The translations under genes were made by a program, and so were the position numbers. The notes under the pieces are model-generated. The model made no database searches. It was not told the DNA's origin and saw only the letters and a list, made by a program, of their open reading frames with translations. Source: Alphaproteobacteria bacterium (lineage in GTDB: Bacteria; Pseudomonadota; Alphaproteobacteria; Micavibrionales; Micavibrionaceae). Taken from it: DNA of 64,000 nt. Below, in pieces: positions 1 through 64,000 of the stretch. How positions within the stretch are numbered: the stretch's first letter is position 1; every line of letters starts with the position of its first letter. Location of the stretch: the NCBI GenBank assembly GCA_024279035.1, contig JAJRSA010000013.1, forward strand, positions 91,889 to 155,888, written 5' to 3'.

Positions 1-1610
1 GCCCTGCGCGCTTGGGTGTAATGGGCGGTGTGTTGTTTCTTCTGTTGATGTTTTTTATTTTTGTATCGATGCGTGTATCGTCTCCGAACATGCAAACGGT
101 CTTTTCGGAGCTCTCTGCGTCCGATTCTGCTCTTCTTATAACAAAGTTGGATGAAGCCCAAATTCAATATGAGATTTCACGAGATGGCACGCAAATATTG
201 GTCTCAGAAAAAGAAGTTGCAAAAGCACGCTTATTGGCGGCGAAAGAAGGTTTGCCGAATGGAGGGGCTTTGGGGTATGAGCTTTTTGATCAAAAAGCTA
301 GCTTTGGAACAACGAATTCTCAAGAAAAATTAAATAGAAAAAGAGCGCTTGAAGGAGAATTGGCAAGAACAATTTCGGCCTTAGATCAAGTCAAGAGTGT
401 ACGGGTTCATCTGGTTTTGCCTGAGCGTGAGCTCTTTAGCCGTCAAACAGCGCCTGCGAGCGCAAGTGTTTTATTGTCTCTCAGAAGAAGAGGGGGGATT
501 GGTCAGGAGCAGATTGCCAGTATTCAATCTCTGGTGGCCTCTGCTGTCCCTGAAATGAAGATGAGTGATGTCTCTATCTCAGATACCTCTGGGCGCTTAT
601 TGGCACGAGGTGGAGAAGAGGAAGATACTCTTTTGTCTGTTAAAGCAGAAGAGATGCGGCGTAACTATGAGAAAAGATTAACGCGCGCCATTGAAAATTT
701 GGTGGGACGTGCTGTTGGGATAGGGAAAGTACAAGCAATTGTGACCGCGGATCTTAATTTTGATCGTGTAAGCCAAAATGAAGAGATTTTTGATCCAGAA
801 AGTCAGGTTGTGCGCTCCTCTCAATTGGTGGAAGAGAATAGCTCTGAGCGAGAAGAGGGGCAAAATTCTGTTTCTGTAGAAAATAACCTCCCCATCTCTG
901 GAGGGGACTTGCTCTTGGATACGGGCCCGACAGCGCAGAGTAATCGTTTGGAGGAAACAACCAACTATGAAGTGAGTAAGATCATTAAAAGCACTGTCAA
1001 AGAGGTGGGAGGGGTTAAGCGTCTGTCTGTGTCTGTGATGGTGGACGGAACATATGCAAATACTGCGGAAGGAGAGCGTGTCTATACGCCTCGCAGTGAT
1101 GAGGCGCTGTCTAAAATTGAAAGTCTTGTGCGGACAGCTATTGGGTTTGATGATGCACGCGGAGACAGTATTACAATTGAAACAATGCAATTTACAGAGC
1201 TGGAAATTGCGGATATCCAAGCCGATAATACATTGTTCGGGTTTGAAAAAAGTGAATTGCTAGATGCTGTTGAGATTCTGACCATTGCGCTTATGGGGAT
1301 TTTGGTGATTTTGCTTGTCCTTCGCCCGATGATTGGGCGTTTGCTAGAAAGTAGTGGTACAGCGCATCAGTATGCAGAGGATCTTGAGGAACAAGCGGCG
1401 TTGATTGCGGCGCGCCAATCTAATCCTGCACTTCCTCCCCCCGAATTGGCAAGTTTTCAGCCTGATGAAGTGGCGGAAGACGACATGATTGACATGAATA
1501 AAGTGCAAGGGCAGGTGAAAGCCTCTTCTGTGAAAAAAGTTGAAGATATTGTTGAAAATTATCCATCTGAAACAGTGTCTGTTCTCAGAAATTGGATGGC
1601 GCAAGAGTAG
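1..1610 (+). CDS. fliF: Flagellar M-ring protein FliF (5' partial; frame is open to the window edge)
   Basis: No stop upstream of nt 12 in this frame. N-terminal TM helix followed by a YscJ/FliF ring region (LITKLDEAQIQYEISRDGTQILV...AKARLLAAKEGLP), and a second TM near the C-terminus. fliG follows directly. Confidence 0.9.
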   Translation, partial: PARLGVMGGVLFLLLMFFIFVSMRVSSPNMQTVFSELSASDSALLITKLDEAQIQYEISRDGTQILVSEKEVAKARLLAAKEGLPNGGALGYELFDQKASFGTTNSQEKLNRKRALEGELARTISALDQVKSVRVHLVLPERELFSRQTAPASASVLLSLRRRGGIGQEQIASIQSLVASAVPEMKMSDVSISDTSGRLLARGGEEEDTLLSVKAEEMRRNYEKRLTRAIENLVGRAVGIGKVQAIVTADLNFDRVSQNEEIFDPESQVVRSSQLVEENSSEREEGQNSVSVENNLPISGGDLLLDTGPTAQSNRLEETTNYEVSKIIKSTVKEVGGVKRLSVSVMVDGTYANTAEGERVYTPRSDEALSKIESLVRTAIGFDDARGDSITIETMQFTELEIADIQADNTLFGFEKSELLDAVEILTIALMGILVILLVLRPMIGRLLESSGTAHQYAEDLEEQAALIAARQSNPALPPPELASFQPDEVAEDDMIDMNKVQGQVKASSVKKVEDIVENYPSETVSVLRNWMAQE

Positions 1611-1637
1611 ATGCAGGAAGTAAGTGGAGATCTCTAA

Positions 1638-2654
1638 ATGAGAATGAGAGAAGATTATAGGACGTTATCTGGGGCAGAGAAAGCCTCTATTTTCTTGCTT
1701 GCTTTGGGAGAAGATCATGCCACAAAAGTGTTTGAACATATGGATGATGAGGAGATTCTTGAACTTTCTCAGACTATGGCAGGGCTTGGGCGTGTGGGCG
1801 CGAATGTTGTTGAACGTCTTTTTGTTGATTTTGCAGAGCAAATGAGTTCAACCAATGCGTTGGTTGGAACAATGGACAGCACAGAGCGCTTACTGATGAA
1901 GGTTTTAGGCTCTGATAAAGTTGAGGAAATTATGGAAGAAATTCGTGGGCCTGCAGGGCGTACGATGTGGGAAAAACTCGGGAATGTAAATGAAGATATT
2001 CTGGCCAGCTTTCTTCAAAAAGAATACCCACAAACGGTTTCGGTTGTTTTGTCTAAAATTAATTCCGAGCATGCTGCGCGCGTCCTTGCGCTTCTTCCAG
2101 ATAGCTTTGCCTCAGAAGTGATTCAACGCATGTTGAAGATGGAATCCGTTCAAAAAGAAGTATTGGAAGATGTTGAGCGGACCTTAAAAACAGAATTTAT
2201 GACGAATTTAGCCAAAACGCAAAGGCGCGATAGCCATGAGATGATGGCGGAAATATTCAATAATCTTGAGCGTGCGATCGAGACAAAATTCTTGGAACAA
2301 CTTGAAGGAACAGCCCCAGACTCTGCCGAAAAAATTAGAAGTCTCATGTTTACCTTTGATGATCTCGTTAAACTTGATCCGACAGCGATTCAAACATTGG
2401 TGCGCGCTATTGACAAAGACAAGCTCCCGACAGCTTTAAAGGGCGCGGCAGAAGCAATCAAAGACCTGTTTTTCTCGAATATGTCCGAGCGGGCTGCAAA
2501 AATCATGCAAGAAGATATGGAAGCCATGGGGCCTGTGCGCTTAAAAGATGTGGAAGAAGCGCAAAGCTATATTGTGAATGTTGCCAAAGATTTGGAAGAT
2601 CGCGGAGAGCTTATTATCAGTACTGGCGCTGAAGAAGACGAAATGATCTATTAA
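1638..2654 (+). CDS. fliG: Flagellar motor switch protein FliG
   Basis: 338 aa. FliG-like N, middle and C domains ([35 protein letters not shown]). Sits immediately after fliF. Confidence 0.92.
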
Positions 2655-2669
2655 GGGTATAGAATAAGA

Positions 2670-3359
2670 ATGGAAAAGAAACGCTTTTTATTTGATGTGT
2701 ATAATTTTGACGATCAGAGTCCTGCGATTGTTGAGGAGTATGTTCCGTCCTTGCCCACATATTCAGAAGATGAATTGCGCGCGGCTCTAGAAACGGCTCG
2801 CGCAGAGTCCTTTCGGCGCGGAAAGCAAGAGGGGTTTCGAGAATCTGAAGAAGGATTTACACAAAAAACATACGAGATCTGCCAAACATTAGGTCAAGAT
2901 ATCAATCGTTTGCTAGAGGCAGAAGCGCAAAGGCATCTTCTTTTTCAGCAGGAGACTTGTACTCTTGTGCATCAAGCTTTAGAAGCAGCCTTGCCGACGC
3001 TCATGCAAAAAGGGGATTTTGAGGCGTGTTTAGCGCTTATTTCTGAGACTCTTGAAAAATACAAACATGACGGCGCTTTGACGGTCATGGTACAAGAAGA
3101 TTATATTGAGGCGCTCAAAAATTATTTCGAACAAAAATGTGAATATCAAAATACAAATATTAAATTTATAGCGGACTCGTCCAAGGGAGAAGAGGGTGCT
3201 CTTGCACGCACCAAAATTTCTTGGGAACATGGGGGCGCTGTCCGTGATCCAGAAGAGTTAAAAGAAAATATATTGAAAGTGCTTGAACAATCCCTTGCGC
3301 AAAAAGAATTAACCTCGCACACTACACCAGAACAAAAATCGGAGATCAAAGATGAGTGA
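2670..3359 (+). CDS. fliH: FliH-like flagellar export/assembly protein
   Basis: 229 aa, acidic with a helical N-half. Lies between fliG and fliN and overlaps fliN by 8 nt. Assigned from synteny and size, not from a strong motif. Confidence 0.5.
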   Translation: MEKKRFLFDVYNFDDQSPAIVEEYVPSLPTYSEDELRAALETARAESFRRGKQEGFRESEEGFTQKTYEICQTLGQDINRLLEAEAQRHLLFQQETCTLVHQALEAALPTLMQKGDFEACLALISETLEKYKHDGALTVMVQEDYIEALKNYFEQKCEYQNTNIKFIADSSKGEEGALARTKISWEHGGAVRDPEELKENILKVLEQSLAQKELTSHTTPEQKSEIKDE

Positions 3360-3729
3360 AGAGACAAAAAATGATGAGATGGATGTGAAGGATCTTGCTG
3401 AAACGCTCGACGAAATGAACTCCGAGGAGGAAGAGGAGAGTGGAGAAGAAGATTTTGCGGAAGGAGAGGCGATGGCCAAAGACGTGACCGCCATTTACGA
3501 TATTCCTGTACAGGTTTCTGCGGTGCTTGGGCATGCAACAATGCAAGTCTCTCAGCTTTTGAAATTGGGACGGGGGGCTGTTGTTGAGCTTGATCGTAAA
3601 GTTGGAGAAGCTGTTGATATTTACGTGAATAATAGATTGGTGGCACGGGGCGAAGTTGTCGTGGTTGAAGACAAGCTAGGGGTGACCATGACTGAGATTG
3701 TGAAATCAGACCGTGGAGGGGAAATGTAA
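3352..3729 (+). CDS. fliN: Flagellar motor switch protein FliN
   Basis: Acidic N-terminus plus a C-terminal SpoA/FliN domain (IPVQVSAVLGHATMQVSQLLKLGRGAVVELDRKVGEAVDIYVNNRLVARGEVVVVEDKLGVTMTEIV). Confidence 0.88.
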   Translation: MSEETKNDEMDVKDLAETLDEMNSEEEEESGEEDFAEGEAMAKDVTAIYDIPVQVSAVLGHATMQVSQLLKLGRGAVVELDRKVGEAVDIYVNNRLVARGEVVVVEDKLGVTMTEIVKSDRGGEM

Positions 3730-4574
3730 TGGCAACAGATGCTCATTTTCCAGAAGAAGAAAGTATTTCGAACGCTATTCCTGTGAATATCCCGCGTGTG
3801 CGCTCAAGTGTTGATTTAGTTACTGTTCTAGGATTGTTGAGCGCTATTGGATTGATTGTCGTCGCGGCCTTGTTTGGAAAAACACAAGCCAACTTTTTTA
3901 ACGTGCCGTCTCTTTTGATTGTGGTTTTTGGAACAATTGCCGTGACGGTGATTTCCTATACAGCCCTTGAACTCAATGACATTCGTCGCTCTATTGGCGC
4001 TGTTTTTGTACGTAAAACGTTTAAACATAAACAAACAGCCGAGCAACTCGTCAATCTCTCTGTGCGTGTTAAAAAATATGGACCTCTTTCTCTGACAAAA
4101 GTTGAAACAGATCTCGCTCGAGATCCTTATCTCCTGAATGCCATGCAGATGGTCTCTGACGGGATAGAGCCTCAGGTGATTGAAACGATTTTGGGGCAAT
4201 CTTCTGAAACAAGCCATGAACGCAAATTATTCGCAGCCTCTGCTATTCGTAAAGCAGGAGAAGTTGCCCCGGGCATGGGGTTGATCGGAACGCTTATTGG
4301 TCTTGTTCAAATGTTGGCACAACTCGATGACCCAGCCTCTATTGGCCCTGCAATGGCGGTGGCCTTGCTCACAACTTTTTATGGGGCATTGTTGGGCACT
4401 GTGATCCTCACCCCACTTGCCACAAAACTTGAGCGCTCTGTCGAGCAAGAAGCCATGATGCATGATTTAGTACGCACATCTGCACTGTCCATGGCGAAGC
4501 AAGAAAACCCAAGGCATCTTGAGGTTCTGTTAAATAGCTTGTTGCCTGCTCGGTATAGAATTCGTTATTTTTAA
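3729..4574 (+). CDS. motA: Flagellar stator protein MotA (MotA/TolQ/ExbB family)
   Basis: 281 aa with four predicted TM segments. Family motifs APGMGLIGTLIGLVQML and ALLTTFYGALLG. Start codon overlaps the fliN stop. Confidence 0.8.
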   Translation: MATDAHFPEEESISNAIPVNIPRVRSSVDLVTVLGLLSAIGLIVVAALFGKTQANFFNVPSLLIVVFGTIAVTVISYTALELNDIRRSIGAVFVRKTFKHKQTAEQLVNLSVRVKKYGPLSLTKVETDLARDPYLLNAMQMVSDGIEPQVIETILGQSSETSHERKLFAASAIRKAGEVAPGMGLIGTLIGLVQMLAQLDDPASIGPAMAVALLTTFYGALLGTVILTPLATKLERSVEQEAMMHDLVRTSALSMAKQENPRHLEVLLNSLLPARYRIRYF

Positions 4575-4595
4575 TCTTTTTATAGGACACGCCTT

Positions 4596-5957
4596 ATGCG
4601 TTTAATGATTATTGGTCACCTTGAGGGCTATATTGGGATGGCAGGAAAGATTGCCCTGAAAAAGGGGGCAAAAGTTCTTCATTGTGAAGATATTACTGAA
4701 GCACTTGGGGCTCTGCGAAACGGAAAAGGGGCTGATCTTGCGATGGTTGATGTCAAGTTGTCTATTGCTGATCTTGTCCAGAAACTCGATGCAGAACGTA
4801 TTCATATGCCAATTGTGGCCTGTGGCGTGTCTTCAGATTCACGCGCTGCTGTGAAAGCCATAGAAGCAGGGGCTAAAGAATATGTCCCCCTCCCCCCCGA
4901 TCCTGACTTGATTGCAGCGGTTTTGGCAGCTGTCGCCGAAGAGAATAATACCATGATTGCAGGGGATCTTGCGATGAAACGGATTTTGCAATTGGCGGAT
5001 AAAATTGCGCCGAGTGATGCAACAATTCTCATTACGGGAGAGTCGGGGACGGGGAAAGAAGTCATGTCTCGTTATGTGCACGAGAAATCAAAACGCAATG
5101 GAGGCTCTTTTATTGCTGTGAATTGTGCCGCGATCCCTGAAAACTTACTGGAATCCGAGCTGTTTGGGCATGAAAAAGGGGCGTTTACAGGGGCAATAGG
5201 ACGGCGCATCGGAAAATTTGAAGAGGCCAGTGGCGGGACACTTCTTCTGGATGAGGTGAGTGAAATGGCGCCCTCCTTACAAGCTAAGTTGTTACGCGCC
5301 ATTCAAGAAAAAGAAATCACGCGTGTGGGAAGTAACGATGTCGTGAAAATAGATATACGTATTGTGGCCACCTCCAACCGTAACTTGGAGGAGGCGGTTC
5401 AAAAAGGAGAGTTTAGAGAAGATCTTTATTTTCGTTTAAATGTTGTCAATTTAACGCTTCCTGCCTTGCGAGAACGCCCCTCTGATATTTTACCGTTGGC
5501 ACAGCTCTTTGCGGATAAATTTGCAGAAGATAATGGGGTCGAGACAAAGAAAATTTCTTCAGATGCACAAGCCAAACTCAAATCCTATCCGTGGCGCGGT
5601 AATATCCGTGAGTTGGAAAATACAATGCATCGCGCTATCTTAATTGCGCTGGAAGAGGAGATAGAGCCAGAGGCTATCCATCTCTCTCAAAGCGCGTTTT
5701 CAACACACTCTGTAAGTTCTTCGCCTGTGGAAACCCAACAAAACACACCCGCACAGCCCCTTCAAAACCCTGGTGGAGTTGAAGGTCTTGTCGGGCAGAG
5801 CATCGCCGATGTAGAGCGCCAAATGATCCTTAATACTCTCGATCACTGCCTCGGAAACCGCACTCACGCTGCCAAAGTTCTCGGAATTTCTATTCGTACG
5901 CTCCGTAATAAACTGAATCTTTATAAAGAAGATAATGCTAGTGTTAATGTTGGATGA
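4596..5957 (+). CDS. flbD: Sigma54-dependent flagellar transcriptional activator (FlbD/NtrC family)
   Basis: Receiver-like N-domain, AAA+ sigma54-interaction domain (GESGTGKE Walker A, GAFTGA loop, NIRELEN) and a C-terminal Fis-type HTH (NRTHAAKVLGISIRTLRNKL). Located in the flagellar cluster. Confidence 0.82.
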   Translation: MRLMIIGHLEGYIGMAGKIALKKGAKVLHCEDITEALGALRNGKGADLAMVDVKLSIADLVQKLDAERIHMPIVACGVSSDSRAAVKAIEAGAKEYVPLPPDPDLIAAVLAAVAEENNTMIAGDLAMKRILQLADKIAPSDATILITGESGTGKEVMSRYVHEKSKRNGGSFIAVNCAAIPENLLESELFGHEKGAFTGAIGRRIGKFEEASGGTLLLDEVSEMAPSLQAKLLRAIQEKEITRVGSNDVVKIDIRIVATSNRNLEEAVQKGEFREDLYFRLNVVNLTLPALRERPSDILPLAQLFADKFAEDNGVETKKISSDAQAKLKSYPWRGNIRELENTMHRAILIALEEEIEPEAIHLSQSAFSTHSVSSSPVETQQNTPAQPLQNPGGVEGLVGQSIADVERQMILNTLDHCLGNRTHAAKVLGISIRTLRNKLNLYKEDNASVNVG

Positions 5958-5963
5958 TCCCAG

Positions 5964-5992
5964 TTGCAACTCTGCTGTACGCCTAGTATAAT
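5964..5992 (+). promoter_or_regulatory. Candidate sigma70-type promoter upstream of flhA (TTGCAA-N17-TATAAT)
   Basis: TTGCAA at 5964-5969 and a perfect TATAAT at 5987-5992 with 17-nt spacing, about 60 nt upstream of the flhA ATG. Sequence match only. Confidence 0.3.
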
Positions 5993-5998
5993 AGAAAT

Positions 5999-6026
5999 AG
6001 GGCAGTTTCTGTGCCCTGTTTTCGTT
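5999..6026 (+). terminator. Hairpin plus T-tract after flbD (intrinsic terminator or flhA leader hairpin)
   Basis: A 6-bp stem AGGGCA/TGCCCT with a 7-nt loop, followed by GTTTTCGTT, 42 nt after the flbD stop. Confidence 0.4.
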
Positions 6027-6051
6027 GATCTAAATCAAACTCAAGAGAGAC

Positions 6052-8151
6052 ATGGTAGATAGTTTTTCATCACATCTTATGGGACAGGCCAAAGGGACGG
6101 TACGAGGTATCTTTCGTGGAGATGTTATCTTTGCGACTGGGATTATTGCCATCCTCATGTTTATGCTTGTCCCTATTCCAACATGGATACTGGATATGGG
6201 GTTGTCTTTATCTGTGACGTTCTCTGTTATGATTTTGATGACTGTGTTGTTTCTTCAAAAGCCTCTTGAATTCTCAACTTTTCCAACGGTGCTTTTGATT
6301 GCAACATCTTTGCGTCTTGGATTAAATGTTGCGTCGACACGACTCATTTTAAGTGAAGGGCATACAGGGAATACTGCTGCAGGGCAGGTGATTGAAGCGT
6401 TTGGAAGCTTTATCATTCAAGATAGCTATATCGTGGGGGGCATTGTCTTTGCCATTCTTGTGATTGTTAATTGTGTCGTGATTACCAAAGGATCGGGACG
6501 GATCGCCGAGGTGGCGGCGCGCTTTGCTTTGGATGCGATGCCTGGTAAGCAAATGGCGATTGATAGTGATCTCTCGGCAGGGCTAATGACAGAAGAAGAA
6601 GCCAAAGCCAAACGGGCAGAATTATCTCAGGAAAGTACGTTTTTTGGCGCCATGGATGGGTCGGCAAAGTTTGTCCGAGGGGATGCGATCGCAGGGCTTC
6701 TCATTACATTTATTAATATTATTGGGGGTATTATTATTGGAACAACCTCCAAAGATTTAAGTCTTGCGGAGGCGGCGTCCACTTACACAATTTTAACGAT
6801 TGGAGATGGACTAGTCTCTCAAATTCCTGCTCTGGTCGTCTCTATTTCCGCAGGTTTATTGATCTCAAAGGCAGGGGTTGAAGGCTCCGCAGATCAGGCT
6901 CTCTATAAACAGTTTGGACGTTATCCAAAAGCCTTGGCAATGAGTTCTGTTTTAATGATTGGTGTGGGGCTTGTTCCAGGGATTCCTGCGGTTCCTTTTT
7001 TATTCCTTGGGATTGTGGCAGGAGGGCTTTCCTATCTGGCTTTCCAAAAGAAAGAAGGGGACGCGCAAAAAATTGTCACAGACGCAGAAGAGAAAAAGGC
7101 ACTGGCCAGACCTGCAGAAGAGCCGATTTCTAAGTCTCTGGCGATGGATACGATCCGTTTGGAGCTAGGCTATGGTCTGCTCCCGCTTGTGCAGGGGGAA
7201 GGCGAGAATAAGCTGACGGTGCAGATTAAAGGTTTGAGACGGCAATTGGCCGAGGATATGGGCTATATCCTGCCCGCTGTGCGCATTCAAGACAATCTCC
7301 AACTCCAAGCCAATCAATATATGGTGCGTGTGAAAGAAATTGAAGCAGGGCGTGGGGATGTGCGTCCCAACATGTTGTTATGTATGGATCCTACGGGTGA
7401 ACCGATTAGTCTCCCCGGAGAAAACACCACAGAGCCCACCTTTGGCTTGCCTGCCATGTGGTTGGATAAACGTTATAAAGAAGAGGCCAACTTCAAAGGC
7501 TATACTGTTGTGGATGCGCCAACTGTGATTACGACGCATTTAACGGAGCTGATTAAAGAACATATGGCAGATTTACTCTCTTATACGGAAACTCAACGCT
7601 TATTGGACGAGCTTGCCCCAGATTATCAAAAGCTTGTTGCGGATGTCATCCCCACACAATTGACGGTTACAGGTCTACAGCGTGTGTTGCAATCTCTGGT
7701 GGGGGAGCGGGTCTCCATCCGTGATCTCCCCACTATTTTAGAAGGCGTGTCCGAGGCCTCAACCTATACCAAAAGTATTTCCTTGATGACCGAGCATGTG
7801 CGCGCACGTTTGGCGCGTCAAATCTGTGATCAAAACGCCAACATGCAAAATATGCTCCCTCTTGTGACGCTCTCACCCAATTGGGAACAAGCCTTTGTGG
7901 AGTCTCTCGTAGGTGATGGGGAAGAGCGTCAATTGGCCATGCCTCCAAGCCAACTCCAAGATTTCATCAGTGCTGTGCGCACAGGTTACGAAAAACTTAC
8001 CAAAACAGGCGAAAGCCCTGTTCTCCTCACCTCTCCCGGCATCCGTCCCTATGTGCGCTCCGTCATAGAACGCTTCCGCCCTCAAACCATCATCATGTCC
8101 CAAAACGAAATTCATGCGAAAGCGAAGATTAAAACCTTGGGGCAGATTTAG
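6052..8151 (+). CDS. flhA: Flagellar type III export apparatus protein FlhA
   Basis: 699 aa. Multi-TM N-domain with FHIPEP-type motifs (ARFALDAMPGKQMAIDSDL, GAMDGSAKFVRGDAIAG) and a large cytoplasmic C-domain. Confidence 0.95.
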   Translation: MVDSFSSHLMGQAKGTVRGIFRGDVIFATGIIAILMFMLVPIPTWILDMGLSLSVTFSVMILMTVLFLQKPLEFSTFPTVLLIATSLRLGLNVASTRLILSEGHTGNTAAGQVIEAFGSFIIQDSYIVGGIVFAILVIVNCVVITKGSGRIAEVAARFALDAMPGKQMAIDSDLSAGLMTEEEAKAKRAELSQESTFFGAMDGSAKFVRGDAIAGLLITFINIIGGIIIGTTSKDLSLAEAASTYTILTIGDGLVSQIPALVVSISAGLLISKAGVEGSADQALYKQFGRYPKALAMSSVLMIGVGLVPGIPAVPFLFLGIVAGGLSYLAFQKKEGDAQKIVTDAEEKKALARPAEEPISKSLAMDTIRLELGYGLLPLVQGEGENKLTVQIKGLRRQLAEDMGYILPAVRIQDNLQLQANQYMVRVKEIEAGRGDVRPNMLLCMDPTGEPISLPGENTTEPTFGLPAMWLDKRYKEEANFKGYTVVDAPTVITTHLTELIKEHMADLLSYTETQRLLDELAPDYQKLVADVIPTQLTVTGLQRVLQSLVGERVSIRDLPTILEGVSEASTYTKSISLMTEHVRARLARQICDQNANMQNMLPLVTLSPNWEQAFVESLVGDGEERQLAMPPSQLQDFISAVRTGYEKLTKTGESPVLLTSPGIRPYVRSVIERFRPQTIIMSQNEIHAKAKIKTLGQI

Positions 8152-8187
8152 AGAATATGTTATACTAAGGCCTAAGAGAGGTTCATA

Positions 8188-8604
8188 ATGGCACATGATT
8201 ATGCAGAGAAAAAGATGAGAGAGGCGCTCGTCCAATCGGGAGGGAATGCGACGCAGGCGCAGAGGATTTTGATTGAGTGGGCGTTGGACGATCAGATTTT
8301 ACTCATTGCTCTGACCCAACATCATCTCAAAGGGATTGTGGCGCATGCGATTGAACGGACGATTTCCAAAGATAAGCCTGAGCGCGAGAAAATTTCTAAA
8401 CCCCAGACAAAACCTGAGCCCATTGATATGCCTCCTGAAAGCTTTGGGCGGGATCTTTTGAAGGCTCTGTCAGGGCGCAACAGCATCCGTTTTGGTTTGG
8501 AGGGGGCGAGTGGTCGTCCTATTGTCACACGACGTAAACAAGCCTCTCAGCAACATATTGATGCGTTGAAAAGTATGTCCTCTATTCCCCCTAAAGAGTC
8601 CTAA
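8188..8604 (+). CDS. Hypothetical protein (138 aa) downstream of flhA
   Basis: Clean ORF with a GAGAGG RBS-like sequence upstream. No motif recognised. Confidence 0.45.
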   Translation: MAHDYAEKKMREALVQSGGNATQAQRILIEWALDDQILLIALTQHHLKGIVAHAIERTISKDKPEREKISKPQTKPEPIDMPPESFGRDLLKALSGRNSIRFGLEGASGRPIVTRRKQASQQHIDALKSMSSIPPKES

Positions 8605-8644
8605 AAAAGATCGTTTGCTTTTATGAGGTTCCATACCACACACA

Positions 8645-8773
8645 GTCATCCCCGAGGACATGCACAGCATGTCTTAAACGTCGGGGATCCATATGTCAGT
8701 GACAACGCCACTGCCTTTATAGAGAAAGAGTGGATTCCTGCCTTCGCAGGAATGACGGAGGGTGGCAGGATGA
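8645..8773 (+). repeat. Composite palindromic repeat, family B (three hairpins plus a partial extra arm), intergenic copy
   Basis: GTCATCCCCGAGGACATGCACAGCATGTCTTAAACGTCGGGGATC, a CAGTG...CACTG hairpin, GGATTCCTGCCTTCGCAGGAATGAC, then GGCAGGATGAC. Collinear with the reverse complement of 13982-14090. Confidence 0.75.
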
Positions 8774-8779
8774 CGGAGG

Positions 8780-12145
<3,366 letters not shown>

Positions 12146-12909
12146 CAGATGTATTTTAAAGGTGAGTGTAACGTGTATTCCTATGCCCATTCTGCCATAA
12201 TTTTTGTTTATGTACAGGTAAAAGAGTGTGTGAGATGTTGGATATCTATAATTTTAAGAGTAATGGTGAGGGAGAACACCCTCATGGGCCAAGGGGAAAG
12301 CACCTTTGCGATGTATAGAGTGTCTTTAATCTATCGCAAAGGCCTAATTTATATTTTATGTATAGTTATTGTTGAGCTCAGGAGATTTTTGAGATAGCCT
12401 TAGTCTCTTTTGACTGGAGGGCCAGCATTGATTTCCTACAGAATACGTGCTTGACTCTATAGTAACTTTAACCTGATAAGGAAAACTTATATCCAACGCA
12501 TCACATTGAATGATTTTAGCCTGTACCCATTCCATCATCCCAAAACTCAACAGCTGTTCCAACGGAAGGAGGCCAAGTGTGTCGTGCACTTGCGGTTTGT
12601 GTATGCGATGTGCCTGTATCTGTGATTTCAATAGAACTTGTAAAGGACTGCGTTGCCGTTGCCTGCTCTGCACGCAACATTTTTAATGCCTCTTCTGCCA
12701 CAACTCTGCCACAACATTGAACTCTAATTTTTTTTGTTTAATACCCTCTAAAGATGGTCTTCTAAACCCTAATTTACTCATTGATACGCTCCTGTTTTTT
12801 TTGAATAAGTAAAATCTGTAGTATCTATATGTCCATACATCAAGAGGAAAATAAAATGTAAAGTTTTTTCCTCTCCACATTCCTCCCTAACCCTGCTACA
12901 ACGCTTTTC

Positions 12910-15900
12910 ATGAGTGAGGCAAGCGATGTAATATATGGGGCGATTGAGGGGCAGGATGCGCGGATTATGGCGGATTTGGCGCGTCAGATTATGGCGGATG
13001 ATCGTGTTTTAATTCATATTGCGCTGGATGATCGGCGCATTCAAACACTCAGAAGTGCGCTGAAATTCTTTGCGCCTGATGTTCAGATCTCTGTCTTTCC
13101 CGCGTGGGATTGTTTGCCCTATGATCGGGTATCACCAAGCTCTGACCTTGTGGCACATCGTGTGTCTACCTTGTGTAAATTATTGAAGTGGCGTGACGCA
13201 AAAAAACGCGTGCCTCGTATTCTGCTTACAACCACCAATGCCGCGCTTCAAAAAGTAACCCCTGTGACGGCGTTTCAAGAGGCGGGCTTTATGGGACGAA
13301 AGGGAGGTGTTTTTGAGCAAGACAAAGCCCTTAATTTCCTCATCAAAAGCGGATATATCCGCACAGACACGGTGCGAGAAGCAGGAGAATTTGCTATTCG
13401 TGGCGGGATTGTTGATATTTTCCCCGCAGGCAAAGTACGTCCCATTCGTTTGGATCTCTTTGGGGATGAGATCGAAAGCATTAAGGCGTTTGATCCGCTC
13501 ACTCAGAGGAGTATCAAAGAGCTTGGGCAGTTTTCTCTTATTCCTGCTACAGAGTTCTTTTTAGATAAGGCCTCGATAGAAACATTCAGAGGGCAGTATC
13601 GAGATTTATTCGGCATGAAACAAAGTCACGATCCTCTCTATGAAGCGGTCAGCCAAGGGCGACGCTATAACGGAATGGATCACTGGATGCCGTTGTTTTT
13701 TGAGGGCGGAGAGATGGCCACGCTGTTTGACTATGCCGATAATCCGATGGTCACTCAAGATCTCCACGCCCAACAAGCCCACAGTGAACGATGGGAGCAA
13801 ATCACAGATTTATATGCAACGCGCAAAACATTGGAGCAAGCAGGGGCGCATAAGAAAAAATCACACGATATTAGTTTGACAGGCGCGAAGTATCATCCCA
13901 TTACCCCTGAGAGTCTGTATTTGGAATATTTACCGTGTGAGGCTCTTGTTTTGAGCCCTTTTAAAAATCCCACCCAACGGTGTCATACCCGCGAAGGCGG
14001 GTATCCGGACCAGAATAAAGACAGTCGCGAAGCGACTGACAGACCCAGATCCCCGACGATAGACATGCGTGGCATGTCCTCGGGGATGACAGAGGAGAGA
14101 GAGGCGCACAAGGTGAGAAGCTTTGCCGATATACGGGCGGATTCTGAGCAGGATTTATTTCGCTTTATACGAGACTATTGCATTGATTTTCAGGTGCAAA
14201 AGAAAAAGATTCTGATCTCTGCCTATAGCCAAGGGGCACGGGATCGCTTGAAGGGACTCCTCGAAGGGGGAGGGTTTGACACGCTTAGAGAGTGTGCGGG
14301 ACAAGACGATCTTAAAAAACTCACCTCGCCCCAAATCGGCATGACTATTCTGGCCTTGGATGAGGGGTTTGTCGCCCCTGATCTGGCAGTGCTCACGGAA
14401 CAAGACATTCTAGGAGATCGTCTTGTGCGGAGCCGTAAAAAACGTAAAAAAGCCGATAATTTTCTTAAAGAAGTCTCTTCTCTCAACGAAGGAGATCTTG
14501 TGGTGCATATTGATCACGGGGTCGGGCGCTTTATCGGGTTAGAGACCATTAAAGCGGCTGGCACACTTCATGATTGTCTCGTTGTGTCCTATGCAGGCGA
14601 TGACAAGCTCTTCGTGCCTGTTGAAAATATTGATGTGTTGTCTCGTTATGGATCAGAGGAGAGCGCGGGACAGGTGGATAAACTTGGAGGGGTAAGCTGG
14701 CAAGCGCGCAAAACCAAGATCAAAAAAGATTTGATGCGTATTGCAGATCACCTCATGAAAATTGCGGCAGCGCGAGAACTCCGTGAAGGAGAAAAGTTGA
14801 GTGTTGATGAAGAGTCCTATCAAAATTTTATCTCTCATTTCCCGTATCAGGAAACAGAAGATCAGTTGCGTGCGATTGAAGAGTCTCTTGGGGATATGAA
14901 TTCTGGGCGTCCGATGGATCGCTTGATCTGCGGAGATGTCGGGTTTGGAAAAACAGAGATAGCCATTCGTGCTGCCTATGTAGCCGCGATGAGTGGAGTC
15001 CAAGTCGCCGTCATTGCCCCCACAACCTTACTGGTGCGCCAACATGCCCTTAATTTTCAAGAGCGTTTTAAAGGCACAGGGATCCGCGTTGACCAACTCT
15101 CTCGCTTTGTCTCGACGAAAGAGGCGCAATCTACAAAAGAAGGGTTGCGGACGGGGGCGGTTAATATAGTTGTGGGCACACATGCACTTCTCGCGGAAAG
15201 CATTAAGTTTAATAATCTCGGTTTGGTTGTTGTCGATGAAGAGCAACGCTTTGGCGTAAAACAAAAAGAACGTCTCAAGAATTTACGTGCCGATGTGCAT
15301 ATCCTGACGATGACGGCCACCCCCATTCCACGGACATTGCAAATGTCTTTGGCAGGGGTCAAAGAGATGAGCATTATTGCCACGCCTCCTGTGGATCGCC
15401 TTGCTATTCGGACGTTTGTTCTCCCTTTTGACGGGATGGTGATCCGAGAAGCGCTCTTGCGGGAATATCACCGAGGGGGACAGTCTTTTTATGTGTGTCC
15501 ACGCGTAAAAGATATCCGTGAACTTGAAAAGCATCTCAAAGAGCTTGTGCCAGAGCTTCGTATTGTCGCAGCGCATGGACAAATGACGGCGAGGGATCTA
15601 GAAGATCGGATGAATGCCTTTATTGATAAGCAGTATGATGTGTTACTCGCGACCAATATCATTGAAAGCGGAATCGATATTCCCACCGCCAATACCATGA
15701 TTGTCCATCGCGCGGATATGTTTGGCTTGGCACAGCTTTACCAGATCAGAGGACGCATAGGGCGCTCGAAAGTACGGGCTTACGCCTATCTGACCTATAC
15801 CCCTAATAAGAAACTCACCGCTCAAGCGCAAAAGCGTCTGGAAATTTTGGAAACGCTGGATACCCTCGGCGCTGGATTTCAATTGGCCAGTCACGACATG

Positions 15901-16491
15901 GATATTCGAGGCGCTGGAAACTTGGTCGGAGAAGAGCAATCAGGACATATTAAAGAGGTCGGCGTTGAGCTCTATCAGCACCTCCTTGAAGAGGCCGTGG
16001 CCGCTGCGCGTGCAGGTGTGGATATGACAGATCTTCCAGAAGACACGGACTGGACAGTCAATATCAATCTTGGGACATCCATCCTTATCCCAGAACAATA
16101 CGTATCGGATTTATCTGTTCGTATGAGTCTCTATCGTCGTCTTCCTGATCTTGAGAGCGCACGAGAGATTGAAATTTTCGCCGCCGAAATGATTGACCGT
16201 TTTGGGGATCTTCCCGAAGAAGTCCAAAACCTCCTCGATATCACAAAAATCAAACAACTCTGCAAAAAAGCTGGCATAGACCGCATCGACGCAGGCCCTA
16301 AAGGCGCGCTCATCGGATTTCGAAACGACACCCCTCCCAACCCTGAGACACTCATCCAATGGATCACCGCCCAAAAAGGCACCTCCAAACTCCGCCCCGA
16401 TCAAAGGATTTCAATCGTAAGAGGCTGGGAACAGCCGAAACAAAGGGTAAAAGGCGTATGGACTATTGTGAAACAGATGAGTGGGGTGTAA
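12910..16491 (+). CDS. mfd: Transcription-repair coupling factor Mfd
   Basis: 1193 aa. CarD/RID motif DLVVHIDHGVGRF and SF2 motifs GDVGFGKTE, VVDEEQRFG, TATPIPRT, QLYQIRGRIGRS. C-terminal TRCF domain. Confidence 0.96.
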   Translation: MSEASDVIYGAIEGQDARIMADLARQIMADDRVLIHIALDDRRIQTLRSALKFFAPDVQISVFPAWDCLPYDRVSPSSDLVAHRVSTLCKLLKWRDAKKRVPRILLTTTNAALQKVTPVTAFQEAGFMGRKGGVFEQDKALNFLIKSGYIRTDTVREAGEFAIRGGIVDIFPAGKVRPIRLDLFGDEIESIKAFDPLTQRSIKELGQFSLIPATEFFLDKASIETFRGQYRDLFGMKQSHDPLYEAVSQGRRYNGMDHWMPLFFEGGEMATLFDYADNPMVTQDLHAQQAHSERWEQITDLYATRKTLEQAGAHKKKSHDISLTGAKYHPITPESLYLEYLPCEALVLSPFKNPTQRCHTREGGYPDQNKDSREATDRPRSPTIDMRGMSSGMTEEREAHKVRSFADIRADSEQDLFRFIRDYCIDFQVQKKKILISAYSQGARDRLKGLLEGGGFDTLRECAGQDDLKKLTSPQIGMTILALDEGFVAPDLAVLTEQDILGDRLVRSRKKRKKADNFLKEVSSLNEGDLVVHIDHGVGRFIGLETIKAAGTLHDCLVVSYAGDDKLFVPVENIDVLSRYGSEESAGQVDKLGGVSWQARKTKIKKDLMRIADHLMKIAAARELREGEKLSVDEESYQNFISHFPYQETEDQLRAIEESLGDMNSGRPMDRLICGDVGFGKTEIAIRAAYVAAMSGVQVAVIAPTTLLVRQHALNFQERFKGTGIRVDQLSRFVSTKEAQSTKEGLRTGAVNIVVGTHALLAESIKFNNLGLVVVDEEQRFGVKQKERLKNLRADVHILTMTATPIPRTLQMSLAGVKEMSIIATPPVDRLAIRTFVLPFDGMVIREALLREYHRGGQSFYVCPRVKDIRELEKHLKELVPELRIVAAHGQMTARDLEDRMNAFIDKQYDVLLATNIIESGIDIPTANTMIVHRADMFGLAQLYQIRGRIGRSKVRAYAYLTYTPNKKLTAQAQKRLEILETLDTLGAGFQLASHDMDIRGAGNLVGEEQSGHIKEVGVELYQHLLEEAVAAARAGVDMTDLPEDTDWTVNINLGTSILIPEQYVSDLSVRMSLYRRLPDLESAREIEIFAAEMIDRFGDLPEEVQNLLDITKIKQLCKKAGIDRIDAGPKGALIGFRNDTPPNPETLIQWITAQKGTSKLRPDQRISIVRGWEQPKQRVKGVWTIVKQMSGV
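13982..14090 (-). repeat. Family B composite palindromic repeat inserted in frame inside mfd
   Basis: Three consecutive hairpins (ATACCCGC/GCGGGTAT, CAGTCGC/GCGACTG, ATCCCCGA...TCGGGGAT with an inner CATGC/GCATG). The reverse complement is collinear with 8645-8756. Translated as QRCHTREGGYPDQNKDSREATDRPRSPTIDMRGMSSGMT. Confidence 0.75.
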
Positions 16492-16497
16492 GGCGTG

Positions 16498-19098
16498 TTA
16501 CCAGCCGAATCCTGGTTCTAGTCCAGTATTTGCAACAACTTCTTGATTTATACCTTTATTTTCAAGTTTTTTTCGAAGAAGTTTAAAGGCGTTCATTTGA
16601 ATTTGGCGCACTCCCTCACGTGTTATATCAAATTTTTGAGCAACTTCTTCTAACGTATGTTCCTCATATCCACCCATTCCTTGTCTCATCATAACAATGT
16701 CGAAATGTTTGTCAGATAATTCAGAAAGTGCCTTTTGTAGTGACAGTGATGTATCTTCTCGCATAATAGCTTCGACAGGATCCGTATTGCCTCTTTGATC
16801 GGGAAAAGTATGTGCCAAAGAATAACTTGTGTCTTGTTGGTCATTTCCCAAAGGCACATCTATTGAAGAGGTTTCTTGTTTCTTCCATGTTATAATTTTC
16901 TCCACGTACGGAACAGACTTATTCATGGCTTCAGAAATTTCTTCTAGAGTGACGTCAGGTCCATGTTTTTGCTTTAGATCGTTGCAGACACGATTATACT
17001 TAGTGATCTTATCTCCAATATTAAGAGGTTGGTGTATGGTATTTGCCTTTTCCTTAATTTCTCTGTTTATTCTCGTTTTAATTACATGAGTAGCGTAGGA
17101 GGTAAAACGATATGACTTGGCCTTAGAATCTGTGTTATTCTTCATGTCTTTTCCAGACGCTATATCCTGTTTCTTTTTATCTGGATTAAAATACTTTACG
17201 GCATCCATAAGCCCCTCATTTCCCGATTGAATGAGATCTAGAAGAGAGAGTCCTCGGTATTGGTATTTATAAGCAACCTTGATGACTAGACGTAGATTAG
17301 AATGGAAGAGAATGTTAATTGCCTCTGGATCTTGTATAGATTGTATCTTTCGTCCAAGGTCAATTTCTTGCTCTGCTGTAAGGAGTGGAAACTCTTTTTT
17401 ATGTGCGGTAACCTCTCTCATATATTGCTGGAGAGCATTAGTTTCCTCTCTATAGGCACCCTGTCCTGCGCCTGTGTTGACCTCAGAATATACGGGGTCG
17501 ACGATTTTAATCGTGAGTGTAGATTTCCCTGTAAGGCCAGTCTTCTTAAGAAGTCCTTTGACAGCCTCGTATAACTCTTCGCATCCTAGGGCGTCTGCAA
17601 AGTTATTCAGGTGTAAGAGTGCCTCTTTGCGGTAATTGCTAATTGTAATAGGTGCTTTACCAAGAGTGGTGGCAATTTGTCCCGCTAATATTGGAGGTGT
17701 GTTAATCCCCAAAGAGTGCATCATTGTCGAACGAATGTTTGGCTTTAACGTATTCAGCCACGCTTCCAGATGAGGTTGGTTTTTGGGTTGAAGAAGGATT
17801 TGTTCATTGAGCTGTACCGCTTCATCAAATGTAGCACTTATATTTTGGTCTTCAGATTGGATTGGTTCAGCAATCTCGATGGCGAGTATAGATCTTCCTG
17901 TAAGGCTTTTTTTCTCTACAAGCGCTTCAACGGCCTCATATAAGCCCTGACATTTTTCAGTGTCTGCGAGAGTCTTTAATTGTGAGAGTGCATATTTACG
18001 GTATCCCCCAATCGTGACAGGCTTTTCATCAAGCTCGGAGGCAATTTGTTTTATTAAGAGGGGGGGTGTGTTGATACCCAAAGAGTACATCATAGCTGAA
18101 CTGACAATAGGATGTAGGGCATTCAGCCACCCTTCCAGATGAAGTTGGTTTTCAGGGCGCAGAAGAATTTGTTCGTTGAGCTGTGTCGCTTTATCAAATG
18201 CAGGATTCATTTTAAAGGGGAGAGCCTCACCTGTATGCCTTTCGGCGGATAGATAAGATTCAGCCTCTTGTGCTTGTTTGGCTATGCCGACCTCATTGAG
18301 TAGCTCTAACGTTTCTTCTGTAATGAATGCGAGGACAGGAGGTGTATCTGGTTTCCCAGTGGAGAGCGCATACCCTCCAAAGTCCTCGGGTGGAAACCAT
18401 AATCCTGTAGGGCTAAGTTTTAAGGCCTTGAGTGTAAGGGGGAATAATTTTATCCCCGTTGTGTCCAGTAGATCGGCAATTAGATCATACGCCACAAAAT
18501 AGCGTTCGGCGTTCTTATCGAAGTGGATTGTTTTCCATGCTTTTTGACTATGGCTGATGTCTTGAACAGTGGGTTGTTTTAAAGTTTTCGAGAGGCGACT
18601 ATTTGTAAATCGTCTGTCGGCGATGGGGAGAGGGAAGAGGGCATGATCTGTGTGTTGTCCTAGATGTACTTCATACTCACTATCGCTCATCTCTAAGAGC
18701 TCTTTGATATGATGATCAAAAAAGACCAGGTTTTTATCGCCATGCGCGCCTATGGTGTAGACAGCGTTTGAAGAGGGCATATCCCAGTGATCATGGAAGC
18801 GTACACGAAAATTTGTTTCTGTTGTTGGAATTTCAATAATGCCTCGTTGTTTTAATCTTTCTGCAATAAGAGGATAGGGAGCCATAAATCTGTGCCGTCC
18901 ACGATCGTCAGCTCTCTCGAGATCTTGCAATAGGACGACTTGATGGGAGCCTTTTAAGTATTGAAGGTCTAAATTATCACTCTTTCTCTTTGGGAGAATA
19001 TACTTATGTTTTGATATAGAAAGTTTGGGGCTATGTATATTAGGAGAGGCTTCTTCTACATTCTTAATGGATAATGCTGCAACGTTCAAAACAATCAC
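16498..19098 (-). CDS. Sigma70-family sigma factor with a ~550-aa N-terminal extension
   Basis: The C-terminal ~310 aa carry region 2 (NLRLVIKVAYKY...LLDLIQSGNEGLMDAVKYF...FTSYATHVIKTRINREI), region 3, and region 4 (LEEVAQKFDITREGVRQIQMNAFKLLRK). It is a single 866-codon ORF with a GTG start (TTG three codons downstream is also possible). AT-rich. Confidence 0.8.
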   Translation of the reverse strand: MIVLNVAALSIKNVEEASPNIHSPKLSISKHKYILPKRKSDNLDLQYLKGSHQVVLLQDLERADDRGRHRFMAPYPLIAERLKQRGIIEIPTTETNFRVRFHDHWDMPSSNAVYTIGAHGDKNLVFFDHHIKELLEMSDSEYEVHLGQHTDHALFPLPIADRRFTNSRLSKTLKQPTVQDISHSQKAWKTIHFDKNAERYFVAYDLIADLLDTTGIKLFPLTLKALKLSPTGLWFPPEDFGGYALSTGKPDTPPVLAFITEETLELLNEVGIAKQAQEAESYLSAERHTGEALPFKMNPAFDKATQLNEQILLRPENQLHLEGWLNALHPIVSSAMMYSLGINTPPLLIKQIASELDEKPVTIGGYRKYALSQLKTLADTEKCQGLYEAVEALVEKKSLTGRSILAIEIAEPIQSEDQNISATFDEAVQLNEQILLQPKNQPHLEAWLNTLKPNIRSTMMHSLGINTPPILAGQIATTLGKAPITISNYRKEALLHLNNFADALGCEELYEAVKGLLKKTGLTGKSTLTIKIVDPVYSEVNTGAGQGAYREETNALQQYMREVTAHKKEFPLLTAEQEIDLGRKIQSIQDPEAINILFHSNLRLVIKVAYKYQYRGLSLLDLIQSGNEGLMDAVKYFNPDKKKQDIASGKDMKNNTDSKAKSYRFTSYATHVIKTRINREIKEKANTIHQPLNIGDKITKYNRVCNDLKQKHGPDVTLEEISEAMNKSVPYVEKIITWKKQETSSIDVPLGNDQQDTSYSLAHTFPDQRGNTDPVEAIMREDTSLSLQKALSELSDKHFDIVMMRQGMGGYEEHTLEEVAQKFDITREGVRQIQMNAFKLLRKKLENKGINQEVVANTGLEPGFGW
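17461..18198 (-). repeat. Intragenic tandem duplication, 2 x 369 bp (2 x 123 aa), within the sigma-factor extension
   Basis: TTCCAGATGA...TTGTTC(A/G)TTGAGCTGT recurs with an exact 369-nt offset (17764 vs 18133). The protein units start FDKATQLNEQILLRPENQ and FDEAVQLNEQILLQPKNQ. Confidence 0.85.
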
Positions 19099-19236
19099 CT
19101 TCTATTTTTTTTATTGACTTAATATGTAAGGGCATAGTTTCTATATGTCAACGATAAAGTGCTATGCTAATTATTTGGGTCATAAAATCTTATCATCCAC
19201 CTAGATTTATTTTTCTCTTCATGTTCAAATCACCCT

Positions 19237-19815
19237 ATGACTGACTCACCCCCCAAAGCCGAGCCTAAAGGGCTCAAACTGTTTACGGAGTATTTTCCGT
19301 TGATAGCCTTCTTTCTTGTCTATTGGAAAAGTGGGGATTTAATTACTGCAACCAAAGTGATTGTGATTGTCACGTTATTGACAACGGCGCTCTCCTTTTT
19401 TGTGACTCGTAAAGTGGCCATGCTCCCCCTTATTACAGCAGGGATCCTCGCCTTTTTTGGCGGGCTCACGATTATTTTCAACGATGATACTTTTATTAAA
19501 ATGAAGCCCACCATTGTGCAAATTGTGTTTGCAGGAATATTGGGAGGAGGGCTTGTGTTTAAGAAGCTCTGGATCAAAAAAATGTTGGGCGCGTCCATGA
19601 ACATGCCTGATACGGCGTGGGCAAGTCTGACCTTGAGGCTGTGTCTCTTTTTTCTAATTTGTGCGGGTCTCAATGAACTTGTGTGGCGCACGCAATCTAC
19701 GGATTTTTGGGTCTCCTTCAAGGTGTTTGGCCTTACAGGGCTTACATTTATCTTTTTTGCGAGCCAAATCCCATTTTTTAACAAACATATGATTGAAGAC
19801 GAGCCTGACTCATGA
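19237..19815 (+). CDS. yciB: Intracellular septation protein A (YciB/IspZ family)
   Basis: 192 aa, five TM segments. Family pattern FFGGLTIIFNDDTFIKMKPTIVQIVFAG. Confidence 0.85.
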   Translation: MTDSPPKAEPKGLKLFTEYFPLIAFFLVYWKSGDLITATKVIVIVTLLTTALSFFVTRKVAMLPLITAGILAFFGGLTIIFNDDTFIKMKPTIVQIVFAGILGGGLVFKKLWIKKMLGASMNMPDTAWASLTLRLCLFFLICAGLNELVWRTQSTDFWVSFKVFGLTGLTFIFFASQIPFFNKHMIEDEPDS

Positions 19816-20990
19816 GTTTTTCTCAAGAGTTAGAGGCTCTCAAGCAAAGATTTGAAGCGATGGAGCCTGAATTGACGGTGACCATTGAAGACACTGATAT
19901 GGGCGTTGAGGGCTATGTTGTGGTTTGGAATACCAAAATCAGTGAAAATGGCCCTCTGCATAAATGTGGAAAAGGAGGAACTCGCCTTCATGAAAATCTA
20001 ACGCTTGATGAGATTAAAATGTTGGCACGGATTATGGCGCTGAAAAATGCCGCAGCAGGATTGCCTTTGGGAGGTTCAAAATCAGGTTTAAGAGCGGATC
20101 CCAAGGCTGATGGGTTTGAGATAAAATATCGCCGTTTTGTGGATCTGTGTCGTCCTTATCTCCATGAAAATGGAGGGATTTTTGGCGGGTTTGGCTTTGA
20201 TATAGGCGCCAATCCCATTCATGCGCACTGGGCGTGTGACGAGCTGGGCTCAACACGCTCTTTTACAGGAAAACCTCTGGAGATGGGCGGAACAGACTAT
20301 GACCGTGAGGGGATCGCAGGGCTTGGCGTCGCCACCGCCGCGCGCGTTGTGATGCAAGGTCGCGTACAGCGTTCAAAAGGTGCAAGCTTCTCTGTGCAAG
20401 GGGTAGGTGCAATGGGCGCGGCTGTTATTCGTTATTTTATAGAAGAAGGCGGCGCTATTCTCAAAGTGGTGAGCGATCCTCGCTTGGGCGGAACATGGGA
20501 GATTAAAGACGTGCCGACGCAGACTTTGATTGAGGCGCTTTCAACACAAGATATAGACAAATCCTTATCGCTTCTGTCCCAAGAGGGCACTCAAATTTCA
20601 GAGGATGCAGATGAAGCTTTATTCGCGGACGTAGATGTTGTGTTCCCTTGCGCTATACAAGCTGTGATTACCGAAGAGAATTTCGGACGGCTCAAAACCT
20701 CTCTACTGGTAGAAGGCGCCAATAACCCAACTTTTGAAGGCGGGCGCATCCTGTTGTCTGAACAGGGTATATGTGTCGTCCCCGACTTTATCGCCAACCC
20801 AGGGGGCGTGATTGCAGCCTTTGTTGAGTTAACCTCTGACTCTGAGAACAAAGTTGAAGAGGCCAAAACTATGACCCGCTCAAAAATCACAGAGAATGTC
20901 CGTGAGATGATGGCACTCTCCAAGACACACAACGTGTCCTTACGGGACGCAGGATTTTATTTAGCCTATTCCAGAATTTTGATGGCCTGA
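19812..20990 (+). CDS. Glu/Leu/Phe/Val dehydrogenase family protein
   Basis: 392 aa. Substrate-lysine region LPLGGSKSG and a Rossmann motif VQGVGAMGAA. Overlaps the yciB stop by 4 nt. Confidence 0.75.
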   Translation: MSFSQELEALKQRFEAMEPELTVTIEDTDMGVEGYVVVWNTKISENGPLHKCGKGGTRLHENLTLDEIKMLARIMALKNAAAGLPLGGSKSGLRADPKADGFEIKYRRFVDLCRPYLHENGGIFGGFGFDIGANPIHAHWACDELGSTRSFTGKPLEMGGTDYDREGIAGLGVATAARVVMQGRVQRSKGASFSVQGVGAMGAAVIRYFIEEGGAILKVVSDPRLGGTWEIKDVPTQTLIEALSTQDIDKSLSLLSQEGTQISEDADEALFADVDVVFPCAIQAVITEENFGRLKTSLLVEGANNPTFEGGRILLSEQGICVVPDFIANPGGVIAAFVELTSDSENKVEEAKTMTRSKITENVREMMALSKTHNVSLRDAGFYLAYSRILMA

Positions 20991-21709
20991 AGCCCCATAA
21001 AACTATTTGAAAGATAGACTTTGTCTGCTTTCAAAAGGCGATCAATAGAGATGTTTTCTTCTCTAATGTCTCGCTCTTTGATTAAATTTTTACGGGTGAC
21101 GCCTGCGAGCACACCGTCGGAGAGAGGGGGGGTGATGAGTTGTTCGTGTTCTTCGATGAAAATGTTGCTGGTTGTTCCACAGGCGATGTCGCCGTTGGTG
21201 TTGGTGAGGAGGGCATCTGTAGCGCCTTTCTCTCTAGCATCCATCCGTGCGGCGTATGAGCGTGTATAGTCTAGCCTCTTACAATTTTCCAAGGGACAGC
21301 CTGCAATGCGAGGATAGTCTGTGATGATAACGGCGGTAATAGGGGTGGGGGGGTAAGCCAGTCCTGCAGACATTAAAATAGTGATATCTGTGAGGGGGTC
21401 GAGAGGTATTGATTGTACTCCTCCTATCACAGTTGTACGAATACGCGCCAATCCGTTTTTTAAATTATTCTTTTTCAAAAGCTCTTTAATGACTCTTTTA
21501 AACAGCAGGAAAGAAAAATCTTTAGGAGACTGGCGGAGGACAAATTCACTGTCATGGAGGAGGCGCTCGTAATGGTCTTGAACATGCTGTGGAACACCGT
21601 CAATACATAACAGGCTATCAAAAATACCAAGCCCTGTTGTCCATCCACTGTTTTGATGATGGATATGGGGGGCTTGCGCGCTTACAAATGTGCCATTGAG
21701 CCAGATCAT
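20966..21709 (-). CDS. pabC: Class IV aminotransferase-fold protein, probable aminodeoxychorismate lyase
   Basis: 247 aa, fold-type IV pattern. 4-nt overlap with pabA, downstream in a pabB-pabA operon. Confidence 0.65.
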   Translation of the reverse strand: MIWLNGTFVSAQAPHIHHQNSGWTTGLGIFDSLLCIDGVPQHVQDHYERLLHDSEFVLRQSPKDFSFLLFKRVIKELLKKNNLKNGLARIRTTVIGGVQSIPLDPLTDITILMSAGLAYPPTPITAVIITDYPRIAGCPLENCKRLDYTRSYAARMDAREKGATDALLTNTNGDIACGTTSNIFIEEHEQLITPPLSDGVLAGVTRKNLIKERDIREENISIDRLLKADKVYLSNSFMGLQAIKILE

Positions 21710-22275
21710 GATGTCCCTATGCGTATAAAGTTTTTCAGGAGTGTTAGTCCATGGTCTGTTAGAATAGACTCAGGGTGGAATTGAAGTCCATAGGTGGGCG
21801 CTGTTTTATGTTTAAATCCCATAAGAAGAGCGTCTTCTGTGTGCACAATTGGAATTAAATCTGGCGCAGAAGATACATCAGAGATCAAAGAATGATAACG
21901 CCCCGCCATAAAAGGGGAAGGAATGCCTTGAAAGAGAATATCATTGTCGTGGTGGAGTGTGCTGGCTTTGCCGTGATGGGGTGCGGGCGCTTTGCAAGTC
22001 TTTCCTCCCAAGGCCTCCGCAATAATCTGATGCCCCAAACACACGCCCAAAATGGGGAGCGTGCGATAAAAGTGTTGAACAATCTCAATGCTCGTAGGAG
22101 CATCTTGTGGCACACAAGGCCCAGGAGAGAGCACAATCGCCTTTGGAATGCCCTCTTCAATCGCCCCCACAGAAATCTCATCCCACCGCGCAATCCTATA
22201 TGTCTCGCCTAACTGTTCAAAATACCGTGCGAGATTATGGACGAAGGAATCATAGTGATCGATGATGAGAATCAT
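21706..22275 (-). CDS. pabA: Aminodeoxychorismate/anthranilate synthase component II (glutamine amidotransferase)
   Basis: 189 aa. Triad motifs GVCLGHQ and FHPES. Confidence 0.85.
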   Translation of the reverse strand: MILIIDHYDSFVHNLARYFEQLGETYRIARWDEISVGAIEEGIPKAIVLSPGPCVPQDAPTSIEIVQHFYRTLPILGVCLGHQIIAEALGGKTCKAPAPHHGKASTLHHDNDILFQGIPSPFMAGRYHSLISDVSSAPDLIPIVHTEDALLMGFKHKTAPTYGLQFHPESILTDHGLTLLKNFIRIGTS

Positions 22276-23600
22276 GAGGGTTTCCCCTCAAAACTCTCAA
22301 ACAATTTCTGTGCTTTATCTAACGTTTCTTGATACTCCTCTTCAGGATCAGAGTCGGCCACAATCCCTCCGCCTGAAGAGAGATAGACGGAGGTGTCTTT
22401 AAATATCAGCGTGCGGATGAGGATGTTCATGTCCAGAGTGCCGTCAAAGCCGAGTGTGCCAAGTGAGCCACAATAGGCATGGCGGCGGACGGGTTCGATC
22501 TCGTCGATAATTTCCATGGCGCGGATTTTAGGTGCACCCGAGATCGAGCCTCCAGGGAAACAGGTGCGCAGGAGGTCGAGGGCGGTGTGCTCTGACTTGA
22601 GAGTGCCTGTGACTTTTGAGACCAGATGATGGACGTTGGCGTAGCTTTTGAGAGTGCACAGCTCTGGGACATTTATAGAGTCGGCCTGACAGGTGCGGGA
22701 GAGATCATTGCGGAGGAGATCCACAATCATAATATTTTCAGCACGGTTTTTCTCACTTTTTTGAAGGTGAGTGGGATCAGTATGACGGGGCGCTGTGCCT
22801 TTAATGGGGGAGGTTTCGACCTCTCCTTTGTGAGTGAGGGTTAAAAACTGTTCGGGGGAATTACTAGAGATGATGATGTCTCCTGTCTTCATATAGCACG
22901 CATAGGGCGCAGGGCTGAGAATGCGCAGATGGCAATAATGGGCATAAGGATCAAAATCATCGGGGAGAGGGGCTGTAAATCTCTGGGCAAGGCAGGCTTG
23001 GAAAATGTCACCAGCGTGAATGTAGTCAATCACCTTTTGAATGGAGGCTTTATAGCCTTCTTTTGTTTGGTCGGGAGTCCATATGAGGGAGGGAGACTTT
23101 GCAGGCGATCGTTTTTTCTGTTGAAGACGTATTTCTAGTGCTTGAAAATGGTTCTGTGCCTGAGATTCACTCGGGGCGGTGACAAAAAAGGAGAGGATCT
23201 GTGTCTTATGGTGAAAGACGAGAACTTTGAGATAGACCCCCACACTTATATCAGGGAGCGAAAAGCTGTCTCGTGCCTGAGAGGGCATTTTTTCTGTCGC
23301 GCGTCCGAGATCATAGCTAAATAGTCCCGCGAGACCTCCTGTAAAATAAGGGTGCTCTGCGTGTGTCTCTGGAGCATAGCGTGTGAGGAGTGTTTGGAGG
23401 TGTTTAAATGGAACCTCTGTTGGCTGAGTGGCTTTAAAGTCGAATGTCTCTATGGGATCAAACGCAATGATGCTCACAGGCGTATCTGCGTATTCTCGAT
23501 CCAAAAAAAGAGCATCAGGCTGATCCGCAAACAGCGTAAAGACTGTCTGGGGGGGCTGATAAGGATAGGATGTGCAATATGTTTTCATGTGTACCGTCAT
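22272..23600 (-). CDS. pabB: Aminodeoxychorismate synthase component I
   Basis: 442 aa. Chorismate-binding motifs PGGSISGAPK and YCGSLG. The first ATG lies inside repeat 23596-23663; an alternative start is Met5 at 23588. Confidence 0.85.
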   Translation of the reverse strand: MTVHMKTYCTSYPYQPPQTVFTLFADQPDALFLDREYADTPVSIIAFDPIETFDFKATQPTEVPFKHLQTLLTRYAPETHAEHPYFTGGLAGLFSYDLGRATEKMPSQARDSFSLPDISVGVYLKVLVFHHKTQILSFFVTAPSESQAQNHFQALEIRLQQKKRSPAKSPSLIWTPDQTKEGYKASIQKVIDYIHAGDIFQACLAQRFTAPLPDDFDPYAHYCHLRILSPAPYACYMKTGDIIISSNSPEQFLTLTHKGEVETSPIKGTAPRHTDPTHLQKSEKNRAENIMIVDLLRNDLSRTCQADSINVPELCTLKSYANVHHLVSKVTGTLKSEHTALDLLRTCFPGGSISGAPKIRAMEIIDEIEPVRRHAYCGSLGTLGFDGTLDMNILIRTLIFKDTSVYLSSGGGIVADSDPEEEYQETLDKAQKLFESFEGKPS

Positions 23601-23663
23601 CCTGAAGGTGTTTCAGGATCTCATGCCTCTATTCACCAGATCCTGAAACACGTTCAGGATGAC
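23596..23663. repeat. Family A double-hairpin palindromic repeat (GTCATCCTGAA...TTCAGGATGAC)
   Basis: 68 nt, with terminal inverted GTCATCCTGAA/TTCAGGATGAC and each half itself a hairpin. About 85 percent identical by eye to 59983-60051. Confidence 0.8.
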
Positions 23664-23685
23664 GCTGTAGTGAAGGTCATGTGTC

Positions 23686-25701
23686 TTATTTATACAACGA
23701 CAATTTCCCCGTGAGTTCTTTGAGATTCGATGTTTTTCCAAAGAGAGACAGCACAACATACTCAACCTCCTCGTCTTTTTTAGTTTTGAGGGAGGCGACT
23801 TGCTCTTTCGATGAGCCTAACTGCATATCTTTTGTGAAATCCGTAAAGGGCAGGTTTTTGTCCAACGCCTGCTGACGGATTTTACGGATTTGATTGCCAT
23901 TCTTTGCTTTTAAAATAATGACAGGATAGTGAGAGACAGAGGGGTGAATATTGCCGTCTATATCCTCATAATTAATCAAACAAAGATCTTGATCTTTGGC
24001 TTCTCGTCCAGAGAGCCCCACCATAGAATGTCCAATCGCATTCATAACTCGCCCTGTGTCGGTCTCTTTCCCGTTCACCACAACGACAAAACGATACTCA
24101 CTGTCATCAACAGTGAGATAACGGTCATTGTTCTCTTCTTTGGCCTCTGGCACGGAGGATAAAGGTTTGGAGGGGGAGGGCTCTGCCTTTGCAAAATTAG
24201 GACGTAACGTTGGAAAGCAGATGACGTCTCGGATGTTGGGTGAGTCTGTGAGGAGCATCACAAGACGGTCAATGCCCATACCCCATCCTGCTGTAGGAGG
24301 GAGACCGACTTCAAGAGCTGTAATATAATCTTCATCCAGCATTTGCGCTTCCTCATCTCCAGCCTCTCGTTGAGAGACTTGTTCTTCAAAGCGCACTCTT
24401 TGGATGGCTGGATCATTAAGCTCTGTAAAAGCATTAGCAATTTCCCAACCATTCACAAAGCTCTCAAAACGTTCTACAAGTCGAGGTATGTCTCGATGAC
24501 CTTTTGCCAAAGGTGATATTTCAAAGGGATGGTTAATGACATGGGTTGGTTGAATGAGGGTGTGTTCTACTTTTTCATCAAAGCAGGCTTCCACCACTTG
24601 CCCCCAGTTGGCGGTACGTTCAACATGCACACCTGCTTTTAAAGCGGTTTTTTGTGCCTCTTCGGCCGTCTCAATTACCATAAAATCAATGCCCGTTTTA
24701 TCTTGAACAAGATCACACATGGACGCTCGCTTCCACGGACTATTGAAATCAACGCGTTGTTCGTCAATAGTAATGACGCGAGATCCATGGATATGTTCGA
24801 CAGTCTGCCCGACAAGATCCTCTATTAAGTCCATCATATCATTATAGTCTTTAAAGGCATGGTATCCTTCAATCATTGTAAATTCTGGATTGTGTTTAAT
24901 GGAAACACCTTCATTGCGGAAGTTCCTATTAATTTCAAACACAGAATCTGCAATACCGCCAACAATCAAGCGTTTTAGTTTTAGTTCAGGGGCAATGCGG
25001 AGATAAAAGTCATGGTCAAGCGCATTATAGTGAGTCACAAAAGGCTTTGCTGATGCACCTCCTAATATTTCATGGAGCATTGGGGTTTCCACCTCTAAAG
25101 CGCCAGCATCTTCCATGTAACGACGAATGAACGAGACAATTTTGGAGCGTGTGCGTAAAGTTTCTCGACTCTCCTCATTTACAATCAAATCCACATAGCG
25201 CTGGCGATAGCGTTGTTCGACATCCGTAAGTCCATGATGTTTATCTGGCAAAGGCTGGAGGGATTTTGTAAGCATGTGAAGCTCTGTTGCTCGCACAGAG
25301 AGCTCCCCTCGAGGAGTCCGACGCATTGTGCCTTTAACGCCTATAATATCACCCAAATCCAGAAATTTGAGTTTCGCAAGCTCATCCTCAGACATGGATT
25401 GCTTGTGACAAAAGACTTGAATACGTCCAGAGGTATCCATCACATCAATAAACATCCCGCTATTGCGCATCGCCATCACGCGCCCTGCTACGGAGACTGT
25501 GTCCTTCGTTTCCGTATCATCCGCAAGGTCTTTATATGTGTCTTGTAACGCATCGGCCATGTCTGTGCGGTCATAGACATGCGGATAGGGATCTAAACCA
25601 GAGTCAATTAACGCCTTGAGTTTAGCTTCTTTCGCAGCTCTTGGATCGCCTGCGGTTGAGTTTGAATTCTGTGTCTGGTTTTTTGGATGCGTTTGTGTCA
25701 T
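23686..25701 (-). CDS. lysS: Lysine--tRNA ligase (class II) with a ~170-aa C-terminal extension
   Basis: OB-fold anticodon-binding domain and class II motifs (FYLRIAPELKLKRLIVGG, FRNEG, GWGMGIDRLVMLL). The core ends near aa 501 (VICFPTLRP). A Pro/Ser linker and a 135-aa extra domain follow. Confidence 0.92.
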   Translation of the reverse strand: MTQTHPKNQTQNSNSTAGDPRAAKEAKLKALIDSGLDPYPHVYDRTDMADALQDTYKDLADDTETKDTVSVAGRVMAMRNSGMFIDVMDTSGRIQVFCHKQSMSEDELAKLKFLDLGDIIGVKGTMRRTPRGELSVRATELHMLTKSLQPLPDKHHGLTDVEQRYRQRYVDLIVNEESRETLRTRSKIVSFIRRYMEDAGALEVETPMLHEILGGASAKPFVTHYNALDHDFYLRIAPELKLKRLIVGGIADSVFEINRNFRNEGVSIKHNPEFTMIEGYHAFKDYNDMMDLIEDLVGQTVEHIHGSRVITIDEQRVDFNSPWKRASMCDLVQDKTGIDFMVIETAEEAQKTALKAGVHVERTANWGQVVEACFDEKVEHTLIQPTHVINHPFEISPLAKGHRDIPRLVERFESFVNGWEIANAFTELNDPAIQRVRFEEQVSQREAGDEEAQMLDEDYITALEVGLPPTAGWGMGIDRLVMLLTDSPNIRDVICFPTLRPNFAKAEPSPSKPLSSVPEAKEENNDRYLTVDDSEYRFVVVVNGKETDTGRVMNAIGHSMVGLSGREAKDQDLCLINYEDIDGNIHPSVSHYPVIILKAKNGNQIRKIRQQALDKNLPFTDFTKDMQLGSSKEQVASLKTKKDEEVEYVVLSLFGKTSNLKELTGKLSLYK

Positions 25702-25749
25702 TTTATATCTTTATTGCTATGTTACCTTCAAACAATCTAGGGAAAACCT

Positions 25750-26445
25750 ATGAAAAATCAAGAATATCTTTCTCAAATCTCCCGTGAGCGGGAACAGGGA
25801 AATGTTCTTATCATTGTCCTCATTACAATTGCCCTCATGGCTGCCCTTTCTTTTTCAGTATTACGAAGCAACCAAGGGGGGGATAAACTTCTCACAGCTG
25901 GGGAGGCTAAAATTACAGCGAGTAATATTCTTAAAGCCACAAAATCTATTGAAAATGCGGTGAAATCTCTTCAGTTCACGAATGGATGCAGTGGGGATGA
26001 TGTGAGTTTTGAGAATAATCTTGTTGCAGGATACACCAATGCAGGTGCGCCTGCGGATAATAGCTGTCATGTGTTTGAGCAAAATGGAGGAGGGTTGAAT
26101 TATAGCGCGCCTCCGGAAAAATCTTTGAATGTCTCAGAAGACTGGATTTTTTCAGGGGCGCATCTCATTGAGGGGATAGGGAGCGCTGTGGGAGATCTCA
26201 CCATGTATTTACGCGAAGTAAAAGACCCTGTATGTCTAGAGCTTAATCGTATGTTAGGCATTACAACCCCCACAACGATTCCTGCTGATGCTACGGCTGT
26301 GACTCTCACAAAATTCACAGGAACGTTTGCCAATGATGCGGCCCCCAATGATGATGAGGTGCGGACGCAAAATAAAAAAACCGCGTGCGTTAATCTTACC
26401 GCTTCAGGACATAATGTCTTTTATCATACGCTTATCATGAGGTAG
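25750..26445 (+). CDS. Membrane-anchored hypothetical protein with a PilX-N-like N-terminus
   Basis: 231 aa. EQGNVLIIVLITIALMAALSFSVLRS resembles the PilX N-terminal anchor of pilus-associated proteins. The rest is unrecognised. Confidence 0.4.
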   Translation: MKNQEYLSQISREREQGNVLIIVLITIALMAALSFSVLRSNQGGDKLLTAGEAKITASNILKATKSIENAVKSLQFTNGCSGDDVSFENNLVAGYTNAGAPADNSCHVFEQNGGGLNYSAPPEKSLNVSEDWIFSGAHLIEGIGSAVGDLTMYLREVKDPVCLELNRMLGITTPTTIPADATAVTLTKFTGTFANDAAPNDDEVRTQNKKTACVNLTASGHNVFYHTLIMR

Positions 26446-26540
26446 ATTATCAACAATACAATTCCTGCAGGGATGATGGCTCTTTGATGCCTTATTGCCT
26501 TTGCAGGAAAAAAATTATACAAAATAAGTAAGGGAAAATC

Positions 26541-27680
26541 ATGAACACAGATATCACAGAACTCTGGACACTTACACAAGACGTTTGGTCAAACGGCTTT
26601 ATGGGTGTTGATGTTGGAAAAATTATTATTGCACTCCTTATTTTCTTCGGATTTTTGATTATTCGAGGGGTGTTTAGTCGCTATGTGATTGATCGTATTT
26701 CTAAATGGACAGACAATACGGAAAATAGGGTTGATGATAAAATTATCCATGCCATTAAAGCGCCTCTTAAATTTGTACCCATCATTCTCGGGTTTTATTT
26801 TGCTTTAAAATATGCAGGACTAGACGAAACACTTGGTGAAAATTTTACCAAGATTGTTCGTTCTCTTATTTCTTTTACCATTTTTTGGGGGCTGTATAGA
26901 GCAATCGAACCTGTCAGTTATAGTATACGGTCTTTAAACAAACTCCTTACACCGGTCATGGTGCTGTGGATCTTTAAGATTATTAAATTCCTGACATTCT
27001 TTGTGGGTGCGGCCGTGACCCTTGAAATATGGGGTATTCATGTCGGACCAATGCTGGCAGGGCTTGGGCTGTTTGGGGCGGCTGTTGCCCTTGGTGCTCA
27101 AGATTTGTTTAAGAACCTCATCGGAGGTTTTACCATTATTGCCGAACACCGCTTTATGAATGGAGACTGGATCAAAGTGGATGGCGTGGTGGAAGGTGTT
27201 GTCGAAGATATAGGATTGCGCTCAACAAGAATCCGTCGTTTCGACAAAGCTCCTGTCCATGTCCCCAACGCACAGCTTTCCGATGCGGCCGTTATCAATT
27301 TTAGTCGTATGACAAATCGTCGTATTTATTGGAAACTGGGATTGAGCTATTCCAGTACCATTGAGCAACTCCAAATTGTGCGGGATGGTATTACAAGTCA
27401 TCTCAAGAGTAATAATGAATTCGAAACGTCCAATAAAGTAACAACACTTGTCCATATTGACAGCTTTAATGACAGCTCCATTGATCTTATGGTGTATTGC
27501 TTCACCAAAACAACAGATTGGGGCAAGTGGTTGGAAGTTAAAGAAGAGTTCGCTTTCTTTATCAAAGAGCTCGTCGAGAAAAAAGCTGGCACAAGCTTCG
27601 CCTTCCCAAGCCAGTCCATCTATCTGGAAACCTTACCTGCCGATCGTCCAGAGATCTTTGTGCCTCCTGAGGGGAAATAA
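26541..27680 (+). CDS. Mechanosensitive ion channel (MscS family)
   Basis: 379 aa. TM helices followed by the MscS core GAQDLFKNLIGGFTIIAEHRFMNGDWIKVDG..GVVEDIGLRSTRIRRFD. Confidence 0.87.
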   Translation: MNTDITELWTLTQDVWSNGFMGVDVGKIIIALLIFFGFLIIRGVFSRYVIDRISKWTDNTENRVDDKIIHAIKAPLKFVPIILGFYFALKYAGLDETLGENFTKIVRSLISFTIFWGLYRAIEPVSYSIRSLNKLLTPVMVLWIFKIIKFLTFFVGAAVTLEIWGIHVGPMLAGLGLFGAAVALGAQDLFKNLIGGFTIIAEHRFMNGDWIKVDGVVEGVVEDIGLRSTRIRRFDKAPVHVPNAQLSDAAVINFSRMTNRRIYWKLGLSYSSTIEQLQIVRDGITSHLKSNNEFETSNKVTTLVHIDSFNDSSIDLMVYCFTKTTDWGKWLEVKEEFAFFIKELVEKKAGTSFAFPSQSIYLETLPADRPEIFVPPEGK

Positions 27681-27726
27681 TTTTAAGGTCTCCCCTCTCA
27701 AGAAATAACATGCTAAAACTCATAGT

Positions 27727-30474
27727 ATGAGCACCGCCCTTGACCCACAGAAGCAGATTGATATTCAAATCCCTGAGATCTCTGTGTGCACGCTTGCGCC
27801 GCGGGTGGCGCATATTTTTACGGTGGAGGGGGAGGTGAAATCTCTGTCTCATGGGCAGGCAGGGGTGTGGCTGGCGCAAAAGTCTGTTTTATTGTGTCAT
27901 GCGCCCTATACCCTTTCAAAGCTACGCACGACTCTCCACGCCTTTGATATTCTTGATTTATTTTTGTTTGTGCATCCGACGCGCTTTTGTGTACCAACGG
28001 TGTTTGGGGTGGGTAAAGCGCTTCAGATTCATATTCCCGAGACAACCGAAGATATGCCTCTTGTTTTGAGTGAGGCGGTGCAGGTGCTTTTGAAAGATTT
28101 TCAGGATATGCCCTCTAAGACACAAAAAAAAATGCTCGAGATTGCACAGATTATGGGGATGAATGGCAAAGGATGGGCGTGGACTCCGTTTTTGTTTTCT
28201 GCTGTGGGGCAAGACTATGATCCACAGGGCGCTTTGAATAGTCGTGTGGCACTCAATGTTTGGAAAGCGCGTTCTGAATGGACAGAAAGTGCGCCTGTGC
28301 CCGCGGCCTCTCATCAAGGGGTGAGCGCGCAGGAGACAGAAATAGCCTTAAACGATATTCTTAAAAGTGACCATACCCATGAAGAGCGTCCCGAGCAGAT
28401 GGCCTATACACAATCCATTCGTACTATTTTTGAGCCTACAGAGGAGGAGGGCGCGCCTCATTTTTTAATTGCTGAGGCAGGGACGGGGACGGGGAAGACG
28501 CTGGGCTATTTGACGCCCTCAACGCTGTGGGCGAAAAAGAATGAGGGGGCGGTATGGATCTCGACCTATACCAAGAATTTACAACAACAAATTGATCAAG
28601 AGCTGTCTCGCATTTACACCACGCCAGAGATTAAAGATAAAAAAGTTGTCATCCGTAAAGGGCGAGAGAATTATCTATGCCTCCTGAATTTGGAAGAGGC
28701 CAGTGCGAGTGCACATCTGTCGCGCTCTCCCTCTCACCCTATTACATTGGGCATTATGGCGCGGTGGGTAATGGAAACCCGCACAGGAGATTTTACAGGC
28801 ACTGATTTCCCTAGTTGGGCGCAAAGCCTGTATGGTTATGCCAATACAACGGGATTAAGCGATAAACGGGGAGAATGCCTCTATTCAGCGTGCGATCATT
28901 ATACGCGCTGTTTCCGAGAGACCAGTGTACGGCGTGCCCCTCAGGCTGACATTGTCATTGCCAATCATGCGTTGGTGATGATTCAAACCGCGCACAACGA
29001 TCAAAACCTCCCTACTCGTGCGATTTTTGATGAAGGGCATCATCTGTTTCAAGCTGCAGACAGTGCTTTTGCCGTGCATCTGACCGCGCGAGAAACGAAT
29101 GAGCTCCGGCGCTGGGTTTTAGGACATGAAGATACGCGCAAAAAGCGGGCGCGAGGGCTCCAAAAACGGTTTGAAGATTTAATTTCTGACAATGAGGACA
29201 TTAAAAAATCGTTAGGAGACCTTCTCCATCGGGCAAGACAGCTTCCCGCGGAAGGATGGAGTGCCCGTCTTGCGGAAGGGGCGCCGACGGGAAGTACCGA
29301 GCTATTTTTGTCTGCGGTGTTGGCTCAAATTCGAGCACGAACACAAGAGACGCAAGTCTATTATGCGCAAGAAACCGATATTTTTCCTCTGACCACGCAG
29401 GTGCAACAGACGCTTGCGCCTCTTATTAAGGATATGAAAGCGCTTAAAAAGCCGATGGTGGCACTGTCGAAAGCGATGTATGCAGTGTTGGAACAGGAAG
29501 ACAACGATCTTGAGTCAGATGCCCGTCGTCGCATTGATAGTCTCGCGCAAAGCATTGAACGGCGCGCTGTGACACAGATCAAACCTTGGATTGAGATGCT
29601 TATCAGTTTACAGACCGAAGACATCCCCTCTCAATTTTCAGACTGGATGGAGATTGAAAAGAAGGAGGGGCGCGCTTTTGATATAGGGCTCTATCGCCAT
29701 TGGATTGATCCGATGAAGCCCTTTGCAACCGCGATAGTGCCACATGTTCATGGCCTCGCCATTACCTCTGCCACATTGAAAGGGCGAGAAGATGAGCGGT
29801 GGGATACCGCCAAAATGCTCACAGGAGCAGATTATATCTCAGAGACTCCCTTGTTCTTTGAAACAGACAGCCCCTTTGACTATAAAACACAATCCAAAGT
29901 GATTATTATCAATGATGTAAACAAAAATAATCGTGCGCAAGTCTCCAGTGCGTACCTCGCGCTCTTCAAAGCAAGCAAAGGCGGAGGGTTAGGATTGTTT
30001 ACCGCTATCCAACGCCTCAAAGCCGTGTATGAAGATATTCATGAGAAACTCAGTGCTAAAGATATTCCCCTGTATGCCCAGCATATTGACCAGATTGACA
30101 CAGGGACACTTACGGATATGTTCAGAGAAGATATAACATCCTGTCTCTTGGGCACAGATGCGTTGCGCGATGGTGTTGATGTCCCGGGAGAGAGTCTTAA
30201 GCTCATGATCTTTGACCGTGTCCCGTGGCCTCGCCCCACTCTCTTACACAAAGCCCGTCGCAAATCTTTTGGGGGGAAAACCTATGATGAAATGCTCGCC
30301 CGTATGAAACTCCAACAAGCCTTCGGGCGCTTAATCCGTAAAAAAGATGATAAGGGGATCTTTGTGATTTTAGATGGTGCGACACCCACAAAGCTCCTCA
30401 GTGCCTTTCCCAAAGATATTGAAATTGAGCGCGTGGGATTGCAAGAGGCGTTGAAGCGTGTAAAAGAAGTATAG
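27727..30474 (+). CDS. DinG/Rad3-family ATP-dependent DNA helicase
   Basis: 915 aa. Walker A AEAGTGTGKTLGYL, DEAH-like FDEGHHL, and C-terminal helicase motifs LGTDALRDGVDVPG and QQAFGRLIRKKDDKG. Confidence 0.8.
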   Translation: MSTALDPQKQIDIQIPEISVCTLAPRVAHIFTVEGEVKSLSHGQAGVWLAQKSVLLCHAPYTLSKLRTTLHAFDILDLFLFVHPTRFCVPTVFGVGKALQIHIPETTEDMPLVLSEAVQVLLKDFQDMPSKTQKKMLEIAQIMGMNGKGWAWTPFLFSAVGQDYDPQGALNSRVALNVWKARSEWTESAPVPAASHQGVSAQETEIALNDILKSDHTHEERPEQMAYTQSIRTIFEPTEEEGAPHFLIAEAGTGTGKTLGYLTPSTLWAKKNEGAVWISTYTKNLQQQIDQELSRIYTTPEIKDKKVVIRKGRENYLCLLNLEEASASAHLSRSPSHPITLGIMARWVMETRTGDFTGTDFPSWAQSLYGYANTTGLSDKRGECLYSACDHYTRCFRETSVRRAPQADIVIANHALVMIQTAHNDQNLPTRAIFDEGHHLFQAADSAFAVHLTARETNELRRWVLGHEDTRKKRARGLQKRFEDLISDNEDIKKSLGDLLHRARQLPAEGWSARLAEGAPTGSTELFLSAVLAQIRARTQETQVYYAQETDIFPLTTQVQQTLAPLIKDMKALKKPMVALSKAMYAVLEQEDNDLESDARRRIDSLAQSIERRAVTQIKPWIEMLISLQTEDIPSQFSDWMEIEKKEGRAFDIGLYRHWIDPMKPFATAIVPHVHGLAITSATLKGREDERWDTAKMLTGADYISETPLFFETDSPFDYKTQSKVIIINDVNKNNRAQVSSAYLALFKASKGGGLGLFTAIQRLKAVYEDIHEKLSAKDIPLYAQHIDQIDTGTLTDMFREDITSCLLGTDALRDGVDVPGESLKLMIFDRVPWPRPTLLHKARRKSFGGKTYDEMLARMKLQQAFGRLIRKKDDKGIFVILDGATPTKLLSAFPKDIEIERVGLQEALKRVKEV

Positions 30475-30484
30475 GAGATCATTC

Positions 30485-31345
30485 ATGTCAAAAAATTTAA
30501 ATAAATTCCGAGAGACTTCAAAGGAAAATCACAGCTGGTTTAATATAAGATATCGCCAGATAGATACTTTGTTCAGATGGGATTCTCTGAAATCAATTGG
30601 AGATCTTCCTTTTATTAGAGGATCTGCCATACTTGTGGTGATTTTACCTATATTAGATAAAATTCTCTCTCCAATTATTGAAGCTGACTTTCATTTATTT
30701 TTAGATATAGCGACCTTCAATTTGATTGCAATTCCAGGGGATGCGACTACGTTGATAGCTACACTTAATAGCGGAGGAAAGTTTTTTCTACCAATTGAAT
30801 TAGGTATTCCTTTTTCTCTCGTTTTAATATACATCGCATCAATCATCCTTATCGTCTCAAACATTATATACCAATTGCAAAAGCCCTCCCTCATTGGTGA
30901 TTATAAAGATGCAAATAGAATGACGATTTTACAAAATTTTAGAAAACTACAGATGGGGTTGAATTCAGAAGAGGAGCGGGTGGACCATTGGGGAAAGTTT
31001 TTTGCACGATTTCCAAATAATATTCTCTCCCTTGAAGAAGAATGGGATGAATTAGAAGACAAGAAGAATATTTTATCCTTAGCTCAGATTGACACATCCT
31101 CAGCACATTTTGGAAAACATAAGAAAGTGCCAAAAGATTTCAAATTGAATCCAGACACGATCTATTTTTATGCAGAAAGAATGTTAATTGATGAAAACAA
31201 CTGGGAAGAGGCTTTGGGAGATATTAAGTGGTACCTGAATAGAACGAAACGTAAAGCAAGGTGGTTTTGTGGAATAGGGTTTTCAATGACGGCAGGTATT
31301 GCTATCTTTTTGGTTTTACAAGGTTTTGTAGAACTCCTAACTTAA
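30485..31345 (+). CDS. Hypothetical membrane protein (286 aa)
   Basis: AT-rich ORF starting 10 nt after the helicase gene. Hydrophobic segments near aa 45-65, 105-130 and 255-280. No motif recognised. Confidence 0.45.
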   Translation: MSKNLNKFRETSKENHSWFNIRYRQIDTLFRWDSLKSIGDLPFIRGSAILVVILPILDKILSPIIEADFHLFLDIATFNLIAIPGDATTLIATLNSGGKFFLPIELGIPFSLVLIYIASIILIVSNIIYQLQKPSLIGDYKDANRMTILQNFRKLQMGLNSEEERVDHWGKFFARFPNNILSLEEEWDELEDKKNILSLAQIDTSSAHFGKHKKVPKDFKLNPDTIYFYAERMLIDENNWEEALGDIKWYLNRTKRKARWFCGIGFSMTAGIAIFLVLQGFVELLT

Positions 31346-31360
31346 TGTATTTTCAAAAGC

Positions 31361-34219
31361 TTAAGCTCTAATCTTAACATCTTCCTCTTCTCTAGACAGC
31401 CATTTCTCGAGGACATCAACCATGACTTGTTTTTTAATGGGTTTTGTTATGTAGTCATCCATGCCTGCGGCATAGCATTTTTCATCATCCCCTTTCATGG
31501 CAAAAGCGGTAAAGGCGACGATGGGCGTTTTTGGGAATTGTTTATTTTTTTCGAGTGTGCGAATGACTCTCGTGGCTTCAAATCCATCCATTTCTGGCAT
31601 GTTACAATCCATAAATACCAAATCAAATCGGCTTTGCTTGATTAAGTTAACGGCTTCTAACCCATTTCCAGCAGGAGTCACACGACACCCCATTTTTTCT
31701 AGCATGATTGTGGCAACCATTTGATTTGTTGGATTGTCTTCGGCCAGTAATATTTGAGCCCCCTTAAAATTAAGATCGACATTCTTAGTCTTGTCTTCTG
31801 TTTTTGTTTTGGATTCACGGAGTGTGTGACGTGTAATTAAGCTGGTGGGAGAGACTCCTTTGCGCATGGATTGTATGGCAGATAAGGCAAGAATAATATC
31901 ATGTCCACTACTTGGTTTGGTTAAAAACCCACTAAAACCAGCGTCTTCCATACGTTTATTATCTCCACGAGAGGGGGCAGATGAAATCATGAGAAGGGAC
32001 ATGTCTTTGATGGCCTTATCGCTTTTAATGGCTTTTGCGAGCTCTAAACCGTCAAGACCTGGCATCATGTAATCCAAGACTGCTATTTCATAAGGAGCGC
32101 CCTCTTTTTGGGCTTGTTTAATGAGGGCGAGGCCCTCATCTCCGGAGGCCGCGATCGTGATATCCATATTATGAGAGCGCATATGCTCGGCGGCAATTTC
32201 TTGTGCGATTTTATTATCATCAACAATAATGGCTTTAATGCCAGAGAGGTCAGATGTGAAATCAAGTTTTTCTCTGACATTAACATCTTTGTCAGGTTCA
32301 AGCTGGAAGGTGAACCAGAATGTAGATCCAACATCAGGTGTGCTCTCGACGCCAATATTTCCAGCCATAATGTGACTTAACTCTTGGCAAATCGTGAGCC
32401 CGAGGCCTGTCCCTCCAAATTTACGTGTGGTTGTTCCGTCTGCTTGACTGAATTTTTGGAAAATCTGTTCATGCTTTTCTTTTGGAATACCAATGCCTGT
32501 GTCTTCAATAGAGGCACGGAATTCTATGTCTCCAGTGCCCATGTCTTGATATTCGAGGGCGATGAGAATGTGTCCGGCCTCTGTGAATTTTAAGGCATTG
32601 CTGGACAGATTAAGAAAGATTTGTCTGACACGCCCAGGGTCTCCCATGACATAGCGGGGCATATCTGGTGCAAAGCGCAGAAGCATCTCTAGCCCTTTTT
32701 CCTGTGCTTTAATTGCTATCAGATCAGCAACTTCTTCGACCAAGAGGTGAAGATCAAAGGGTATAATTTCCAGTTCGAGTTTTCCTGCTTCAATCTTAGA
32801 AAAGTCCAAAATATCATTGATGAGCTGGAGAAGATTTTCAGCTGAATTCATAGCTGTACGAGCATAGTCTTGTTGTGTGGGGTCTAGCCCTGTTTCCATC
32901 AACAAATTCGTCATGCCGATGATTCCGTTCATGGGCGTGCGGATTTCATGGGACATATTGGCCAAGAACTCAGATTTCATTTTTGTGGCGTCTTCTGCTC
33001 TTTCTTTGGCTTTTTTGAGCTCTAACGCATTCTGTTTAAAGACATGAATGGCTTTAAACATAGACCCCATTTCATCTTGAAATTTATACTCTGGGAGATT
33101 GAAATCTACATCGCCTTGCGATAAACCTCTCATATGCTGTGTAATGATTTGAATAGGGGAGAGAATACGTCTATATAAAACGATGAATAATCCAATCAGA
33201 ATAAGTAGAATAAGCAGGCTGCCCAAGAGAGTAACAATCAATGTATGACGAGCGTCTCTTTCATAGATGTTTAGCCCTTCCAAAATGGGTTGTTCGAGAT
33301 GTGTTTCTATCTTTTGAAAACGATCCAAGATGCGTTGTAATTGAAAATCCCAATTTTCACGGACTTCTGCCGTGATCTCCTGTGCAATAATTTTGTCATA
33401 GACTTCTTTTTGAATCTCATCAAAAAGAAGGAAAGCTTGTGTGAACTCTTTGAGGATGCTGGAGAGCTCCGTTTGGATCCGTTCGCTTTGAAAAACATTG
33501 GCGTTTAGATTTTCTTTTTCGATGATCATAATGAGTGTACGTTGCTTTTGTACCTGTTTACTCAAGAGCGCCAAACGGTTGGAGGCTTCACGATCAAAAA
33601 CACCTGTTTTGACAATTTTTTGAAGCAATACGCCTTCCTCTATCATCAAAATATAGAGCTGTTCAACGGCAGGACGGACAATCAATTCTTGGTACAACAA
33701 AAAGTCAGGTCCATTTTTAGGAGAGAGGAGTAAAAACCGTATTCTCGCCAAAACATTGGAGGTGTGTTCGATTGTATCGACCCACTCATCATGGCTAATC
33801 TCAGCGTTATCTTCTTGTGCATGTAAAGTATTTATAGCTCTTTCAATGTCCGAGAGTTCATACAAAATAGGATCTATATTCTCCTTTAAGTGTGGCAAAA
33901 GAGCGTTGAGCTTGTCTCTGTTTTCAGAGACAAGCTCTCTATATTCTGCCTCATATTCCTCTTTGTAGTCTTGGTTGTCTTCTATAAAATTATCAATAAT
34001 CTGTAACCGTAAAAAGAGCTCAGAGCTTAGCCCATAGTCAATCTCCCGTGTTTGATCAATAAGTGTATTCATCTGTCTGAATTGCCCTGAATGGTGGGAT
34101 GTCTCTATGGCCCTCATAATCCTTTCTCCATTAAAAAATATCAGGAGGAAGACAGGAAAGAGAAAGCTGAGGAGGAGAAGAGAGCGAACAGTGAGGCGCT
34201 TTGTGGGGGTCTCATTCAT
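31361..34219 (-). CDS. Hybrid sensor histidine kinase with two C-terminal receiver domains
   Basis: 952 aa. Two TM segments flank a ~300-aa sensor region, then HAMP, H-box [16 protein letters not shown] boxes ([26 protein letters not shown]), and receivers [11 protein letters not shown]...[11 protein letters not shown] and [11 protein letters not shown]...[12 protein letters not shown]. Confidence 0.92.
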
Positions 34220-34338
34220 GGATAAGCATATCCTTCATAGAGTGATAAAATGATTGTTTTTATCACTATGAGCACTTTAGGTGAAAATCCTATGCGGGCA
34301 TTCTATAGCATTCAAAGCGGGGGAAGAGACGAGAAGAA

Positions 34339-34414
34339 TGGTAGCGGAGGGCAGAATTGAACTGCCGACCTTCGGATTATGATTCCGCTGCTCTAACCGC
34401 TGAGCTACACCGCC
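34339..34414 (-). tRNA. tRNA with CAT anticodon (elongator Met or lysidine-modified Ile2)
   Basis: 76 nt, folds as a cloverleaf by hand: GGCGGTG-TA-GCTC-AGCGGTTA-GAGC-A-GCGGA-ATCATAA-TCCGA-AGGTC-GGCAG-TTCAATT-CTGCC-CTCCGCT-A-CCA. CCA is encoded. The acceptor stem has G1-U72 and a U6-U67 mismatch. Confidence 0.78.
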
Positions 34415-34481
34415 ATAAGATACAGGGTTATCGCTTTTTACTCTCTTTTTGTCAAGAGATTTTGAGAGGAGTGTTCAAAAT

Positions 34482-34660
34482 TCAAAAATGATAGAGAGGG
34501 CTGTTTTTATGATGAGGGAGAAGAGGCGCAACAATAACTGTTCGTGTGCCTTTATTGAGCAAATTAGATTGGATAATCACACAGGGTCTTTTCTTTTGTG
34601 TTTCTGCGTCTCGTGTGGGGGGTAGGTCAACCCAAAATATATTGAGTTGTTTACACACAT
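34482..34660 (-). pseudogene. MazF/PemK-family toxin remnant (frameshifted and C-terminally truncated)
   Basis: The ATG overlaps the antitoxin stop (TAATG). Frame 1 reads MCVNNSIYFGLTYPPHETQKHKRKDPV*. After a -1 shift in an A-run, the reading is KRPCVIIQSNLLNKGTRTVIVAPLLPHHKNSPLYHF*, matching the conserved KRP.V.....L......V..AP.T core of MazF/PemK. The total is far shorter than the ~110 aa of the family. Confidence 0.55.
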
Positions 34661-34887
34661 TAATCGGTTATGCTCTCAGAGAGCGTGGTCTTCCACTCTG
34701 AGAGATCTTCTTGATAGGCTGAGTCTTGGGCTTCTTCTTCATTGGCCTGTAATATGGCCTCTTCGAGTGTTCTTTGTCTCTCTCTCGTTAGAAGATCATT
34801 GATATAGGCACTCTTATTTGTGCCACCAACCTCTTGCAAAAAAGCAAAAGTCTCTGGATTGAGTGAAAAAGGTGTGCGCTCCATCAT
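34660..34887 (-). CDS. Putative ribbon-helix-helix-type antitoxin (75 aa)
   Basis: Small ORF directly upstream of, and stop/start-coupled to, the MazF-like remnant. N-terminal TPFSLNPETFAFLQE..KSAYINDLL fits an RHH beta-strand plus helix. Acidic C-terminal tail. Confidence 0.5.
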   Translation of the reverse strand: MMERTPFSLNPETFAFLQEVGGTNKSAYINDLLTRERQRTLEEAILQANEEEAQDSAYQEDLSEWKTTLSESITD

Positions 34888-35145
34888 TATGTATTACTCC
34901 TCTTTCATACGATTTTCTCATACTTGTGTATATGATATAAAGATCTTATTTTCTCTCATTTATACAGATTATCCCCTTGTTAGAGTGTGTATTTTCACGG
35001 TTCTTCATTTCGTTCCCCATTTTTCAACAAAAAAACATGACAGTGGCATAAGGCGTGTGGGTTTATGGGGAAGATGTAGAACGGTGTGTGGGGTGTTTTG
35101 AGTGGTCATAGAGTCAATATAGGATGAAAATCCTAAAATGTCAAG

Positions 35146-35175
35146 GAAAAACCCTCCCGCTTTTGGGGGGAGGGG
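35146..35175 (-). terminator. Intrinsic terminator after the last gene of the orphan three-gene cluster
   Basis: On the minus strand, a 7-bp stem CCCTCCC/GGGAGGG with a 9-nt loop is followed by TTTTT, about 20 nt after the stop at 35194. Confidence 0.6.
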
Positions 35176-35193
35176 ACAGCTATCATTGATTTT

Positions 35194-36162
35194 CTAGTTT
35201 AGTGCAAGTCTGAGAGCATCATTAAGTTTAGTTTTTTGGTCGAGTGGTAGAGCTGTCCATTCAGCTTCTTGTTGAAGAGAATCAATTTCTGAAGCTTCTA
35301 AAGCATTTACGTCACCACCGAGTCCAGCAGCCTCAGCCATTAGGTTCTTTAGGGCAGGAGAAATTTTTATTGCGGAATTATTTAATATATCTGTTAGTTC
35401 CTCATGTGTCACTGTTCCTGAGGTTCCTTGTGAATCCGTATTGCCTAGAGTATTGTTTGCAAAACTGCCTTTTCCTCCAGTATTATTTAAAATTGCCCTG
35501 TTTTTTGCATTAGTTATGTTTTGCCCAGTACCAAGAAATCCTTTGTTTAATTTATCTATTATATTTGTGATTTTGCTTTCTGCGTTTATGGCAATTTCTG
35601 GGCTAAAGCCTTTGACTCGACCAGAAACTTGATTTTGAACAGGAGCAATTGTCTCTGAGACCCATTCATTCATATCTTGTGCTCTAGTTACGATTGTTTT
35701 TGCAAGATCAGTCATCCCTAACATGGTTGCTACTGCACCAAAAAATCCAGCAATTCCGCTTGTCCAATCACTCAGTTTTTCGGCAACAGCAGATCGTACT
35801 TTAAAAATTGTTCCGAGTTGTTGTTGTTCTAAGCCACGAAAATTTGAAAGATGTCCCTCTTTTTCTGTCTTGGAAAGTTCTACCTGTGTTGTTAAAGTCT
35901 CATTGACAATAGCCAAAATCTTCGTGGCGCCATCTTCATCAAATTTCTGTATGTAACCTTGACGGCCTTTTAGGGTCTCAATAAAATTGGTATAAAGCTC
36001 TCCCTGACCAACGGCTTGTCCATATCTAAGAGGTTCATCCAAAAAAAACTGACGTTGTATAGGATCATTAGGATCAACATCTTTAATATTAGCTTTAAAT
36101 GTTGCTAATGCTTCTGCCTTTCCTATTGCGCCTGTGTTTTCATCTACCATCTCTATCTCCAA
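35194..36162 (-). CDS. Hypothetical protein (322 aa), orphan island gene 3
   Basis: Long ORF in an AT-rich region, same strand as its neighbours. One Gly/Ala-rich hydrophobic segment (WTSGIAGFFGAVATMLGM) and an Asn/Gly/Thr-rich low-complexity stretch. No family recognised. Confidence 0.55.
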   Translation of the reverse strand: MEIEMVDENTGAIGKAEALATFKANIKDVDPNDPIQRQFFLDEPLRYGQAVGQGELYTNFIETLKGRQGYIQKFDEDGATKILAIVNETLTTQVELSKTEKEGHLSNFRGLEQQQLGTIFKVRSAVAEKLSDWTSGIAGFFGAVATMLGMTDLAKTIVTRAQDMNEWVSETIAPVQNQVSGRVKGFSPEIAINAESKITNIIDKLNKGFLGTGQNITNAKNRAILNNTGGKGSFANNTLGNTDSQGTSGTVTHEELTDILNNSAIKISPALKNLMAEAAGLGGDVNALEASEIDSLQQEAEWTALPLDQKTKLNDALRLALN

Positions 36163-36258
36163 GTTTTTTGTTCATTTTTAACTATTACCAGTATTATAAG
36201 TATTTATGTTTTCTTATACAAAGTAAACTTACAAAGCATTGATTTTAAATGATTTTAT

Positions 36259-37365
36259 CTATCCTGCTTCTAAGACTGCTTGTCTAATAACATGCCTTTG
36301 TTTAAATTCTAACCCTTTTACAGCTTCAGTAAATTCTGCGTTATTCGTGATGCTCTGACGTGCTTCTTCCTTATTAAGGCCAGCATTTCCATCTTGTTGG
36401 GCAACATTATTCATGACTGATCTAATGTTTTGAAGGACATTTTGAGGGATAGATATTCCTGCATTTTTTGTAGCAAAACTAACCCTTTTCATGACGTTGT
36501 CTACAGGTTCTCCTTCTATGTCTTTAAGTTTTTGTTGAACGTATGTGTCTGCCCCAGCCTGAGTCTTTTTGATAAAGCTTGTTGCATTATCTGTAACAAT
36601 CTTTTTTCCTTCAGAAGCGAGGGATTTTTCTTTTTGATCAAGAGCTTCCTGTTTCCTTTCGTCAAATCTTTTTAATACTTCCAGAGCGGCAGCATTCCCC
36701 GTGCTACCCAGCATCTCGATATGTTTTCTATAGTCAGCGGTGTCTTGTAATAAGCTTGATGCTATCTGATCAGCCTTATAAAACATGACGGTTGCTCTTG
36801 GATCCTTAAAAGGAGCTTCATTTTTGCCTAGATGTTCAGTAACGGTCTCTGAGACAGCTTCACGTTTGAATGGTGAAATATCATTATAATTTTCTAAAAA
36901 TTCTTCAATGTGTTCATTGAGTAATCTTGTTCCTCCGATTGGGTTGTTATAGCGCCATTTAAGAAGAGTTACACCTAATTGATCATTTCCTCCAGCAAGC
37001 TCCATACCAGCTATATTAGCAATAGCTCTTACTGGATTAGGAATACTTCCAATAACTCCAGCAGGGTAAGAGGCGTAACTTAATGCAGTGTCTAAAATAC
37101 TATTGTCTTCTATCATGTCGTGATCTTTGAGTTTGTCTTGAACACCCATGCTTCCAAGGCTAAGAATGCTCACTCCTGCGTATTTTTTCCAATGATTAGA
37201 TAAATGTCCAGAAATAGCTGAAAACCTTCCAGTTGTTGCCTCAGGGTCAACGAGATTACCTATGTTATTAGGGACATCATTAGGATTGAGTGGGCTATTT
37301 CCTTCACCCGCCAACTTTTTAACTTTCTTTTGAGCCCACTCTTTCATAAATTTTGGAACTGCCAT
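36259..37365 (-). CDS. Hypothetical protein (368 aa), orphan island gene 2
   Basis: Long ORF, AT-rich. Helical and charged C-half; Gly-rich hydrophobic patches (AGVSILSLGSMGV, YPAGVIGSIPNPVRAIANIAGMELAGG). No family recognised. Confidence 0.55.
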   Translation of the reverse strand: MAVPKFMKEWAQKKVKKLAGEGNSPLNPNDVPNNIGNLVDPEATTGRFSAISGHLSNHWKKYAGVSILSLGSMGVQDKLKDHDMIEDNSILDTALSYASYPAGVIGSIPNPVRAIANIAGMELAGGNDQLGVTLLKWRYNNPIGGTRLLNEHIEEFLENYNDISPFKREAVSETVTEHLGKNEAPFKDPRATVMFYKADQIASSLLQDTADYRKHIEMLGSTGNAAALEVLKRFDERKQEALDQKEKSLASEGKKIVTDNATSFIKKTQAGADTYVQQKLKDIEGEPVDNVMKRVSFATKNAGISIPQNVLQNIRSVMNNVAQQDGNAGLNKEEARQSITNNAEFTEAVKGLEFKQRHVIRQAVLEAG

Positions 37366-37452
37366 GATACTCTTCCTTTCTTTTTCTCTTTATATTAACA
37401 TAAGTATACATAAAATATCAAGGATATATGGGTATAATACTGTTTTTGTTTT

Positions 37453-37998
37453 CTAAAACTCCATTTGATAGAGGTTTTGTTTGGAGGGTTTCTGTGCCTG
37501 TTCTTCCATAATCTGATCAGGAAAGAGTATAATCCCTCCGATTTCACTTGCAAACGCTGTTCCTTCTGCACCAACAATCACACCTGCCGATTTTGCTAAT
37601 GCTTTGACAGACATCAATTTAGCCACGGCACCCGCAGGGGCGATGTAAGATGTTATTGTTCCTGCAATATGTAAGCCTTCGTCAAAAGTGTCAATATGTT
37701 TAGAGGTGCATATATGTTGATCAAGTCTTTCTGATATAGTGCCATTTATATGGTCAAACCCTCCCCATGGCTCATTTTTCATTTGACCTGCCCCCCATAG
37801 CATTGGCACATTATTAATCGCATCAACAAGATAGCCAATGCTTGATGCTATTTCTACGCCACCGTCAATAATGCCCTTTGAAAAAACATTGGCACGATGT
37901 CGAAAGCCCGTCCCATCATTACATTCCTGTGCTGTGGTCGTGATCTGGTCAGGATAGGCACTTTGACCTGTAAAATTATCTGATATTGTGTCTACCAT
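37453..37998 (-). CDS. Hypothetical protein (181 aa), orphan island gene 1
   Basis: ORF with a C-terminal Gly/Ala-zipper-like hydrophobic region (GLHIAGTITSYIAPAGAVAKLMSVKALAKSAGVIVGAEGTAFASEIGGIILF). No family recognised. Confidence 0.5.
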   Translation of the reverse strand: MVDTISDNFTGQSAYPDQITTTAQECNDGTGFRHRANVFSKGIIDGGVEIASSIGYLVDAINNVPMLWGAGQMKNEPWGGFDHINGTISERLDQHICTSKHIDTFDEGLHIAGTITSYIAPAGAVAKLMSVKALAKSAGVIVGAEGTAFASEIGGIILFPDQIMEEQAQKPSKQNLYQMEF

Positions 37999-38124
37999 AC
38001 CCCTAAAATAGCAGGAAAAGCTTAATAAATGCTAAAAATTTATAGTTTTTCTTTGTTTTTTAAGGGGTTGAGGGGGGCTGTATGGCAGTCTGTTATCATT
38101 ATGTTTTTCAAGAAAAACAGTCCA

Positions 38125-38166
38125 GATCCCCGCCTTCGCGGGGATGACATGTGGGGCGGGGATGAC
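38125..38166 (+). repeat. Partial family B repeat arm (GATCCCCGCCTTCGCGGGGATGAC plus GGCGGGGATGAC)
   Basis: Same arm-plus-half-arm layout as 8732-8773 (GGATTCCTGCCTTCGCAGGAATGAC ... GGCAGGATGAC), with compensatory stem changes. Confidence 0.6.
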
Positions 38167-38343
38167 GTGTGGGGTGTGAGAGGAATGGGTGTGGGATGCC
38201 GTAATTTTGTATAAGTAAAGGAACACGACTGTGTTCCCGCCCCGTATGGGGCGAAGCCTGCGTGGCGTTTGAACGTTTATTTGAACGTTTATATGTGTGC
38301 AAAACCCTCACCCAACTCTCTCCCTGAAGGGAGAGTTTTCACT

Positions 38344-39921
38344 CTAATGCCTAAAATGCCTCATCCCTGTAAACACCATCGCTAAGCCCCGCTCATTGGC
38401 GGCGTCGATCACTTCGTCGTCGCGGATGGAGCCGCCGGGTTGGATGATGGCGGTGATGCCGGCGTCGGCGATGGTGATAATGCCGTCGGCGAAGGGGAAG
38501 AAGGCGTCGGAGGCGACGACGGGGGCGCAGGCTTCTAGGCCGGCCTCTTTCATTTTAGAGGCGGCGATTTTGGCGGCATCGATACGGCTCATTTGACCCG
38601 CACCGATTCCAACGGTGGCTTTGTTTTTCGCATAGACAATGGTATTGGATTTGACGTGTTTTCCGACGCGGAAGGCAAAAAGGAGGTCGTTGAGCTCTTG
38701 GGCGGTAGGCTCGCGGTCGGTGACGATTTTGAGGTCATCAAGCGTGACATGACCTATATCGGCGCTTTGAACCAAAAGCCCGCCTGCAATAGATTTGACC
38801 AGTCTGCGGGGGCGTTTAGGGTCGGGCATATCGCCTGTAGTGAGCACGCGGATGTTTTTCTTTTTGGCAAAGAGTTCAAGAGCATGGGCTTCCACAGAGG
38901 GCGCAATCACGACTTCACAGAAGGTTTTGAGGATCTCTTCCGAGGTGGGCACATCCAAAGGACGGTTGAGCGCAATAATGCCTCCAAAGGCGCTTACAGG
39001 GTCACATTTAAGGGCAGAGAGGTACGCAGAGAGTGTGTCTTCGCCAATGGCCACCCCACAGGGGTTGGCGTGCTTGATGATGGCCACGGCGGGGGCGTCG
39101 AATTCGGCAACCAACTCATAGGCGGCATCGGTGTCATTGAGGTTGTTATAGGAGAGCTCTTTGCCTTGGAGTTGGCTAGCGGTGGCGACCCCTGGGCGAT
39201 CACTGCCTGTAAGATAGAGGGCTGCGTCTTGGTGAGGGTTTTCTCCGTAGCGCAGGCTCTGTTTGAGGCTTCCTGAAAAGCTGACACGTTGGGGCGTGGC
39301 TTCGTCAATGTGCTCGGCAAACCAACGGGAGATATTAGAATCATAGGTCGCTGTAAGCGCATAAGCGTGGGCAGCGAGTTTTTTGCGCAAAGGATGTGTG
39401 ATTCCGCCGTCATGAATCTCCATGTCTTTGAGGATAAGGCTGTATTCTTCAGGATTGGTGACGACGGTACAAAAATCAAAGTTTTTCGCCGCCGAGCGGA
39501 TCATGGCAGGGCCTCCAATGTCTATGTTTTCGATGCAGGTCGCAAAGTTAGCCCCGCTTTTGATGGTCTCGACAAAGGGGTAAAGATTGACAACGAGGAG
39601 GTCTATTTCTTCAATATTATGCTCTTTCATCGCCTGAACATGATCGTCCTTATCACGACGCCCGAGGAGACCTCCATGAATTTTAGGGTGGAGAGTCTTT
39701 ACCCGCCCATTCATCATCTCGGGCGAGCCTGTATGGTCGGATACATCTTTGACCGTGAGGCCTGCCTCTGTGAGCGCTTTGGCGGTGCCCCCTGTGGAGA
39801 GGAGTTCTATACCGTATTCGGCAAGTTTTGTGGCAAACGTAACAATATCTGTCTTGTCAGATACAGAAAGAAGCGCCCGTTTGATTTTAATTTCTTTCGG
39901 GTCACGGATAATGTCAGTCAT
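38344..39921 (-). CDS. purH: Bifunctional AICAR formyltransferase / IMP cyclohydrolase
   Basis: 525 aa. MGS-like N-domain ([12 protein letters not shown]...LLSTGGTAK) and a C-terminal AICARFT domain ending MRHFRH. Confidence 0.96.
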
Positions 39922-39930
39922 GATAGATGT

Positions 39931-40551
39931 TTACTCGCTTATAATAAAGGTGATCTGGGTGTCACTTGGCTCAACTGTCACGTTCAAGCCAAGATCTCGT
40001 GCGCTTAGTCCGAGTAGATACGATGTTACGAGCCGAGGGTCAATATCTTCAATGGATATTTCTCCTGCTAGGGAGTCAATAATGGTCTCGCGGAGCATGA
40101 AATCGTCGCCTTTGGCTGTGACATGTGTTCTTGTTCCTTCAATATGTGCGTGTAACGTCCCTCCTTTAGGGAGCGTTTCTATAGCAAGAAGAAATGTTCC
40201 CATCAATATTTTAGAGAATCCGTTATGCGGTATTGTTGTGATCTCCCCATGAGGATCCCACTCTTGGGTGATTTTATTCTCAAGTGTAAGAAGCTCTTCG
40301 ATGGCTGTATACATATCTTCTGGTTTTACAGACGGATCCCGTCCCCCTGCGCCATAGGCAAGGCGAAAAGCTTTAAGTTTGCTCGTCGCGTGTATGGCGG
40401 AGTGACGCATAAGATCGAGGGCCTCCTCAAGAGAATCTGTTCCCATCTCATCCAAAAACTCAATCCCGTTATGAATCGCGCCGACAGGATTAATCAAATC
40501 ATGACAAATGCGGGAGGCAAGCATTTCAAGGAGGAGGGTGCGTTCTAACAT
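39931..40551 (-). CDS. chpT: Histidine phosphotransferase ChpT-like
   Basis: 206 aa. H-box-like LASRICHDLINPVGAIHNGIEFL and a degenerate kinase-like C-domain, as in alphaproteobacterial ChpT. Confidence 0.7.
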   Translation of the reverse strand: MLERTLLLEMLASRICHDLINPVGAIHNGIEFLDEMGTDSLEEALDLMRHSAIHATSKLKAFRLAYGAGGRDPSVKPEDMYTAIEELLTLENKITQEWDPHGEITTIPHNGFSKILMGTFLLAIETLPKGGTLHAHIEGTRTHVTAKGDDFMLRETIIDSLAGEISIEDIDPRLVTSYLLGLSARDLGLNVTVEPSDTQITFIISE

Positions 40552-40577
40552 AATATGAAGAGGCTTTCTTTTGTGAT

Positions 40578-41999
40578 CTAGAAGGGAACTGTATATCCTA
40601 TTTTTTGGACATGAGCTTGGATCATGTCTTTTAAGCGTTCAAGCCCCTCTTCACTTATCCCCTCGGCGCGCACGGTGAGGGCATTTTGAGTGTTGGAGGC
40701 GCGGACTAGCCACCAACCATCTTCTGTAGAGACGCGCACGCCGTCAGTGTCATTTATGTCCATACCGTCTTGTGCGCTATCTTTCACGTTCTGAACCAAA
40801 GTGGCTAACTTTTCAAATTTTGTGGCTTCGTCTACGTCAAAGCGAATCTCGGGCGTGCTAAAGGACTTAGGCATATGGGAGGTCATCTCAGAAAGGGTTT
40901 GACCAGACTCCGCAATGGTATTTAAAAGACGGATAGAACAGTAAAGTGCATCATCATAGCCATAATAACGGTCTGCAAAGAAAATGTGCCCGCTTAATTC
41001 TCCTGCCAGAGGCGATTTAATCTCTGCCATTTTTGTTTTGATCAAAGAATGTCCTGTTTTCCACATGACGGGTTGTCCGCCGAGGGACTTAATTTCATCA
41101 AACATGGTTTTTGAGCATTTCATGTCGCCTACAATCGGGGCGTTTGGATGCGTTTTGAGGACGGATTTAGCATAGAGAGAAAGGAGGATGTCACAGCGCA
41201 GAATGTCCCCCTTATTGTCTACAACACCAATACGATCCGCATCGCCATCAAAGGCAATTCCGAAATCAGCTTTGTTCTCTTTGACGGCAGTGATCAAATC
41301 TTCAAGATTTTTGTCAACGGTCGGATCTGGATGGTGATTTGGGAACGTTGCATCAATCTCTTCATAGAGAAGGTGGTGCTCTCCTGGTAATTTTTTAACA
41401 AGACGTTGGAGGAGGTCTCCTGCGGCACCATTACCATTATCCCAGACGACTTTGAAGGGTCTGTCTGTGTCAAGATCAGCGAGAATACGGGTGAGGTATT
41501 CTTCAGAGAGATCAATCTTTGTATATGTACCTTCGCCTGTTTCGTAATTAGCTTCGGAGGCAATTTGTCCAAGTTCTTGAACCAATGCGCCGTAGACGGA
41601 TTGGTTTTGGAAAATCATCTTAAATCCGTTATAGTTGGAAGGATTATGAGAGCCTGTAATCATAATTCCTGCATCTTCTTTACGGGATTTAACGGCAAAA
41701 TAGAGCATGGGGGAGGGCCCAAGCCCAATATCTGTGACATCAACCCCTGTCGAGAGTAAGCCTTGTGCGACAGCATCTGCATAAATAGGGGAGGTTTCAC
41801 GTCCATCATAGCCAACGGCAACGGTTTTTCCTCCACGATGTCTGACCATTGTGCCAAAGGCACACCCAATCGCAAAGGCATCTTCCGCTGTGATGTCTTG
41901 GTCAACAATGCCTCGAATATCATATTCACGAAGAATGGAAGGAGTGAATGTGTGAGGTGTACGCGTGTAGGCCGTTGTGTGTGTCGAGGCTGTTTGCAT
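40578..41999 (-). CDS. Phosphomannomutase/phosphoglucomutase
   Basis: 473 aa. Phosphoserine loop TGSHNPSNYNGFK, Mg site FDGDADR and sugar loop GELSGH. Confidence 0.92.
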   Translation of the reverse strand: MQTASTHTTAYTRTPHTFTPSILREYDIRGIVDQDITAEDAFAIGCAFGTMVRHRGGKTVAVGYDGRETSPIYADAVAQGLLSTGVDVTDIGLGPSPMLYFAVKSRKEDAGIMITGSHNPSNYNGFKMIFQNQSVYGALVQELGQIASEANYETGEGTYTKIDLSEEYLTRILADLDTDRPFKVVWDNGNGAAGDLLQRLVKKLPGEHHLLYEEIDATFPNHHPDPTVDKNLEDLITAVKENKADFGIAFDGDADRIGVVDNKGDILRCDILLSLYAKSVLKTHPNAPIVGDMKCSKTMFDEIKSLGGQPVMWKTGHSLIKTKMAEIKSPLAGELSGHIFFADRYYGYDDALYCSIRLLNTIAESGQTLSEMTSHMPKSFSTPEIRFDVDEATKFEKLATLVQNVKDSAQDGMDINDTDGVRVSTEDGWWLVRASNTQNALTVRAEGISEEGLERLKDMIQAHVQKIGYTVPF

Positions 42000-42115
42000 G
42001 GGTATGACTCTCTAAGTGTTTTGCGTTGTAAATGCAAAAACTATAAAGAATTTCCCTTATGAATACGAGTCATGATTTCTAGTTTTTCTGCCCATAGAAA
42101 ATAATAAAACTTACA

Positions 42116-43522
42116 TTACCCCTTAATATGGACATTACTGAGTTCTCGGCTGATGCTTTCGAACACATCAATGAGAGCGTCATGTCCTAACGCATCATAG
42201 TAATTATCTGGATCTGTGGCGCATCGTTCATACACCTCGCGGGTGTCGTCATCGATGTTGTAGAGGGGGTTTCCTCCGCCGTCAGTGCCTGTTTGATAAC
42301 TGAAGGTAATGGTATAGATGAGGATGCCGTCTGCTTTCATATTTGTGCAGGTCTCTTCCAATCGATCATTGAGATCATTTACATTAACGCTATGCTCTGT
42401 AAAGCCTCCATATCCGCTGTAATGGTCATTAATGTAGTTGTCTCCGTCGGTCATCATCACAACGGCTTTTTGCCATTTATCGTCTCCGTATGGGGCCCCT
42501 TCTGTGAAGGGCTCGGCGGGTGAAATGACACGGTATCCCCACGCCATCCCAAGATTTCCAAGGGTACTTCCCTCTGCAGAGAAGGTGTCTATGTGATCTG
42601 TGAGGGTTGTTTGATCCGAGGTTAAAGGAAGAATATGGGCGTTGTTGCACCACAGATTTGGACCATAATAATTATCATAGACAATGTAGTACCATGTTCC
42701 ATAGTAGTTTGACCACGATCTGTAGAAATTACTTTGAGAGGTCTGAAACGTGAATCTATACATATCCCATAGGGTTGTACTGTCACTATCTTCGGTGTCC
42801 TCGGGATAATCTAGAGCCAAAGCACATCCATGCCATTGCGAGAATTGAGATTGATCGAAAACCAGACTATTCGGGTTGTTCATAAAGGGGTCTCCATAGA
42901 TGCTGCCATCTGGATTGAAGCCCAAACCGTAAGGCCCAACATTGACGGCTGTGGCATAGGGAACAATTCCAACCTTAATTGTGTCCTCAAAAACGGCGCG
43001 ATCAAAAAGAATATCAATGAAATTCGTTGACGCTGTTTTAAGTACATCAATATTGGCGACGCCATCAATAACCGTTGCCATGGAGCCTGTGACATCAAGC
43101 ACAAGCGCGACTTCTAGTCCTAAAATTTCTCTGGCCACGATGCTTTCGGCATAGACTTCTATATTGTCCACCCCTAAAAATTTTGCAAAGAAGGTATCAT
43201 AATATGCGGTTGCAGAGACAATGATATCTGACCCATCAATAGTGAGGGTGATGTTTGAGGTTGCGCCGAGTTTCTCTGGGGGGTAATTTTGATCAAAGAA
43301 CTGATTTATTTTGCTTTGAATATCATCCCCTTCGTTGGCAGAGGCCGCCGCCGCAACGGCTGCGGCGTCAAGAGCATGAGAAAGACGTTGTTTAATCAGA
43401 TATGCAAAAGCTAAATCTGTGGACAACCCTGTGGCTCCGATGACAACAGGAATGGCAATGGCAAAAACAATCGCGGTCGCACCAGCTGTTTCTTTTATAT
43501 ATTTTCTAAATTTTTTAAACAT
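42116..43522 (-). CDS. tadG: TadG-like pilus-associated protein with a von Willebrand A domain
   Basis: N-terminal TadE/G-like anchor (GATAIVFAIAIPVVIGATGLSTDL) and a vWA MIDAS-like LVLDVTGSM. Follows two TadE-like genes. Confidence 0.7.
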   Translation of the reverse strand: MFKKFRKYIKETAGATAIVFAIAIPVVIGATGLSTDLAFAYLIKQRLSHALDAAAVAAAASANEGDDIQSKINQFFDQNYPPEKLGATSNITLTIDGSDIIVSATAYYDTFFAKFLGVDNIEVYAESIVAREILGLEVALVLDVTGSMATVIDGVANIDVLKTASTNFIDILFDRAVFEDTIKVGIVPYATAVNVGPYGLGFNPDGSIYGDPFMNNPNSLVFDQSQFSQWHGCALALDYPEDTEDSDSTTLWDMYRFTFQTSQSNFYRSWSNYYGTWYYIVYDNYYGPNLWCNNAHILPLTSDQTTLTDHIDTFSAEGSTLGNLGMAWGYRVISPAEPFTEGAPYGDDKWQKAVVMMTDGDNYINDHYSGYGGFTEHSVNVNDLNDRLEETCTNMKADGILIYTITFSYQTGTDGGGNPLYNIDDDTREVYERCATDPDNYYDALGHDALIDVFESISRELSNVHIKG

Positions 43523-43525
43523 GGC

Positions 43526-44053
43526 TTAGGTTCCCCATTCTACGGTTGGACTTCTGCGCCCACGTGAGAAAGCGACTTCTTGAAGATTAAAACTATTGGT
43601 AAAAAGGCCCGTGAAAAAAGGCGTGTAGGTATACCGAACAGTCACAATGACCATTCCTTCTCCTTCTGCGCCAAGCCCTATGGTGCTATTGACAGCATTA
43701 TCATTGGGAGACATATCACGTGTTTCTCTCCATAAGATAAGAGGGTCATTGTTTTCGTCAAATTCTATGCTTACAACATCAATGCCAAATCCATTGATAG
43801 CATAAGGTTCAAAGGTCACACGAGAGGCCTCGATAATATTGTTCACATCACCTAGGGAAACTGTTTTGTTTCTAGAGATAAGATCTGAGGCCACTTGAGA
43901 GGCTGTAATGGTTTTCTGATTAAGGGCGATCCCAAACCCCAGATCAAACGTGCCCATGAGCAGTGTAATCAGAGGAGGGAAGAGCAAGACGGCTTCCATC
44001 AAGGCGGTGGCTTTGTCTTCTTTGATCCATCGTTTTAGGAGAGTCATCTTCAT
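43526..44053 (-). CDS. TadE/TadF-like pseudopilin
   Basis: TadE-like N-terminus KATALMEAVLLFPPLITLLMGTFDLG. The ORF is open to 44098, but the Met at 44053 abuts the upstream stop at 44055. Confidence 0.68.
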   Translation of the reverse strand: MKMTLLKRWIKEDKATALMEAVLLFPPLITLLMGTFDLGFGIALNQKTITASQVASDLISRNKTVSLGDVNNIIEASRVTFEPYAINGFGIDVVSIEFDENNDPLILWRETRDMSPNDNAVNSTIGLGAEGEGMVIVTVRYTYTPFFTGLFTNSFNLQEVAFSRGRRSPTVEWGT

Positions 44054-44054
44054 T

Positions 44055-44594
44055 TTACACGCCCTCCTCAAAATCATAAGGTTCAGTTTGTAAAACAATG
44101 GTCGATAAAATAAGACGTGAATTGCTTGACCCTTCTCCTAAAATGGGTCCCAGAAGAGGAGTCATGAAATTATAACGATACATGGCGCGGATAAGAACCA
44201 CATCGTTTACTCCTCCTGCTGTAAACCCATTGTAGATAAGATCACCATTGGCATCATATTGAACAGGATAGTTCGAAAAATCACTGAAATCATCAAGAGT
44301 AATGACTTCATATTTTATGTCTCCACAGGAAATAAAGACAGCCGCATGGTCACATAAGGCATCTTCGAACATTTGTTGTGGATCTCCTGCTGCTTGTTGG
44401 ACTTGTCCTGTGCGGACAAGACGAGCGGCCTCTTCTGCGGCGCCATGGAGGAGGCTTGTCGTTGCAAAATACAAAGAGAGCTCAATAATTCCAATGAGAA
44501 TAAAGGTAAAAGGCACAGCAATCATGGCAAACTCAATCGCTGTTGAGCCATCCTTTTTCTGCATGAATTGTCTTAGTAAACACAACATAACCAC
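44055..44594 (-). CDS. TadE-like pseudopilin
   Basis: TadE-like N-terminus DGSTAIEFAMIAVPFTFILIGIIELSLYF. Confidence 0.7.
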   Translation of the reverse strand: MVMLCLLRQFMQKKDGSTAIEFAMIAVPFTFILIGIIELSLYFATTSLLHGAAEEAARLVRTGQVQQAAGDPQQMFEDALCDHAAVFISCGDIKYEVITLDDFSDFSNYPVQYDANGDLIYNGFTAGGVNDVVLIRAMYRYNFMTPLLGPILGEGSSNSRLILSTIVLQTEPYDFEEGV

Positions 44595-44801
44595 CTCTAT
44601 TGGCCGTTCTTTCGACCTTTTATTGACCTTCTGAGTTTATCAAAGAATGTTAAAGAGGAACTTAATTAAGGATGGTATTTTAGAGATGTTTGAAAGACTT
44701 TTTAGGGATTTATTAATGCTCAAGACTAGATAAGAGAGACAGGGGTGAAATTTGAAAAAATCAGCGTTTAATGTGTCTGGAGGCCATGCTACACTGCTCT
44801 C

Positions 44802-46331
44802 ATGAATAAAGTTACACAGGCATATTTTGATCTCTGCATTATTGGCGGAGGGATCAATGGGGTGGGAATTGCACGGGATGTTGCGGGGCGAGGGCTTTCG
44901 ACCGTTCTTCTTGAGACGGGAGATCTTGGGCATGCAACGTCTTCCATGAGCAGTAAGATGATCCATGGGGGCTTGCGCTATCTGGAGCATTATGAGTTTT
45001 CTTTGGTGCGCAAGGCGTTGAAAGAGCGCAATGTTCTTTTGACTGCAGCGCCTCACATTATCCGTCCTTTACGATTGATAGTCCCCCATGAGCCCTATTT
45101 GCGCCCTGCGTGGTTGATACGATTAGGGTTGTTACTCTATGATTTTTTAGCGGTGCGCCATCGAAAATTGAAACGGTCATTTGGCTTTCGTTTGAAAGAT
45201 ACACCTCATGAAAACATTTTAAAGTCTTCTTATAAAAAGGCATTTTCCTATGCGGATTGCTGGGTGGAGGATTCTCGTCTTGTGGTGTTAACGGCAATGG
45301 ATGCGGTGAAAAAAGGGGCGCACATTCGTCCTCGCCATGAATGTCTTTCAGCCGTACGTAAAGGGGGGCGATGGTTGATTACGGTTCAAGACCATGTCAC
45401 AGGGCAGAGTTATTGCATTACGGCAAAAATGCTTGTGAATGCCGCAGGGCCTTGGGTGAAGACTTTTCTGGATCAGAATAATTTAACCACGTCTCACACG
45501 CCTGATATTCGTTTGGTGAAGGGCTCGCATATCATTGTTGATCGTCTCTATACAGGAGACCATGCCTATCTTCTTCAACAACCGGATAAACGTGTGGTGT
45601 TTGTGTTTCCCTATGAAGGAAAATATTCTCTGATCGGGACAACGGAAGAGTTGCATGAGAGTGACCCGAAAGAGGCTAAAATATCTAATGCAGAGATTGA
45701 TTATTTATGTGCTGCCGTGAATAGAAGCTTTCAAAGAACGATAGATCCTGATGATATTCTCTGGAGTTACAGTGGGGTACGACCTTTATTGGAAGACGGA
45801 GAAGACAATACTTCTGCTGTGACACGGGATTATAAGATTGTTGTAGAAGAGGGACGTGCGCCATTACTTTCCGTTTTTGGAGGCAAGATTACAACCTATC
45901 GAAAATTGGCAGAGAAAGCGACGTCACAGATTTTTCATGCTTTGGGCAAAGAGGATCTGAAAGGACAATGGACACACACACAGCCTCTTCCTGGAGGGGC
46001 TCTTCCACAAAAAGATTTTGATCTCTTTTTAGAAGATCAAGCGCAACGAAGGCCTTGGGTGCCAATGGCATTGCTTACGCGCTATGCCCATTCTTATGGA
46101 ACAAATATGGATAAAATCCTTCACCATGGAGACTCTCTTGTTGGACTGGGGCGCCATTATGGAGATCATGTGTACGAAAAAGAAATGGCCTATATGATTA
46201 ATCATGAAATGGCGCTCACCCTTGAAGACATTCTCTGGAGACGCTCGAAGCTGGGACTTCATATTACGGCGGATACAGAAAAAAATATTGAGGAAGATTT
46301 GCCTCGTTTGTTACAGGAGAAACCTATATGA
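44802..46331 (+). CDS. glpD: Glycerol-3-phosphate dehydrogenase (FAD-dependent)
   Basis: 509 aa. FAD-binding fold DLCIIGGGINGVGIARD. Followed by glpK. Confidence 0.92.
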   Translation: MNKVTQAYFDLCIIGGGINGVGIARDVAGRGLSTVLLETGDLGHATSSMSSKMIHGGLRYLEHYEFSLVRKALKERNVLLTAAPHIIRPLRLIVPHEPYLRPAWLIRLGLLLYDFLAVRHRKLKRSFGFRLKDTPHENILKSSYKKAFSYADCWVEDSRLVVLTAMDAVKKGAHIRPRHECLSAVRKGGRWLITVQDHVTGQSYCITAKMLVNAAGPWVKTFLDQNNLTTSHTPDIRLVKGSHIIVDRLYTGDHAYLLQQPDKRVVFVFPYEGKYSLIGTTEELHESDPKEAKISNAEIDYLCAAVNRSFQRTIDPDDILWSYSGVRPLLEDGEDNTSAVTRDYKIVVEEGRAPLLSVFGGKITTYRKLAEKATSQIFHALGKEDLKGQWTHTQPLPGGALPQKDFDLFLEDQAQRRPWVPMALLTRYAHSYGTNMDKILHHGDSLVGLGRHYGDHVYEKEMAYMINHEMALTLEDILWRRSKLGLHITADTEKNIEEDLPRLLQEKPI

Positions 46332-47806
46332 GTATTCTTTCTATTGATCAAGGGACAACAAGCTCCCGCGCCATCCTCTTTTCTGAAGAGGGAGAAATTC
46401 TGGAAACCAGACAAAAAGAGCTGACACTGGTCTATCCGCAGAAGGGGTGGGTAGAGCAAGATCCTGAACATATTTGGCAGGACACGTTGTGGGCGTGTGA
46501 AGAGATTTTAGACCATCACAAAGATGTGCACGCGTTGGGGATTACCAATCAGAGGGAAACGACCCTTGTTTGGAATAAGGTCACAGGCCAGACTCTTTAT
46601 AATGCGATTGTTTGGCAAGACCGTCGGACGGCGGAACTCTGTGAGTCTCTGAAGGAGAATGAGGCTATGGTACAGCGTAAAACAGGCTTGATGCTCGACC
46701 CTTATTTTTCAGCCACTAAAATTGCATGGATTCTTGATCATGTTGAGGGGGCGAGGGCTTTGGCTGATAAGGGCGCGCTTGCCTTTGGCACAGTAGATTG
46801 TTTCCTCATCTGGCGTTTAACACAAGGAAAACAGCATCTGACGGACATCACCAATGCCTCTCGCACGATGCTTTATAATGTTGTTGAGCAGAAATGGGAT
46901 GAAGAGCTGTGTACTCTGTTTCATATTCCCATGAGTATGCTCCCCGACGTGAAAGAAAATGTGGATGAGTATGGACAGGCTACAGCGTTAAGCCAGCCTC
47001 TGCCCATTTGTGGTGTGGCAGGTGATCAGCAGGCCGCTCTGATTGGGCAGGCCTGTTTTGAAACAGGGATGGTGAAATCAACCTATGGGACGGGGTGCTT
47101 TGCACTTATGAATATTGGGACTCACTTTAAAGTCTCAAAGAATCGTCTGTTGACGACGGTGGCCTATAAAATCAATGGGCAGATAAACTATGCTCTTGAA
47201 GGCTCTATCTTTGTAGCAGGTGCTGCGATTCAATGGCTCAGAGACAATCTTGAATTCTTTGAAGAGGCAAAAGACAGTGAAGCATTGGCACGCTCTGTGG
47301 AAGACAGTAATGGGGTTACGTTTGTGCCTGCCTTTACAGGGTTAGGCGCGCCGTACTGGAATCCTAACGCGAGAGCCGCTATTCTAGGCCTCACACGAGA
47401 GAGTAATAAAGCCCATATTACGCGGGCAGCGCTTGAGGCTCAAGCATTTCAGACGTATGATTTGATGGGAGCGATGGAAAAAGACTCTGGGGGAGAGTCC
47501 CAAATTATTCGTGTAGATGGAGGGCTTGTTCACAATCAATTTGTCTGTCAGTTCCTCGCTGATATCTTGGAGGTACAAATTGATGTGCCCGTGATCACAG
47601 AAACAACGGCTTTAGGTGCGGCCTATCTGGCGGGGATTGGGGCAGGATTTTATAAGGGGCTGGAGGATATTTCAAAGAGATGGCATTTAGAGCGTTCTTT
47701 TTCTCCTGCAATGGATTTGGGTACACGTCAGGAGGCGCTCAAAAGATGGGAAGAGTCTGTGCGCCTAATTAATCAATCACCTTCTTTTTTAACCAATTAT
47801 GTGTAG
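46328..47806 (+). CDS. glpK: Glycerol kinase
   Basis: 492 aa. FGGY motifs SIDQGTTSSRAILF and ITNQRETTLVW. 4-nt overlap with glpD. Confidence 0.96.
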   Translation: MSILSIDQGTTSSRAILFSEEGEILETRQKELTLVYPQKGWVEQDPEHIWQDTLWACEEILDHHKDVHALGITNQRETTLVWNKVTGQTLYNAIVWQDRRTAELCESLKENEAMVQRKTGLMLDPYFSATKIAWILDHVEGARALADKGALAFGTVDCFLIWRLTQGKQHLTDITNASRTMLYNVVEQKWDEELCTLFHIPMSMLPDVKENVDEYGQATALSQPLPICGVAGDQQAALIGQACFETGMVKSTYGTGCFALMNIGTHFKVSKNRLLTTVAYKINGQINYALEGSIFVAGAAIQWLRDNLEFFEEAKDSEALARSVEDSNGVTFVPAFTGLGAPYWNPNARAAILGLTRESNKAHITRAALEAQAFQTYDLMGAMEKDSGGESQIIRVDGGLVHNQFVCQFLADILEVQIDVPVITETTALGAAYLAGIGAGFYKGLEDISKRWHLERSFSPAMDLGTRQEALKRWEESVRLINQSPSFLTNYV

Positions 47807-47815
47807 ACTTTAGAG

Positions 47816-49576
47816 ATGGTGTCGTCTGGATCAGGATCGTTTCCGTCATTGAGTGGAGCAAGCGCTGCGCAGATCAATGCGCGGACGCAACAAGTGGCTG
47901 TGCGTTTGTTGAACGTGCCTGAGCCGTTACAAAATAATAGCCAAGCGGTACGCGTGGAGGGAGAAATTATCTCCTCAGGGCCAGAGAGAACATTGGTGGT
48001 GCGGACAGAGCATGGGGAGGTGTCTGTACAAACGAAAGGCTCTGTGCGTCTTCGTGAAGGACAAAAAATCCAAATTGATGTGCCTGCAAACGGTGCAAAA
48101 GAGGCGCTCATAAGACCGTCTTTGCAAGGGGGAAAAGGGGGAGGGGTGAGTGAAACGCCTTCACTTTTAAAGGCTGTGGCAGATAAGCTTACCTCGTTTG
48201 CACGTAAAGCGGATGTGCCCAAAGCCCTTGTCACACAAGCTCAAATTTTAAACACAGACGGGAAGAATAACACCATAAAAACAGCCTCTTTGCTCCCCAA
48301 TAGTGCGGTTAGGTTGTCGTCTGTTTTGGGGCAAGGGCTTTCATTGTCCCCCGTCAATGGTAGCCAAACATTTCTAGCCTCTGTGATAAATCCAATTCTC
48401 TCTCTCCCTGTGACGGGGCAGTCGCTACAAACGGTGCCGTTGTCTTTTTCCAATAACTCTCTTTTTCACTCTGTTGTGTCGGGGGACGTGTCTGGAGGAG
48501 GAGGGCAGGTGATACACTCTGCTTTTGTGACGCAGGGGCCTGTGACCTCTCATGGTACTCTTCATTCAGGCCAGCATTTTGCCTTTCCTGTTTCTTTAAA
48601 TGGGCAGGGGGCAACGTTTGATGCCCGAGTTTTGTCTCATTTTCTGTCTTCCCCTGTGTCTAATCTGTTTTTGCCTGCTCAAGAGGGCGGACAAAACTTT
48701 CTTTTGAATGGGCAGAGTACGGCACTGACCTTTGAAGTGACGGGATTTACTTCTTTGCATCAGCCGATTGTCACACCTCTCTTTGCAACCCATGGAGATG
48801 GGCAGGTGAACAATTTTCCACCCTCTTTTGTGTTACAGTTTCCCGCAGGCAATGTCTCTGTTGGGCAGACGATTGCGTTTCAGCCACTGGGATGGGGGCA
48901 GGGGAGCAGTGGTGCTGCTCCGCTTGACCCTTTATCCTCTCTGATGACGATGATTAAAGAATTACACGCGGTTTCTCCTGCTTTGGCACAGGCTTTGTCT
49001 GTTTTAACACCCTCCGTGTCAGCCCCTCAACAGATGGGGACATCGATCTTGTTTTTATTTGCAGCGTTACAAAGTGGAAATATAGAGAGCTGGGTTGGCA
49101 GTGGGATGGATAAATTATCCGCCCGTCACAAGATTTTAGAGGCGTTGGAGCAGGCTTTAAAAGAGGGGGTTCAACCGCGCATGGTGTCAAATCCCTCTAC
49201 AGGAGACTGGCGTGCCTATAGCTTTCCACTGCTCTCTCAAGACACTGCTGTGCCTGTCTCTCTTTATGTACAGGACTACTCTGATCAACAAGATCAAGGT
49301 GCACAAGACAATGAAGAAGAGGCTCTTCCTACACGTTTTATCTTTGAGTTTGATCTTACTCATATGGGAGAGGTGCAAGTCGATGGATTAATGCGAGAGA
49401 AAAATGTTGATATCTTTGTGCGGACTCAAAGAGAGTTGAGTGCAGAGATGAAAAAGACAGTGCGCGCGCTCTATCTCAATGCTCTTGACCGTTCAGAGCT
49501 GACAGGGGACATTGCTTTTCAAAGTGAGAGGCATAAATGGGTTGAGGTGGAAGACAATAAAAAAGCCAGCATATAA
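47816..49576 (+). CDS. FliK-like flagellar hook-length control protein (putative)
   Basis: 586 aa. Long Ser/Gly/Pro/Gln-rich low-complexity centre and a C-terminal Flg_hook-like block RFIFEFDLTHMGEVQVDGLMREKNVDIFVRTQRELSAEMKKTVRALYLNALDRSELTGDIAF. Confidence 0.5.
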   Translation: MVSSGSGSFPSLSGASAAQINARTQQVAVRLLNVPEPLQNNSQAVRVEGEIISSGPERTLVVRTEHGEVSVQTKGSVRLREGQKIQIDVPANGAKEALIRPSLQGGKGGGVSETPSLLKAVADKLTSFARKADVPKALVTQAQILNTDGKNNTIKTASLLPNSAVRLSSVLGQGLSLSPVNGSQTFLASVINPILSLPVTGQSLQTVPLSFSNNSLFHSVVSGDVSGGGGQVIHSAFVTQGPVTSHGTLHSGQHFAFPVSLNGQGATFDARVLSHFLSSPVSNLFLPAQEGGQNFLLNGQSTALTFEVTGFTSLHQPIVTPLFATHGDGQVNNFPPSFVLQFPAGNVSVGQTIAFQPLGWGQGSSGAAPLDPLSSLMTMIKELHAVSPALAQALSVLTPSVSAPQQMGTSILFLFAALQSGNIESWVGSGMDKLSARHKILEALEQALKEGVQPRMVSNPSTGDWRAYSFPLLSQDTAVPVSLYVQDYSDQQDQGAQDNEEEALPTRFIFEFDLTHMGEVQVDGLMREKNVDIFVRTQRELSAEMKKTVRALYLNALDRSELTGDIAFQSERHKWVEVEDNKKASI

Positions 49577-49596
49577 ACTGGCTTTTGTTGTTTTTT
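49561..49596 (+). terminator. Intrinsic terminator between the convergent FliK-like and cyclophilin genes
   Basis: Stem AAAAGCCAG/CTGGCTTTT with an 8-nt loop that contains the stop codon, followed by GTTGTTTTTT. The A-run on the other side makes it potentially bidirectional. Confidence 0.6.
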
Positions 49597-49612
49597 GGTT
49601 ATTTTAAAGCTG

Positions 49613-50173
49613 TTACTGTGCTTGCGCTTCTTTGGCAGGCTCATGCACCACATCATCTGTGTTTGGAGCTGTTTGCGCAGGGCGGAAGGATACTATTTTA
49701 TCAGGATCGGCAGGTGGCTCGCCTCGGTTGAGGGTGTCTACAATGTCCATACCTTCTGTGACTTTTCCCCATACTGTGTATTGGTTGTTGAGGAAGCTAC
49801 AATCATCAAAGCAGATAAAAAATTGTGAGTTTGCACTGTCTGGGTCAGAGGTTCGCGCCATCCCGATCACGCCACGTCCAAAATTAATATCATTAAATTC
49901 AGCGTTAAGATCAGGGTGCTCAGAGCCTCCTGATCCTGTCCCCGTTGGGTCACCTGTTTGCGCCATAAAGCCATCAATTACACGGTGAAACACAACATTG
50001 TCGTAAAACCCATCGTTGGCAAGCGTTGTGATGCGCTCAACATGTTTGGGGGCGACATCGGGATATGTCTCAATGACAATTTGACCTTTTGTTGTCTCCA
50101 TAACGAGACTATTTTCTGCGGATGCTGTACTCATAATTAGTAAACTCCATAATGCTATTAGAAGAATGCGCAT
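49613..50173 (-). CDS. Periplasmic peptidyl-prolyl cis-trans isomerase (cyclophilin type)
   Basis: Signal peptide MRILLIALWSLLIMSTASA and cyclophilin motif FHRVIDGFMAQTGDPTGTGSGG. Confidence 0.92.
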   Translation of the reverse strand: MRILLIALWSLLIMSTASAENSLVMETTKGQIVIETYPDVAPKHVERITTLANDGFYDNVVFHRVIDGFMAQTGDPTGTGSGGSEHPDLNAEFNDINFGRGVIGMARTSDPDSANSQFFICFDDCSFLNNQYTVWGKVTEGMDIVDTLNRGEPPADPDKIVSFRPAQTAPNTDDVVHEPAKEAQAQ

Positions 50174-50237
50174 TGGTATGACTCCTTCGTGTTATCGTTG
50201 TTTATTCCTTCATATTTACCGTGTGAAAAGGAAGGGG

Positions 50238-51542
50238 TCAAGAGTTTTTCAATGCACGATCAATAATCCCATCAATATTCTTGGTGTAATGGTCATAGTT
50301 AAAAATATCTTCAAATGTCTCTGTGGAGAGCGCATCAGTGACCTCTTTGTCCTGAGACAGGAACTCTTTGAGAGAGGTCGTTGCATTACAGTCCCAGACT
50401 TTCATGGCATTGCGTTGGATAATCACATAGGCATCCTCACGACTGACCCCATTTTGAGTCAGAGCCAACATCGTGCGTTGGGAAAAGACAAGACCACCGA
50501 GCTTTTCAAGATTGATCTTCATTGTGTCAGGATACACCAAAAGATTTTCAATGAGGCCAGTGAGGCGGTGGAGTGCAAAATCAAGTGTGACCGTTGCATC
50601 AGGGGCAATCATACGCTCTACGGAAGAATGAGAGATATCTCTCTCATGCCAGAGGGCGACGTTTTCCATGGCTGGAATCACGGCACTTCTCACAATGCGC
50701 GCTAACCCTGTGAGATTTTCACTTAAGATAGGATTGCGTTTGTGAGGCATCGCAGAGGAGCCTTTTTGTCCCTTTGCAAAAAACTCTTCGGCTTCACGGA
50801 CTTCCGAGCGTTGAAGGTGACGAATTTCAATGGCAAAATTCTCAATCGAGGAGGCAATCACACCAAGGGTGGCAAAGAACATCGCATGGCGATCACGAGG
50901 AATCACTTGGGTGGAGACCATTTCATGTTCTAGCCCAAGCTTTTGTGCCACATAGTCTTCAATCTGAGGATCAAGCGTGGCATACGTGCCAACAGCGCCA
51001 GACATCGCACACACTGAAATTTCCTTTTGGGCAAGAAGAAGACGTTCTTTGGCGCGTTTAAAGGCACAATAATGCCCTGCGAGTTTTAGGCCAAAAGTGG
51101 TGGGCTCAGCATGTATTCCATGGCTTCTTCCAATACATAATGTTGATCTATGTTCTTCTATCCGTTTTTTGAGGGCGTTTAAAACTTTATCCAAGTCTTC
51201 AAGGAGAATGTCCGAGGCTTGTTTAAGCTGATAGGCAAAGCTTGTGTCAATCAAATCAGAAGACGTCATGCCTTGGTGAATATAGCGAGACTCTTCCCCT
51301 ACATGTTCAGCAACACTGGTGAGAAAAGCAATCACGTCATGTTTGACTTCCAATTCAATCTCATCAATACGTTGAAGATCAAATCCCCCTTTTTCACGCA
51401 AAACTTTAGGAACAGTCTCAGGAATAATCCCAAGATCCGCCATTTTCTCACAGGCGAGGGTTTCTATCTCAAGCCATATTTTAAAGCGATTTTCTGGATC
51501 CCAAATTTGTGTCATCTCTGGGCGAGAGTAGCGTGGAATCAT
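50238..51542 (-). CDS. purB: Adenylosuccinate lyase
   Basis: Fumarate-lyase signature SSAMPHKRNP and a family-typical N-terminus MIPRYSRPEM. The ORF is open to 51557, but the ATG at 51542 has a GAGG about 9 nt upstream. Confidence 0.94.
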   Translation of the reverse strand: MIPRYSRPEMTQIWDPENRFKIWLEIETLACEKMADLGIIPETVPKVLREKGGFDLQRIDEIELEVKHDVIAFLTSVAEHVGEESRYIHQGMTSSDLIDTSFAYQLKQASDILLEDLDKVLNALKKRIEEHRSTLCIGRSHGIHAEPTTFGLKLAGHYCAFKRAKERLLLAQKEISVCAMSGAVGTYATLDPQIEDYVAQKLGLEHEMVSTQVIPRDRHAMFFATLGVIASSIENFAIEIRHLQRSEVREAEEFFAKGQKGSSAMPHKRNPILSENLTGLARIVRSAVIPAMENVALWHERDISHSSVERMIAPDATVTLDFALHRLTGLIENLLVYPDTMKINLEKLGGLVFSQRTMLALTQNGVSREDAYVIIQRNAMKVWDCNATTSLKEFLSQDKEVTDALSTETFEDIFNYDHYTKNIDGIIDRALKNS

Positions 51543-51700
51543 TGGTGTGTACCTCATGTCTTTAAATCTATAATTTCCTCGCAGTATAGGGACAATTTTT
51601 AAGAATGCCAGAGCGTTTTGGACGAGCTTTTTAGGTTGACATAGCGTTTTTTATGTTGTAGATGTAGATATATAATTCGATAAATACGAGGAGTTTCGTT

Positions 51701-52864
51701 GTGAAGATATCGTTGATTGTTGATAGGATGGATGTTTTTGGAGGTGTGGAGACACATATTCGAGATATTGTTCATAATTTTCTTTATTATGGGCATAATG
51801 TAGATATTATTACAGGGGTAGAAGGTGTTTTATCTGATCCATTAAAAGATAGAGGTGTTAATGTTGTAGAATGTCCAGAAATCATACGAGATATAAAAAG
51901 ACCCGATCTTTATGTACGTAGTGTATTTGAGCTTGCTTCTCTCTTAAAAAAGAAGCCTCCAGATGTAGTGCATTCGCATAACATATCATCTGAATTTCCC
52001 GCTAGAATTGCTGCAAGACTTTTGTCAATTCCTTCTGTTCACACGGTACATGGGTGGAGTTTTGGGCATGATTCCGTTTCTCTTAAAACAAAAGCTATTA
52101 ATGGTGCATGCCATAGCATGGCAAGTATATTTAATAATGGACAAACTATTTTTGTAAGTGATTTTAATAGAAATCATGGCCTTACAAGAGGGTATGTGTA
52201 CCCTGAGACATCAAGGACAATCCATAATGGTATTCCTAATGTTCTTCCGACTCAACAAGGACAACATAACTCTAAAAAAAATGAGGCGGTAAGACTTGTA
52301 ATGGTTTCTAGATTGTCTCCTGAAAAAGATCATACAAGCGTCCTGCATGCCTTATCAGCTCTTAAAGATATGAATTGGGTAGTTGACTTTGCTGGTGGGG
52401 GAGAGAGTAAGCAGTATAAGGAATTAGCAACAAAGCTTGGTATTGGAGATCGTTGCCATTTTTTGGGAGAGGTTGAAGATATTCCAAATTTTATTTCTCA
52501 GAAAGATATTTTTATTTTATCCAGTCATCAAGAAGGGCTTCCTATTTCCATTATTGAAGCCATGCGCGCAAGACTTCCTGTTATTGCAAGTGATGTGGGT
52601 GGAGTTTCTGAACTTGTTGTTGATGGTGATAACGGTTATGTTTTTCCACGTATGGATGTAGAGTGTTTATCTGGTCATCTGAGAGATTTGATTTCTAATC
52701 AAGAAAAAAGAAGAGAGATGGGAGAGGTTGGTAGAGAGATCTATGAACAAAAATTTGCAATGAATAAAATGATGTCGCAGATCTACAAAGTTTATAACGA
52801 AACTATTGAAAATCACACACAGCATATTCATCGTCCTGAGTTTTTACAGCCGGCTGTTCGATGA
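51701..52864 (+). CDS. Glycosyltransferase family 4 (GT-B fold)
   Basis: 387 aa, GTG start. EX7E region EGLPISIIEAMRARLPVIASDVGGVSELV. AT-rich. Confidence 0.8.
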   Translation: MKISLIVDRMDVFGGVETHIRDIVHNFLYYGHNVDIITGVEGVLSDPLKDRGVNVVECPEIIRDIKRPDLYVRSVFELASLLKKKPPDVVHSHNISSEFPARIAARLLSIPSVHTVHGWSFGHDSVSLKTKAINGACHSMASIFNNGQTIFVSDFNRNHGLTRGYVYPETSRTIHNGIPNVLPTQQGQHNSKKNEAVRLVMVSRLSPEKDHTSVLHALSALKDMNWVVDFAGGGESKQYKELATKLGIGDRCHFLGEVEDIPNFISQKDIFILSSHQEGLPISIIEAMRARLPVIASDVGGVSELVVDGDNGYVFPRMDVECLSGHLRDLISNQEKRREMGEVGREIYEQKFAMNKMMSQIYKVYNETIENHTQHIHRPEFLQPAVR

Positions 52865-53692
52865 CGCTCTAAGTGTATTCTGAAGGAGGCAAGCAATGGT
52901 CATGGGGCCAACACCGCCAGGGACAGGGGTGATGGCGCGGGCGATCTCTTGAGCCTCTTTAAAGTCAACGTCGCCACAGAGCTTCCCTGTGTCTAGGCGG
53001 TTAATGCCGACATCAATAACGATGGCTCCTTGTTTGATCCAGTCTTTTTTGACCATTTTGGGGCGTCCGACGGCAGCGATAAGAATATCGGCTTGACGGC
53101 AAATAGCTTCAATATGCTTTGTTCTGGAGTGAGCGGTTGTGACTGTACAGTTTTCTTGGAGTAACAGTTGTGCCATTGGTTTTCCAAAGAGGTTTGAGCG
53201 TCCAAGAACGACAGCATGGAGTCCCGATAAATCCTCTTGAACGGATTTTATAAGCAGGAGAGAGCCTTGTGGCGTGCAGGGGACAAGACCATCTTTGTGC
53301 CCTAAGAACAATTTCCCTGCATTAAGCGTCGTTAAGCCATCGACATCCTTCTCAGGGTGAATCATCTGAACGAGGTCTTCTTGCACATCAGAAAGATGAT
53401 CTGGAAGAGGGAGTTGTAACAGAACCCCATGGAGTGTTGGATCCGTGTTCAATGTTGTAATCACAGAGGCAATTTCATCAAAAGTTGCCGTGTCGAGGAG
53501 TTTGTGTTCTGCACTAAGGACGCCGACGCTTTCACAGGCTTTTATTTTCCCTTTGACGTAAACATGACTTGCAGGATCATCACCGACTAAAATGACGGCC
53601 AGTCCCGGTTTTTTGTCCATACTCTCAATCTGAGTTTTTAAAGTCTCACGGAGCTGTGTAGCGATCTCTTTTCCGTTGATAAGCATCGTCAT
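52844..53692 (-). CDS. folD: Bifunctional methylenetetrahydrofolate dehydrogenase/cyclohydrolase
   Basis: 282 aa. Motifs VVLGRSNLFGKPMAQLL and PVPGGVGPMT. Confidence 0.94.
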   Translation of the reverse strand: MTMLINGKEIATQLRETLKTQIESMDKKPGLAVILVGDDPASHVYVKGKIKACESVGVLSAEHKLLDTATFDEIASVITTLNTDPTLHGVLLQLPLPDHLSDVQEDLVQMIHPEKDVDGLTTLNAGKLFLGHKDGLVPCTPQGSLLLIKSVQEDLSGLHAVVLGRSNLFGKPMAQLLLQENCTVTTAHSRTKHIEAICRQADILIAAVGRPKMVKKDWIKQGAIVIDVGINRLDTGKLCGDVDFKEAQEIARAITPVPGGVGPMTIACLLQNTLRASSNSRL

Positions 53693-53995
53693 TTAGAGAA
53701 CAAAGCCTCCAGATCCAGAGAGGAGAAGTCTAATCACCAGATTTCTTAAGAGCATTAATCCAAAAATAACAATCATAGGCGTTAAATCCAGCCCTCCAAT
53801 TGGGGGGATATAGCGTCGTACGCGGGACATAACAGGATGCGTTGCTTTTTTGATGAGGTGAATAAGGTTTTGGGCTTGAGGGTTGCGTGTGTTGATCACA
53901 TCAAAGATCACCAGCCAGCTTAAGACAATTTCGGCAATAATAATCCAGATATAGATCTGGACAGCGTAGCTTATGAATTGGATTAAAAAAAACAT
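53693..53995 (-). CDS. YggT family membrane protein
   Basis: 100 aa. YggT pattern IAEIVLSWL...HPVMSRVRRYIPPIGGLDLTPM. Abuts the folD start. Confidence 0.75.
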   Translation of the reverse strand: MFFLIQFISYAVQIYIWIIIAEIVLSWLVIFDVINTRNPQAQNLIHLIKKATHPVMSRVRRYIPPIGGLDLTPMIVIFGLMLLRNLVIRLLLSGSGGFVL

Positions 53996-54049
53996 ATATG
54001 ATCTCCTAAAATTTCCTCCTTCTTAACACTTTCACGCTATAGTAACAAT

Positions 54050-54778
54050 ATGTTTGTCCGTCGTCTTTTGATTGTTTTATGTCTGTGTTTCTTCTCCGTA
54101 AGTGCGCAGGCGTCGTCATGGTGTAAAATGTCAAAGAAGGCCAATATCAGAATTTCACCAGAAATGTCTAAGATCAGATATGATTATTCCAAAAGCTTTC
54201 TTGAGCTGTCTAATGTGCAGTTAGCTAGCCAAAATCCCTATGGCAGTAAGGCCATTACACATACGTTTGGGATCGCCAATGGACAGTTTAATATTGAGCA
54301 TTTGGTCAAGTTTCAAATTTTAACCAATCCCAATACCAACGAGAGTTGCCTGTGGTATGACACAGTGACGGTAAAGATGAAGATGAAGCCTGTCATTATG
54401 ATTGCCAATGAATATAGAAAAGGGGGATGTCATTTTAGGGAAGTGATGACCCACGAGATGCAACATATTGCTGTTGATAAGCAAGTGACCAATCAATATG
54501 CTCAAAAATTGGGGCAAGACTTATTAAGAGAAGTGAACCGAAAAGCCATTTATGGCCCGTTCCCCACTGCACAGAAAAACAAGATTCAACAACAGATACA
54601 GAAACGCCTCAATCAAATTGTAAAAGCCAATAACACAGCAATGATGAGTGCGCGCTCGCAGCGCCAGTCTGTGATTGACTCCAAAAGTAATTACGATGCT
54701 GTGGGTCAAAAAATAGAGCGCTGTGACCAGAGAAGCCCTATTACCGCCAAGCGTGTCCAGCGCAAGATTGAGCGTTAA
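54050..54778 (+). CDS. Secreted hypothetical protein with an HExxH motif (possible Zn-metallopeptidase-like)
   Basis: Signal peptide MFVRRLLIVLCLCFFSVSAQA and a single HEMQH motif (VMTHEMQHIAV) preceded by conserved-looking Cys residues. The family is not firmly recognised (DUF922-like at best). Confidence 0.4.
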   Translation: MFVRRLLIVLCLCFFSVSAQASSWCKMSKKANIRISPEMSKIRYDYSKSFLELSNVQLASQNPYGSKAITHTFGIANGQFNIEHLVKFQILTNPNTNESCLWYDTVTVKMKMKPVIMIANEYRKGGCHFREVMTHEMQHIAVDKQVTNQYAQKLGQDLLREVNRKAIYGPFPTAQKNKIQQQIQKRLNQIVKANNTAMMSARSQRQSVIDSKSNYDAVGQKIERCDQRSPITAKRVQRKIER

Positions 54779-54780
54779 GT

Positions 54781-56889
54781 TTACCCTATAGCATAGTGCC
54801 CCGCATTTGCGCGTGTTTGGTCTAAAAATTTAGGAGGGACAGAGAGGCTATCTAACTCTAATTTAATAGCCATTTCAGAGGCTCTATAGTCTGTTCCCAT
54901 GTGGCGTCCACAGATGGAAATTTCAATATAAGGGTTAGCGTTTCGTGCCTGTGTCACGATTTTTTTTATTATCTCTTCTAAAATGGATGTGATGTGTTGG
55001 AAGGGGCTTTGTCCTGTGACTTTATGTGTAATCATCCAGTCTGTGATGGTCTTTCCGTCGTGGCGTTCTATACCGCCCATGATCTCTGACATAAGATCAT
55101 TTGTGCCAATGCTTATAAAGTCAGCCTGTTGGGCTATTTCCCTGATATTGTCAACCGCATCCAGTGTTTCGATCATTGCGCCGATCTTATAGGCACGATT
55201 ATCTGCAATTTTTTGTGCTGTGGCTTTAACCTCTAAAAATTCATCGACCATTCTGACTAAAGGCACTAAAATTTTAACAGGGGCAGTATATTTAGCTTTG
55301 GCGGCAGCATTGAAGAGAGAGGCAATTTGCATCTCATAGAGACCAGATGTTTGAGAGGCAAACTGCACACCTCTTCTCTGGTCTGTATCAAGATCTTGTC
55401 TAAAAGTATGTGTATTGTCCAAAATTTCATCAGGGACAGCATCTAGGAGACGGACGGTAACAGGCGTGTTATTTGCGTCTGTGAATATTTTTTGGAGGAT
55501 CTTCTCCTGAATATCATTAAGAATGTTGAGGGCAGATTTTCTGTGTGTTTCATCGATCTCTGTCATAAGAGATTGAAGGGCCTCTAAGCCTTTTGTGTTA
55601 GAGGACAATAAATGTTCTGTACGGAGAAGCCCAATACCTTCTGCGCCATGCTCAAAAGCCTTTTGTACTTGTTCAGAGGTATCGGCATTGGCTAAAATGG
55701 ATAAAGGAGTATGCGTTTTTCGTGCGGTATCTGCCCAGTCCATGAAGTCAGAGTACCAATATTCATCTTGAAGGGAATAGTTTGATATTTCACATTGTTC
55801 TGAAATGAAAACACCTCCTATGGAGCTGATTATATTACCACTATCTATGGTCACATAATCTCCTATTGATAATTTTTTTAGCTGCTGATCATTATCACCC
55901 GTCTCAAGGTTATGGAAATAATATGTGTGGAGGAGCTGATTGTCTTTCAGAGAGATATGACCATTGCTCTCAGGGTCTAATCCCATAATTGCTGTAATGT
56001 CTGCATTTTCTGCTTGAAGAGCGAGATGGTTATTTGCTTTTCCTATAAGGATAAATCCATCAATGTTCCTGAAAAAAGTAGACATTTCTGGTGTATAATC
56101 ATGTGTGCAGAAAATAATAGGCTCGTTTTGACTTTTTCTTTTTAAGTCATCAATATCGGATTTACTCAATGCTAATCGTCCAGAGACAGGGCTTCCTGTG
56201 CCTTCTTTAAATATCAATTCTTCAATATATGGGACACTACTGATGTAATTTTTCTCGATAAGCTTCCTATTTGAAGGATCAAAGCAAGAAAGCCCTTGTT
56301 CTTGTGTTGCATTCCCGTTGGCAACTATTTTATGGATTGTTTGAGGGGGGAATTTGGTCTCTGGGCTTTGTGTTAATGTGTAAGCATCTTTACTTACAAT
56401 AAAATGTGTTCCCCAGTGTCTATTACAATATCTTCGTAGCGTTGTATGGAGAAATAGGTAATTTTCATATTCTTTCAATATTTTCTCTCGTTCCTCTTTT
56501 TTTTGCCAAATGGCAATACACTCAAACTCTTGAGTTTGAGTGTATTGAGGGGTTCCCCATTTTAAAGCAGGCTGGCAATCTGTATCTCTAGAGTGTATAA
56601 AAAATGTATCTGGAAGGTATTGTGTTCCTGTGTGTTCACAATGAGAGAGGAGATCTGTCAAAACATCCAGCCCAATCTCACCACTTCCACAAGTATTATC
56701 ATCCGCTGTAATAATGTTTGGTTTGTGACCACTTTGAAGCCAGTTGTCTAATATTTTTAGAGCATCTTGCGTACAGGTGGCATAGCCGACTTCAACTTCA
56801 ACGCCACAATTCTTAAACATGCTCTCCACATCGTGGTAGCGTGCCATATCATCATCGACAATCAAAATACGTCTTTTTTTATCAGCCAT
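54781..56889 (-). CDS. Receiver domain fused to a PPDK-like phosphohistidine plus PEP/pyruvate-binding module (no nucleotide-binding domain)
   Basis: 702 aa. N-terminal CheY-like domain (RILIVDDD, NIITADD). Swivel-like segment ending GKANNHLALQAEN. PEP-utilizer TIM-barrel motifs GAEGIGLLRTEHLL, VRLLDAVPDE, IGAMIETLDA...ADFISIGTNDLMSEIMG, SICGRHMG. Confidence 0.75.
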   Translation of the reverse strand: MADKKRRILIVDDDMARYHDVESMFKNCGVEVEVGYATCTQDALKILDNWLQSGHKPNIITADDNTCGSGEIGLDVLTDLLSHCEHTGTQYLPDTFFIHSRDTDCQPALKWGTPQYTQTQEFECIAIWQKKEEREKILKEYENYLFLHTTLRRYCNRHWGTHFIVSKDAYTLTQSPETKFPPQTIHKIVANGNATQEQGLSCFDPSNRKLIEKNYISSVPYIEELIFKEGTGSPVSGRLALSKSDIDDLKRKSQNEPIIFCTHDYTPEMSTFFRNIDGFILIGKANNHLALQAENADITAIMGLDPESNGHISLKDNQLLHTYYFHNLETGDNDQQLKKLSIGDYVTIDSGNIISSIGGVFISEQCEISNYSLQDEYWYSDFMDWADTARKTHTPLSILANADTSEQVQKAFEHGAEGIGLLRTEHLLSSNTKGLEALQSLMTEIDETHRKSALNILNDIQEKILQKIFTDANNTPVTVRLLDAVPDEILDNTHTFRQDLDTDQRRGVQFASQTSGLYEMQIASLFNAAAKAKYTAPVKILVPLVRMVDEFLEVKATAQKIADNRAYKIGAMIETLDAVDNIREIAQQADFISIGTNDLMSEIMGGIERHDGKTITDWMITHKVTGQSPFQHITSILEEIIKKIVTQARNANPYIEISICGRHMGTDYRASEMAIKLELDSLSVPPKFLDQTRANAGHYAIG

Positions 56890-56954
56890 TGTAGCATTAC
56901 CTTAATGGATTTTAAGATATAACAGATGTAAATTAATTTATAGTATATGTCAAC

Positions 56955-57029
56955 ATTCGTGATTCTGCCCTCCAGACTCACGAAAACCGCTGCGTGAGGG
57001 ACGTCAGCGGTTTCGAATTTGGTTTTGTT
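56955..57029. promoter_or_regulatory. Structured two-hairpin element in the divergent spacer between the REC::PPDK-like gene and acnA
   Basis: Closing stem ATTCG/CGAAT encloses hairpins CGTGA...TCACG and AAACCGCTG...CAGCGGTTT. The loops carry complementary CCCTC and GAGGG. T-runs follow the second hairpin on both strands. Confidence 0.3.
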
Positions 57030-57254
57030 AAGCTCTATAAATGTCCTTTAAAGGAGAGATCTATAAAATTCTTATAGTCTTAATATCGCATGGAACTGTG
57101 TCTTTTTTTTGCGTTAAATACGCCTTATTTGCGCCTTATTTATATCCATTTGATTTTAAACGATATTTTTAGTCTTTTTCTTTGTATTTTTTCATTTTAA
57201 ATCATGGTATTTTGTCTGTATTGGCAGTAAAAACTCGTAAAAGCAGGATAAAAC

Positions 57255-59924
57255 ATGGCACGCACAGGTCAAAACTCACTTAAAACACGACAAACGTTGA
57301 CTGTGGAGGGGAAGGCGTATGACTATTTCTCCTTGAAAACAGTGGCTGAAAAGCTGGGCAATATAGATAAGCTCCCCTTTACATTGAAAGTCTTGTTAGA
57401 AAATTTGTTACGCTATGAAGATGGGCGTTCTGTGACAACAGACGATATTCAAGCCTTGATTGACTGGCAAAAAGAAAAATCCTCGGACAAAGAAATTGCC
57501 TATCGTCCTGCCCGTGTGTTGATGCAGGATTTTACAGGCGTCCCTGCCGTGGTTGATTTGGCAGCAATGCGCGAAGCCATGGTGTCTCTGGGGGGAGACC
57601 CTCAAAAGATTAACCCGTTATCAGTCGTTGATTTGGTCATTGACCATTCTGTGATGGTGGATGAATTCGCTAGCCCTGAGGCCTTTGACGCGAATGTAAA
57701 ACGTGAGTTTGAACGCAATGATGAGCGCTATAAGTTTTTGCGCTGGGGACAAGATGCGTTTGATAATTTCCGCGTTGTCCCCCCAGGGACAGGCATATGC
57801 CATCAAGTCAATTTGGAATATCTCTCTCAAACCGTTTGGGCAGAGCCTGATCAAGACGGTAAAATGGTGGCCTACCCTGATACATTGGTGGGCACAGATT
57901 CACATACCACCATGGTCAATGGTTTGGCCGTTCTTGGGTGGGGTGTTGGAGGGATTGAAGCGGAAGCCGCTATGCTTGGGCAACCTGTGTCGATGCTTAT
58001 CCCTGAAGTGATTGGCTTTAAGCTCACGGGAAAACTCAAAGAAGGCGCAACCGCAACAGATTTGGTTCTGACCGTCACGGAAATGCTCCGAGAGAAGGGT
58101 GTGGTTGGGAAATTTGTCGAATTTTATGGCGATGGGCTAGATCATATGAGCTTGCCAGATAGGGCAACCCTTGGGAATATGGCGCCAGAATTTGGCTCAA
58201 CCTGTGGATTTTTTCCGATTGATGAGGAAACATTGCGCTATCTCTCCTTTACAGGCCGTGATCCGCATCGTGTAAAATTGGTGGAGGCGTATGCGAAAGA
58301 GCAGGGGTTGTGGCGTGAGGCAGGTAATGAGCCAGAATTTACCTATACGCTCCATCTCGATATGGGAGATGTTGTCCCCTCTATTGCAGGTCCAAAACGT
58401 CCTCAGGATCGCATTGATCTGACACAGGCCGTGCATGCGTTTCAAGATGTGGAGGCAGAAGAGAAAAACATCCCTGTTGAGGGCGCAGACTATGCGCTTG
58501 ATAATGGAGATGTTGTGATCGCCGCTATTACAAGCTGTACAAACACCTCTAATCCATCTGTGATGTTGGCGGCGGGGCTTGTTGCCCGTAAAGCCAGAGA
58601 AAAAGGCTTACAGGTGAAACCATGGGTCAAAACGTCTTTGGCGCCTGGATCCAAAGTGGTGACGGATTATCTGGTTAAGGCAGGCTTGCAAGAGGATCTT
58701 GATGCGTTGGGCTTTAACCTTGTGGGATATGGCTGTACAACCTGTATCGGAAATTCTGGACCTTTGCCAGCACCTATTGCCAAAGCGATTGAAACGGGAG
58801 ATCTCACGGTGACCTCAGTGCTCTCAGGAAACAGAAACTTTGAGGGACGGATTAGTCCCCATGTCAAAGCCAATTACTTAGCCTCTCCGCCGTTGGTTGT
58901 GGCCTATGCCTTGGCAGGCTCAATGAAAATTGATCTCTACAAGGATCCTCTCGGGCAAGATCAGGAGGGCAATGATGTGTATATGCGTGATATTTGGCCC
59001 AGCAATCAAGAGATTCAAGAGAGGATTGACAATTGCGTCACGCAAGAGATGTTTGAGACACGCTATGCAGATGTCTTTACAGGCTCGAAAGAATGGCAAG
59101 CTTATGGAGACGCGCACGCGACCCAGACCTATCAATGGCAAGACAGCTCAACATACGTGAAAAACCCACCATTTTTTGAAGGGATGGGGCTTGAGCCTGA
59201 GACTCCCTCAGATATTAAGGGCGCGCACATTTTGGCACTTTTGGGGGAATCCGTGACGACTGATCATATCTCTCCTGCAGGGGCAATCAAAATTGAGTCT
59301 CCGACAGGGGATTATCTGAAATCCCATCAGATTAGTCCAAAAGATTTCAACTCCTATGGCTCTCGCCGAGGCAATCACGAAGTGATGATGCGGGGCACTT
59401 TTGGAAATATCCGCATTCAAAATGAAATGACTCCTGACATTGAGGGGGGCTATACAAAATATATCCCCTCCAACGATCAAATGTCTATTTATGACGCGGC
59501 GATGAAATATGTCGCCGACGACACGCCTTTGGTTGTGATCGCAGGCAAAGAATACGGCACAGGCTCCTCTAGAGATTGGGCCGCCAAAGGCACCCGTCTT
59601 TTAGGTGTGAAAGCCGTTGTGGCGGAAAGCTTTGAACGTATTCATCGCTCAAACTTGATTGGAATGGGGGTTCTCCCTCTCCAGTTTAGAGCAGGGGAGT
59701 CTCGTAAGAGCTTTCATCTCACAGGCTTTGAAACAATAGATATAACAGGTGTGGCAGAGATTACGCCCCGCAGTGAGGTCGAGATGCAGATTGTCTACCC
59801 AGACGGCTCACAAAAAACAACACAGTTATTGGTGCGTATAGATACAGAAGACGAGCTTGATTACTATCAAAATGGTGGGATATTGCACTTCGTCTTGAGA
59901 CGCTTGGCGAAAGATACTAGCTAA
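57255..59924 (+). CDS. acnA: Aconitate hydratase A
   Basis: 889 aa. Fe-S ligand motifs [10 protein letters not shown] and [12 protein letters not shown]. Swivel domain with [16 protein letters not shown]. Confidence 0.96.
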
Positions 59925-59982
59925 GTATCTCTAGTTCAATCTTGTTATTTTAAGGAGAAACATATGTCCCGCTGTCTCTCCC

Positions 59983-60051
59983 GTCATCCTGAACTTGTTT
60001 TAGGATCTCCTGCATATATTCTACCAGATCCTGAAACAAGTTCAGGATGAC
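59983..60051. repeat. Family A double-hairpin palindromic repeat
   Basis: GTCATCCTGAACTTGTTTTAGGATC...GATCCTGAAACAAGTTCAGGATGAC. Sister copy of 23596-23663. Lies between convergent acnA and the LpoA-like gene. Confidence 0.8.
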
Positions 60052-60068
60052 GGTGTGTGAAGGATCTC

Positions 60069-61220
60069 TTAAAAACTTTTAGGAGAATCCTGTCGGATAA
60101 TTGTTCGTCCGCGAGAAAATTCCATAATGGCAAGGCCGCGTTCAACCAATCCATTCGGACGAAATCTGAAAATACCATCTAGGCCATAAAAGCCATTTGG
60201 TCTGATGAGGTCATCTTTTGAATACTTAATGCCTCGTTTTGCTAAAGAAATGGCAAGGGCTGTTGCGTCATATCCCATACTTGCCAGACGAGGAGGGGGG
60301 ACGTCATATGTATTTTCATAGAGACGGGTAAAACGGTCTCTTTGGAGAGGGCTTGGCGCGGCATACCATGCGCCTTCTAGAGCGCTGGAATAGGTACGTT
60401 GCGCGTCATCCCACAACCCAAGACCCAAGCGTTGAAGGACTTGATTAGGGAGTCCTTTGGAGAGGAGATAATTGGAAATGCTTATGGCTGTTGTCATATC
60501 AACGGCCAAAAGAATGGCCTGTGAGTGAGAGGAGAGAATCTCATTATAGAGCCTGTTTAAATCAGGTGTTTCTCCATCTATTGTGTGAACATGTGGAGAG
60601 GGCACGTTTTGACGAGAGAGGACTTGGCGTACATTTTTAGAAACAAGCGCGCCATATTGATTGTTTTGGACAACGATTGAAAAGCGTTGATGCTTTTGTT
60701 CCATCGCATATCGTAAAATAGTTTCGACTTGTGTGCTAGGCAAAAATCCCATGGCAAAGCTGTTATAGCTGACAGCATGAGAGTCTGTTGTAAAGCCTAT
60801 GATGTTAATATTATGGGGGGCGGCCGCTGCACTTGCACTTTTGACAGAGTTTGAAAAGAGAGGGCCGAGAATAAGGTCTGCGCCGTTATTAATAGCTTCC
60901 TGTGTGGCTATTTGAGCGCCAAAAGGAGTCCCTTGTGTGTCCCGTGGAATGAGCTGAAAATCTTGAGGCGCCATATCAAAAACTGCCAATTGTGCCGCAT
61001 TTAAAATCGCTTGCCCAAGATCCCTTCCCCGTCCTGATAGGGGAACAAGAAGGGCAACTTCAACAGGGTGAGATTGTATTTGTCTGTCAGGAAGGGAGGG
61101 CGAGGGAAGAACCGTAGAACTCCCCGCTGACTCTTTCCATGTTTGAGACGTTTGAACACAGCCATTTAACGTGAATACAAGTAAAACAACGGCAAAGCAC
61201 TGTATAAGAAATTTTGTCAT
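60069..61220 (-). CDS. Lipoprotein with a type-1 periplasmic-binding fold, LpoA-like penicillin-binding-protein activator (putative)
   Basis: Lipobox LNGC. VALLVPLSGRGRDLGQAILNAAQLA pattern as in LpoA/LppC C-domains and Leu/Ile/Val-binding proteins. Confidence 0.55.
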   Translation of the reverse strand: MTKFLIQCFAVVLLVFTLNGCVQTSQTWKESAGSSTVLPSPSLPDRQIQSHPVEVALLVPLSGRGRDLGQAILNAAQLAVFDMAPQDFQLIPRDTQGTPFGAQIATQEAINNGADLILGPLFSNSVKSASAAAAPHNINIIGFTTDSHAVSYNSFAMGFLPSTQVETILRYAMEQKHQRFSIVVQNNQYGALVSKNVRQVLSRQNVPSPHVHTIDGETPDLNRLYNEILSSHSQAILLAVDMTTAISISNYLLSKGLPNQVLQRLGLGLWDDAQRTYSSALEGAWYAAPSPLQRDRFTRLYENTYDVPPPRLASMGYDATALAISLAKRGIKYSKDDLIRPNGFYGLDGIFRFRPNGLVERGLAIMEFSRGRTIIRQDSPKSF

Positions 61221-61349
61221 GAGGGCATCCTAAATAAAGAGAGTCTACTATGATATGTAGTGGTAATAGGATGGAGGGTTAAATACAAGGAAGAAACATA
61301 GCTTTCTGTCCAGAAATAGTGTAACCACATCAAAATAAAAAGGTATGAC

Positions 61350-61589
61350 TTACTCAACGTATTCTTCGTTCTCATCATAATTTTCGGGAGGAATTTGGCT
61401 AAAGAGGTCACGGGCGAGTTTTTCAGCGTGGCTCACAAGGTCTCCAAATTCTGGACGTTGAGGTCTGTAGTGAACAGATTTTGAGTTTTCGAATGCACGG
61501 ATTTCCGTATTGAGTTTTCCTAAGCGCCGTCGCGCAGAAATAGAAGTCACATATTCAGTGTTACTTTTTGAGATGAGCGTTAATCTCAT
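61350..61589 (-). CDS. Hypothetical protein (79 aa)
   Basis: Starts 3 nt after the stop of the 229-aa ORF (TAAAAGATG). Basic N-half and acidic C-tail. No motif recognised. Confidence 0.4.
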   Translation of the reverse strand: MRLTLISKSNTEYVTSISARRRLGKLNTEIRAFENSKSVHYRPQRPEFGDLVSHAEKLARDLFSQIPPENYDENEEYVE

Positions 61590-61592
61590 CTT

Positions 61593-62282
61593 TTAGTTGG
61601 CCATACCAATAATAAAAGCAAGCTGTATGCCTTCCAAAAAAGCAGCACAGATATTGAGGCATTGAACGGGAGATATATGTTGGTCTTTGCTTTCTTCTAT
61701 ACGGAAATTAAAGGTTGAGTTTTTATCTGAGGCGTTGCGGAGGATAATGCCACAGCGTCCTTGCCCTTTCTCAACAAAAACAACCAGCCCAATGTTGGAT
61801 TCATAATCGACTGTAACTGTTTTTCCAAGCTGGCTAAAGGCATCTTCGGCAAGGCGGACGGCGGAATCATAATTTTCAGGATTGGCGGCATCACATTTTT
61901 CAATAAGATCAAGAAAGGGATGATGGATCCCGCTTTCAAAAACAACTTTTCCTTGGGCATAGAGTGCAATCCATTTATGAGGATTATGTTTTTGCTCATG
62001 CGTGCCAATAAGGCGTTCCCACGCCTTTTCCCAGCTATAGGAATGGTCGTGGTACAAGAGAGACCCATTTTGTTCATAGGCGTGGACGATATGGCTTGCC
62101 ATGCGAATACACAGATGCATGTTTTGAGCACGGACAATGATTGTTTCAACAGTGATTCCTTTGGCATCGGTTAGATTGACAGCCATACGGTTGCTCATTG
62201 CAATCAAAGCACTGTCAGACGGTGCATTGATCACATCGCGAATGATAAACTTTTCTCGGAGTAATGTGGTGTTAAAATCCAT
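61593..62282 (-). CDS. Hypothetical protein (229 aa)
   Basis: Longest frame in this stretch. No signal peptide, TM or recognised motif. Confidence 0.5.
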   Translation of the reverse strand: MDFNTTLLREKFIIRDVINAPSDSALIAMSNRMAVNLTDAKGITVETIIVRAQNMHLCIRMASHIVHAYEQNGSLLYHDHSYSWEKAWERLIGTHEQKHNPHKWIALYAQGKVVFESGIHHPFLDLIEKCDAANPENYDSAVRLAEDAFSQLGKTVTVDYESNIGLVVFVEKGQGRCGIILRNASDKNSTFNFRIEESKDQHISPVQCLNICAAFLEGIQLAFIIGMAN

Positions 62283-62332
62283 GGTGTAAATAGAGTATCA
62301 TATTGGAGAAGAGAGGAACATAGTTATAACTG

Positions 62333-63130
62333 TTACTCTGGATGGATGGCAGAGATCATTTCTATTTGTTTTTCGAAGAAATCCGTGCGCGTTTGACCTA
62401 GAGTTTCTGTCCATGTCTCAATCTCTGTAGAGCTTGGAATCTCATAAAACGGTCTGTAGGCATAAGGTGTGGCCTTATCCCATTCTTTGAGTGTCTCCAT
62501 GATTTTTAAAAAACGAGGTTTTTGAGCAAGAGACCACCCATAGATTCCCTGTGCGATTGTTGTCGAGAGAAGGAGTGTTTCTGTTGCAGGGTGCGTTTTT
62601 TTACGGGCACTAATTCCACTCTCATTTACTATTGGCCACCGCTCCATGTCAAACCGAACGCGGAGTTGAGAGGCATAAAGATAGAGCGCAGCCTTCTCTT
62701 TCTTGTTCTGTGTTAAAAAATACTCTGTGGCAAGGAGGAGCACCATAGGAGAAACCTGTTCAGGATGCGCTTCAAGATATTCAATCGCCATTTTTTGTCG
62801 TGCGGGATCACTACTGAGCAGAGATTTTAAATAAGGCCACTCTTTTAGATCTTCTTCTTTGGTAAAATAAGGAATGGGATCCGTCATTTTGTCTTTGATC
62901 AAAGCTTTGATCAAAGAAGAGCGTTTCTCTTTCTTGAGTTGCTTTTCTTCTTCAGAAAGCTCGATGTTTTGAGCAGGAGAGGGGGCAGGATCCGCTGTTT
63001 TTGCAGGCGATTGTACAGGCGTAACACCAATCTTCATATGCTTCATTCCCATCTCTCTTTTTTCTGGAAACTGAGCAGATATAGGAGAGGCGAGAACGCA
63101 GAGGAGGAGAAAGAGGGCGTAAAGTTTCAT
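62333..63130 (-). CDS. Secreted hypothetical protein (265 aa)
   Basis: Signal peptide MKLYALFLLLCVLASPISA, a Pro/Ala-rich linker, then a helical body. No family recognised. Confidence 0.5.
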   Translation of the reverse strand: MKLYALFLLLCVLASPISAQFPEKREMGMKHMKIGVTPVQSPAKTADPAPSPAQNIELSEEEKQLKKEKRSSLIKALIKDKMTDPIPYFTKEEDLKEWPYLKSLLSSDPARQKMAIEYLEAHPEQVSPMVLLLATEYFLTQNKKEKAALYLYASQLRVRFDMERWPIVNESGISARKKTHPATETLLLSTTIAQGIYGWSLAQKPRFLKIMETLKEWDKATPYAYRPFYEIPSSTEIETWTETLGQTRTDFFEKQIEMISAIHPE

Positions 63131-63150
63131 AGCTGGGAGACTAACAGATT

Positions 63151-64000
63151 CTATTCAGACTTGTCATCTCTCATTTTTTTCAATAAAGGGGTGAGCGATC
63201 CTTGTGGACGGGCTCCAAAGTGGAAAAGGGCTTTATGGGCACATAAAGAGGCCAGTTTTCCACAGTGTTCAAGAGGTAAATTATGGGTTAATCCATATAG
63301 GAATCCTCCTGAGAAATGATCTCCTGCACCACAGGTATCAAGAGGCGGAGAAATGCATTCTATTGCATTCACTTTTAGTATGTTCTGATTTTTAAATATA
63401 TAGGCGCCCTCTTGGCCTAAAGTAAGGGCACCTGCTGTCTTGCAACGTGCTAAATCATCCACGATCTCTTCTGTAGTTTTGTTTGGAAAGCACGTCATGG
63501 ATTCTTTTTCATTGAAAATGACGATGTCTGCTCGTGCTGTTAAAGACTTGACCTCTTGAGGAAATGCTTTGACAACATTGACATCTCCACAGTGAAAAAC
63601 AGAGCGTGTCTGTGTGTCTTCTATATAATCCAAAATTGTATCAAATGCCTCTTTGGCATGGGGAGAGTAGAGAGAATAACCATCTAAATAGACGATCTTA
63701 CTCTGTTGGAGTGTCTCCATGTGAATGTCATGCATGCTGATCTCTTGACTGATCCCATAGTAGGAGGCGAATGTCCTTTCTGCATCGGGCGTTGTGAGAC
63801 AAAAAATCTCAGCAGTCTCCAGAGGTGTATTTGAAACAGCATGAAGAGGGTAATGTATCTTTGCCTCTCGAAGCCCTGTCAGGATCCTGCGCCCTGTAGA
63901 ATCATCGGCAAGACGCCCCATGAAGGCTGTGTGTCCTCCCAAGGCAGAGATAACATGTGCAACGTTTGACGCCGCTCCCCCTAAATTATAGGTGAGGGAG
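63151..64000 (-). CDS. PfkB-family carbohydrate/nucleoside kinase (5' partial at window edge)
   Basis: PfkB signature DTCGAGDHFSGGFLYG. The frame stays open upstream of the first Met (..NLGGAASNVAHVISALGG), so the gene runs off the window. Confidence 0.82.
   Translation of the reverse strand, partial: SLTYNLGGAASNVAHVISALGGHTAFMGRLADDSTGRRILTGLREAKIHYPLHAVSNTPLETAEIFCLTTPDAERTFASYYGISQEISMHDIHMETLQQSKIVYLDGYSLYSPHAKEAFDTILDYIEDTQTRSVFHCGDVNVVKAFPQEVKSLTARADIVIFNEKESMTCFPNKTTEEIVDDLARCKTAGALTLGQEGAYIFKNQNILKVNAIECISPPLDTCGAGDHFSGGFLYGLTHNLPLEHCGKLASLCAHKALFHFGARPQGSLTPLLKKMRDDKSE

Follow-up and report, generated by a model that had tools for sequence, protein, structure and literature searches.

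Palindromic repeats that lie in frame within housekeeping genes, and are translated as extra surface segments of the encoded proteins, are known from Rickettsia as RPEs. The gene mfd, in which the repeat described here is situated, represents the transcription-coupled arm of nucleotide excision repair. The closest described elements are the CGTC-tagged REPs (Di Nocera, De Gregorio and Rocco, 2013, BMC Genomics 14:522; PMC3733652). Their units begin with a CGTC tag, often TGTC, and have stems of 8-9 bp beginning A-T, loops of 4-5 nt and a CCA tail. Most of them are arranged as head-to-head (HH) dimers with the tags outside, and the spacers of 20-100 bp are conserved within HH dimers, some of them with stem-loops. 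The dRS3 of Neisseria and RPE-6 of R. conorii are CGTC-1 elements, RPE-4 is a CGTC-4 element, and CGTC-1 also exists in Micavibrio (PMC3733652). Intragenic REPs are frequent in genes of DNA synthesis and repair (uvrA/B, uvrD, polA, recBCD, dnaE), and neither a dedicated transposase nor an association with RAYTs is known for this group (PMC3733652). In the text of that paper and the supplements consulted, mfd does not appear among the repair genes listed with REPs.

A second line of work concerns the NTS of Neisseria, CGTCATTCCCGCGMAVGCGGGAATCYRG, which is bound and cut as single-stranded DNA by the small GIY-YIG nuclease SsnA (Chenal et al., 2025, Nat Commun 16:2388; PMC11893778). The ssnA gene is frequently flanked by the NTS motif (PMC11893778). 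The NTS and the CGTC-1 hairpin have the tag, the dRS3 stem core and a 4-nt loop in common.

A 111-nt palindromic insert in mfd

The window, that is, the whole 64-kb stretch of DNA analysed, contains an mfd gene with an in-frame block of three hairpins, the third of which encloses a further hairpin (Table 1). The RNA fold of the 111-nt block has an energy of -48.1 kcal/mol (z -5.4) and the DNA fold -29.6 kcal/mol (z -5.8), and in both cases 0 of 200 shuffles equalled the value.

Table 1. Features of the repeat, its host gene and other copies (positions in the window unless a contig of another genome is named)
Feature	Position	Strand	Description	Basis
mfd (transcription-repair coupling factor)	12910-16491	+	intact ORF, 1193 aa, hosts the insert	ORF list and translation
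In-frame insert	13981-14091	+	111 nt (TGTCAT...ATGACA), codons 358-394	mfd DNA gap, protein gap, contig ends, fold
Left unit	13981-14008	+	TGTC, 8-bp stem ATACCCGC/GCGGGTAT, loop GAAG, tail CCG; CGTC-1/NTS/SRM type	unit scan
Hairpin 1	13985-13992/13997-14004		8 bp, GAAG loop	
Spacer stem-loop	14022-14038	+	CAGTCGC-GAA-GCGACTG; T-rich tail follows on minus strand	
Hairpin 2	14022-14028/14032-14038		7 bp	
Right unit, inverted	14046-14091	-	TGTC, 8-bp stem ATCCCCGA/TCGGGGAT, 23-nt loop, tail CTG	
Hairpin 3	14049-14059/14077-14087		encloses the nested hairpin	
Nested hairpin	14062-14068/14072-14078		7 bp, GACATGC/GCATGTC, within the 23-nt loop of the right unit	
Sister dimer	8645-8756	-	intergenic; collinear with the mfd block in reverse complement	unit scan
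Single CGTC-1/SRM unit with extra half arm	38122-38166	-	ATCCCCGC-GAAG-GCGGGGAT, TGTC tag	unit scan
Head-to-head dimer, second CGTC-tagged family	23596-23663		stem ATCCTGAA, 5-nt loop	unit scan
Another dimer of the second CGTC-tagged family	59983-60051		5-nt loop	unit scan
Intragenic dimer, other genome	L117		MutL, linker joining the N- and C-terminal domains	
Intragenic dimer, other genome	L056		fused ABC permease-ATPase ORF, at the junction	

The closest Mfd orthologues were searched among 5.8 billion protein clusters. Three of them, at 76-78% identity, are without exactly these 37 residues in the protein alignment, and the mfd DNA of the same relatives (L001-L003) has a single clean 111-nt gap with flanks that align codon by codon. 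At the junction, the window has N P T Q R (37 aa) E E R E A where L001 has N P A L E E R N E A. The 36 kb of DNA compared from these relatives contained no copy of the element. The element very probably entered mfd after the lineage split from its nearest sampled relatives. The inserted peptide, CHTREGGYPDQNKDSREATDRPRSPTIDMRGMSSGMT (37 aa, phase 0, stop-free), was also used as a query, which can reveal copies in the same frame and orientation only. It matched just the genome's own Mfd among proteins of 656-2088 aa in the 5.8 billion clusters, and nothing among proteins of 185-590 aa; a literature search for the peptide motif AFAGMT found no paper.

Three of the six frames are open in the mfd copy. 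In the sister copy, the frame equivalent to that of mfd contains one TAA, which small indels remove in the mfd copy. The open mfd frame is consistent with survival being limited to stop-free copies with a length divisible by three. The sense strand of mfd has no U-tract after any of the hairpins, and an intrinsic terminator within mfd was rejected on this ground. An intein, intron or bypass element was likewise rejected, since the frame is open and no features of such elements are present. No Rfam family matched between 8400 and 14400 at a permissive threshold.

The clean gap in the orthologues, together with repeat copies that have the same ends, identifies the block as a dispersed insertion and not as native mfd sequence. 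The reverse complement of the block is collinear with the intergenic sister dimer (blastn E 3e-13, nhmmer E 2.7e-12). That the segment is instead a native, fast-evolving linker or an assembly chimera has practically no probability left. The linker in question does vary in length, with extra residues in another lineage, and the only public run that holds the window (run X1, a metagenome) is probably the assembly's own source and hence not independent. However, the ends are identical to those of other copies, the collinearity with the sister dimer is strong, the GC content is 0.54-0.59 in the block versus ~0.45 in its surroundings, and a separate Logan contig of run X1 crosses the mfd site with 0 differences and no joint.

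Most elements of a preliminary description of this locus, which was made from the sequence and an ORF list, are borne out by these results. It had recognised three hairpins inside mfd and the collinearity with 8645-8756. It had interpreted the block as a copy of a dispersed repeat, as the orthologue gap, the sister copy and the exact contig ends now support, and its ~37 in-frame, stop-free residues correspond exactly to codons 358-394. The insert is real. The 39-aa peptide string given for it includes two native residues (QR). The expected clean 37-aa insertion in a linker is what the alignment with the three relatives gives. The likeness to RPEs also holds in behaviour, as a palindromic repeat has been inserted cleanly and in frame in a conserved gene and is missing from its orthologues.

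Relationship to CGTC-tagged REPs, NTS and RPEs

By its sequence features, the block is a heterodimer of CGTC-tagged REP units, joined head to head with the tags outside and separated by a structured spacer. An unpaired terminal CGTC, TGTC or CCTC tag is characteristic of the group. Both mfd units carry TGTC, as does the singleton, and those of the sister copy carry CGTC and AGTC. Stems are expected to span 8-9 bp and to carry A-T in their first two positions, and both mfd stems are 8 bp without mismatches. The consensus tail is CCA, which is present in both sister units (CGTC-ATTCCTGC-GAAG-GCAGGAAT-CCA and AGTC-ATCCCCGA-(25-nt loop)-TCGGGGAT-CCA); the CCG and CTG of the mfd copy were counted as tails of this type, and in the consensus fold the two tails are paired. 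Loops are 4 nt in family 1 and 5 nt in families 2-4. The left unit fits family 1, whereas the right unit does not: its loop of 23 nt (25 nt in the sister copy) contains a hairpin of its own in place of the usual 4-5 nt and is outside all four published CGTC families. The mfd insert also codes for 37 aa, as against the usual 20-30 aa.

In other respects the element resembles CGTC-1 REPs. They share the C/TGTC tag, an 8-bp stem starting with A-T, a 4-nt loop, a CCA-type tail and dimers with the tags outward. Both have a conserved 20-100-bp spacer that contains a small stem-loop, and intergenic copies near the 3' end of the upstream ORF. The predominance in Alphaproteobacteria, including Micavibrio, and the in-frame presence in genes for DNA synthesis and repair are further shared features. 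The multi-copy, dispersed occurrence, mostly as head-to-head dimers, is likewise found in the window, and run X1 has further matching contig pieces.

The left unit, TGTCATACCCGCGAAGGCGGGTATCCGG, departs from the NTS consensus only at the first tag base and at one compensated stem pair. The search sequence of Chenal et al. for Ssn-related motifs, SRM (HGTCWYN(0-2)YYVSBRHN(0-5)WNVSBRGN(0-2)RNCYNB; PMC11893778) matches the left unit on the plus strand and 38122-38149 on the minus strand, with a shuffle mean of 0.22 per window. The right unit and the left unit of the sister copy gave no match to this sequence. A role in natural transformation is neither known nor implied for the mfd element, and in-frame coding copies are outside the scope of the NTS study (PMC11893778).

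Sequence likeness to copies in Rickettsia-group genomes is restricted to the terminal hairpin, and one Rickettsiaceae MAG has the same heterodimer layout as the mfd block. On the other hand, in contrast to the hosts of RPEs, the organism here is a flagellated alphaproteobacterium of free-living type, and its Mfd is nearest to those of Micavibrio-like MAGs and not of Rickettsia.

Judged from these motifs, the element is not a new family and belongs to the described CGTC-REP/NTS-SRM superfamily, for which in-frame copies in repair genes have been published. The preliminary description had left open an independent or a related repeat family. Related is correct, and independent is not, since the units carry the features of CGTC-tagged REPs (PMC3733652). 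The idea that a different family shows the RPE-like behaviour here for the first time is not supported either, because behaviour of this kind was already reported, including in repair genes (PMC3733652).

Copies in the window, in the source run and in other bacteria

The sister dimer is situated 41 nt past the stop of an upstream gene on the same strand (8188-8604) and 24 nt ahead of the gene at 8780. The mfd and sister copies differ by 17-26% in sequence, and the pairing is kept in all three hairpins. The spacer stem-loop differs from the sister copy and the family consensus by a double change that preserves pairing. When both ends were required, a pattern search of the window returned just these two sites, where chance would give 0. 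Overall, the 64-kb window contains four dimers and one singleton, which makes nine units, versus ~2 loose matches in shuffles.

The metagenome sample of run X1 contains dozens of copies of the element, which is therefore a dispersed repeat. This multi-copy status follows from two sets of contig pieces and from raised depth over the spacer. Seven further contig pieces match the mfd block with ends exactly at 13981 and 14091, at depths of ~6.6-18 compared with 8.9 for the mfd contig. Another 43 contig pieces match the sister copy, with a summed depth of ~130 in the spacer versus 7-8 in the flanks; these are metagenome contigs and may include other organisms.

MITEs are characterised by a parent IS, by duplication of the target site and by terminal inverted repeats that span 15-30 bp. 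A classical MITE, that is, an IS deletion derivative moved as double-stranded DNA through its terminal inverted repeats (TGTCATNCCCG), would have the small size (111 nt), the sharp ends and the multi-copy state seen here, and the termini are imperfectly inverted over 11-12 nt. This origin is nevertheless very improbable. The inversion is limited to those 11-12 nt, and each apparent inverted repeat is one half of a self-contained hairpin unit; such units also exist singly (38122-38149) or in other pairings. The termini fit a CGTC/NTS motif found across phyla and no IS end. The 64-kb window showed no IS bounded by such ends, and no target-site duplication is visible at mfd, where the flanks are too diverged to define the target.

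A degenerate and permissive pattern for the two ends yields at least 120 loci in species-representative genomes of many phyla. Among the matches listed are Neisseria, Sphingomonas, Dyella, Rickettsia-group endosymbionts, Dehalococcoidia, Binatia and others; these have only the terminal hairpin in common at the sequence level, and the window's own genome is not among them. The exact pattern of the right unit had 0 matches in JGI metagenomes. Units with its tag and stem and a long loop are abundant in the same metagenomes, with TGTC or CGTC tags, CCA as the commonest tail and nested hairpins in many of the loops. The whole heterodimer layout was found in two metagenome contigs (L133, L170) and in the Rickettsiaceae MAG (L105). 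In the consensus fold, tag pairs with tag (GTC/GAC) and tail with tail (CCA/TGG), and every hairpin is formed. In a six-sequence alignment, both sides have changed with the pair kept in 9 of the 29 consensus pairs, and these compensatory changes fall in the left stem and the nested hairpin. The right stem is uninformative in this alignment because four of the six sequences were picked by a pattern that fixes it. In other genomes, at least 2 of the 126 matches listed for the dimer pattern are truly intragenic (Table 1).

Effect of the insert on Mfd

The Mfd domains are all intact despite the insert. The complete set of Pfam domains is present (UvrB_inter 131-216, MFD_D3 431-499, CarD_TRCF_RID 525-580, DEAD, Helicase_C and TRCF), the 1193-aa protein matches Mfd structures in the PDB (E 7e-241), and the motor and TRCF motifs all lie within invariant alignment columns. 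By phmmer, residues 278-479 are left unaligned to E. coli Mfd. Protein alignment shows that the linker between D1b and D3 differs in length between Mfd proteins. In another Mfd lineage, this linker also has extra residues, and a second, unrelated palindrome is present there.

At the end of D1b, a strand (E345-349) and a short helix (H354-357) precede the insert, and D3 follows from H406 on. The earlier placement, between the UvrB-homology module and the RNAP-interaction domain, is more exactly the D1b-D3 linker; the RNAP-interaction domain begins only at ~525. The AF2 model shows residues 356-400 as coil at pLDDT <30, flanked by well-modelled D1b and D3. The mean pLDDT per 10-residue block is 86 and 83 across 331-350 and drops to 49 at 351-360. 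Low pLDDT is expected anyway for an orphan segment, and the AF2 input alignment comprised 16 sequences. Because any segment lacking homologues would typically score low in such an alignment, the model weakly suggests that the insert is a flexible or disordered 37-residue surface loop.

As a whole, the best explanation, and very probably the correct one, is that the mfd block is an inserted CGTC-REP (NTS/SRM type) dimer with outward tags, tolerated as a translated loop. A non-coding, hairpin-forming element landed between codons of mfd, in the naturally length-variable linker that joins the UvrB-homology module (D1a-D2-D1b) to D3. With 111 nt (3 x 37) and no stop in the mfd frame, it kept the reading frame, and it would be translated as a disordered loop of 37 residues while Mfd remains intact. 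The coding copy most likely persists because it is neutral, rather than useful.

A co-opted function, which would replace this neutrality, is improbable. The loop could serve Mfd, for example by adjusting UvrA recruitment or its autoinhibitory D2-D7 clamp. Alternatively, the RNA or DNA structure could regulate mfd by making ribosomes or polymerase pause, by RNase processing or by termination of antisense transcription. The very stable fold would suit such a role, as would the pairing of three hairpins kept within a coding region despite the divergence from the sister copy. Read antisense to mfd, the spacer hairpin precedes a T-rich tail and resembles a terminator, and intragenic REPs have a recurrent link with repair genes (PMC3733652). 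However, the insertion is confined to one genome among all sampled Mfd proteins, and its peptide is low-complexity-like and modelled as coil. Intergenic copies pair in the same way, implying that the conservation of structure belongs to the family and not to mfd.

Possible mode of movement

The mode of movement of the element is approached here by analogy. Like REPINs mobilised by RAYTs (Y1 transposases of the IS200/IS605 type), the element consists of hairpin units with an unpaired 5' tag, its inverted doublets are the likely mobile unit, target duplication is not seen and recognition as a folded single strand is presumed. The tag differs, being GTAG in REPINs and CGTC or TGTC here. On the model of REPIN-RAYT and of NTS-SsnA, a hairpin-specific enzyme acting in trans probably recognises the unit in its folded, single-stranded form; this enzyme may be a small Ssn (GIY-YIG) nuclease or a Y1 transposase. 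No GIY-YIG-like ORF was found in the six frames of the 64-kb window by a crude motif regex, a weak indication of absence.

What is new here is modest. The locus is a real but ordinary example of a known habit and no new kind of element. By this insert, mfd joins uvrA, uvrB, uvrD, polA, recBCD and dnaE among the repair genes with in-frame CGTC-type repeats. The 37-codon insert is exactly bounded and has empty sites in relatives, and the layout of a short-loop and a long-loop unit recurs in distant bacteria. The D1b-D3 linker of Mfd is marked as a place that tolerates 37 added residues. The heterodimer would also be a natural substrate for asking whether Ssn nucleases or another enzyme move such repeats.

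A more far-reaching interpretation is that the heterodimer is the true mobile unit of an Ssn-type or other hairpin-specific single-stranded DNA system, with the Mfd linker as a recurrent safe landing site. We regard this combination as unlikely. Such a unit would consist of a short-loop SRM unit and a long-loop unit with its nested hairpin, the tails pairing over the spacer and the tags (GTC/GAC) at the base. If so, the heterodimer would be the CGTC counterpart of REPIN-RAYT, and a safe linker in Mfd would help to account for the unusual abundance of these repeats among genes of DNA repair. The exact ends, a layout kept with compensatory changes in unrelated organisms, and the unrelated palindrome in the same linker of the other Mfd lineage are hints in its favour.

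Repeats in the Mfd linker and in other genes

The Mfd of another lineage, in the relative P0012, is interrupted at the same D1b-D3 linker as that carrying the 37-codon insert, but by an unrelated GC-rich nested palindrome, AACTCCCCCTCCCGTTTACGGGGGGGATAAAGGGGGGGAGTT, which encodes ~15 residues (QLPLPFTGGIKGGSL). Because two unrelated palindromes occupy this position, the D1b-D3 linker is suggested to be a repeatedly permissive site.

In L117, an in-frame CGTC-type REP dimer supplies ~35 extra residues (SSFRRRPESS...GLRRND) to MutL, within the linker that joins its DNA_mis_repair domain to MutL_C. MutL is thus another repair gene product with a REP dimer in an interdomain linker. A single ORF of 505-530 aa in L056 comprises a BPD_transp_1 permease domain and an ABC_tran ATPase domain, with a REP dimer exactly between them; two genes may have been fused here through a stop-free repeat in what was once an intergenic spacer.

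Features identified in the window and at comparison loci
Feature	Position	Strand	Source or context
GC-rich nested palindrome in mfd	L124:1609-1650		P0012, ENA ERZ26222911
CGTC-type REP dimer in mutL	L117:2345-2447	-	Candidatus Ferrigenium altingense, JAHRYS010000003.1
REP dimer in permease-ATPase ORF	L056:835-932	-	Propionibacteriaceae MAG, JAISTC010000216.1
CGTC-tagged head-to-head dimer, second family	window 23596-23663
CGTC-tagged head-to-head dimer, second family	window 59983-60051
Extra left half arm	window 8757-8774		adjoins intergenic sister copy
Extra left half arm	window 38149-38166		with single CGTC-1 unit

REP families, half arms and spacer hairpins

The double hairpins termed 'family A' in the preliminary description proved to be CGTC-tagged head-to-head dimers too, with units arranged as CGTC-ATCCTGAA-5-nt loop-TTCAGGAT-CTC/CTG; the genome therefore contains at least two CGTC REP families.

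In many REP units, an additional left half arm made up of the tag and a stem half (e.g., CGTCATCCCCGC or GTCATCCCCGA) lies immediately outside the hairpin or within its loop. The same pattern is found in unrelated metagenome contigs (L135, L140, L141, L149, L167, L173, L180, and L182). Slippage and abortive insertion into a hairpin are candidate origins.

The spacer hairpin of the mfd insert (14022-14038, minus strand), antisense to mfd and followed by TCTTTATTCT, received a terminator-like score. Its counterpart in the intergenic sister copy, which is oriented toward the 3' end of the upstream gene, did not. Position 8702 in this copy is A, vs. G in nine other contigs of the family, and G would restore one pair of the spacer hairpin; on this sequence comparison, the intergenic copy is therefore itself a slightly decayed family member.

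Follow-up and report, generated by a model that had tools for sequence, protein, structure and literature searches.

Lysyl-tRNA synthetase of a Micavibrio-like alphaproteobacterium with a C-terminal DUF2000 domain of predicted PTH2-like fold

The window (the whole stretch of 64,000 nucleotides that was analysed) contains a complete lysS-DUF2000 fusion gene on the reverse strand, at 23686..25701. It is a single, uninterrupted ORF of 671 codons with an ATG start and a TAA stop at 23686-23688, and it encodes a protein identical to database cluster P0185, with the Pfam domains PF01336, PF00152 and PF09391. Three parts follow one another on the reverse strand: the class II lysyl-tRNA synthetase (LysRS) core (aa 1-501, 24199..25701), a linker (aa 502-536, 24094..24198) and a DUF2000 domain, here called the tail (aa 537-671, 23689..24093). 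The span 23689..24198, to which the initial annotation had drawn attention, corresponds exactly to aa 502-671, that is, linker plus tail, and the residues quoted there are correct.

The core presents an N-terminal helix, an OB anticodon-binding domain (PF01336, aa 69-143) and the catalytic core (PF00152, aa 161-499, E 5e-85). It was recognized as lysine--tRNA ligase by NF001756 (682 bits against a cut-off of 468) and by TIGR00499 (624 bits against 428). The NF001756 match covers aa 22-501, in agreement with the expected end of the class II LysRS near aa 501; the C-terminal end is FPTLRP and the last residues are ...NIRDVICFPTLRP. The fused lysS is found in the same neighbourhood as the unfused lysS of two related loci (L004/L005), which includes a DinG-like helicase, an MscS channel and an uncharacterised protein of 230-240 aa, and the core of the unfused enzyme is 82% identical to the LysRS of the window. 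As judged from sequence and gene order, the gene is orthologous to the lysS of its relatives and apparently encodes the housekeeping class II LysRS in a Micavibrio-like alphaproteobacterium. Assignment to LysX, in which the MprF lysyl-phosphatidylglycerol synthase is fused to LysRS, was rejected: NF002821 matched the LysRS part only, with 531 bits against a cut-off of 742, and the protein has no MprF domain. LysX is a precedent for the fusion of LysRS to a domain that uses Lys-tRNA-Lys, but the fusion partner in the window is C-terminal, small and hydrolase-like.

The linker, NFAKAEPSPSKPLSSVPEAKEENNDRYLTVDDSEY, is of low complexity and predicted to be disordered, and the full-length AlphaFold model has pLDDT below 50 at residues 496-524. 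It had been described as a stretch of about 35 residues rich in Pro, Ser and Glu, which holds, and it is rich in Lys as well. In 42 fusion orthologues the linker is 27-42 aa long and variable in sequence; other appended modules of aminoacyl-tRNA synthetases (aaRSs) are attached in a similar manner.

The tail is a genuine member of the DUF2000 family, with a match far beyond chance. PF09391 aligned to aa 537-671 over model positions 2-133 of 133 (E 2.4e-28; 99.2 bits against a gathering score of 25), and the tail alone gave E 1.8e-29 and 102.8 bits. This Pfam result over the full model confirms the family that the initial annotation had assigned to the 135-aa tail. The tail is highly conserved, with 25 positions at 90% or more among 152 homologues, including the polar residues N543, K545, N554, H558, Y578, D580, H586, S590, N601, Q634, T638, T664, K666 and S668. 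All family-invariant residues (N543, N554, H558, Y578, S590, F622, M626, Q634, G655, T664, S668 and L669) are retained, and the C-terminus carries the family motif LTGKLSLYK. The sole departure from conserved family residues is Asp at position 625, where 83-88% of the homologues have Thr. DUF2000 is under strong purifying selection. The protein of entry 2GAX, Atu0240 of Agrobacterium, a standalone DUF2000 protein of solved structure, matched the profile with E 1e-11. Atu0240 and the tail share full-length family membership, fold and invariant residues, but their identity is only about 16%, and the domain in the window is covalently joined to LysRS. No paper on DUF2000, Atu0240 or PF09391 was found in the literature searched.

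The AlphaFold2 model of the tail (pLDDT 94.8) was compared with the PDB using Foldseek. Chain 2gax_A matched with E 1.3e-9 (TM 0.79/0.82, rmsd 2.4), and after 2GAX the significant matches were only to peptidyl-tRNA hydrolase II (PTH2; PF01981), in the entries 1Q7S (human Bit1/PTRH2), 1XTY (S. solfataricus), 2ZV3, 1RLK, 1WN2 and 3ERJ. Thirteen PTH2 chains from six entries reached probability 1.00, 12 of them at E <=0.001; E-values for the PTH2 structures ranged from 5e-6 to 8e-4, with TM on target of 0.65-0.78. The profile-profile alignment of DUF2000 with PTH2 (hhalign) gave E 4.6e-5 over 114 columns, while the PTH2 HMM itself matched the tail weakly, its 14.8 bits (E 0.033) falling short of the gathering score of 23. 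The predicted model shows the PTH2-like alpha/beta fold that had been anticipated, and the tail is homologous to PTH2.

Likeness between the two families extends to a C-terminal T-G-x-L-x-L motif (LTGKLSLYK in the tail, VTGHLKLY or ITGDLKL in PTH2), to a His in helix 1 (PTH2 His25 aligns with the invariant His558) and to a basic residue where PTH2 has Lys18; the aligned residue is R551, at a position held by Arg or Lys in 84-97% of the homologues. On the other hand, a helical segment of PTH2 is replaced in the tail by a beta-hairpin (aa 575-590), the tail has an extra helix (aa 631-639), and the DAGxTQ catalytic loop of PTH2 is not clearly kept in DUF2000. Lys18, Asp86 and Thr90 (S. solfataricus numbering) are presumably the active-site residues of PTH2. 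The hhalign alignment pairs Asp86 with position 624, which is variable, and Thr90 with E633; an alternative gapless register, which sets DFxxTM against DAGxTQ, points to D621 (conserved in 88% of homologues) and T625 (83-88%, with Asp625 in the window). From these alignments, the catalytic residues of PTH2 do not appear to map unambiguously onto DUF2000. The families also differ in charge, DUF2000 domains being slightly acidic on average (median pI 5.8-6.1) whereas four of five PTH2 proteins have a pI of about 9, and in context, since PTH2 is free-standing and the bacterial tail is fused to LysRS.

The LysRS-DUF2000 fusion is real and conserved. A survey of such fusions, proposed in the initial annotation, found them to be genuine and recurrent: the architecture is present in 43 of the 120 best LysRS database clusters (P0185 and 42 others) and in 15 genomes, 11 of Micavibrio-like alphaproteobacteria and four of bacteria of the candidate phyla radiation (CPR; three labelled Peribacteria), always in the order LysRS, linker, DUF2000. 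A word-indexed search with the tail alone returned only 5 proteins; the larger sets came from an exhaustive search and a full-length query, and the genomes were scanned for DUF2000 with an alignment of closer homologues (A4). The tail tree grouped the alphaproteobacterial tails in one clade and placed each CPR tail nearest to standalone CPR DUF2000 proteins, not to the alphaproteobacterial tails. The C-terminal fusion appears to have arisen independently in alphaproteobacteria and CPR bacteria. Among the 150 best DUF2000 representatives, LysRS is the sole aaRS partner.

In GC and GC3 the tail resembles the LysRS core, and the tail and core trees are roughly congruent, so that a recent foreign insertion of the tail is not supported. 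An origin in anti-phage defence or in phages was likewise set aside, with no PADLOC and no PHROGs matches. In close syntenic relatives the tail has been lost cleanly and repeatedly, and no remnants were found in the unfused relatives; this pattern of loss marks the domain as an accessory, losable part of the enzyme that is dispensable in close relatives. Split forms also occur, in which a separate DUF2000 ORF directly follows lysS (L006, L007/L008 and probably L002). The sequence A_AAA_AAC in L006 is a candidate site for -1 frameshifting, and the in-frame TAA of L007/L008 might be passed by readthrough or followed by reinitiation.

Counted at species level, the genomes with DUF2000 number at least 170, and Vibrio, Shewanella and many CPR bacteria are among them. 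Of the 80 best genomic loci for DUF2000, about 60 hold a standalone gene with no lysS within 6 kb. No conserved translation-related neighbour of standalone DUF2000 was found at the best genomic loci, and when 335 neighbour proteins were clustered no family occurred in more than four of about 63 loci. Other fusions join DUF2000 to a Cys/Met PLP enzyme (Cys_Met_Meta_PP, in P0086), to a PF10014 2OG dioxygenase (2OG-Fe_Oxy_2, in P0149) and to a fatty-acid desaturase (FA_desaturase). In Photobacterium halotolerans and a Vibrio, a standalone DUF2000 gene adjoins the same PLP enzyme, the dioxygenase and an APH-type kinase. Four DUF2000 proteins (P0013, P0014, P0015 and P0029) carry C-terminal extensions of 75-105 aa that are coiled-coil-like and have no Pfam match.

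We propose, at a probability of roughly 45%, that the tail acts as a hydrolase, tethered to the very enzyme that recharges tRNA-Lys, and clears this tRNA when it has been wrongly acylated. Joined to the C-terminus of LysRS by some 35 disordered residues, the PTH2-superfamily domain would work in cis as a quality-control or recycling module for tRNA-Lys: an ester hydrolase would take an aberrant acyl group off the 3' end, and the freed tRNA-Lys would be recharged at once by the attached LysRS. Plausible substrates would be N-blocked or peptidyl-Lys-tRNA-Lys and, as a second class, tRNA-Lys bearing a non-protein amino acid such as a lysine analogue. We infer each of these steps, namely that the domain is catalytic, that acylated tRNA-Lys is its substrate and which acyl group is removed. 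In favour of the tRNA-Lys hydrolase are the homology to PTH2, a tRNA ester hydrolase; the recurrent fusion to a single aaRS partner; the tether resembling that of other appended aaRS modules; the lysS-DUF2000 linkage kept after splitting; and the strong purifying selection on the tail.

The initial annotation had regarded the covalent linkage as direct evidence for action on acyl-tRNA. Part of this stands, as LysRS is the only aaRS found as a partner and the fusions seem to be independent. The linkage is nevertheless not direct evidence, because DUF2000 is also paired with enzymes that do not use tRNA (the PLP enzyme, the 2OG dioxygenase and the desaturase), most of its genes are standalone and have no conserved translation neighbourhood, the positions of Asp86 and Thr90 are not placed with confidence, and the tail is repeatedly and cleanly lost in relatives. 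These same observations, together with the sub-threshold PTH2 HMM score and the mildly acidic character of DUF2000 compared with the mostly basic PTH2 proteins, weigh against the hydrolase.

Alternatively, DUF2000 might be a sensor of amino acids or small metabolites, built on a PTH2-like scaffold, that modulates or feeds the attached amino-acid-handling enzyme, here LysRS. Use of free amino acids or related metabolites is the sole feature common to LysRS, the PLP enzyme and the 2OG dioxygenase, and the gene neighbourhoods of Photobacterium halotolerans and the Vibrio agree with such a role, as do the mild acidity of the domain and the lack of clearly kept catalytic residues. We consider it unlikely, however: in structure and in sequence the domain is related only to tRNA hydrolases, a generic sensor would be expected on several aaRSs and not on LysRS alone in apparently independent lineages, and the conserved basic residues R537, K545, R/K551, R609 and K666 would fit a nucleic-acid ligand.

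Somewhat less probable still is a non-catalytic, degenerate PTH2 that binds the acceptor/CCA end of tRNA, like other appended tRNA-binding domains, and either raises the affinity of LysRS or holds and hands off Lys-tRNA-Lys. A PTH2-like fold with no unambiguous catalytic triad, on a flexible tether and dispensable in close relatives, would suit such a binder. Yet the very dense array of invariant Asn, His, Ser, Gln, Thr and Tyr, all polar, is more in keeping with a pocket for catalysis or for a specific ligand than with a surface for generic RNA binding, the domain as a whole is not basic, and the standalone forms and those fused to metabolic enzymes are hard to square with binding of the acceptor end. 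A moonlighting or protein-protein role unrelated to tRNA, in localisation, complex assembly or stress signalling, is very unlikely; eukaryotic PTH2 proteins reportedly have non-hydrolase partners, and the coiled-coil-like extensions of P0013, P0014, P0015 and P0029 would be in line with it, but there is no conserved neighbourhood partner and the repeated, specific fusion to LysRS would be left unexplained. Finally, a frameshift or assembly artefact, or a functionless decaying remnant, was rejected as practically without chance: although a few relatives have separate ORFs (L006, L007/L008), the ORF is continuous, the unbroken arrangement recurs in 42 further clusters and in 15 genomes that come from independent projects, and the tail is highly conserved with GC and GC3 near those of the core.

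The proposed tRNA-Lys hydrolase resembles in concept the aaRS editing domains and trans-editing factors (CP1, INS/YbaK, the AlaX/ThrRS second additional domain, DTD-like), which are hydrolytic modules on or beside an aaRS that clear wrongly acylated tRNA. Like them, DUF2000 has a patchy, losable distribution and exists in fused, split and free forms; it differs in fold and family, and its activity is putative. A known tRNA-binding or editing appendage was rejected, as the tail gave no such Pfam or NCBIfam match and only 2GAX and PTH2 came up in the fold search. YbaK/INS, tRNA_SAD, DTD and CP1 were absent among the Pfam matches listed for the tail at E <=1, a list from which weak matches above about 0.1 may have been filtered. 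To our knowledge, no dedicated post-transfer editing or recycling domain has been described for class II LysRS, and we know of no aaRS with a PTH2-like module.

A bolder proposal, which we consider unlikely, is that DUF2000 as a whole, as a bacterial branch of PTH2, forms a new family of aminoacyl-tRNA deacylases that free tRNA of non-protein amino acids. If so, the member fused to LysRS would be a post-transfer editing domain, the first in any LysRS, clearing analogue-charged tRNA-Lys, and a deacylase beside or fused to PLP and 2OG-dioxygenase amino-acid-modifying enzymes would guard a producer from its own antimetabolite.

Through the LysRS fusion, the uncharacterised DUF2000 family is for the first time linked to tRNA-Lys in a testable way, and the repeated occurrence of the fusion narrows the question of function to a short list of direct assays. 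Should the tail prove to be a tRNA-Lys hydrolase, it would represent a new class of translation quality-control factor and would bear on LysRS as an antibiotic target; should it not, the PTH2 fold would have been reused for a role unrelated to tRNA. Fused and standalone domains also tend to differ at position 600, which is Lys in 87% of fused DUF2000 and Asp in 71% of standalone DUF2000.

The lysS-DUF2000 gene (window positions 23686..25701, minus strand) is an ORF of 671 codons without interruption. Pfam places an OB anticodon-binding domain at residues 69-143, the class II Asp/Lys/Asn synthetase core at residues 161-499 (E 5e-85), and DUF2000 (PF09391) at residues 537-671; the last is a full-length match, as had been anticipated (E 2.4e-28; model positions 2-133 of 133; 99 bits, gathering score 25). 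Residues 22-501 are assigned to lysine--tRNA ligase by NCBIfam NF001756 (682 bits, cut-off 468). Core and DUF2000 are joined by a 35-residue linker in which Pro, Ser, Glu and Lys are abundant, and residues 496-524 have pLDDT below 50 in the full-length AlphaFold model. The initial annotation, which described a LysRS with a C-terminal DUF2000 tail at 23689..24198 (exactly residues 502-671), was right in every detail.

The AlphaFold model of the tail (residues 530-671) has a mean pLDDT of 94.8, and its best match in the PDB is the DUF2000 protein Atu0240 (2GAX; E 1.3e-9, TM 0.79/0.82). The remaining significant matches are exclusively PTH2 structures, namely human Bit1 (1Q7S) and those of S. solfataricus (1XTY), M. 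jannaschii (2ZV3), T. acidophilum (1RLK), P. horikoshii (1WN2) and A. fulgidus (3ERJ); the PDB search gave no significant match outside 2GAX and PTH2. A profile-profile alignment in hhalign of 35 DUF2000 domains with five PTH2 sequences covered 114 columns (E 4.6e-5, probability 68%), so that fold search and alignment together bear out the PTH2-like fold proposed earlier for this domain. Common to both families are the first strand, a helix-1 His (H558 in the tail, His25 in 1XTY), a basic residue at the position of PTH2 Lys18, and a C-terminal motif, LTGKLSLYK in the tail and VTGHLKLY or ITGDLKL in PTH2. On the other hand, the tail scores 14.8 bits with the PTH2 HMM, under the cut-off of 23; it has a beta-hairpin in place of a PTH2 helical segment and an extra helix inserted after the third strand; and the median pI of DUF2000 is about 6, slightly acidic, whereas for four of the five PTH2 proteins the pI is close to 9. 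The matching fold, the profile alignment and the common features therefore place the tail in the PTH2 superfamily, as a bacterial branch that has diverged, while the HMM score and the structural differences separate it from PTH2 proper.

Lys18, Asp86 and Thr90 are the residues that we take to be important in S. solfataricus Pth2. Lys18 pairs with tail position 551, where Arg or Lys occurs in 84-97% of 152 homologues, a sample biased toward closer relatives because motifs characteristic of the query's subfamily served as seeds for the genome scan. In hhalign, Asp86 lies opposite a variable DUF2000 position; an alternative gapless register (DFxxTM against DAGxTQ) pairs it with Asp621 (88% conserved) and Thr90 with Thr625 (83-88%), where the window's protein has Asp. 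Many of the near-invariant residues are polar (N543, K545, N554, H558, Y578, D580, H586, S590, N601, Q634, T638, T664, K666, S668), and such a dense set, as read from the alignment, fits an enzyme or else a binding site of high specificity.

The LysRS-DUF2000 fusion is real and recurs in multiple genomes. The whole-protein search retrieved the window's protein (P0185) and 42 further clusters at 90% identity with the identical three Pfam families, 615-687 aa long and 53-75% identical, from NCBI, ENA, JGI and Logan assemblies. An alignment of the window's protein with 41 others showed a conserved core, a conserved tail, and a linker variable in sequence and in length (27-42 residues). The genome scan, with one genome per species, found 170 stretches encoding relatives of the tail; among the best 80 of these loci, 11 are continuous LysRS-DUF2000 ORFs of the Micavibrio-like set, mostly from genomes labelled as Micavibrio or Alphaproteobacteria MAGs, with two labelled otherwise. 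On this basis the window belongs to a Micavibrio-like alphaproteobacterium, in agreement with its flagellar, Tad-pilus and housekeeping genes. The architecture is already visible in precomputed domain annotations and appears to be uncharacterised; in the library of papers searched, there was no mention of DUF2000, Atu0240, PF09391 or a LysRS-PTH2 fusion.

In a neighbour-joining tree of 159 domains, which has no support values and is indicative only, all 56 alphaproteobacterial tails form one clade that includes the split variants and no unlinked standalone gene. Four fusions come from CPR genomes (three labelled Peribacteria, one merely "bacterium"), with LysRS cores 38-40% identical to the window's, and five more of unknown source follow the same pattern. 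Since the nearest neighbour of each of these tails is a standalone DUF2000 and not another fusion, the tree points to several apparently independent fusions, always at the LysRS C-terminus; within the 150 best DUF2000 representatives, LysRS was the only aaRS partner. In the LysRS core tree (neighbour-joining, no support values, likewise indicative), proteins with and without the tail are intermingled, and every basal branch is fused. The cores closest to the window's (P0198, P0200 and P0201; 82% identical) have no tail, P0198 has the same gene neighbourhood as the fusion gene, and no remnant of the domain was found in four unfused relatives. The simplest reading of this is a single old fusion, after which the tail was cleanly lost several times; the domain is accessory.

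Split forms also occur. In L006, a Logan contig (SRR15164352, 5650-5790), DUF2000 is read in the -1 frame with respect to lysS, and the overlap of the two frames falls on ATA AAA AAC, a classic slippery heptamer (A_AAA_AAC) in the correct phase; a single extra A would restore the fusion too. Either the A-run has a 1-nt indel, or programmed frameshifting or slippage would produce LysRS as well as LysRS-DUF2000. Two contigs from independent metagenome samples and assemblies, L007 and L008 (positions 225-240), have an in-frame TAA between lysS and DUF2000, and the nearest relatives of their domain are continuous fusions (distance 0.08), which argues for a recent split, readthrough or reinitiation. 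In L002 and L003, a 147-aa gene with its own ATG lies upstream of the genes that elsewhere follow fused lysS. The linkage to lysS is therefore kept even with separate polypeptides.

About 60 of the best 80 of the 170 loci are standalone DUF2000 genes of 140-160 aa with no lysS within 6 kb, found in Vibrio, Photobacterium, Pseudoalteromonas, Shewanella, Zobellella, many CPR lineages and Anaerolineae; clustering of their neighbours revealed no widely shared family. Four DUF2000 proteins from the database (P0013, P0014, P0015 and P0029; 217-245 aa) carry a Glu/Lys/Leu-rich, coiled-coil-like C-terminal extension of 75-105 aa, which had no Pfam match in P0013, the one scanned. Other fusions join DUF2000 to a Cys/Met PLP enzyme (P0086), a PF10014 2OG dioxygenase (P0149) and a fatty-acid desaturase. 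In Photobacterium halotolerans (L040, 2351-6420) and Vibrio sp. MEBiC08052 (L076), a standalone DUF2000 is divergent from three genes for a PF10014 2OG-Fe dioxygenase, a Cys/Met PLP enzyme and an APH-type kinase, which may be a modified amino acid cluster. What these partners act on is free amino acids or related metabolites rather than tRNA. The initial annotation took the fusion as tying DUF2000 to tRNA; the recurrence with LysRS supports this in part, but the standalone majority and the metabolic partners complicate it.

We tentatively propose, with a probability of about 0.45, that the tail is a tethered hydrolase. It would act at LysRS, the enzyme that recharges tRNA-Lys, and strip an aberrant acyl group from this tRNA; the group would be a non-cognate amino acid or else a peptidyl or N-blocked one. 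Several points favour this reading: the sole relatives are tRNA ester hydrolases, fusion to LysRS has recurred, apparently independently, a long and flexible tether joins the two parts, split forms retain the link to lysS, the domain is strongly conserved, and it occurs patchily and can be lost, as accessory quality-control factors typically do. It is also favoured by tRNA-Lys being reported as limiting in E. coli with defective Pth, as cited with a caveat in PMC9973355. Speculatively, if the activity were of the editing type and directed at non-protein amino acids, it could also account for the amino-acid-modifying partners, as self-protection of a producer from its own product.

A ligand-binding sensor domain is unlikely; partners that handle free amino acids would suit it, and the relationship to hydrolases favours catalysis. 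Somewhat less probable still is a domain that binds the acceptor end of the tRNA without catalysis, to be weighed with the variable position opposite Asp86 and the Asp at 625 on one side and the strong conservation on the other. A protein-interaction role is improbable; the coiled-coil-like extensions of some DUF2000 proteins would suit it, and it leaves the repeated fusion to LysRS in particular without explanation. An artefact is practically discounted, because the continuous ORF, the 42 further clusters, the eleven continuous genomic fusions, and the similar GC and GC3 of tail and core exclude a frameshift joining two genes. In concept, LysRS-DUF2000 is an aaRS with an appended hydrolase-like module; to our knowledge, a PTH2-like fold has not previously been seen on any aaRS, and LysRS has no known editing domain.

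The window also carries flagellar, Tad-pilus and housekeeping genes; neither pth nor a second lysS was found among its annotated ORFs. Divergent from lysS, a 231-aa protein (25750-26445, plus strand) has a hydrophobic N-terminal segment and no Pfam match, and relatives with or without the lysS tail have a gene of similar size (228-254 aa) at its position. A sigma-70 family protein of 866 aa (16498-19098, minus strand) has regions 2-4 confined to its last 270 residues, after an unusually long N-terminal part with no Pfam match. Next to a tRNA-Met gene (34339-34414, minus strand), three ORFs with no Pfam match (35194-37998) lie in the window's stretch of lowest GC (0.38-0.40 vs about 0.45), and 34339-37998 may represent a tRNA-associated island. 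A palindromic intergenic element of about 70 nt, in which 27-28-nt arms flank a 16-17-nt loop, occurs twice (23595-23664 and 59981-60053). The first copy (folding at -50 kcal/mol, z -8.8) separates the lysS-DUF2000 stop from pabB, whose start codon (23600-23598) falls within the 3′ arm; the element is REP-like and may stabilise the transcript or affect pabB translation.

Follow-up and report, generated by a model that had tools for sequence, protein, structure and literature searches.

Three orphan-like genes 3' of purH in a Micavibrionaceae genome as probable occupants of an ancestral hypervariable slot

The three genes of no recognizable family that follow purH in this Alphaproteobacteria bacterium are very likely this genome's occupants of an ancestral hypervariable slot rather than a freshly arrived island. 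The slot is a feature of the whole bacterial family, a group of small-genome (1.5–2.6 Mb), Micavibrio-like Alphaproteobacteria: in most sampled genomes from about 40 genera, unknown co-oriented genes lie directly 3' of purH (as in G001, G004, and G007), and the usual far border in these relatives is lepA. Comparisons between genera show slot genes that have diverged, or been swapped by recombination, until profile-level similarity or none remains. We also lean, with much less assurance, toward a complete explanation in which this ancient hypervariable slot encodes diversifying candidate exported proteins that interact with membranes. The interpretation given in the preliminary description of this DNA is partly supported: its structural observations largely stand, its reading of the genes as secreted or target-directed effectors is a live hypothesis, and its account of their origin does not hold.

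The window (the entire stretch of DNA analyzed, 64,000 nucleotides) contains, between tRNA-Met(CAT) and purH, only three ORFs and a MazE/MazF remnant. As had been described, the ORFs are co-oriented; they lie on the minus strand and encode 181, 368, and 318 or 322 aa; the reported spacing of about 90 nt corresponds to gaps of 87 nt (A181–B368) and 96–108 nt (B368–C318, depending on the start). The features of the locus are as follows.

34339..34414, minus strand: tRNA-Met(CAT), with the cluster to its 5' side
34482..34658, minus strand: mazF, cut down to its N-terminal part (50 of 109 profile positions)
34660..34887, minus strand: mazE antitoxin gene, intact (NF050104)
35146..35175, minus strand: intrinsic terminator closing the three-gene array (sequence and fold)
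35194..36150, minus strand: C318, third slot gene (ATG at 36150; 322 aa from TTG at 36162)
36259..37365, minus strand: B368, second slot gene (ORF list)
37392..37421, minus strand: promoter-like site in the A181–B368 spacer (consensus match only)
37453..37998, minus strand: A181, first slot gene (ORF list)
37999..38343, no strand: purH–A181 spacer, 345 nt, with G+C-rich hairpins and an 18-nt tandem repeat
38344..39921, minus strand: purH, conserved anchor at the 5' side of the slot (ORF and synteny)

The GC content of the cluster is 38.1% (0.381) against a genome mean of 42.8% (0.4275), and GC3 in the three ORFs is 0.33, 0.27, and 0.23, where the genome averages 0.39 (SD 0.054). The AT-richness previously remarked upon is therefore real relative to the genome, but the contrast with the neighboring genes was overstated because purH is itself unusually GC-rich (0.54–0.56). 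Windowed GC and codon usage, a check that the preliminary description had recommended, diverge here: the cluster falls within the lowest 3.2% of the genome's 2.8-kb windows, yet its codon scores are host-typical, with A181, B368, and C318 at the 49th, 34th, and 72nd percentiles of codon-usage log-odds among 724 long ORFs of the genome. All three genes are open over their full length, with a codon pattern typical of the host, and the remaining five reading frames score strongly negative; the three ORFs are thus more than chance ORFs. None has a paralogue in its own genome. A single sequencing run contains this DNA. On the 5' side of the slot, the order pgm–chpT–purH is preserved in G007 and in G001, a genome of the same genus. 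The GC-rich palindromes described at the purH border are present as the hairpins and tandem repeat of the 345-nt spacer, which matched no Rfam family.

GC3 of slot genes was below that of lepA in 15 of the 15 genera measured (mean difference 0.23), and low GC3, being common to the slot in all of them, is therefore no mark of recent arrival. A Pfam scan of 14 slot proteins found no domain in any of those tested. Comparison of relatives across the tRNA–purH interval, as had been suggested, bears out the local character of these particular genes, which were not found at ordinary thresholds in three congeners or 236 genomes of the family, but it does not yield an empty site: in G001 the slot holds three different unknown genes. 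These have no detectable similarity to A181, B368, or C318, and divergence in place is therefore not separable from replacement of the cassette, a process that also amounts to lateral exchange. In genus g4, where two congeners were compared, slot genes have dN/dS values of 0.07–0.09 and are under purifying selection. Synonymous divergence in this genus is mosaic (dS of 0.36 for gene 3 and 0.35 for purH; 2.07 for gene 1 and 2.55 for gene 4), which indicates allele exchange. Slots in other genomes include giant proteins of 1,100–2,500 aa that end in two-lobed hydrophobic hairpins, and a small-protein family (~125 aa), structurally unlike any known secretion adaptor, connects the slot with the neighborhood of dotO. 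The slot described here lacks the giant protein, the ~125-aa gene pair, and the lepA border seen elsewhere; a giant-protein profile found no fragment similarity in B368 or in the 322-aa form of the third protein.

The firmest link between the local genes and the slot of other genera is A181, which sequence comparison places as a short member of a rare, unnamed, and family-restricted protein family. A 29-member profile built without A181 (P0004–P0032) finds it at E = 9.7e-6 and matches no other ORF of the same genome; an independent four-seed profile gives E = 0.0019, and Smith–Waterman alignment with the first slot gene of G041 gives z = 8.7. The family has only 30 representatives among 1.84 billion proteins, none with a Pfam domain, and occurs in 18 of the 117 genomes from this bacterial family; the other families of the order gave none in 83 genomes. 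Its members adjoin purH in G000, G041, G153, and G096 and also lie within the slot in G053, G052, G005, G022, G023, and G050; at least 10 genera have a member beside purH. Adjacency to purH is not universal, with copies elsewhere in G016, G014, and G008. What unites its members is an N-terminal domain of ~150 aa, conserved and largely helical, that carries the motifs [FW]H[RK]xxV..G, IPAIPGY[IL]xDL, LY[ED]GSAG, PE[IL]x[DN]ETD, and TxGAG (alignment A3). Residues 18–64 of A181, corresponding to the first half of this domain, match well, and the second half matches weakly, with loss of the LYEGSAG motif. Longer members are extended by a variable central region and, at the C terminus, by a two-lobed hairpin of strong hydrophobicity that leads into a Pro-rich tail. 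A181 lacks this hairpin, ends in a Gly/Ala-rich stretch (hydropathy maximum 1.49) and an acidic tail, and resembles the family's short forms of 228–236 aa. AlphaFold2 predicts confident helices only at residues 32–62 and 104–119, and the ribosome-binding site has atypically short spacing.

The remaining two genes are more isolated. B368, preceded by an AAGGAAG ribosome-binding site 7 nt before its ATG, has no significant match in 237 genomes of the family and matches only itself among 5.8 billion proteins; a pair of weak, colinear BLASTP segments (E = 0.037 and 0.069) connects it weakly with gene 2 of the g4 slot, and it remains, in essence, an orphan. For the third ORF, the ATG at 36150, which has a GGAGA ribosome-binding site and yields the 318 aa of the database gene model, is a likelier start than the TTG at 36162. 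C318 finds its two best matches among the 237 genomes in G006 and G214, in each case the third gene of the slot. A reverse phmmer search reaches C318 at E = 0.0074, first among about 3,300 ORFs, and its colinear alignment with the third slot gene of genus g4 has 22–23% identity; by profile alone E is about 0.4, though C318 ranks first. C318 is probably a distant homologue, or counterpart, of that gene. Among 86 orphan-like slot queries, the top ORF in this genome was one of the three proteins three times, against 0.08 expected.

Broader searches returned little. Pfam, NCBIfam, PHROG, PADLOC, and PDB contained no relative of any of the three proteins, the search of 5.8 billion proteins recovered self-matches only, and PHROG gave no match of weight. 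Motif and profile searches agree with the original impression that the proteins carry no recognizable catalytic or NTP-binding motif, and they gave no match to a known family. The proposal of an uncharacterized defense module gains no support, PADLOC models giving only weak matches (11.9–15.6 bits, E 0.001–0.04). Each protein does contain the single amphipathic, Gly/Ala-rich hydrophobic stretch attributed to it, but the Kyte–Doolittle maxima over 19 residues (1.0–1.5) fall short of what a classical transmembrane helix would show; the Asn/Gly/Thr-rich tract was correctly located in C318. The three proteins have pI values of 4.7–6.4, polar and acidic C-termini, and no signal peptide, whether Sec or lipoprotein.

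These properties would suit a role outside the producing cell. Slot products, being acidic, mostly helical, and apparently non-enzymatic, with no Sec signal and one amphipathic Gly/Ala-rich segment each, would be exported and would touch the membrane of another cell, whether prey or host; the most plausible route would be the Dot/Icm type IVB secretion system. The conserved N-terminal domain could then provide a constant "handle" for recognition or docking, the remainder of the protein a variable business end, and antagonistic co-evolution would drive turnover of the slot. We regard type IVB-dependent export of membrane-interacting slot products as a tentative proposal. A more specific version is more doubtful again: that the slot is a diversifying Dot/Icm effector cassette, with the A181-type domain as a lineage-specific handle and with variable partners, among them B368, C318, and the giant proteins of other slots, as injected, membrane-inserting factors exchanged between lineages by recombination. 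On contig 6, the genome encodes IcmJ/DotN (110 bits against a cut-off of 100), together with partial matches to IcmE/DotG and IcmG/DotF. IcmJ occurs in 60 of the family's 61 genomes and, order-wide, in 192 of 201, and co-occurrence of the system with the slot therefore has no discriminating power. To our knowledge, the order's Dot/Icm system has no known substrates; slot proteins would, if this proposal were correct, be its first candidates.

Many Dot/Icm effectors are helical proteins whose hydrophobic hairpins become embedded in target membranes. Like the slot genes, the effector genes of Legionella and Coxiella are lineage-specific, often orphans, AT-richer than the core genome, and without a Sec signal, and the present genome encodes a complete-looking chromosomal Dot/Icm system. 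However, no known effector proved related in sequence or fold, the host belongs to an alphaproteobacterial group related to a bacterial predator and not to the Legionellales, and the slot genes occupy one fixed chromosomal position instead of being scattered. Phage tape-measure and minor-tail proteins share with slot proteins a helical build with embedded Gly/Ala-rich hydrophobic segments and form the nearest language-model clusters (A181 0.94, C318 0.91), with a low 95–147 of 256 features shared; unlike a phage locus, the slot gives no PHROG or Pfam tape-measure match and has no other phage genes nearby.

Other explanations of the cluster must be weighed against the slot. It could be a recent genomic island beside a tRNA, a foreign insertion that supplied three genes encoding either a defense module or a toxin and its accessory or immunity proteins. 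Low GC3 and a cluster GC among the lowest windows, the failure to find the genes in congeners or family genomes at ordinary thresholds, the lack of paralogues, and the toxin–antitoxin remnant and tRNA at one border are all what tRNA-linked islands of atypical, strain-specific content would present. But the slot is likewise filled in some 40 genera and AT-rich in every one of the 15 measured; same-slot relatives of A181, and probably of C318, occur within the family and none outside it; codon usage is host-typical; and neither PADLOC nor PHROG offers a match of weight. Nor is the architecture that of an insertion. There is no integrase between the tRNA and purH, no tRNA-derived direct repeat or att-like repeat was found, the cluster lies 5' of the tRNA and is parted from it by the MazE/MazF remnant, the congener's site is not empty, and the position beside purH is conserved family-wide. 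A tRNA-integrated island was rejected on these grounds, and the claim of laterally acquired DNA with insertion marks falls with it: given the family-wide slot, the recent-island reading is largely refuted, and we consider it improbable.

Three further possibilities accept the slot or its history and differ over what its genes do. The proteins may be structural components of the cell's own envelope or membrane (a surface layer, a polar scaffold) that diversify under pressure from phages or grazers, or under relaxed constraint. Helical, non-enzymatic proteins with amphipathic or hydrophobic segments would fit, the two-lobed hairpins of the longer and giant proteins are typical of membrane anchors, and purifying selection with allele exchange is also typical of surface-antigen loci; the three proteins nevertheless lack Sec and lipoprotein signals, their hydrophobic stretches fall short of transmembrane level, and their neighbors (purH, chpT, pgm) offer no link to known envelope biogenesis genes, so that this explanation is rather unlikely. 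Polymorphic toxin loci (CDI, Rhs, LXG) likewise combine a conserved N-terminal module with a hypervariable remainder and replace neighboring genes by recombination, and the slot could be such a cassette, the A181-type domain serving in trafficking and the variable C-termini or downstream genes as toxins, followed by immunity proteins. Replacement of downstream genes between close relatives, mosaic dS, and language-model resemblance to pre-toxin PT-TG clusters (A181 0.88, B368 0.72) are compatible with this, but that resemblance is weak, in a range where chance matches are common, and PT-TG itself (PF14449) is absent by Pfam scan. No known toxin or immunity domain occurs in the 30 family members or in slot proteins, PAAR, Rhs, and filamentous hemagglutinin parts are missing, and A181 has almost nothing after its N-terminal domain, let alone a C-terminal domain; we judge a toxin cassette improbable. 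Finally, the ORFs might be decaying, non-functional remnants of a once larger slot gene set, as the shortness of A181 and its match mainly to half of the domain, the missing giant protein, ~125-aa pair, and lepA border, and the adjoining rearrangement scar might suggest. Their intact frames and gene-like coding scores, the plausible ribosome-binding sites of B368 and C318, the shared terminator, the known short family members in other genomes, and the absence of giant-protein fragments in the second and third ORFs make decay very improbable.

The two ends of the array carry further detail. The intrinsic terminator reported at 35146–35175 is present, with a 7-bp all-G/C stem followed by UUUUUCCUU; a 63-nt stretch folds at -16.4 kcal/mol with a U-run, although a simple consensus scan overlooked it. 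Beyond it, the antitoxin and degraded toxin had been recognized correctly: MazE is intact (67.3 bits against NF050104, cut-off 65), and the MazF remnant covers profile positions 1–50 of 109. The mazE gene belongs to the rearranged distal border and not to the slot; the toxin–antitoxin remnant and tRNA mark the rearrangement that moved lepA, in this genome, to another contig. The promoter-like site between A181 and B368 consists of TTGATA, an 18-nt spacer, and TAATAT, with a TG element (a consensus match only), and a further promoter-like site, at 35144–35116, serves mazE as a candidate.

The three minus-strand ORFs that follow purH in the source genome, G000 (1.82 Mb, 42.75% G+C; the window is bases 91889-155888 of its contig 19), are real genes and form, as the preliminary description had it, a co-oriented array of unknown genes with a terminator of its own. 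The features are laid out as follows.

38344-39921, purH, with the minus-strand ORFs A181, B368 and C322 downstream of it
37453-37998, minus strand, A181, ORF downstream of purH
36259-37365, minus strand, B368, ORF
35194-36162, minus strand, C322, ORF; the ATG at 36150, after GGAGA, gives the 318-aa model C318, also the choice of public gene callers
35146-35175, terminator of the array, a 7-bp G/C stem and then a U-run
34339-34414, tRNA-Met(CAT), beyond the terminator

Spacers within the array measure 87 and about 100 nt. On a codon log-odds score trained on 724 long ORFs of the G000 genome, A181, B368 and C322 stand at the 49th, 34th and 72nd percentiles in their own frames, and the other five frames are strongly negative. 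Their GC3 values are low (0.33, 0.27 and 0.23, where the genome averages 0.39 with an sd of 0.054), and with a GC of 0.381 the cluster ranks in the bottom 3.2% of the genome's 2.8-kb windows. The atypical, AT-rich composition first noticed by eye therefore stands; the contrast drawn with purH is inflated, because purH is unusually GC-rich.

The slot in which these genes lie, 3′ of purH, is ancestral, fixed in position, AT-rich, recombining and hypervariable; in this Micavibrio-like bacterial family it usually ends at lepA. In G001, a genome of the same genus whose purH is 82% identical, the pgm-chpT-purH synteny is kept, and purH is followed by three different unknown same-strand ORFs (376, 391 and 205 aa) and then lepA; the arrangement in G004 and G007 is similar. 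When the 10 kb downstream of purH was taken from 40 further genera, co-oriented, Pfam-negative ORFs filled this space in most of them. The recurrent layout begins with a 160-250-aa protein bearing a Gly/Ala-rich hydrophobic hairpin, continues with a giant protein (1,100-2,500 aa) or, alternatively, several ORFs of 350-700 aa, and closes with a tandem pair of ~125-aa paralogues before lepA. Slot GC3 was below that of lepA in all 15 genera compared (mean difference 0.23), which makes AT-richness a lasting feature of the locus. The giant proteins, 8 of 11 of which are linked by BLAST, carry neither a Pfam domain nor a signal peptide and occupy the slot in many genera (loci L045, L047, L050, L052, L054, L055, L057, L060, L061 and L007, all downstream of purH); at least the G004 member has a C-terminal two-lobed hydrophobic hairpin. 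B368 and C322 were considered as pieces of such a gene, but the giant-protein profile misses both (E > 1), so neither is a fragment of it.

Pfam, NCBIfam, PHROGs and PADLOC returned nothing of weight for A181, B368 or C318, a homology search of 5.8 billion proteins returned self-matches only, and a scan of genome contigs and PDB sequence profiles gave self-matches or nothing. Own-genome tBLASTn found no paralogues of the three in G000, and the three show no similarity to one another. Neither pairwise BLASTP among the slot proteins of four genomes nor same-genus profile searches with slot proteins gave a significant match. Phage tape-measure and PT-TG look-alikes in a protein atlas scored below the reliable level and were unconfirmed by any profile search. 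Smith-Waterman alignment with shuffling, however, picked the first slot gene of G041 as a match to A181 (z = 8.7), and the N-terminal 160 aa of its product have relatives, A181 among them, in 15 of 201 genomes of the family. With both G041 and A181 left out, a four-relative profile ranked A181 first of ~3,300 G000 ORFs (E = 0.0019; next ORF, 0.25). A nine-sequence alignment recovered only 30 of 1.84 billion representative proteins at E <= 1e-3, none of the 30 with a Pfam domain or PDB sequence relative, and a profile of the 29 other than A181 matched it at E = 9.7e-6, mainly over residues 18-64. By these profile matches, A181 is a member of a rare protein family confined to this bacterial family and not, after all, the unrelated orphan it had been taken for. 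The protein family was found in 18 of 117 genomes of the bacterial family and in none of 83 from seven sister families; its genes adjoin purH directly in G000, G041, G153 and G096, and at least six more genera have them within the slot. An AlphaFold2 model of A181 from the 30-sequence alignment was poor (pLDDT 56, pTM 0.39; confident helices only at 32-62 and 104-119), and its Foldseek matches are meaningless. In genus g9 (L149, L152 and L153; G114, G083 and G011), the A181-type domain matches the final part of an ORF of 542-548 aa; after one TAA the frame stays open up to about 850-880 aa, which may reflect read-through, an artefact of sequencing or a pair of neighboring genes.

Across 237 family genomes, C318 has its two best matches in genus g4, in the third slot gene of the species G214 and in that of the species G006 (E about 0.02 for both), and the reverse phmmer search returned C318 at rank 1 of ~3,300 ORFs (E = 0.0074). 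The proteins are colinear at 22-23% identity; they have a DPNxP motif in common, and their hydrophobic segments line up. C318 ranks first even with profiles from which it was left out, but at an E of only about 0.4. On balance, C318 is probably homologous to the g4 third slot gene. B368 remains essentially an orphan: it shares two weak colinear segments with the g4 second slot gene (E 0.037 and 0.069), whose profile ranks it third among G000 ORFs, and its membership in the A181 family, suggested by an eyeballed IPxP...IAxIA motif, was rejected (profile score -0.1). Of 86 orphan-like slot queries taken from other genera, three had A181, B368 or C318 as their top-ranked G000 ORF, where 0.08 would be expected; shared composition may inflate this excess somewhat.

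The manner in which the slot evolves can be followed between G006 and G214.

Table. Divergence between the two g4 species (loci L059 and L197)
Gene; dS; dN/dS
purH; 0.35; 0.037
Slot gene 3 (C318-like); 0.36; 0.076
Slot gene 1; 2.07; 0.07
Slot gene 4; 2.55; 0.09

The g4 slot genes are under purifying selection. That the G000 genes are decaying remnants is an unlikely alternative, against which their codon scores speak. Parts of the g4 slot carry far older alleles than its flanks, a signature that indicates allele exchange by recombination. Consistent with such exchange, G000 and G001, though congeners, have no detectable slot similarity, while A181 resembles genes of genus g36. Lateral exchange of slot genes within the bacterial family is therefore likely, and a single import from beyond it is not. 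The preliminary description had favored a laterally acquired island, for which the low G+C and the difference between the G000 and G001 genes could speak; that alternative mostly gives way before a family-wide AT-rich slot, occupied in most of the genera surveyed, with no flanking tRNA-derived repeat. Nor does the tRNA and decayed toxin-antitoxin pair hold as an insertion border. Beyond the terminator lie an intact mazE and a mazF fragment (50 of 109 profile positions), but lepA is displaced to contig 34, and thus the MazE/MazF remnant, the tRNA and the distal histidine kinase are traces of a rearrangement at the slot's distal end and do not delimit an insert. A search for tRNA-derived direct repeats flanking the cluster found none, and the cluster lies on the 5′ side of the tRNA. 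An AT-rich orphan cluster beside a tRNA and a toxin-antitoxin remnant can therefore be a long-established hypervariable locus and no newcomer, a reading that comparison of the closest relatives alone would have missed. Immediately after the terminator, a promoter-like site (35116-35144, minus strand; near-consensus TTGACA, 17-nt spacer, TATATT) is probably the mazE promoter. Farther out, at 30485-31345 (plus strand), a 286-aa orphan ORF with hydrophobic segments and no Pfam or NCBIfam match is located in the neighborhood's most AT-rich stretch (GC 0.35).

Taken by itself, the three-gene cluster is ordinary orphan DNA. Its products are acidic to neutral (pI 4.7, 6.4 and 4.9 for A181, B368 and C322), have no signal peptide, and each carry one Gly/Ala-rich hydrophobic stretch with a 19-residue hydropathy maximum of 1.0-1.5, less than a classical transmembrane helix would show. 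We infer that they would be exported, membrane-interacting factors, possibly substrates of a type IVB system; alternatively, the same proteins may belong to the cell's own envelope. A181-type members are typically 230-870 aa, with a conserved N-terminal domain, a variable middle part and, in long forms, a strongly hydrophobic two-lobed hairpin at the C-terminal end; A181 is most like the short forms. A polymorphic toxin-type cassette is a further, less probable alternative. The family-wide slot is a useful lead to the cargo of the lineage's secretion system: this order of small-genome relatives of Micavibrio, a bacterial predator, carries a Legionella-type injection machine, and the slot is a concrete place to seek what it delivers. 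Behind the lead stands a locus that is fixed in position, recombines, evolves fast and encodes signal-less helical proteins, including one protein family found nowhere else among the representative proteins searched.

Of 61 family genomes, 60 have IcmJ, as do 192 of 201 genomes across the order, and IcmJ/DotN of G000 scores above its curated cut-off; the 2011 M. aeruginosavorus genome paper reported no type III or IV system (PMC3189940). The G000 Dot/Icm type IVB gene block lies outside the window, on contig 6 at about 6000-16000 (L142), and encodes IcmE/DotG-like and IcmG/DotF-like proteins (partial matches), a TraQ-like protein, IcmJ/DotN and a 995-aa DotO-like ATPase. The ~125-aa family occurs at L142:16090-16479 (plus strand) and L143:3681-4025 (minus strand), as well as in tandem pairs in many purH-lepA slots; in G000, G053 and G008, one copy comes right behind the dotO-like gene, some 4 kb downstream from icmJ. 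Its AlphaFold2 model is confident and beta-rich (pLDDT 81.6, pTM 0.70), with no Pfam, PDB or Foldseek relative (best Foldseek PDB E 0.08, TM at most 0.24), so a role as an IcmS/IcmW-like adaptor is unsupported.

At the purH-proximal end, Rfam matched the tRNA alone and nothing in the 345-nt spacer between purH and A181, which contains G+C-rich hairpins and an 18-nt tandem repeat. The repeat (window 38138-38173) adjoins a G+C-rich hairpin (ATCCCCGC, 4-nt loop, GCGGGGAT) that has only three copies in the genome, two of them on contig 2.

Follow-up and report, generated by a model that had tools for sequence, protein, structure and literature searches.

A receiver-like domain in place of the nucleotide-binding domain of a PPDK-related protein, and a possible PEP-driven His-to-Asp relay

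The 702-residue protein encoded at this locus raises the question of where a phosphoryl group would go in a relative of pyruvate phosphate dikinase (PPDK) that has a phospho-His domain and a PEP/pyruvate site, and a receiver-like domain where PPDK binds its nucleotide. The earlier note, made from the sequence alone, offered two answers: either PEP drives a His-to-Asp relay within the polypeptide, or the receiver gates a PEP-utilizing activity. After the analysis described here, these two hypotheses remain the leading readings.

All of the motifs on which that proposal was based lie at the residues assigned to them: RILIVDDD at residues 7–14, NIITAD with D63, S100 and GKANNH288LAL, as well as GAEGIGLLRTEHLL, VRLLDAVPDE, IGAMIETLDA, ADFISIGTNDLMSEIMG and SIC660GRHMG. 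No paralog of the ORF is present in the window, the 64-kb stretch of DNA that was analyzed. The features of the locus are listed below, with residue counts referring to the 42-member family alignment.

54781..56889, minus strand: whole ORF, intact, 702 aa plus stop, with the same start position as in homologs
56512..56889, minus strand: atypical receiver (REC)-like domain, aa 1–126 (AF2, Foldseek, hhalign)
56851..56856, minus strand: acidic pair D12–D13, the putative receiver metal-binding pair, aligned to CheY D12/D13 (profile–profile)
56701..56703, minus strand: Asp63, candidate phospho-acceptor at the end of β3, aligned to CheY D57 (profile–profile); 42/42
56590..56595, minus strand: His99–Ser100 at the end of β4; S100 is the receiver Thr/Ser equivalent and H99 is family-specific
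56527..56529, minus strand: Glu121, just after β5, in the region of the conserved Lys of receivers (E39/D2/N1 of 42)
56239..56499, minus strand: helical module between the receiver-like and swivel domains, aa 131–217 (AF2 helices)
56401..56445, minus strand: family-specific motif TLRxYxNxxWGTxF, aa 149–163 (family conservation)
56227..56340, minus strand: PPDK-type linker 1, aa 184–221, equivalent to PPDK residues ~349–386 (hhalign)
55735..56217, minus strand: swivel (central, phospho-His) domain, aa 225–385, aligned with the PPDK central domain (AF2/Foldseek)
56026..56028, minus strand: His288, counterpart of the catalytic His of PPDK and Enzyme I, in an invariant column; 42/42
54790..55716, minus strand: PEP/pyruvate-binding TIM barrel, aa 392–700 (PF02896; AF2 pLDDT mostly >90)
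54910..54912, minus strand: Cys660, counterpart of the catalytic Cys that protonates the pyruvate enolate in PPDK/EI, from the GICGEHGG alignment; 41/42
56890..57254, no strand: divergent intergenic region common to the ORF and acnA, comprising the 365 nt upstream of the ORF
~56984–57013, minus strand: terminator-like hairpin in this intergenic region

The gene had also been described as AT-rich and preceded by a long structured leader. Its GC content of 39.6% (GC3 34%) is indeed below the 44.5% of the window, but the difference is modest and lies in the range of other genes here. The case for the leader is weak: the upstream fold has a z-score of −2.55, which comes mostly from the one terminator-like hairpin. 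We rejected a structured leader or riboswitch, since Rfam gives no match and the two divergent genes share this stretch as a promoter region, in which there is only one hairpin.

The PPDK-like core and the N-terminal domain

Residues ~184–702 correspond to a PPDK-type linker, the phospho-His swivel domain and the PEP-binding TIM barrel. The PPDK-like nature of the C-terminal part is borne out by a PF02896 match with an E-value of 3.1e-45 over aa 392–696 and by its best relatives of solved structure, which are PPDKs (5.6e-30). Within the barrel, R423, E425, R480 and E574 are each found in 42/42 family members, D598 in 40/42 and N597 in 38/42. The swivel segment matches that of PPDK in alignment and in predicted fold, but its PF00391 score in the 702-aa protein is below the Pfam threshold (E 0.0064, 16.5 versus 23.1 bits); family member P0175 passes the PF00391 cut-off. 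When the protein is aligned by MAFFT with 23 PPDKs, the invariant catalytic-His column (GG.TSHAAV) contains His288, as had been proposed. Foldseek comparison of the AF2 model with PPDK gives an E-value of 1e-36 over ~565 columns. The full model (pLDDT 83) fits best to those PPDK conformers whose His domain lies at the PEP site, with an rmsd of ~4.4, compared with ~12 for the 1kbl and 1dik PPDK structures.

The PPDK nucleotide-binding domain is absent, as claimed earlier, with no match to PF01326 (ATP-grasp, PPDK_N) in the 702-aa protein even at E ≤ 1. HisKA (DHp) and HATPase_c likewise have no Pfam matches in this protein. A first MAFFT alignment with whole PPDKs placed the ATP-grasp domain over the receiver, and the PPDKs were then trimmed before structure prediction. 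The description of a receiver-type domain in place of the nucleotide-binding domain, with the phospho-His carrier and the PEP/pyruvate site intact, agrees with these results.

Between the receiver-like and swivel domains, AF2 predicts helices at residues 131–147, 150–159, 167–174, 182–190 and 196–201. The family-specific motif in this module is conserved at L151, R152 (28/42), Y154, N156 (36/42) and G160 (35/42). A profile of the family N terminus aligns by hhalign with a PPDK profile over linker 1 at an E-value of 5.9e-5, with a probability of only 65%, and tblastn alignments to PPDK genes begin at aa 163–188. These matches suggest that the linker following the ATP-grasp domain in PPDK is still recognizable, weakly, at aa 184–221.

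Residues 1–126 had been described as a complete receiver, and that description does not hold. PF00072 (Response_reg) matches aa 8–63 only and scores 13.9 bits against a cut-off of 30.2; a match of any strength was obtained in only one of five close family members. The AF2 model (pLDDT 87.9) has the order β1–α1–β2–α2–β3–α3–β4, a loop and β5, without α4, and thus departs from the full (βα)5 fold of receivers after β4. Its predicted elements are β1 at 6–11, β2 at 32–37, α2 at 40–52, β3 at 59–63, α3 at 73–87, β4 at 95–100, β5 at 115–118 and a helix at 120–126. The top Foldseek PDB matches of this domain are nonetheless all receivers (6swl at 2e-4; 6xvu and 3ilh over ~100 columns with an rmsd of 3.3), and hhalign against canonical receivers gives 96.1% probability and an E-value of 2.9e-9 over aa 7–83. 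Canonical multi-REC proteins are also among the tail-end matches of the search with the N-terminal profile. Taken together, profile comparison and predicted fold indicate that the N-terminal domain is receiver-type but atypical.

The acidic pocket is the part of the receiver assignment that stands, with the acidic pair and the candidate acceptor D63 aligning with CheY D12/D13 and Asp57. Among the 42 family members, position 12 is D in 36 and N in 4, position 13 is D in 37 and N in 4, position 100 is S in 39 and T in 3, and H99 is kept in 33. K110, which had been taken for the conserved receiver Lys, is ruled out by the family alignment, where it lies in the variable β4–β5 loop in a column with 10 gaps, K in 9, D in 6, G in 5 and other residues. 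No conserved Lys or Arg is found anywhere in columns 101–127 of the 42-member alignment, including the end of β5.

Family, distribution and genomic context

The architecture is found in ~40 clusters among 1.84 billion representatives, all of them metagenomic, in a family that has no name. This census rests on an exhaustive HMMER search because a word-indexed alignment search with the N-terminal domain returned only two proteins. The hosts are uncultured, mostly alphaproteobacterial metagenome bins (MAGs), and the clusters are singletons. A scan of genome contigs, which the short RILIVDD-type pattern saturated, returned a single locus, a PPDK-like one from Lachnospiraceae. Full-length copies were found neither in 72,556 plasmids nor in viral contigs.

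The 42 members share 23–41% identity with the query, and Asp63, His288 and the PEP-site Arg/Glu residues are invariant in all of them. In P0165 and P0173 there are further, canonical PF00072 domains with scores above threshold, and P0125 has five tandem receiver-like copies, all of which keep the DD…D pattern. Fusion of a receiver to the PPDK-derived module has occurred more than once.

In 12 family contexts there is no conserved partner and no adjacent gene for a histidine kinase, HPt, HPr or PPDK_N protein, so that neither an external donor for the receiver nor an acceptor for the His is visible there. An HPr/NPr gene was likewise not seen in the 64-kb window or in the 12 family loci. The window does contain genes for His-Asp relays, a hybrid histidine kinase at 31361–34219 and a ChpT-like HPt at 39931–40551. 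Some family members adjoin RepC, ParA, Toprim, Fic or HipA genes, or integrase, helicase or SNase genes. A role as defense or plasmid/phage cargo is not supported as a general property of the family: there is no PADLOC match, the plasmid and viral contig searches gave no full-length copy, and the window copy sits among housekeeping genes.

A possible PEP-driven relay and its alternatives

Because the protein has no nucleotide-binding domain, a phosphoryl group on His288 needs another acceptor, and the exchange of the ATP-binding domain for a receiver-like domain means that PEP, not ATP, may drive a His-to-Asp relay. We therefore tentatively favor, with a probability of roughly 0.4, a protein derived from PPDK by replacement of the ATP-grasp domain with the receiver-like domain, in which an ATP-independent relay would run from PEP to His288 to Asp63 in one polypeptide. 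In the opening step, which the conserved catalytic residues make highly probable, PEP would bind the TIM barrel and phosphorylate His288 with release of pyruvate, as in PPDK and Enzyme I. The swivel domain, moving on its PPDK-type linkers, could then bring the phosphoryl group to the pocket formed by D12, D13, D63 and S100, and Asp63 would be phosphorylated either in cis or in the other subunit of a dimer. From Asp63 the phosphoryl group might pass to an HPt or other partner, alter interactions of the protein, or be hydrolyzed, in which case the net reaction would be PEP to pyruvate and Pi.

Several observations argue for the PEP-driven relay. The machinery for the PEP half-reaction is complete and has remained under selection across the divergence of the family, and the AF2 model most closely resembles PPDK in conformations that bring the His domain to the PEP site. 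The domain that occupies the topological position of the lost acceptor is receiver-like and keeps D12/D13, D63 and a Ser or Thr at position 100 (42/42 for each of the latter two). The repeated fusion of receivers to this module points the same way, as does the absence of neighboring genes for a histidine kinase, HPt, HPr or PPDK_N protein in the 12 contexts. The phospho-His of PPDK and EI is the N-ε2 isomer, which is also the isomer that receivers accept from histidine kinase and HPt donors, and the group-transfer potential of PEP is higher than that of acyl phosphates. The missing α4 is compatible with a phosphoryl shuttle, as the CckA Rec domain is a receiver that lacks a defined α4 and yet is a working shuttle (PMC9981736). 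Without the conserved Lys and α4, and with a Pfam score below threshold, the receiver-like domain is nevertheless no more than a putative acceptor. The receivers of published REC-PPDK_N proteins, moreover, lack the Asp, which indicates that receivers on PPDK parts can act without phosphorylation. Also counting against the relay are the search for an output domain or downstream partner, which found none, and the domain order, since response regulators typically have their receiver at the N terminus, ahead of an enzyme, and use it as input and not as acceptor.

That canonical layout is what speaks for the gating hypothesis, in which an unlinked histidine kinase, HPt or small-molecule donor would phosphorylate Asp63 and thereby gate an Enzyme I-like output, with PEP phosphorylating His288 and His288 an unlinked partner (HPr/NPr-like or other). 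PtsP, in which a GAF domain lies N-terminal to Enzyme I, is a precedent for a sensor domain at this position, and the genome evidently runs His-Asp relays of its own. Gating would require Asp63 and His288 no less than a relay would, and their invariance in the 42 members is compatible with both. We nevertheless consider gating unlikely, if a serious contender: the protein lacks the α4–β5–α5 face and the Lys through which activation is usually signaled, an HPr-binding subdomain was not identified, none of the 12 contexts has an adjacent kinase, HPt or HPr-like gene, and the module is derived from PPDK and not from EI (158 bits for TIGR01828 versus 80 bits for TIGR01417). The same missing Lys and α4, and the sub-threshold Pfam score, would be expected of a degenerate fold that is never phosphorylated and whose acidic pocket binds Mg2+ or a ligand, or that serves as a scaffold; the protein would then be a PEP-utilizing enzyme that transfers the phosphoryl group from His to a small molecule or water, and the TLRxYxNxxWGTxF module may form the acceptor site. 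The family-specific residues H99, E121, R152, Y154 and N156, which are not found in receivers, suggest a remodeled site, and the ALR precedent provides receivers on PPDK parts that have lost phospho-acceptance. The near-invariance of the acidic pair and the Ser/Thr around an acceptor Asp present in 42/42 members at 23–41% identity is, however, the opposite of the Asp-less pattern seen in pseudo-receivers, and additional canonical receivers are fused to the same module; we rank this reading below gating, as doubtful.

Far less probable is a split PPDK, in which the His carrier and PEP domain would complement a separately encoded PPDK_N protein, so that the two together would have PPDK or PEP synthase activity, with the receiver docking or regulating. 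Other phyla do have PPDK_N proteins, both stand-alone and fused to REC, and the retained linker and swivel would in principle permit docking to a nucleotide domain in trans. However, a PPDK_N gene lies beside none of the 12 family loci, and the alphaproteobacterial MAGs of this family are outside the groups known to have REC-PPDK_N proteins (Bacteroidetes, Acidobacteria and Spirochaetes). In addition, the catalytic His no longer stands in a TSH sequence (NNH in this protein, with T in 12 and S in 12 of the 42 members at position 286). A truncated or rearranged PPDK that is heading for loss and has no function of its own would account for the rarity of the family, its singleton clusters and a GC content somewhat below that of the flanking genes. 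This last reading is scarcely credible, as the ORF is intact at 702 aa, the AF2 models are confident, and ~40 clusters keep the architecture with invariant catalytic residues at 23–41% identity, a conservation pattern that effectively refutes a decaying relic.

The favored PEP-driven relay is built from familiar parts, a PEP-driven His carrier of the PPDK/EI type and an acidic pocket of the CheY type, but the combination, with a receiver exactly at the former nucleotide site of PPDK, has been neither described nor named. If the relay is real, two-component chemistry would here be fueled directly by a glycolytic intermediate, and a single natural protein would both sense the PEP/pyruvate ratio and directly link the PEP/pyruvate node to two-component-type signaling. 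Alongside the PTS and ATP-dependent histidine kinases, it would also give bacteria a third route from metabolic state to protein phosphorylation. The family comprises ~40 clusters from uncultured, mostly alphaproteobacterial bins and has no known partner or phenotype, so that its importance for biology may be limited.

Comparison with known systems

PPDK (EC 2.7.9.1; TIGR01828; 1dik, 1kbl, 1vbg, 2r82, 5jvl) is the best match in both sequence and fold. It shares with the 702-aa protein linker 1, the catalytic-His swivel, linker 2 and a TIM barrel with the Arg/Arg/Glu/Asn-Asp/Cys set, whereas its ~340-residue ATP-grasp nucleotide/Pi domain is replaced here by the receiver-like domain and the helical module, and its GG.TSH motif is reduced to the invariant His. 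The TIGR01828 score of 158.3 bits is far from the equivalog cut-off of 843.45, and the 702-aa protein alone cannot act as a dikinase.

The earlier statement that no characterized protein has this architecture holds: literature searches returned no named or characterized example, and the published REC-PPDK contains the other half of PPDK. That fusion, REC-PPDK_N (Response_reg~PPDK_N, PF00072 + PF01326), was described as 'Bacteroides-like REC-PPDK' by Galperin et al. 2018 and appears in the ALR census of Maule et al. 2015 (PMC5847659, PMC4395418). Its receivers are aspartate-less in 18 of 18 cases and come from Bacteroidetes, Acidobacteria and Spirochaetes (PMC4395418 supplement). It resembles the present family in joining a receiver-type domain to a piece of PPDK, but the piece is the opposite one, an ATP-grasp domain without the PEP barrel, whereas the present family has an invariant Asp, no ATP-grasp domain and alphaproteobacterial MAGs as hosts. 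We therefore rejected identity with the census-listed 'REC-PPDK', which is an Asp-less REC+PPDK_N fusion.

Enzyme I of the PTS, its paralog EI-Ntr (PtsP) and the multiphosphoryl transfer proteins (MTPs) follow the same nucleotide-free logic, from PEP to a swivel His to a protein acceptor, and have the same two-domain core. The MTPs, in which phospho-acceptor domains (HPr/EIIA) are fused to EI, are a precedent for carrying the acceptor in the same chain. The core of the 702-aa protein is nevertheless PPDK-like: TIGR01417 (Enzyme I) scores 80 bits against a cut-off of 341.7 and matches only the barrel (aa 386–688), the HPr-binding helical subdomain is not recognized, and the helical module aligns partly with the PPDK linker. 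In contrast to PTS systems, there are no HPr/EIIA genes nearby, and where those systems have a His-type PTS domain, the candidate acceptor fused here is a receiver of the Asp type.

Hybrid histidine kinases, such as CckA with its Rec_inter, likewise combine an autophosphorylating His module with a fused receiver and transfer the phosphoryl group in cis or across the dimer, and by analogy the 702-aa protein may work in a comparable way. The CckA Rec domain shares with the N-terminal domain described here the lack of a defined α4 (PMC9981736). The differences are that the 702-aa protein has no HisKA/DHp or HATPase_c domain, that its proposed donor is PEP, and that its receiver is N-terminal instead of C-terminal and lacks the conserved Lys; the resemblance is only functional. 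If the relay operates as proposed, the protein would behave like a hybrid histidine kinase with PEP as the phosphodonor instead of ATP, and its readout would be the PEP/pyruvate ratio.

Domain composition of the 702-residue protein

The minus-strand ORF at 54781-56889 is intact and encodes 702 aa, and every residue and motif quoted in the earlier note is found at the position given there. The sole strong Pfam match is PEP-utilizers_C (PF02896; E 3.1e-45, aa 392-696). The two other domains proposed for this protein are both sub-threshold: at aa 256-349 the PEP-utilizers mobile domain (PF00391; E 0.0064) and, matched at aa 8-63 only, Response_reg (PF00072; E 0.063). The Pfam scan has no match to the ATP-grasp domain PPDK_N (PF01326), whose absence had been predicted. 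In NCBIfam, pyruvate, phosphate dikinase (PPDK; 158 bits) comes ahead of Enzyme I (80) and PEP synthase (71), each falling far short of its equivalog cut-off, and PPDKs are the nearest solved structures by sequence (5.6e-30).

In a profile-profile comparison, aa 184-221 match PPDK residues 349-386 (E 5.9e-5, probability 65%), the helical linker immediately downstream of the ATP-grasp domain, and tblastn matches to PPDK genes start at aa 163-188. These alignments put the start of the PPDK-derived part near residue 184, the stretch of PPDK before it (residues 1 to ~345) having been replaced. Aligned with 23 PPDKs, the protein has its His288 in the invariant catalytic-His column of GG.TSHAAVVARG, a motif degraded here to GKANNHLAL. 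The full-length AF2 model, computed from the family and trimmed PPDKs, has a mean pLDDT of 83.3 (barrel mostly >90) and a pTM of 0.77. Its best Foldseek matches in the PDB are PPDKs (~565 columns, E ~1e-36), followed by Enzyme I and PEP synthase. The lowest rmsd, ~4.4 Å, is on PPDK entries 1vbg, 2r82 and 5jvl/5jvj, in which the central domain lies near the PEP domain, whereas superposition on PPDK 1kbl/1dik is poor (~12 Å). The predicted structure thus has His288 docked at the PEP site.

Both hhalign comparisons with canonical receivers, one of five family members against five receivers over β1-β3 (93%, E 2.8e-7) and one of an N-terminal profile of 37 members over aa 7-83 (96%, E 2.9e-9), set D12/D13 on CheY D12/D13 and D63 on CheY D57. 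The AF2 model of aa 1-232, from a 37-sequence alignment, is confident (pLDDT 87.9, pTM 0.82) and runs β1, short α1, β2, α2, β3, α3, β4, loop, β5 (115-118) and a short helix, with a five-helix module following at aa 131-201. Its top PDB matches are receiver domains without exception (6swl, 2e-4), and 6xvu and 3ilh match over ~100 columns with an rmsd of 3.2-3.3 Å. Helix α4 is absent from the model, and the family alignment has no conserved Lys at the end of β5. The domain is therefore receiver-derived but atypical, and its description as a complete receiver is unsupported. K110, put forward as the receiver lysine, is ruled out by its place in the variable β4-β5 loop. Conserved across the family instead are H99, E121, G129 and the motif TLRxYxNxxWGTxF, with R152, Y154, N156 and G160.

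A rare family and its genomic surroundings

A word-indexed search of 5.8 billion clusters returned only four full-length relatives (25-37% identity). When the N-terminal profile was run exhaustively with HMMER against 1.84 billion representatives, 65 proteins scored E<=1e-3. Local HMMs place this module together with the barrel in 40 of them, 38 with a discernible swivel as well; the remainder are mostly fragments, and canonical multi-receiver proteins make up the weak tail. Across a 42-member alignment (23-41% identical to the query), D63, H288, R423, E425, R480, M572, E574 and G595 are invariant, C660 is present in 41 members, S100 is Ser in 39 and Thr in 3, and the acidic pair D12, D13 is Asp in 36-37 and Asn in 4. 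Some members are elaborated: P0125 (1444 aa) has five tandem receiver-like modules, four of them extra, before the swivel and barrel, with DD...D kept in all five; further PF00072 domains, canonical and above threshold, occur in P0165 and P0173; P0133, P0136 and P0138 (~900 aa) have a ~145-aa N-terminal extension; and P0178 (2031 aa) has a ~1,350-residue C-terminal extension in which no Pfam domain was found. No member bears a functional name, the labels being 'hypothetical protein' or an automatic 'PPDK'. Named carriers are Alphaproteobacteria or Proteobacteria MAGs, and one 'Pacebacteria' record falls in the same 90% identity cluster as Alphaproteobacteria MAG records. The aconitase of the window shares 75-77% identity with proteins from Alphaproteobacteria and Rhodospirillales MAGs, which makes its source an uncultured alphaproteobacterium. 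The family is real, conserved, rare and uncharacterised.

The gene is monocistronic among housekeeping genes (folD, purB, ppiase), with acnA divergent from it. Features beside this gene and its relatives are:

54050-54778, plus strand: 242-aa ORF convergent with the gene, 2 nt between both stop codons
~56984-57013, minus strand: GC-rich hairpin ACCGCTG...CAGCGGT, then TTTTCG, in the acnA divergent intergenic region
Family loci L009 (P0137), L011 (P0178), L002 (P0004) and that of P0132: plasmid/island genes (RepC, ParA/VirC1, Toprim/DUF3991, Fic, HipA, SNase, integrase, ResIII/SLFN-type helicase)

The 242-aa ORF has no Pfam match; its N-terminal signal-peptide-like segment and HEMQH (HExxH-type) motif suggest that the product may be a secreted metalloprotease-like protein. 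It also lies beside the family gene in L001 and is absent at other family loci; no neighbour recurs across 12 loci. The structured leader claimed upstream is unsupported: the hairpin resembles an intrinsic terminator, with no upstream gene ending at it, and gives rise to most of the intergenic fold z-score of -2.55; the region has no Rfam match. RepC, ParA, Toprim, Fic and HipA at L009, integrase, helicase and SNase near P0132 and P0004, and a ~620-655-aa helicase gene upstream of both hint that part of the family is mobile. A mobile-cargo reading is opposed by the lack of a PADLOC match and of full-length copies on sequenced plasmids or viral contigs.

The window also contains, as separate observations:

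16498-19098, minus strand: RpoD-like sigma-70 (866 aa), region 1.2 from ~556 only and so a very long N-terminal extension
23686-25701, minus strand: class II aminoacyl-tRNA synthetase (tRNA-synt_2 and OB anticodon domain) with C-terminal DUF2000 (2.4e-28), an unusual fusion
35194-37998, minus strand: three successive ORFs (322, 368, 181 aa) with no Pfam match, in the window's lowest-GC stretch (0.38-0.40) just past the tRNA gene at 34342-34414; may be a genomic island
51701-52864, plus strand: GT4/GT1 glycosyltransferase gene, GC3 0.23 versus 0.42-0.47 in its neighbours; probably horizontally acquired

Proposed fate of the phosphoryl group

The proposed architecture was right: a domain derived from receivers, its acceptor Asp invariant, occupies the position of the lost ATP-grasp domain, a complete PEP/pyruvate site and phospho-His carrier are conserved, and the nucleotide site is absent. 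By homology, PEP would very likely phosphorylate His288 of the swivel. His288~P would need an acceptor, and we favour Asp63, with a probability of roughly 40%. The phospho-His of PPDK and Enzyme I is the N-ε2 isomer, the form that is taken up by receivers, and in thermodynamic terms PEP ranks above acyl phosphates; on this textbook basis His~P to Asp transfer is plausible. Asp63 is favoured because the receiver-like pocket stands where the earlier acceptor site was, on the same linker, because Asp63 and His288 are both invariant, because receivers have repeatedly been added to the PPDK-derived module, and because neither a donor nor an acceptor outside the protein is encoded close by (the 12 loci have no adjacent gene for a histidine kinase, HPt, HPr or PPDK_N). 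A receiver without α4 can, moreover, still shuttle phosphate, as does that of CckA (PMC9981736).

Weighing against Asp63 are the absence of the Lys, the location of the receiver at the N-terminus, as in a regulator, and the lack of an output or partner. That location would suit the main rival, a response regulator in which the receiver would gate an Enzyme I-like transfer to some unlinked protein; this is possible but doubtful. Of the relay genes in the window, the ChpT-type one encodes a candidate acceptor for the phosphorylated protein:

4596-5957, plus strand: FlbD-like sigma-54 activator, in a flagellar cluster with FliF, FliG, MotA and FlhA
31361-34219, minus strand: hybrid histidine kinase (HAMP-HisKA-HATPase_c and two receivers), 20 kb from the gene and adjoining a tRNA gene at 34342-34414
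39931-40551, minus strand: ChpT-type histidine phosphotransferase, 206 aa (PF10090, 2.3e-15)

The ChpT-type ORF indicates a multistep phosphorelay in this genome and, with the hybrid kinase, the FlbD-like activator and the flagellar and Tad genes, that the organism uses His-Asp relays. The activator's N-terminal receiver, at 27.7 bits against a Pfam threshold of 30.2, is thus a further degenerate receiver of this genome. It is unlikely that the N-terminal domain of the 702-residue protein is a pseudo-receiver, never phosphorylated, with the remodelled pocket and the helical module acting for a different acceptor or for water; the absent Lys would fit, the invariant Asp63 would not. A split PPDK is improbable, no PPDK_N gene being adjacent at the 12 loci; a decaying relic is least credible for an intact ORF with invariant catalytic residues. 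The relay and the receiver gate, both raised in the earlier note, are the right hypotheses to test.

Although its core comes from PPDK, the protein does not qualify as one: the ATP-grasp domain is missing and the score is far short of the cut-off. It resembles Enzyme I in its probable nucleotide-free use of PEP but is not an Enzyme I, and in operation it would parallel a hybrid histidine kinase, from which it differs in lacking DHp and ATPase domains. The 'REC-PPDK' fusion of the literature is Response_reg~PPDK_N, found in Bacteroidetes, Acidobacteria and Spirochaetes with receivers that are aspartate-less in 18/18 (PMC5847659; PMC4395418 supplement); it joins a receiver to the complementary half of PPDK and has the opposite Asp status. 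No account of a receiver joined to swivel and PEP barrel came up in full-text literature searches, and what is new in this family is the arrangement of known modules.
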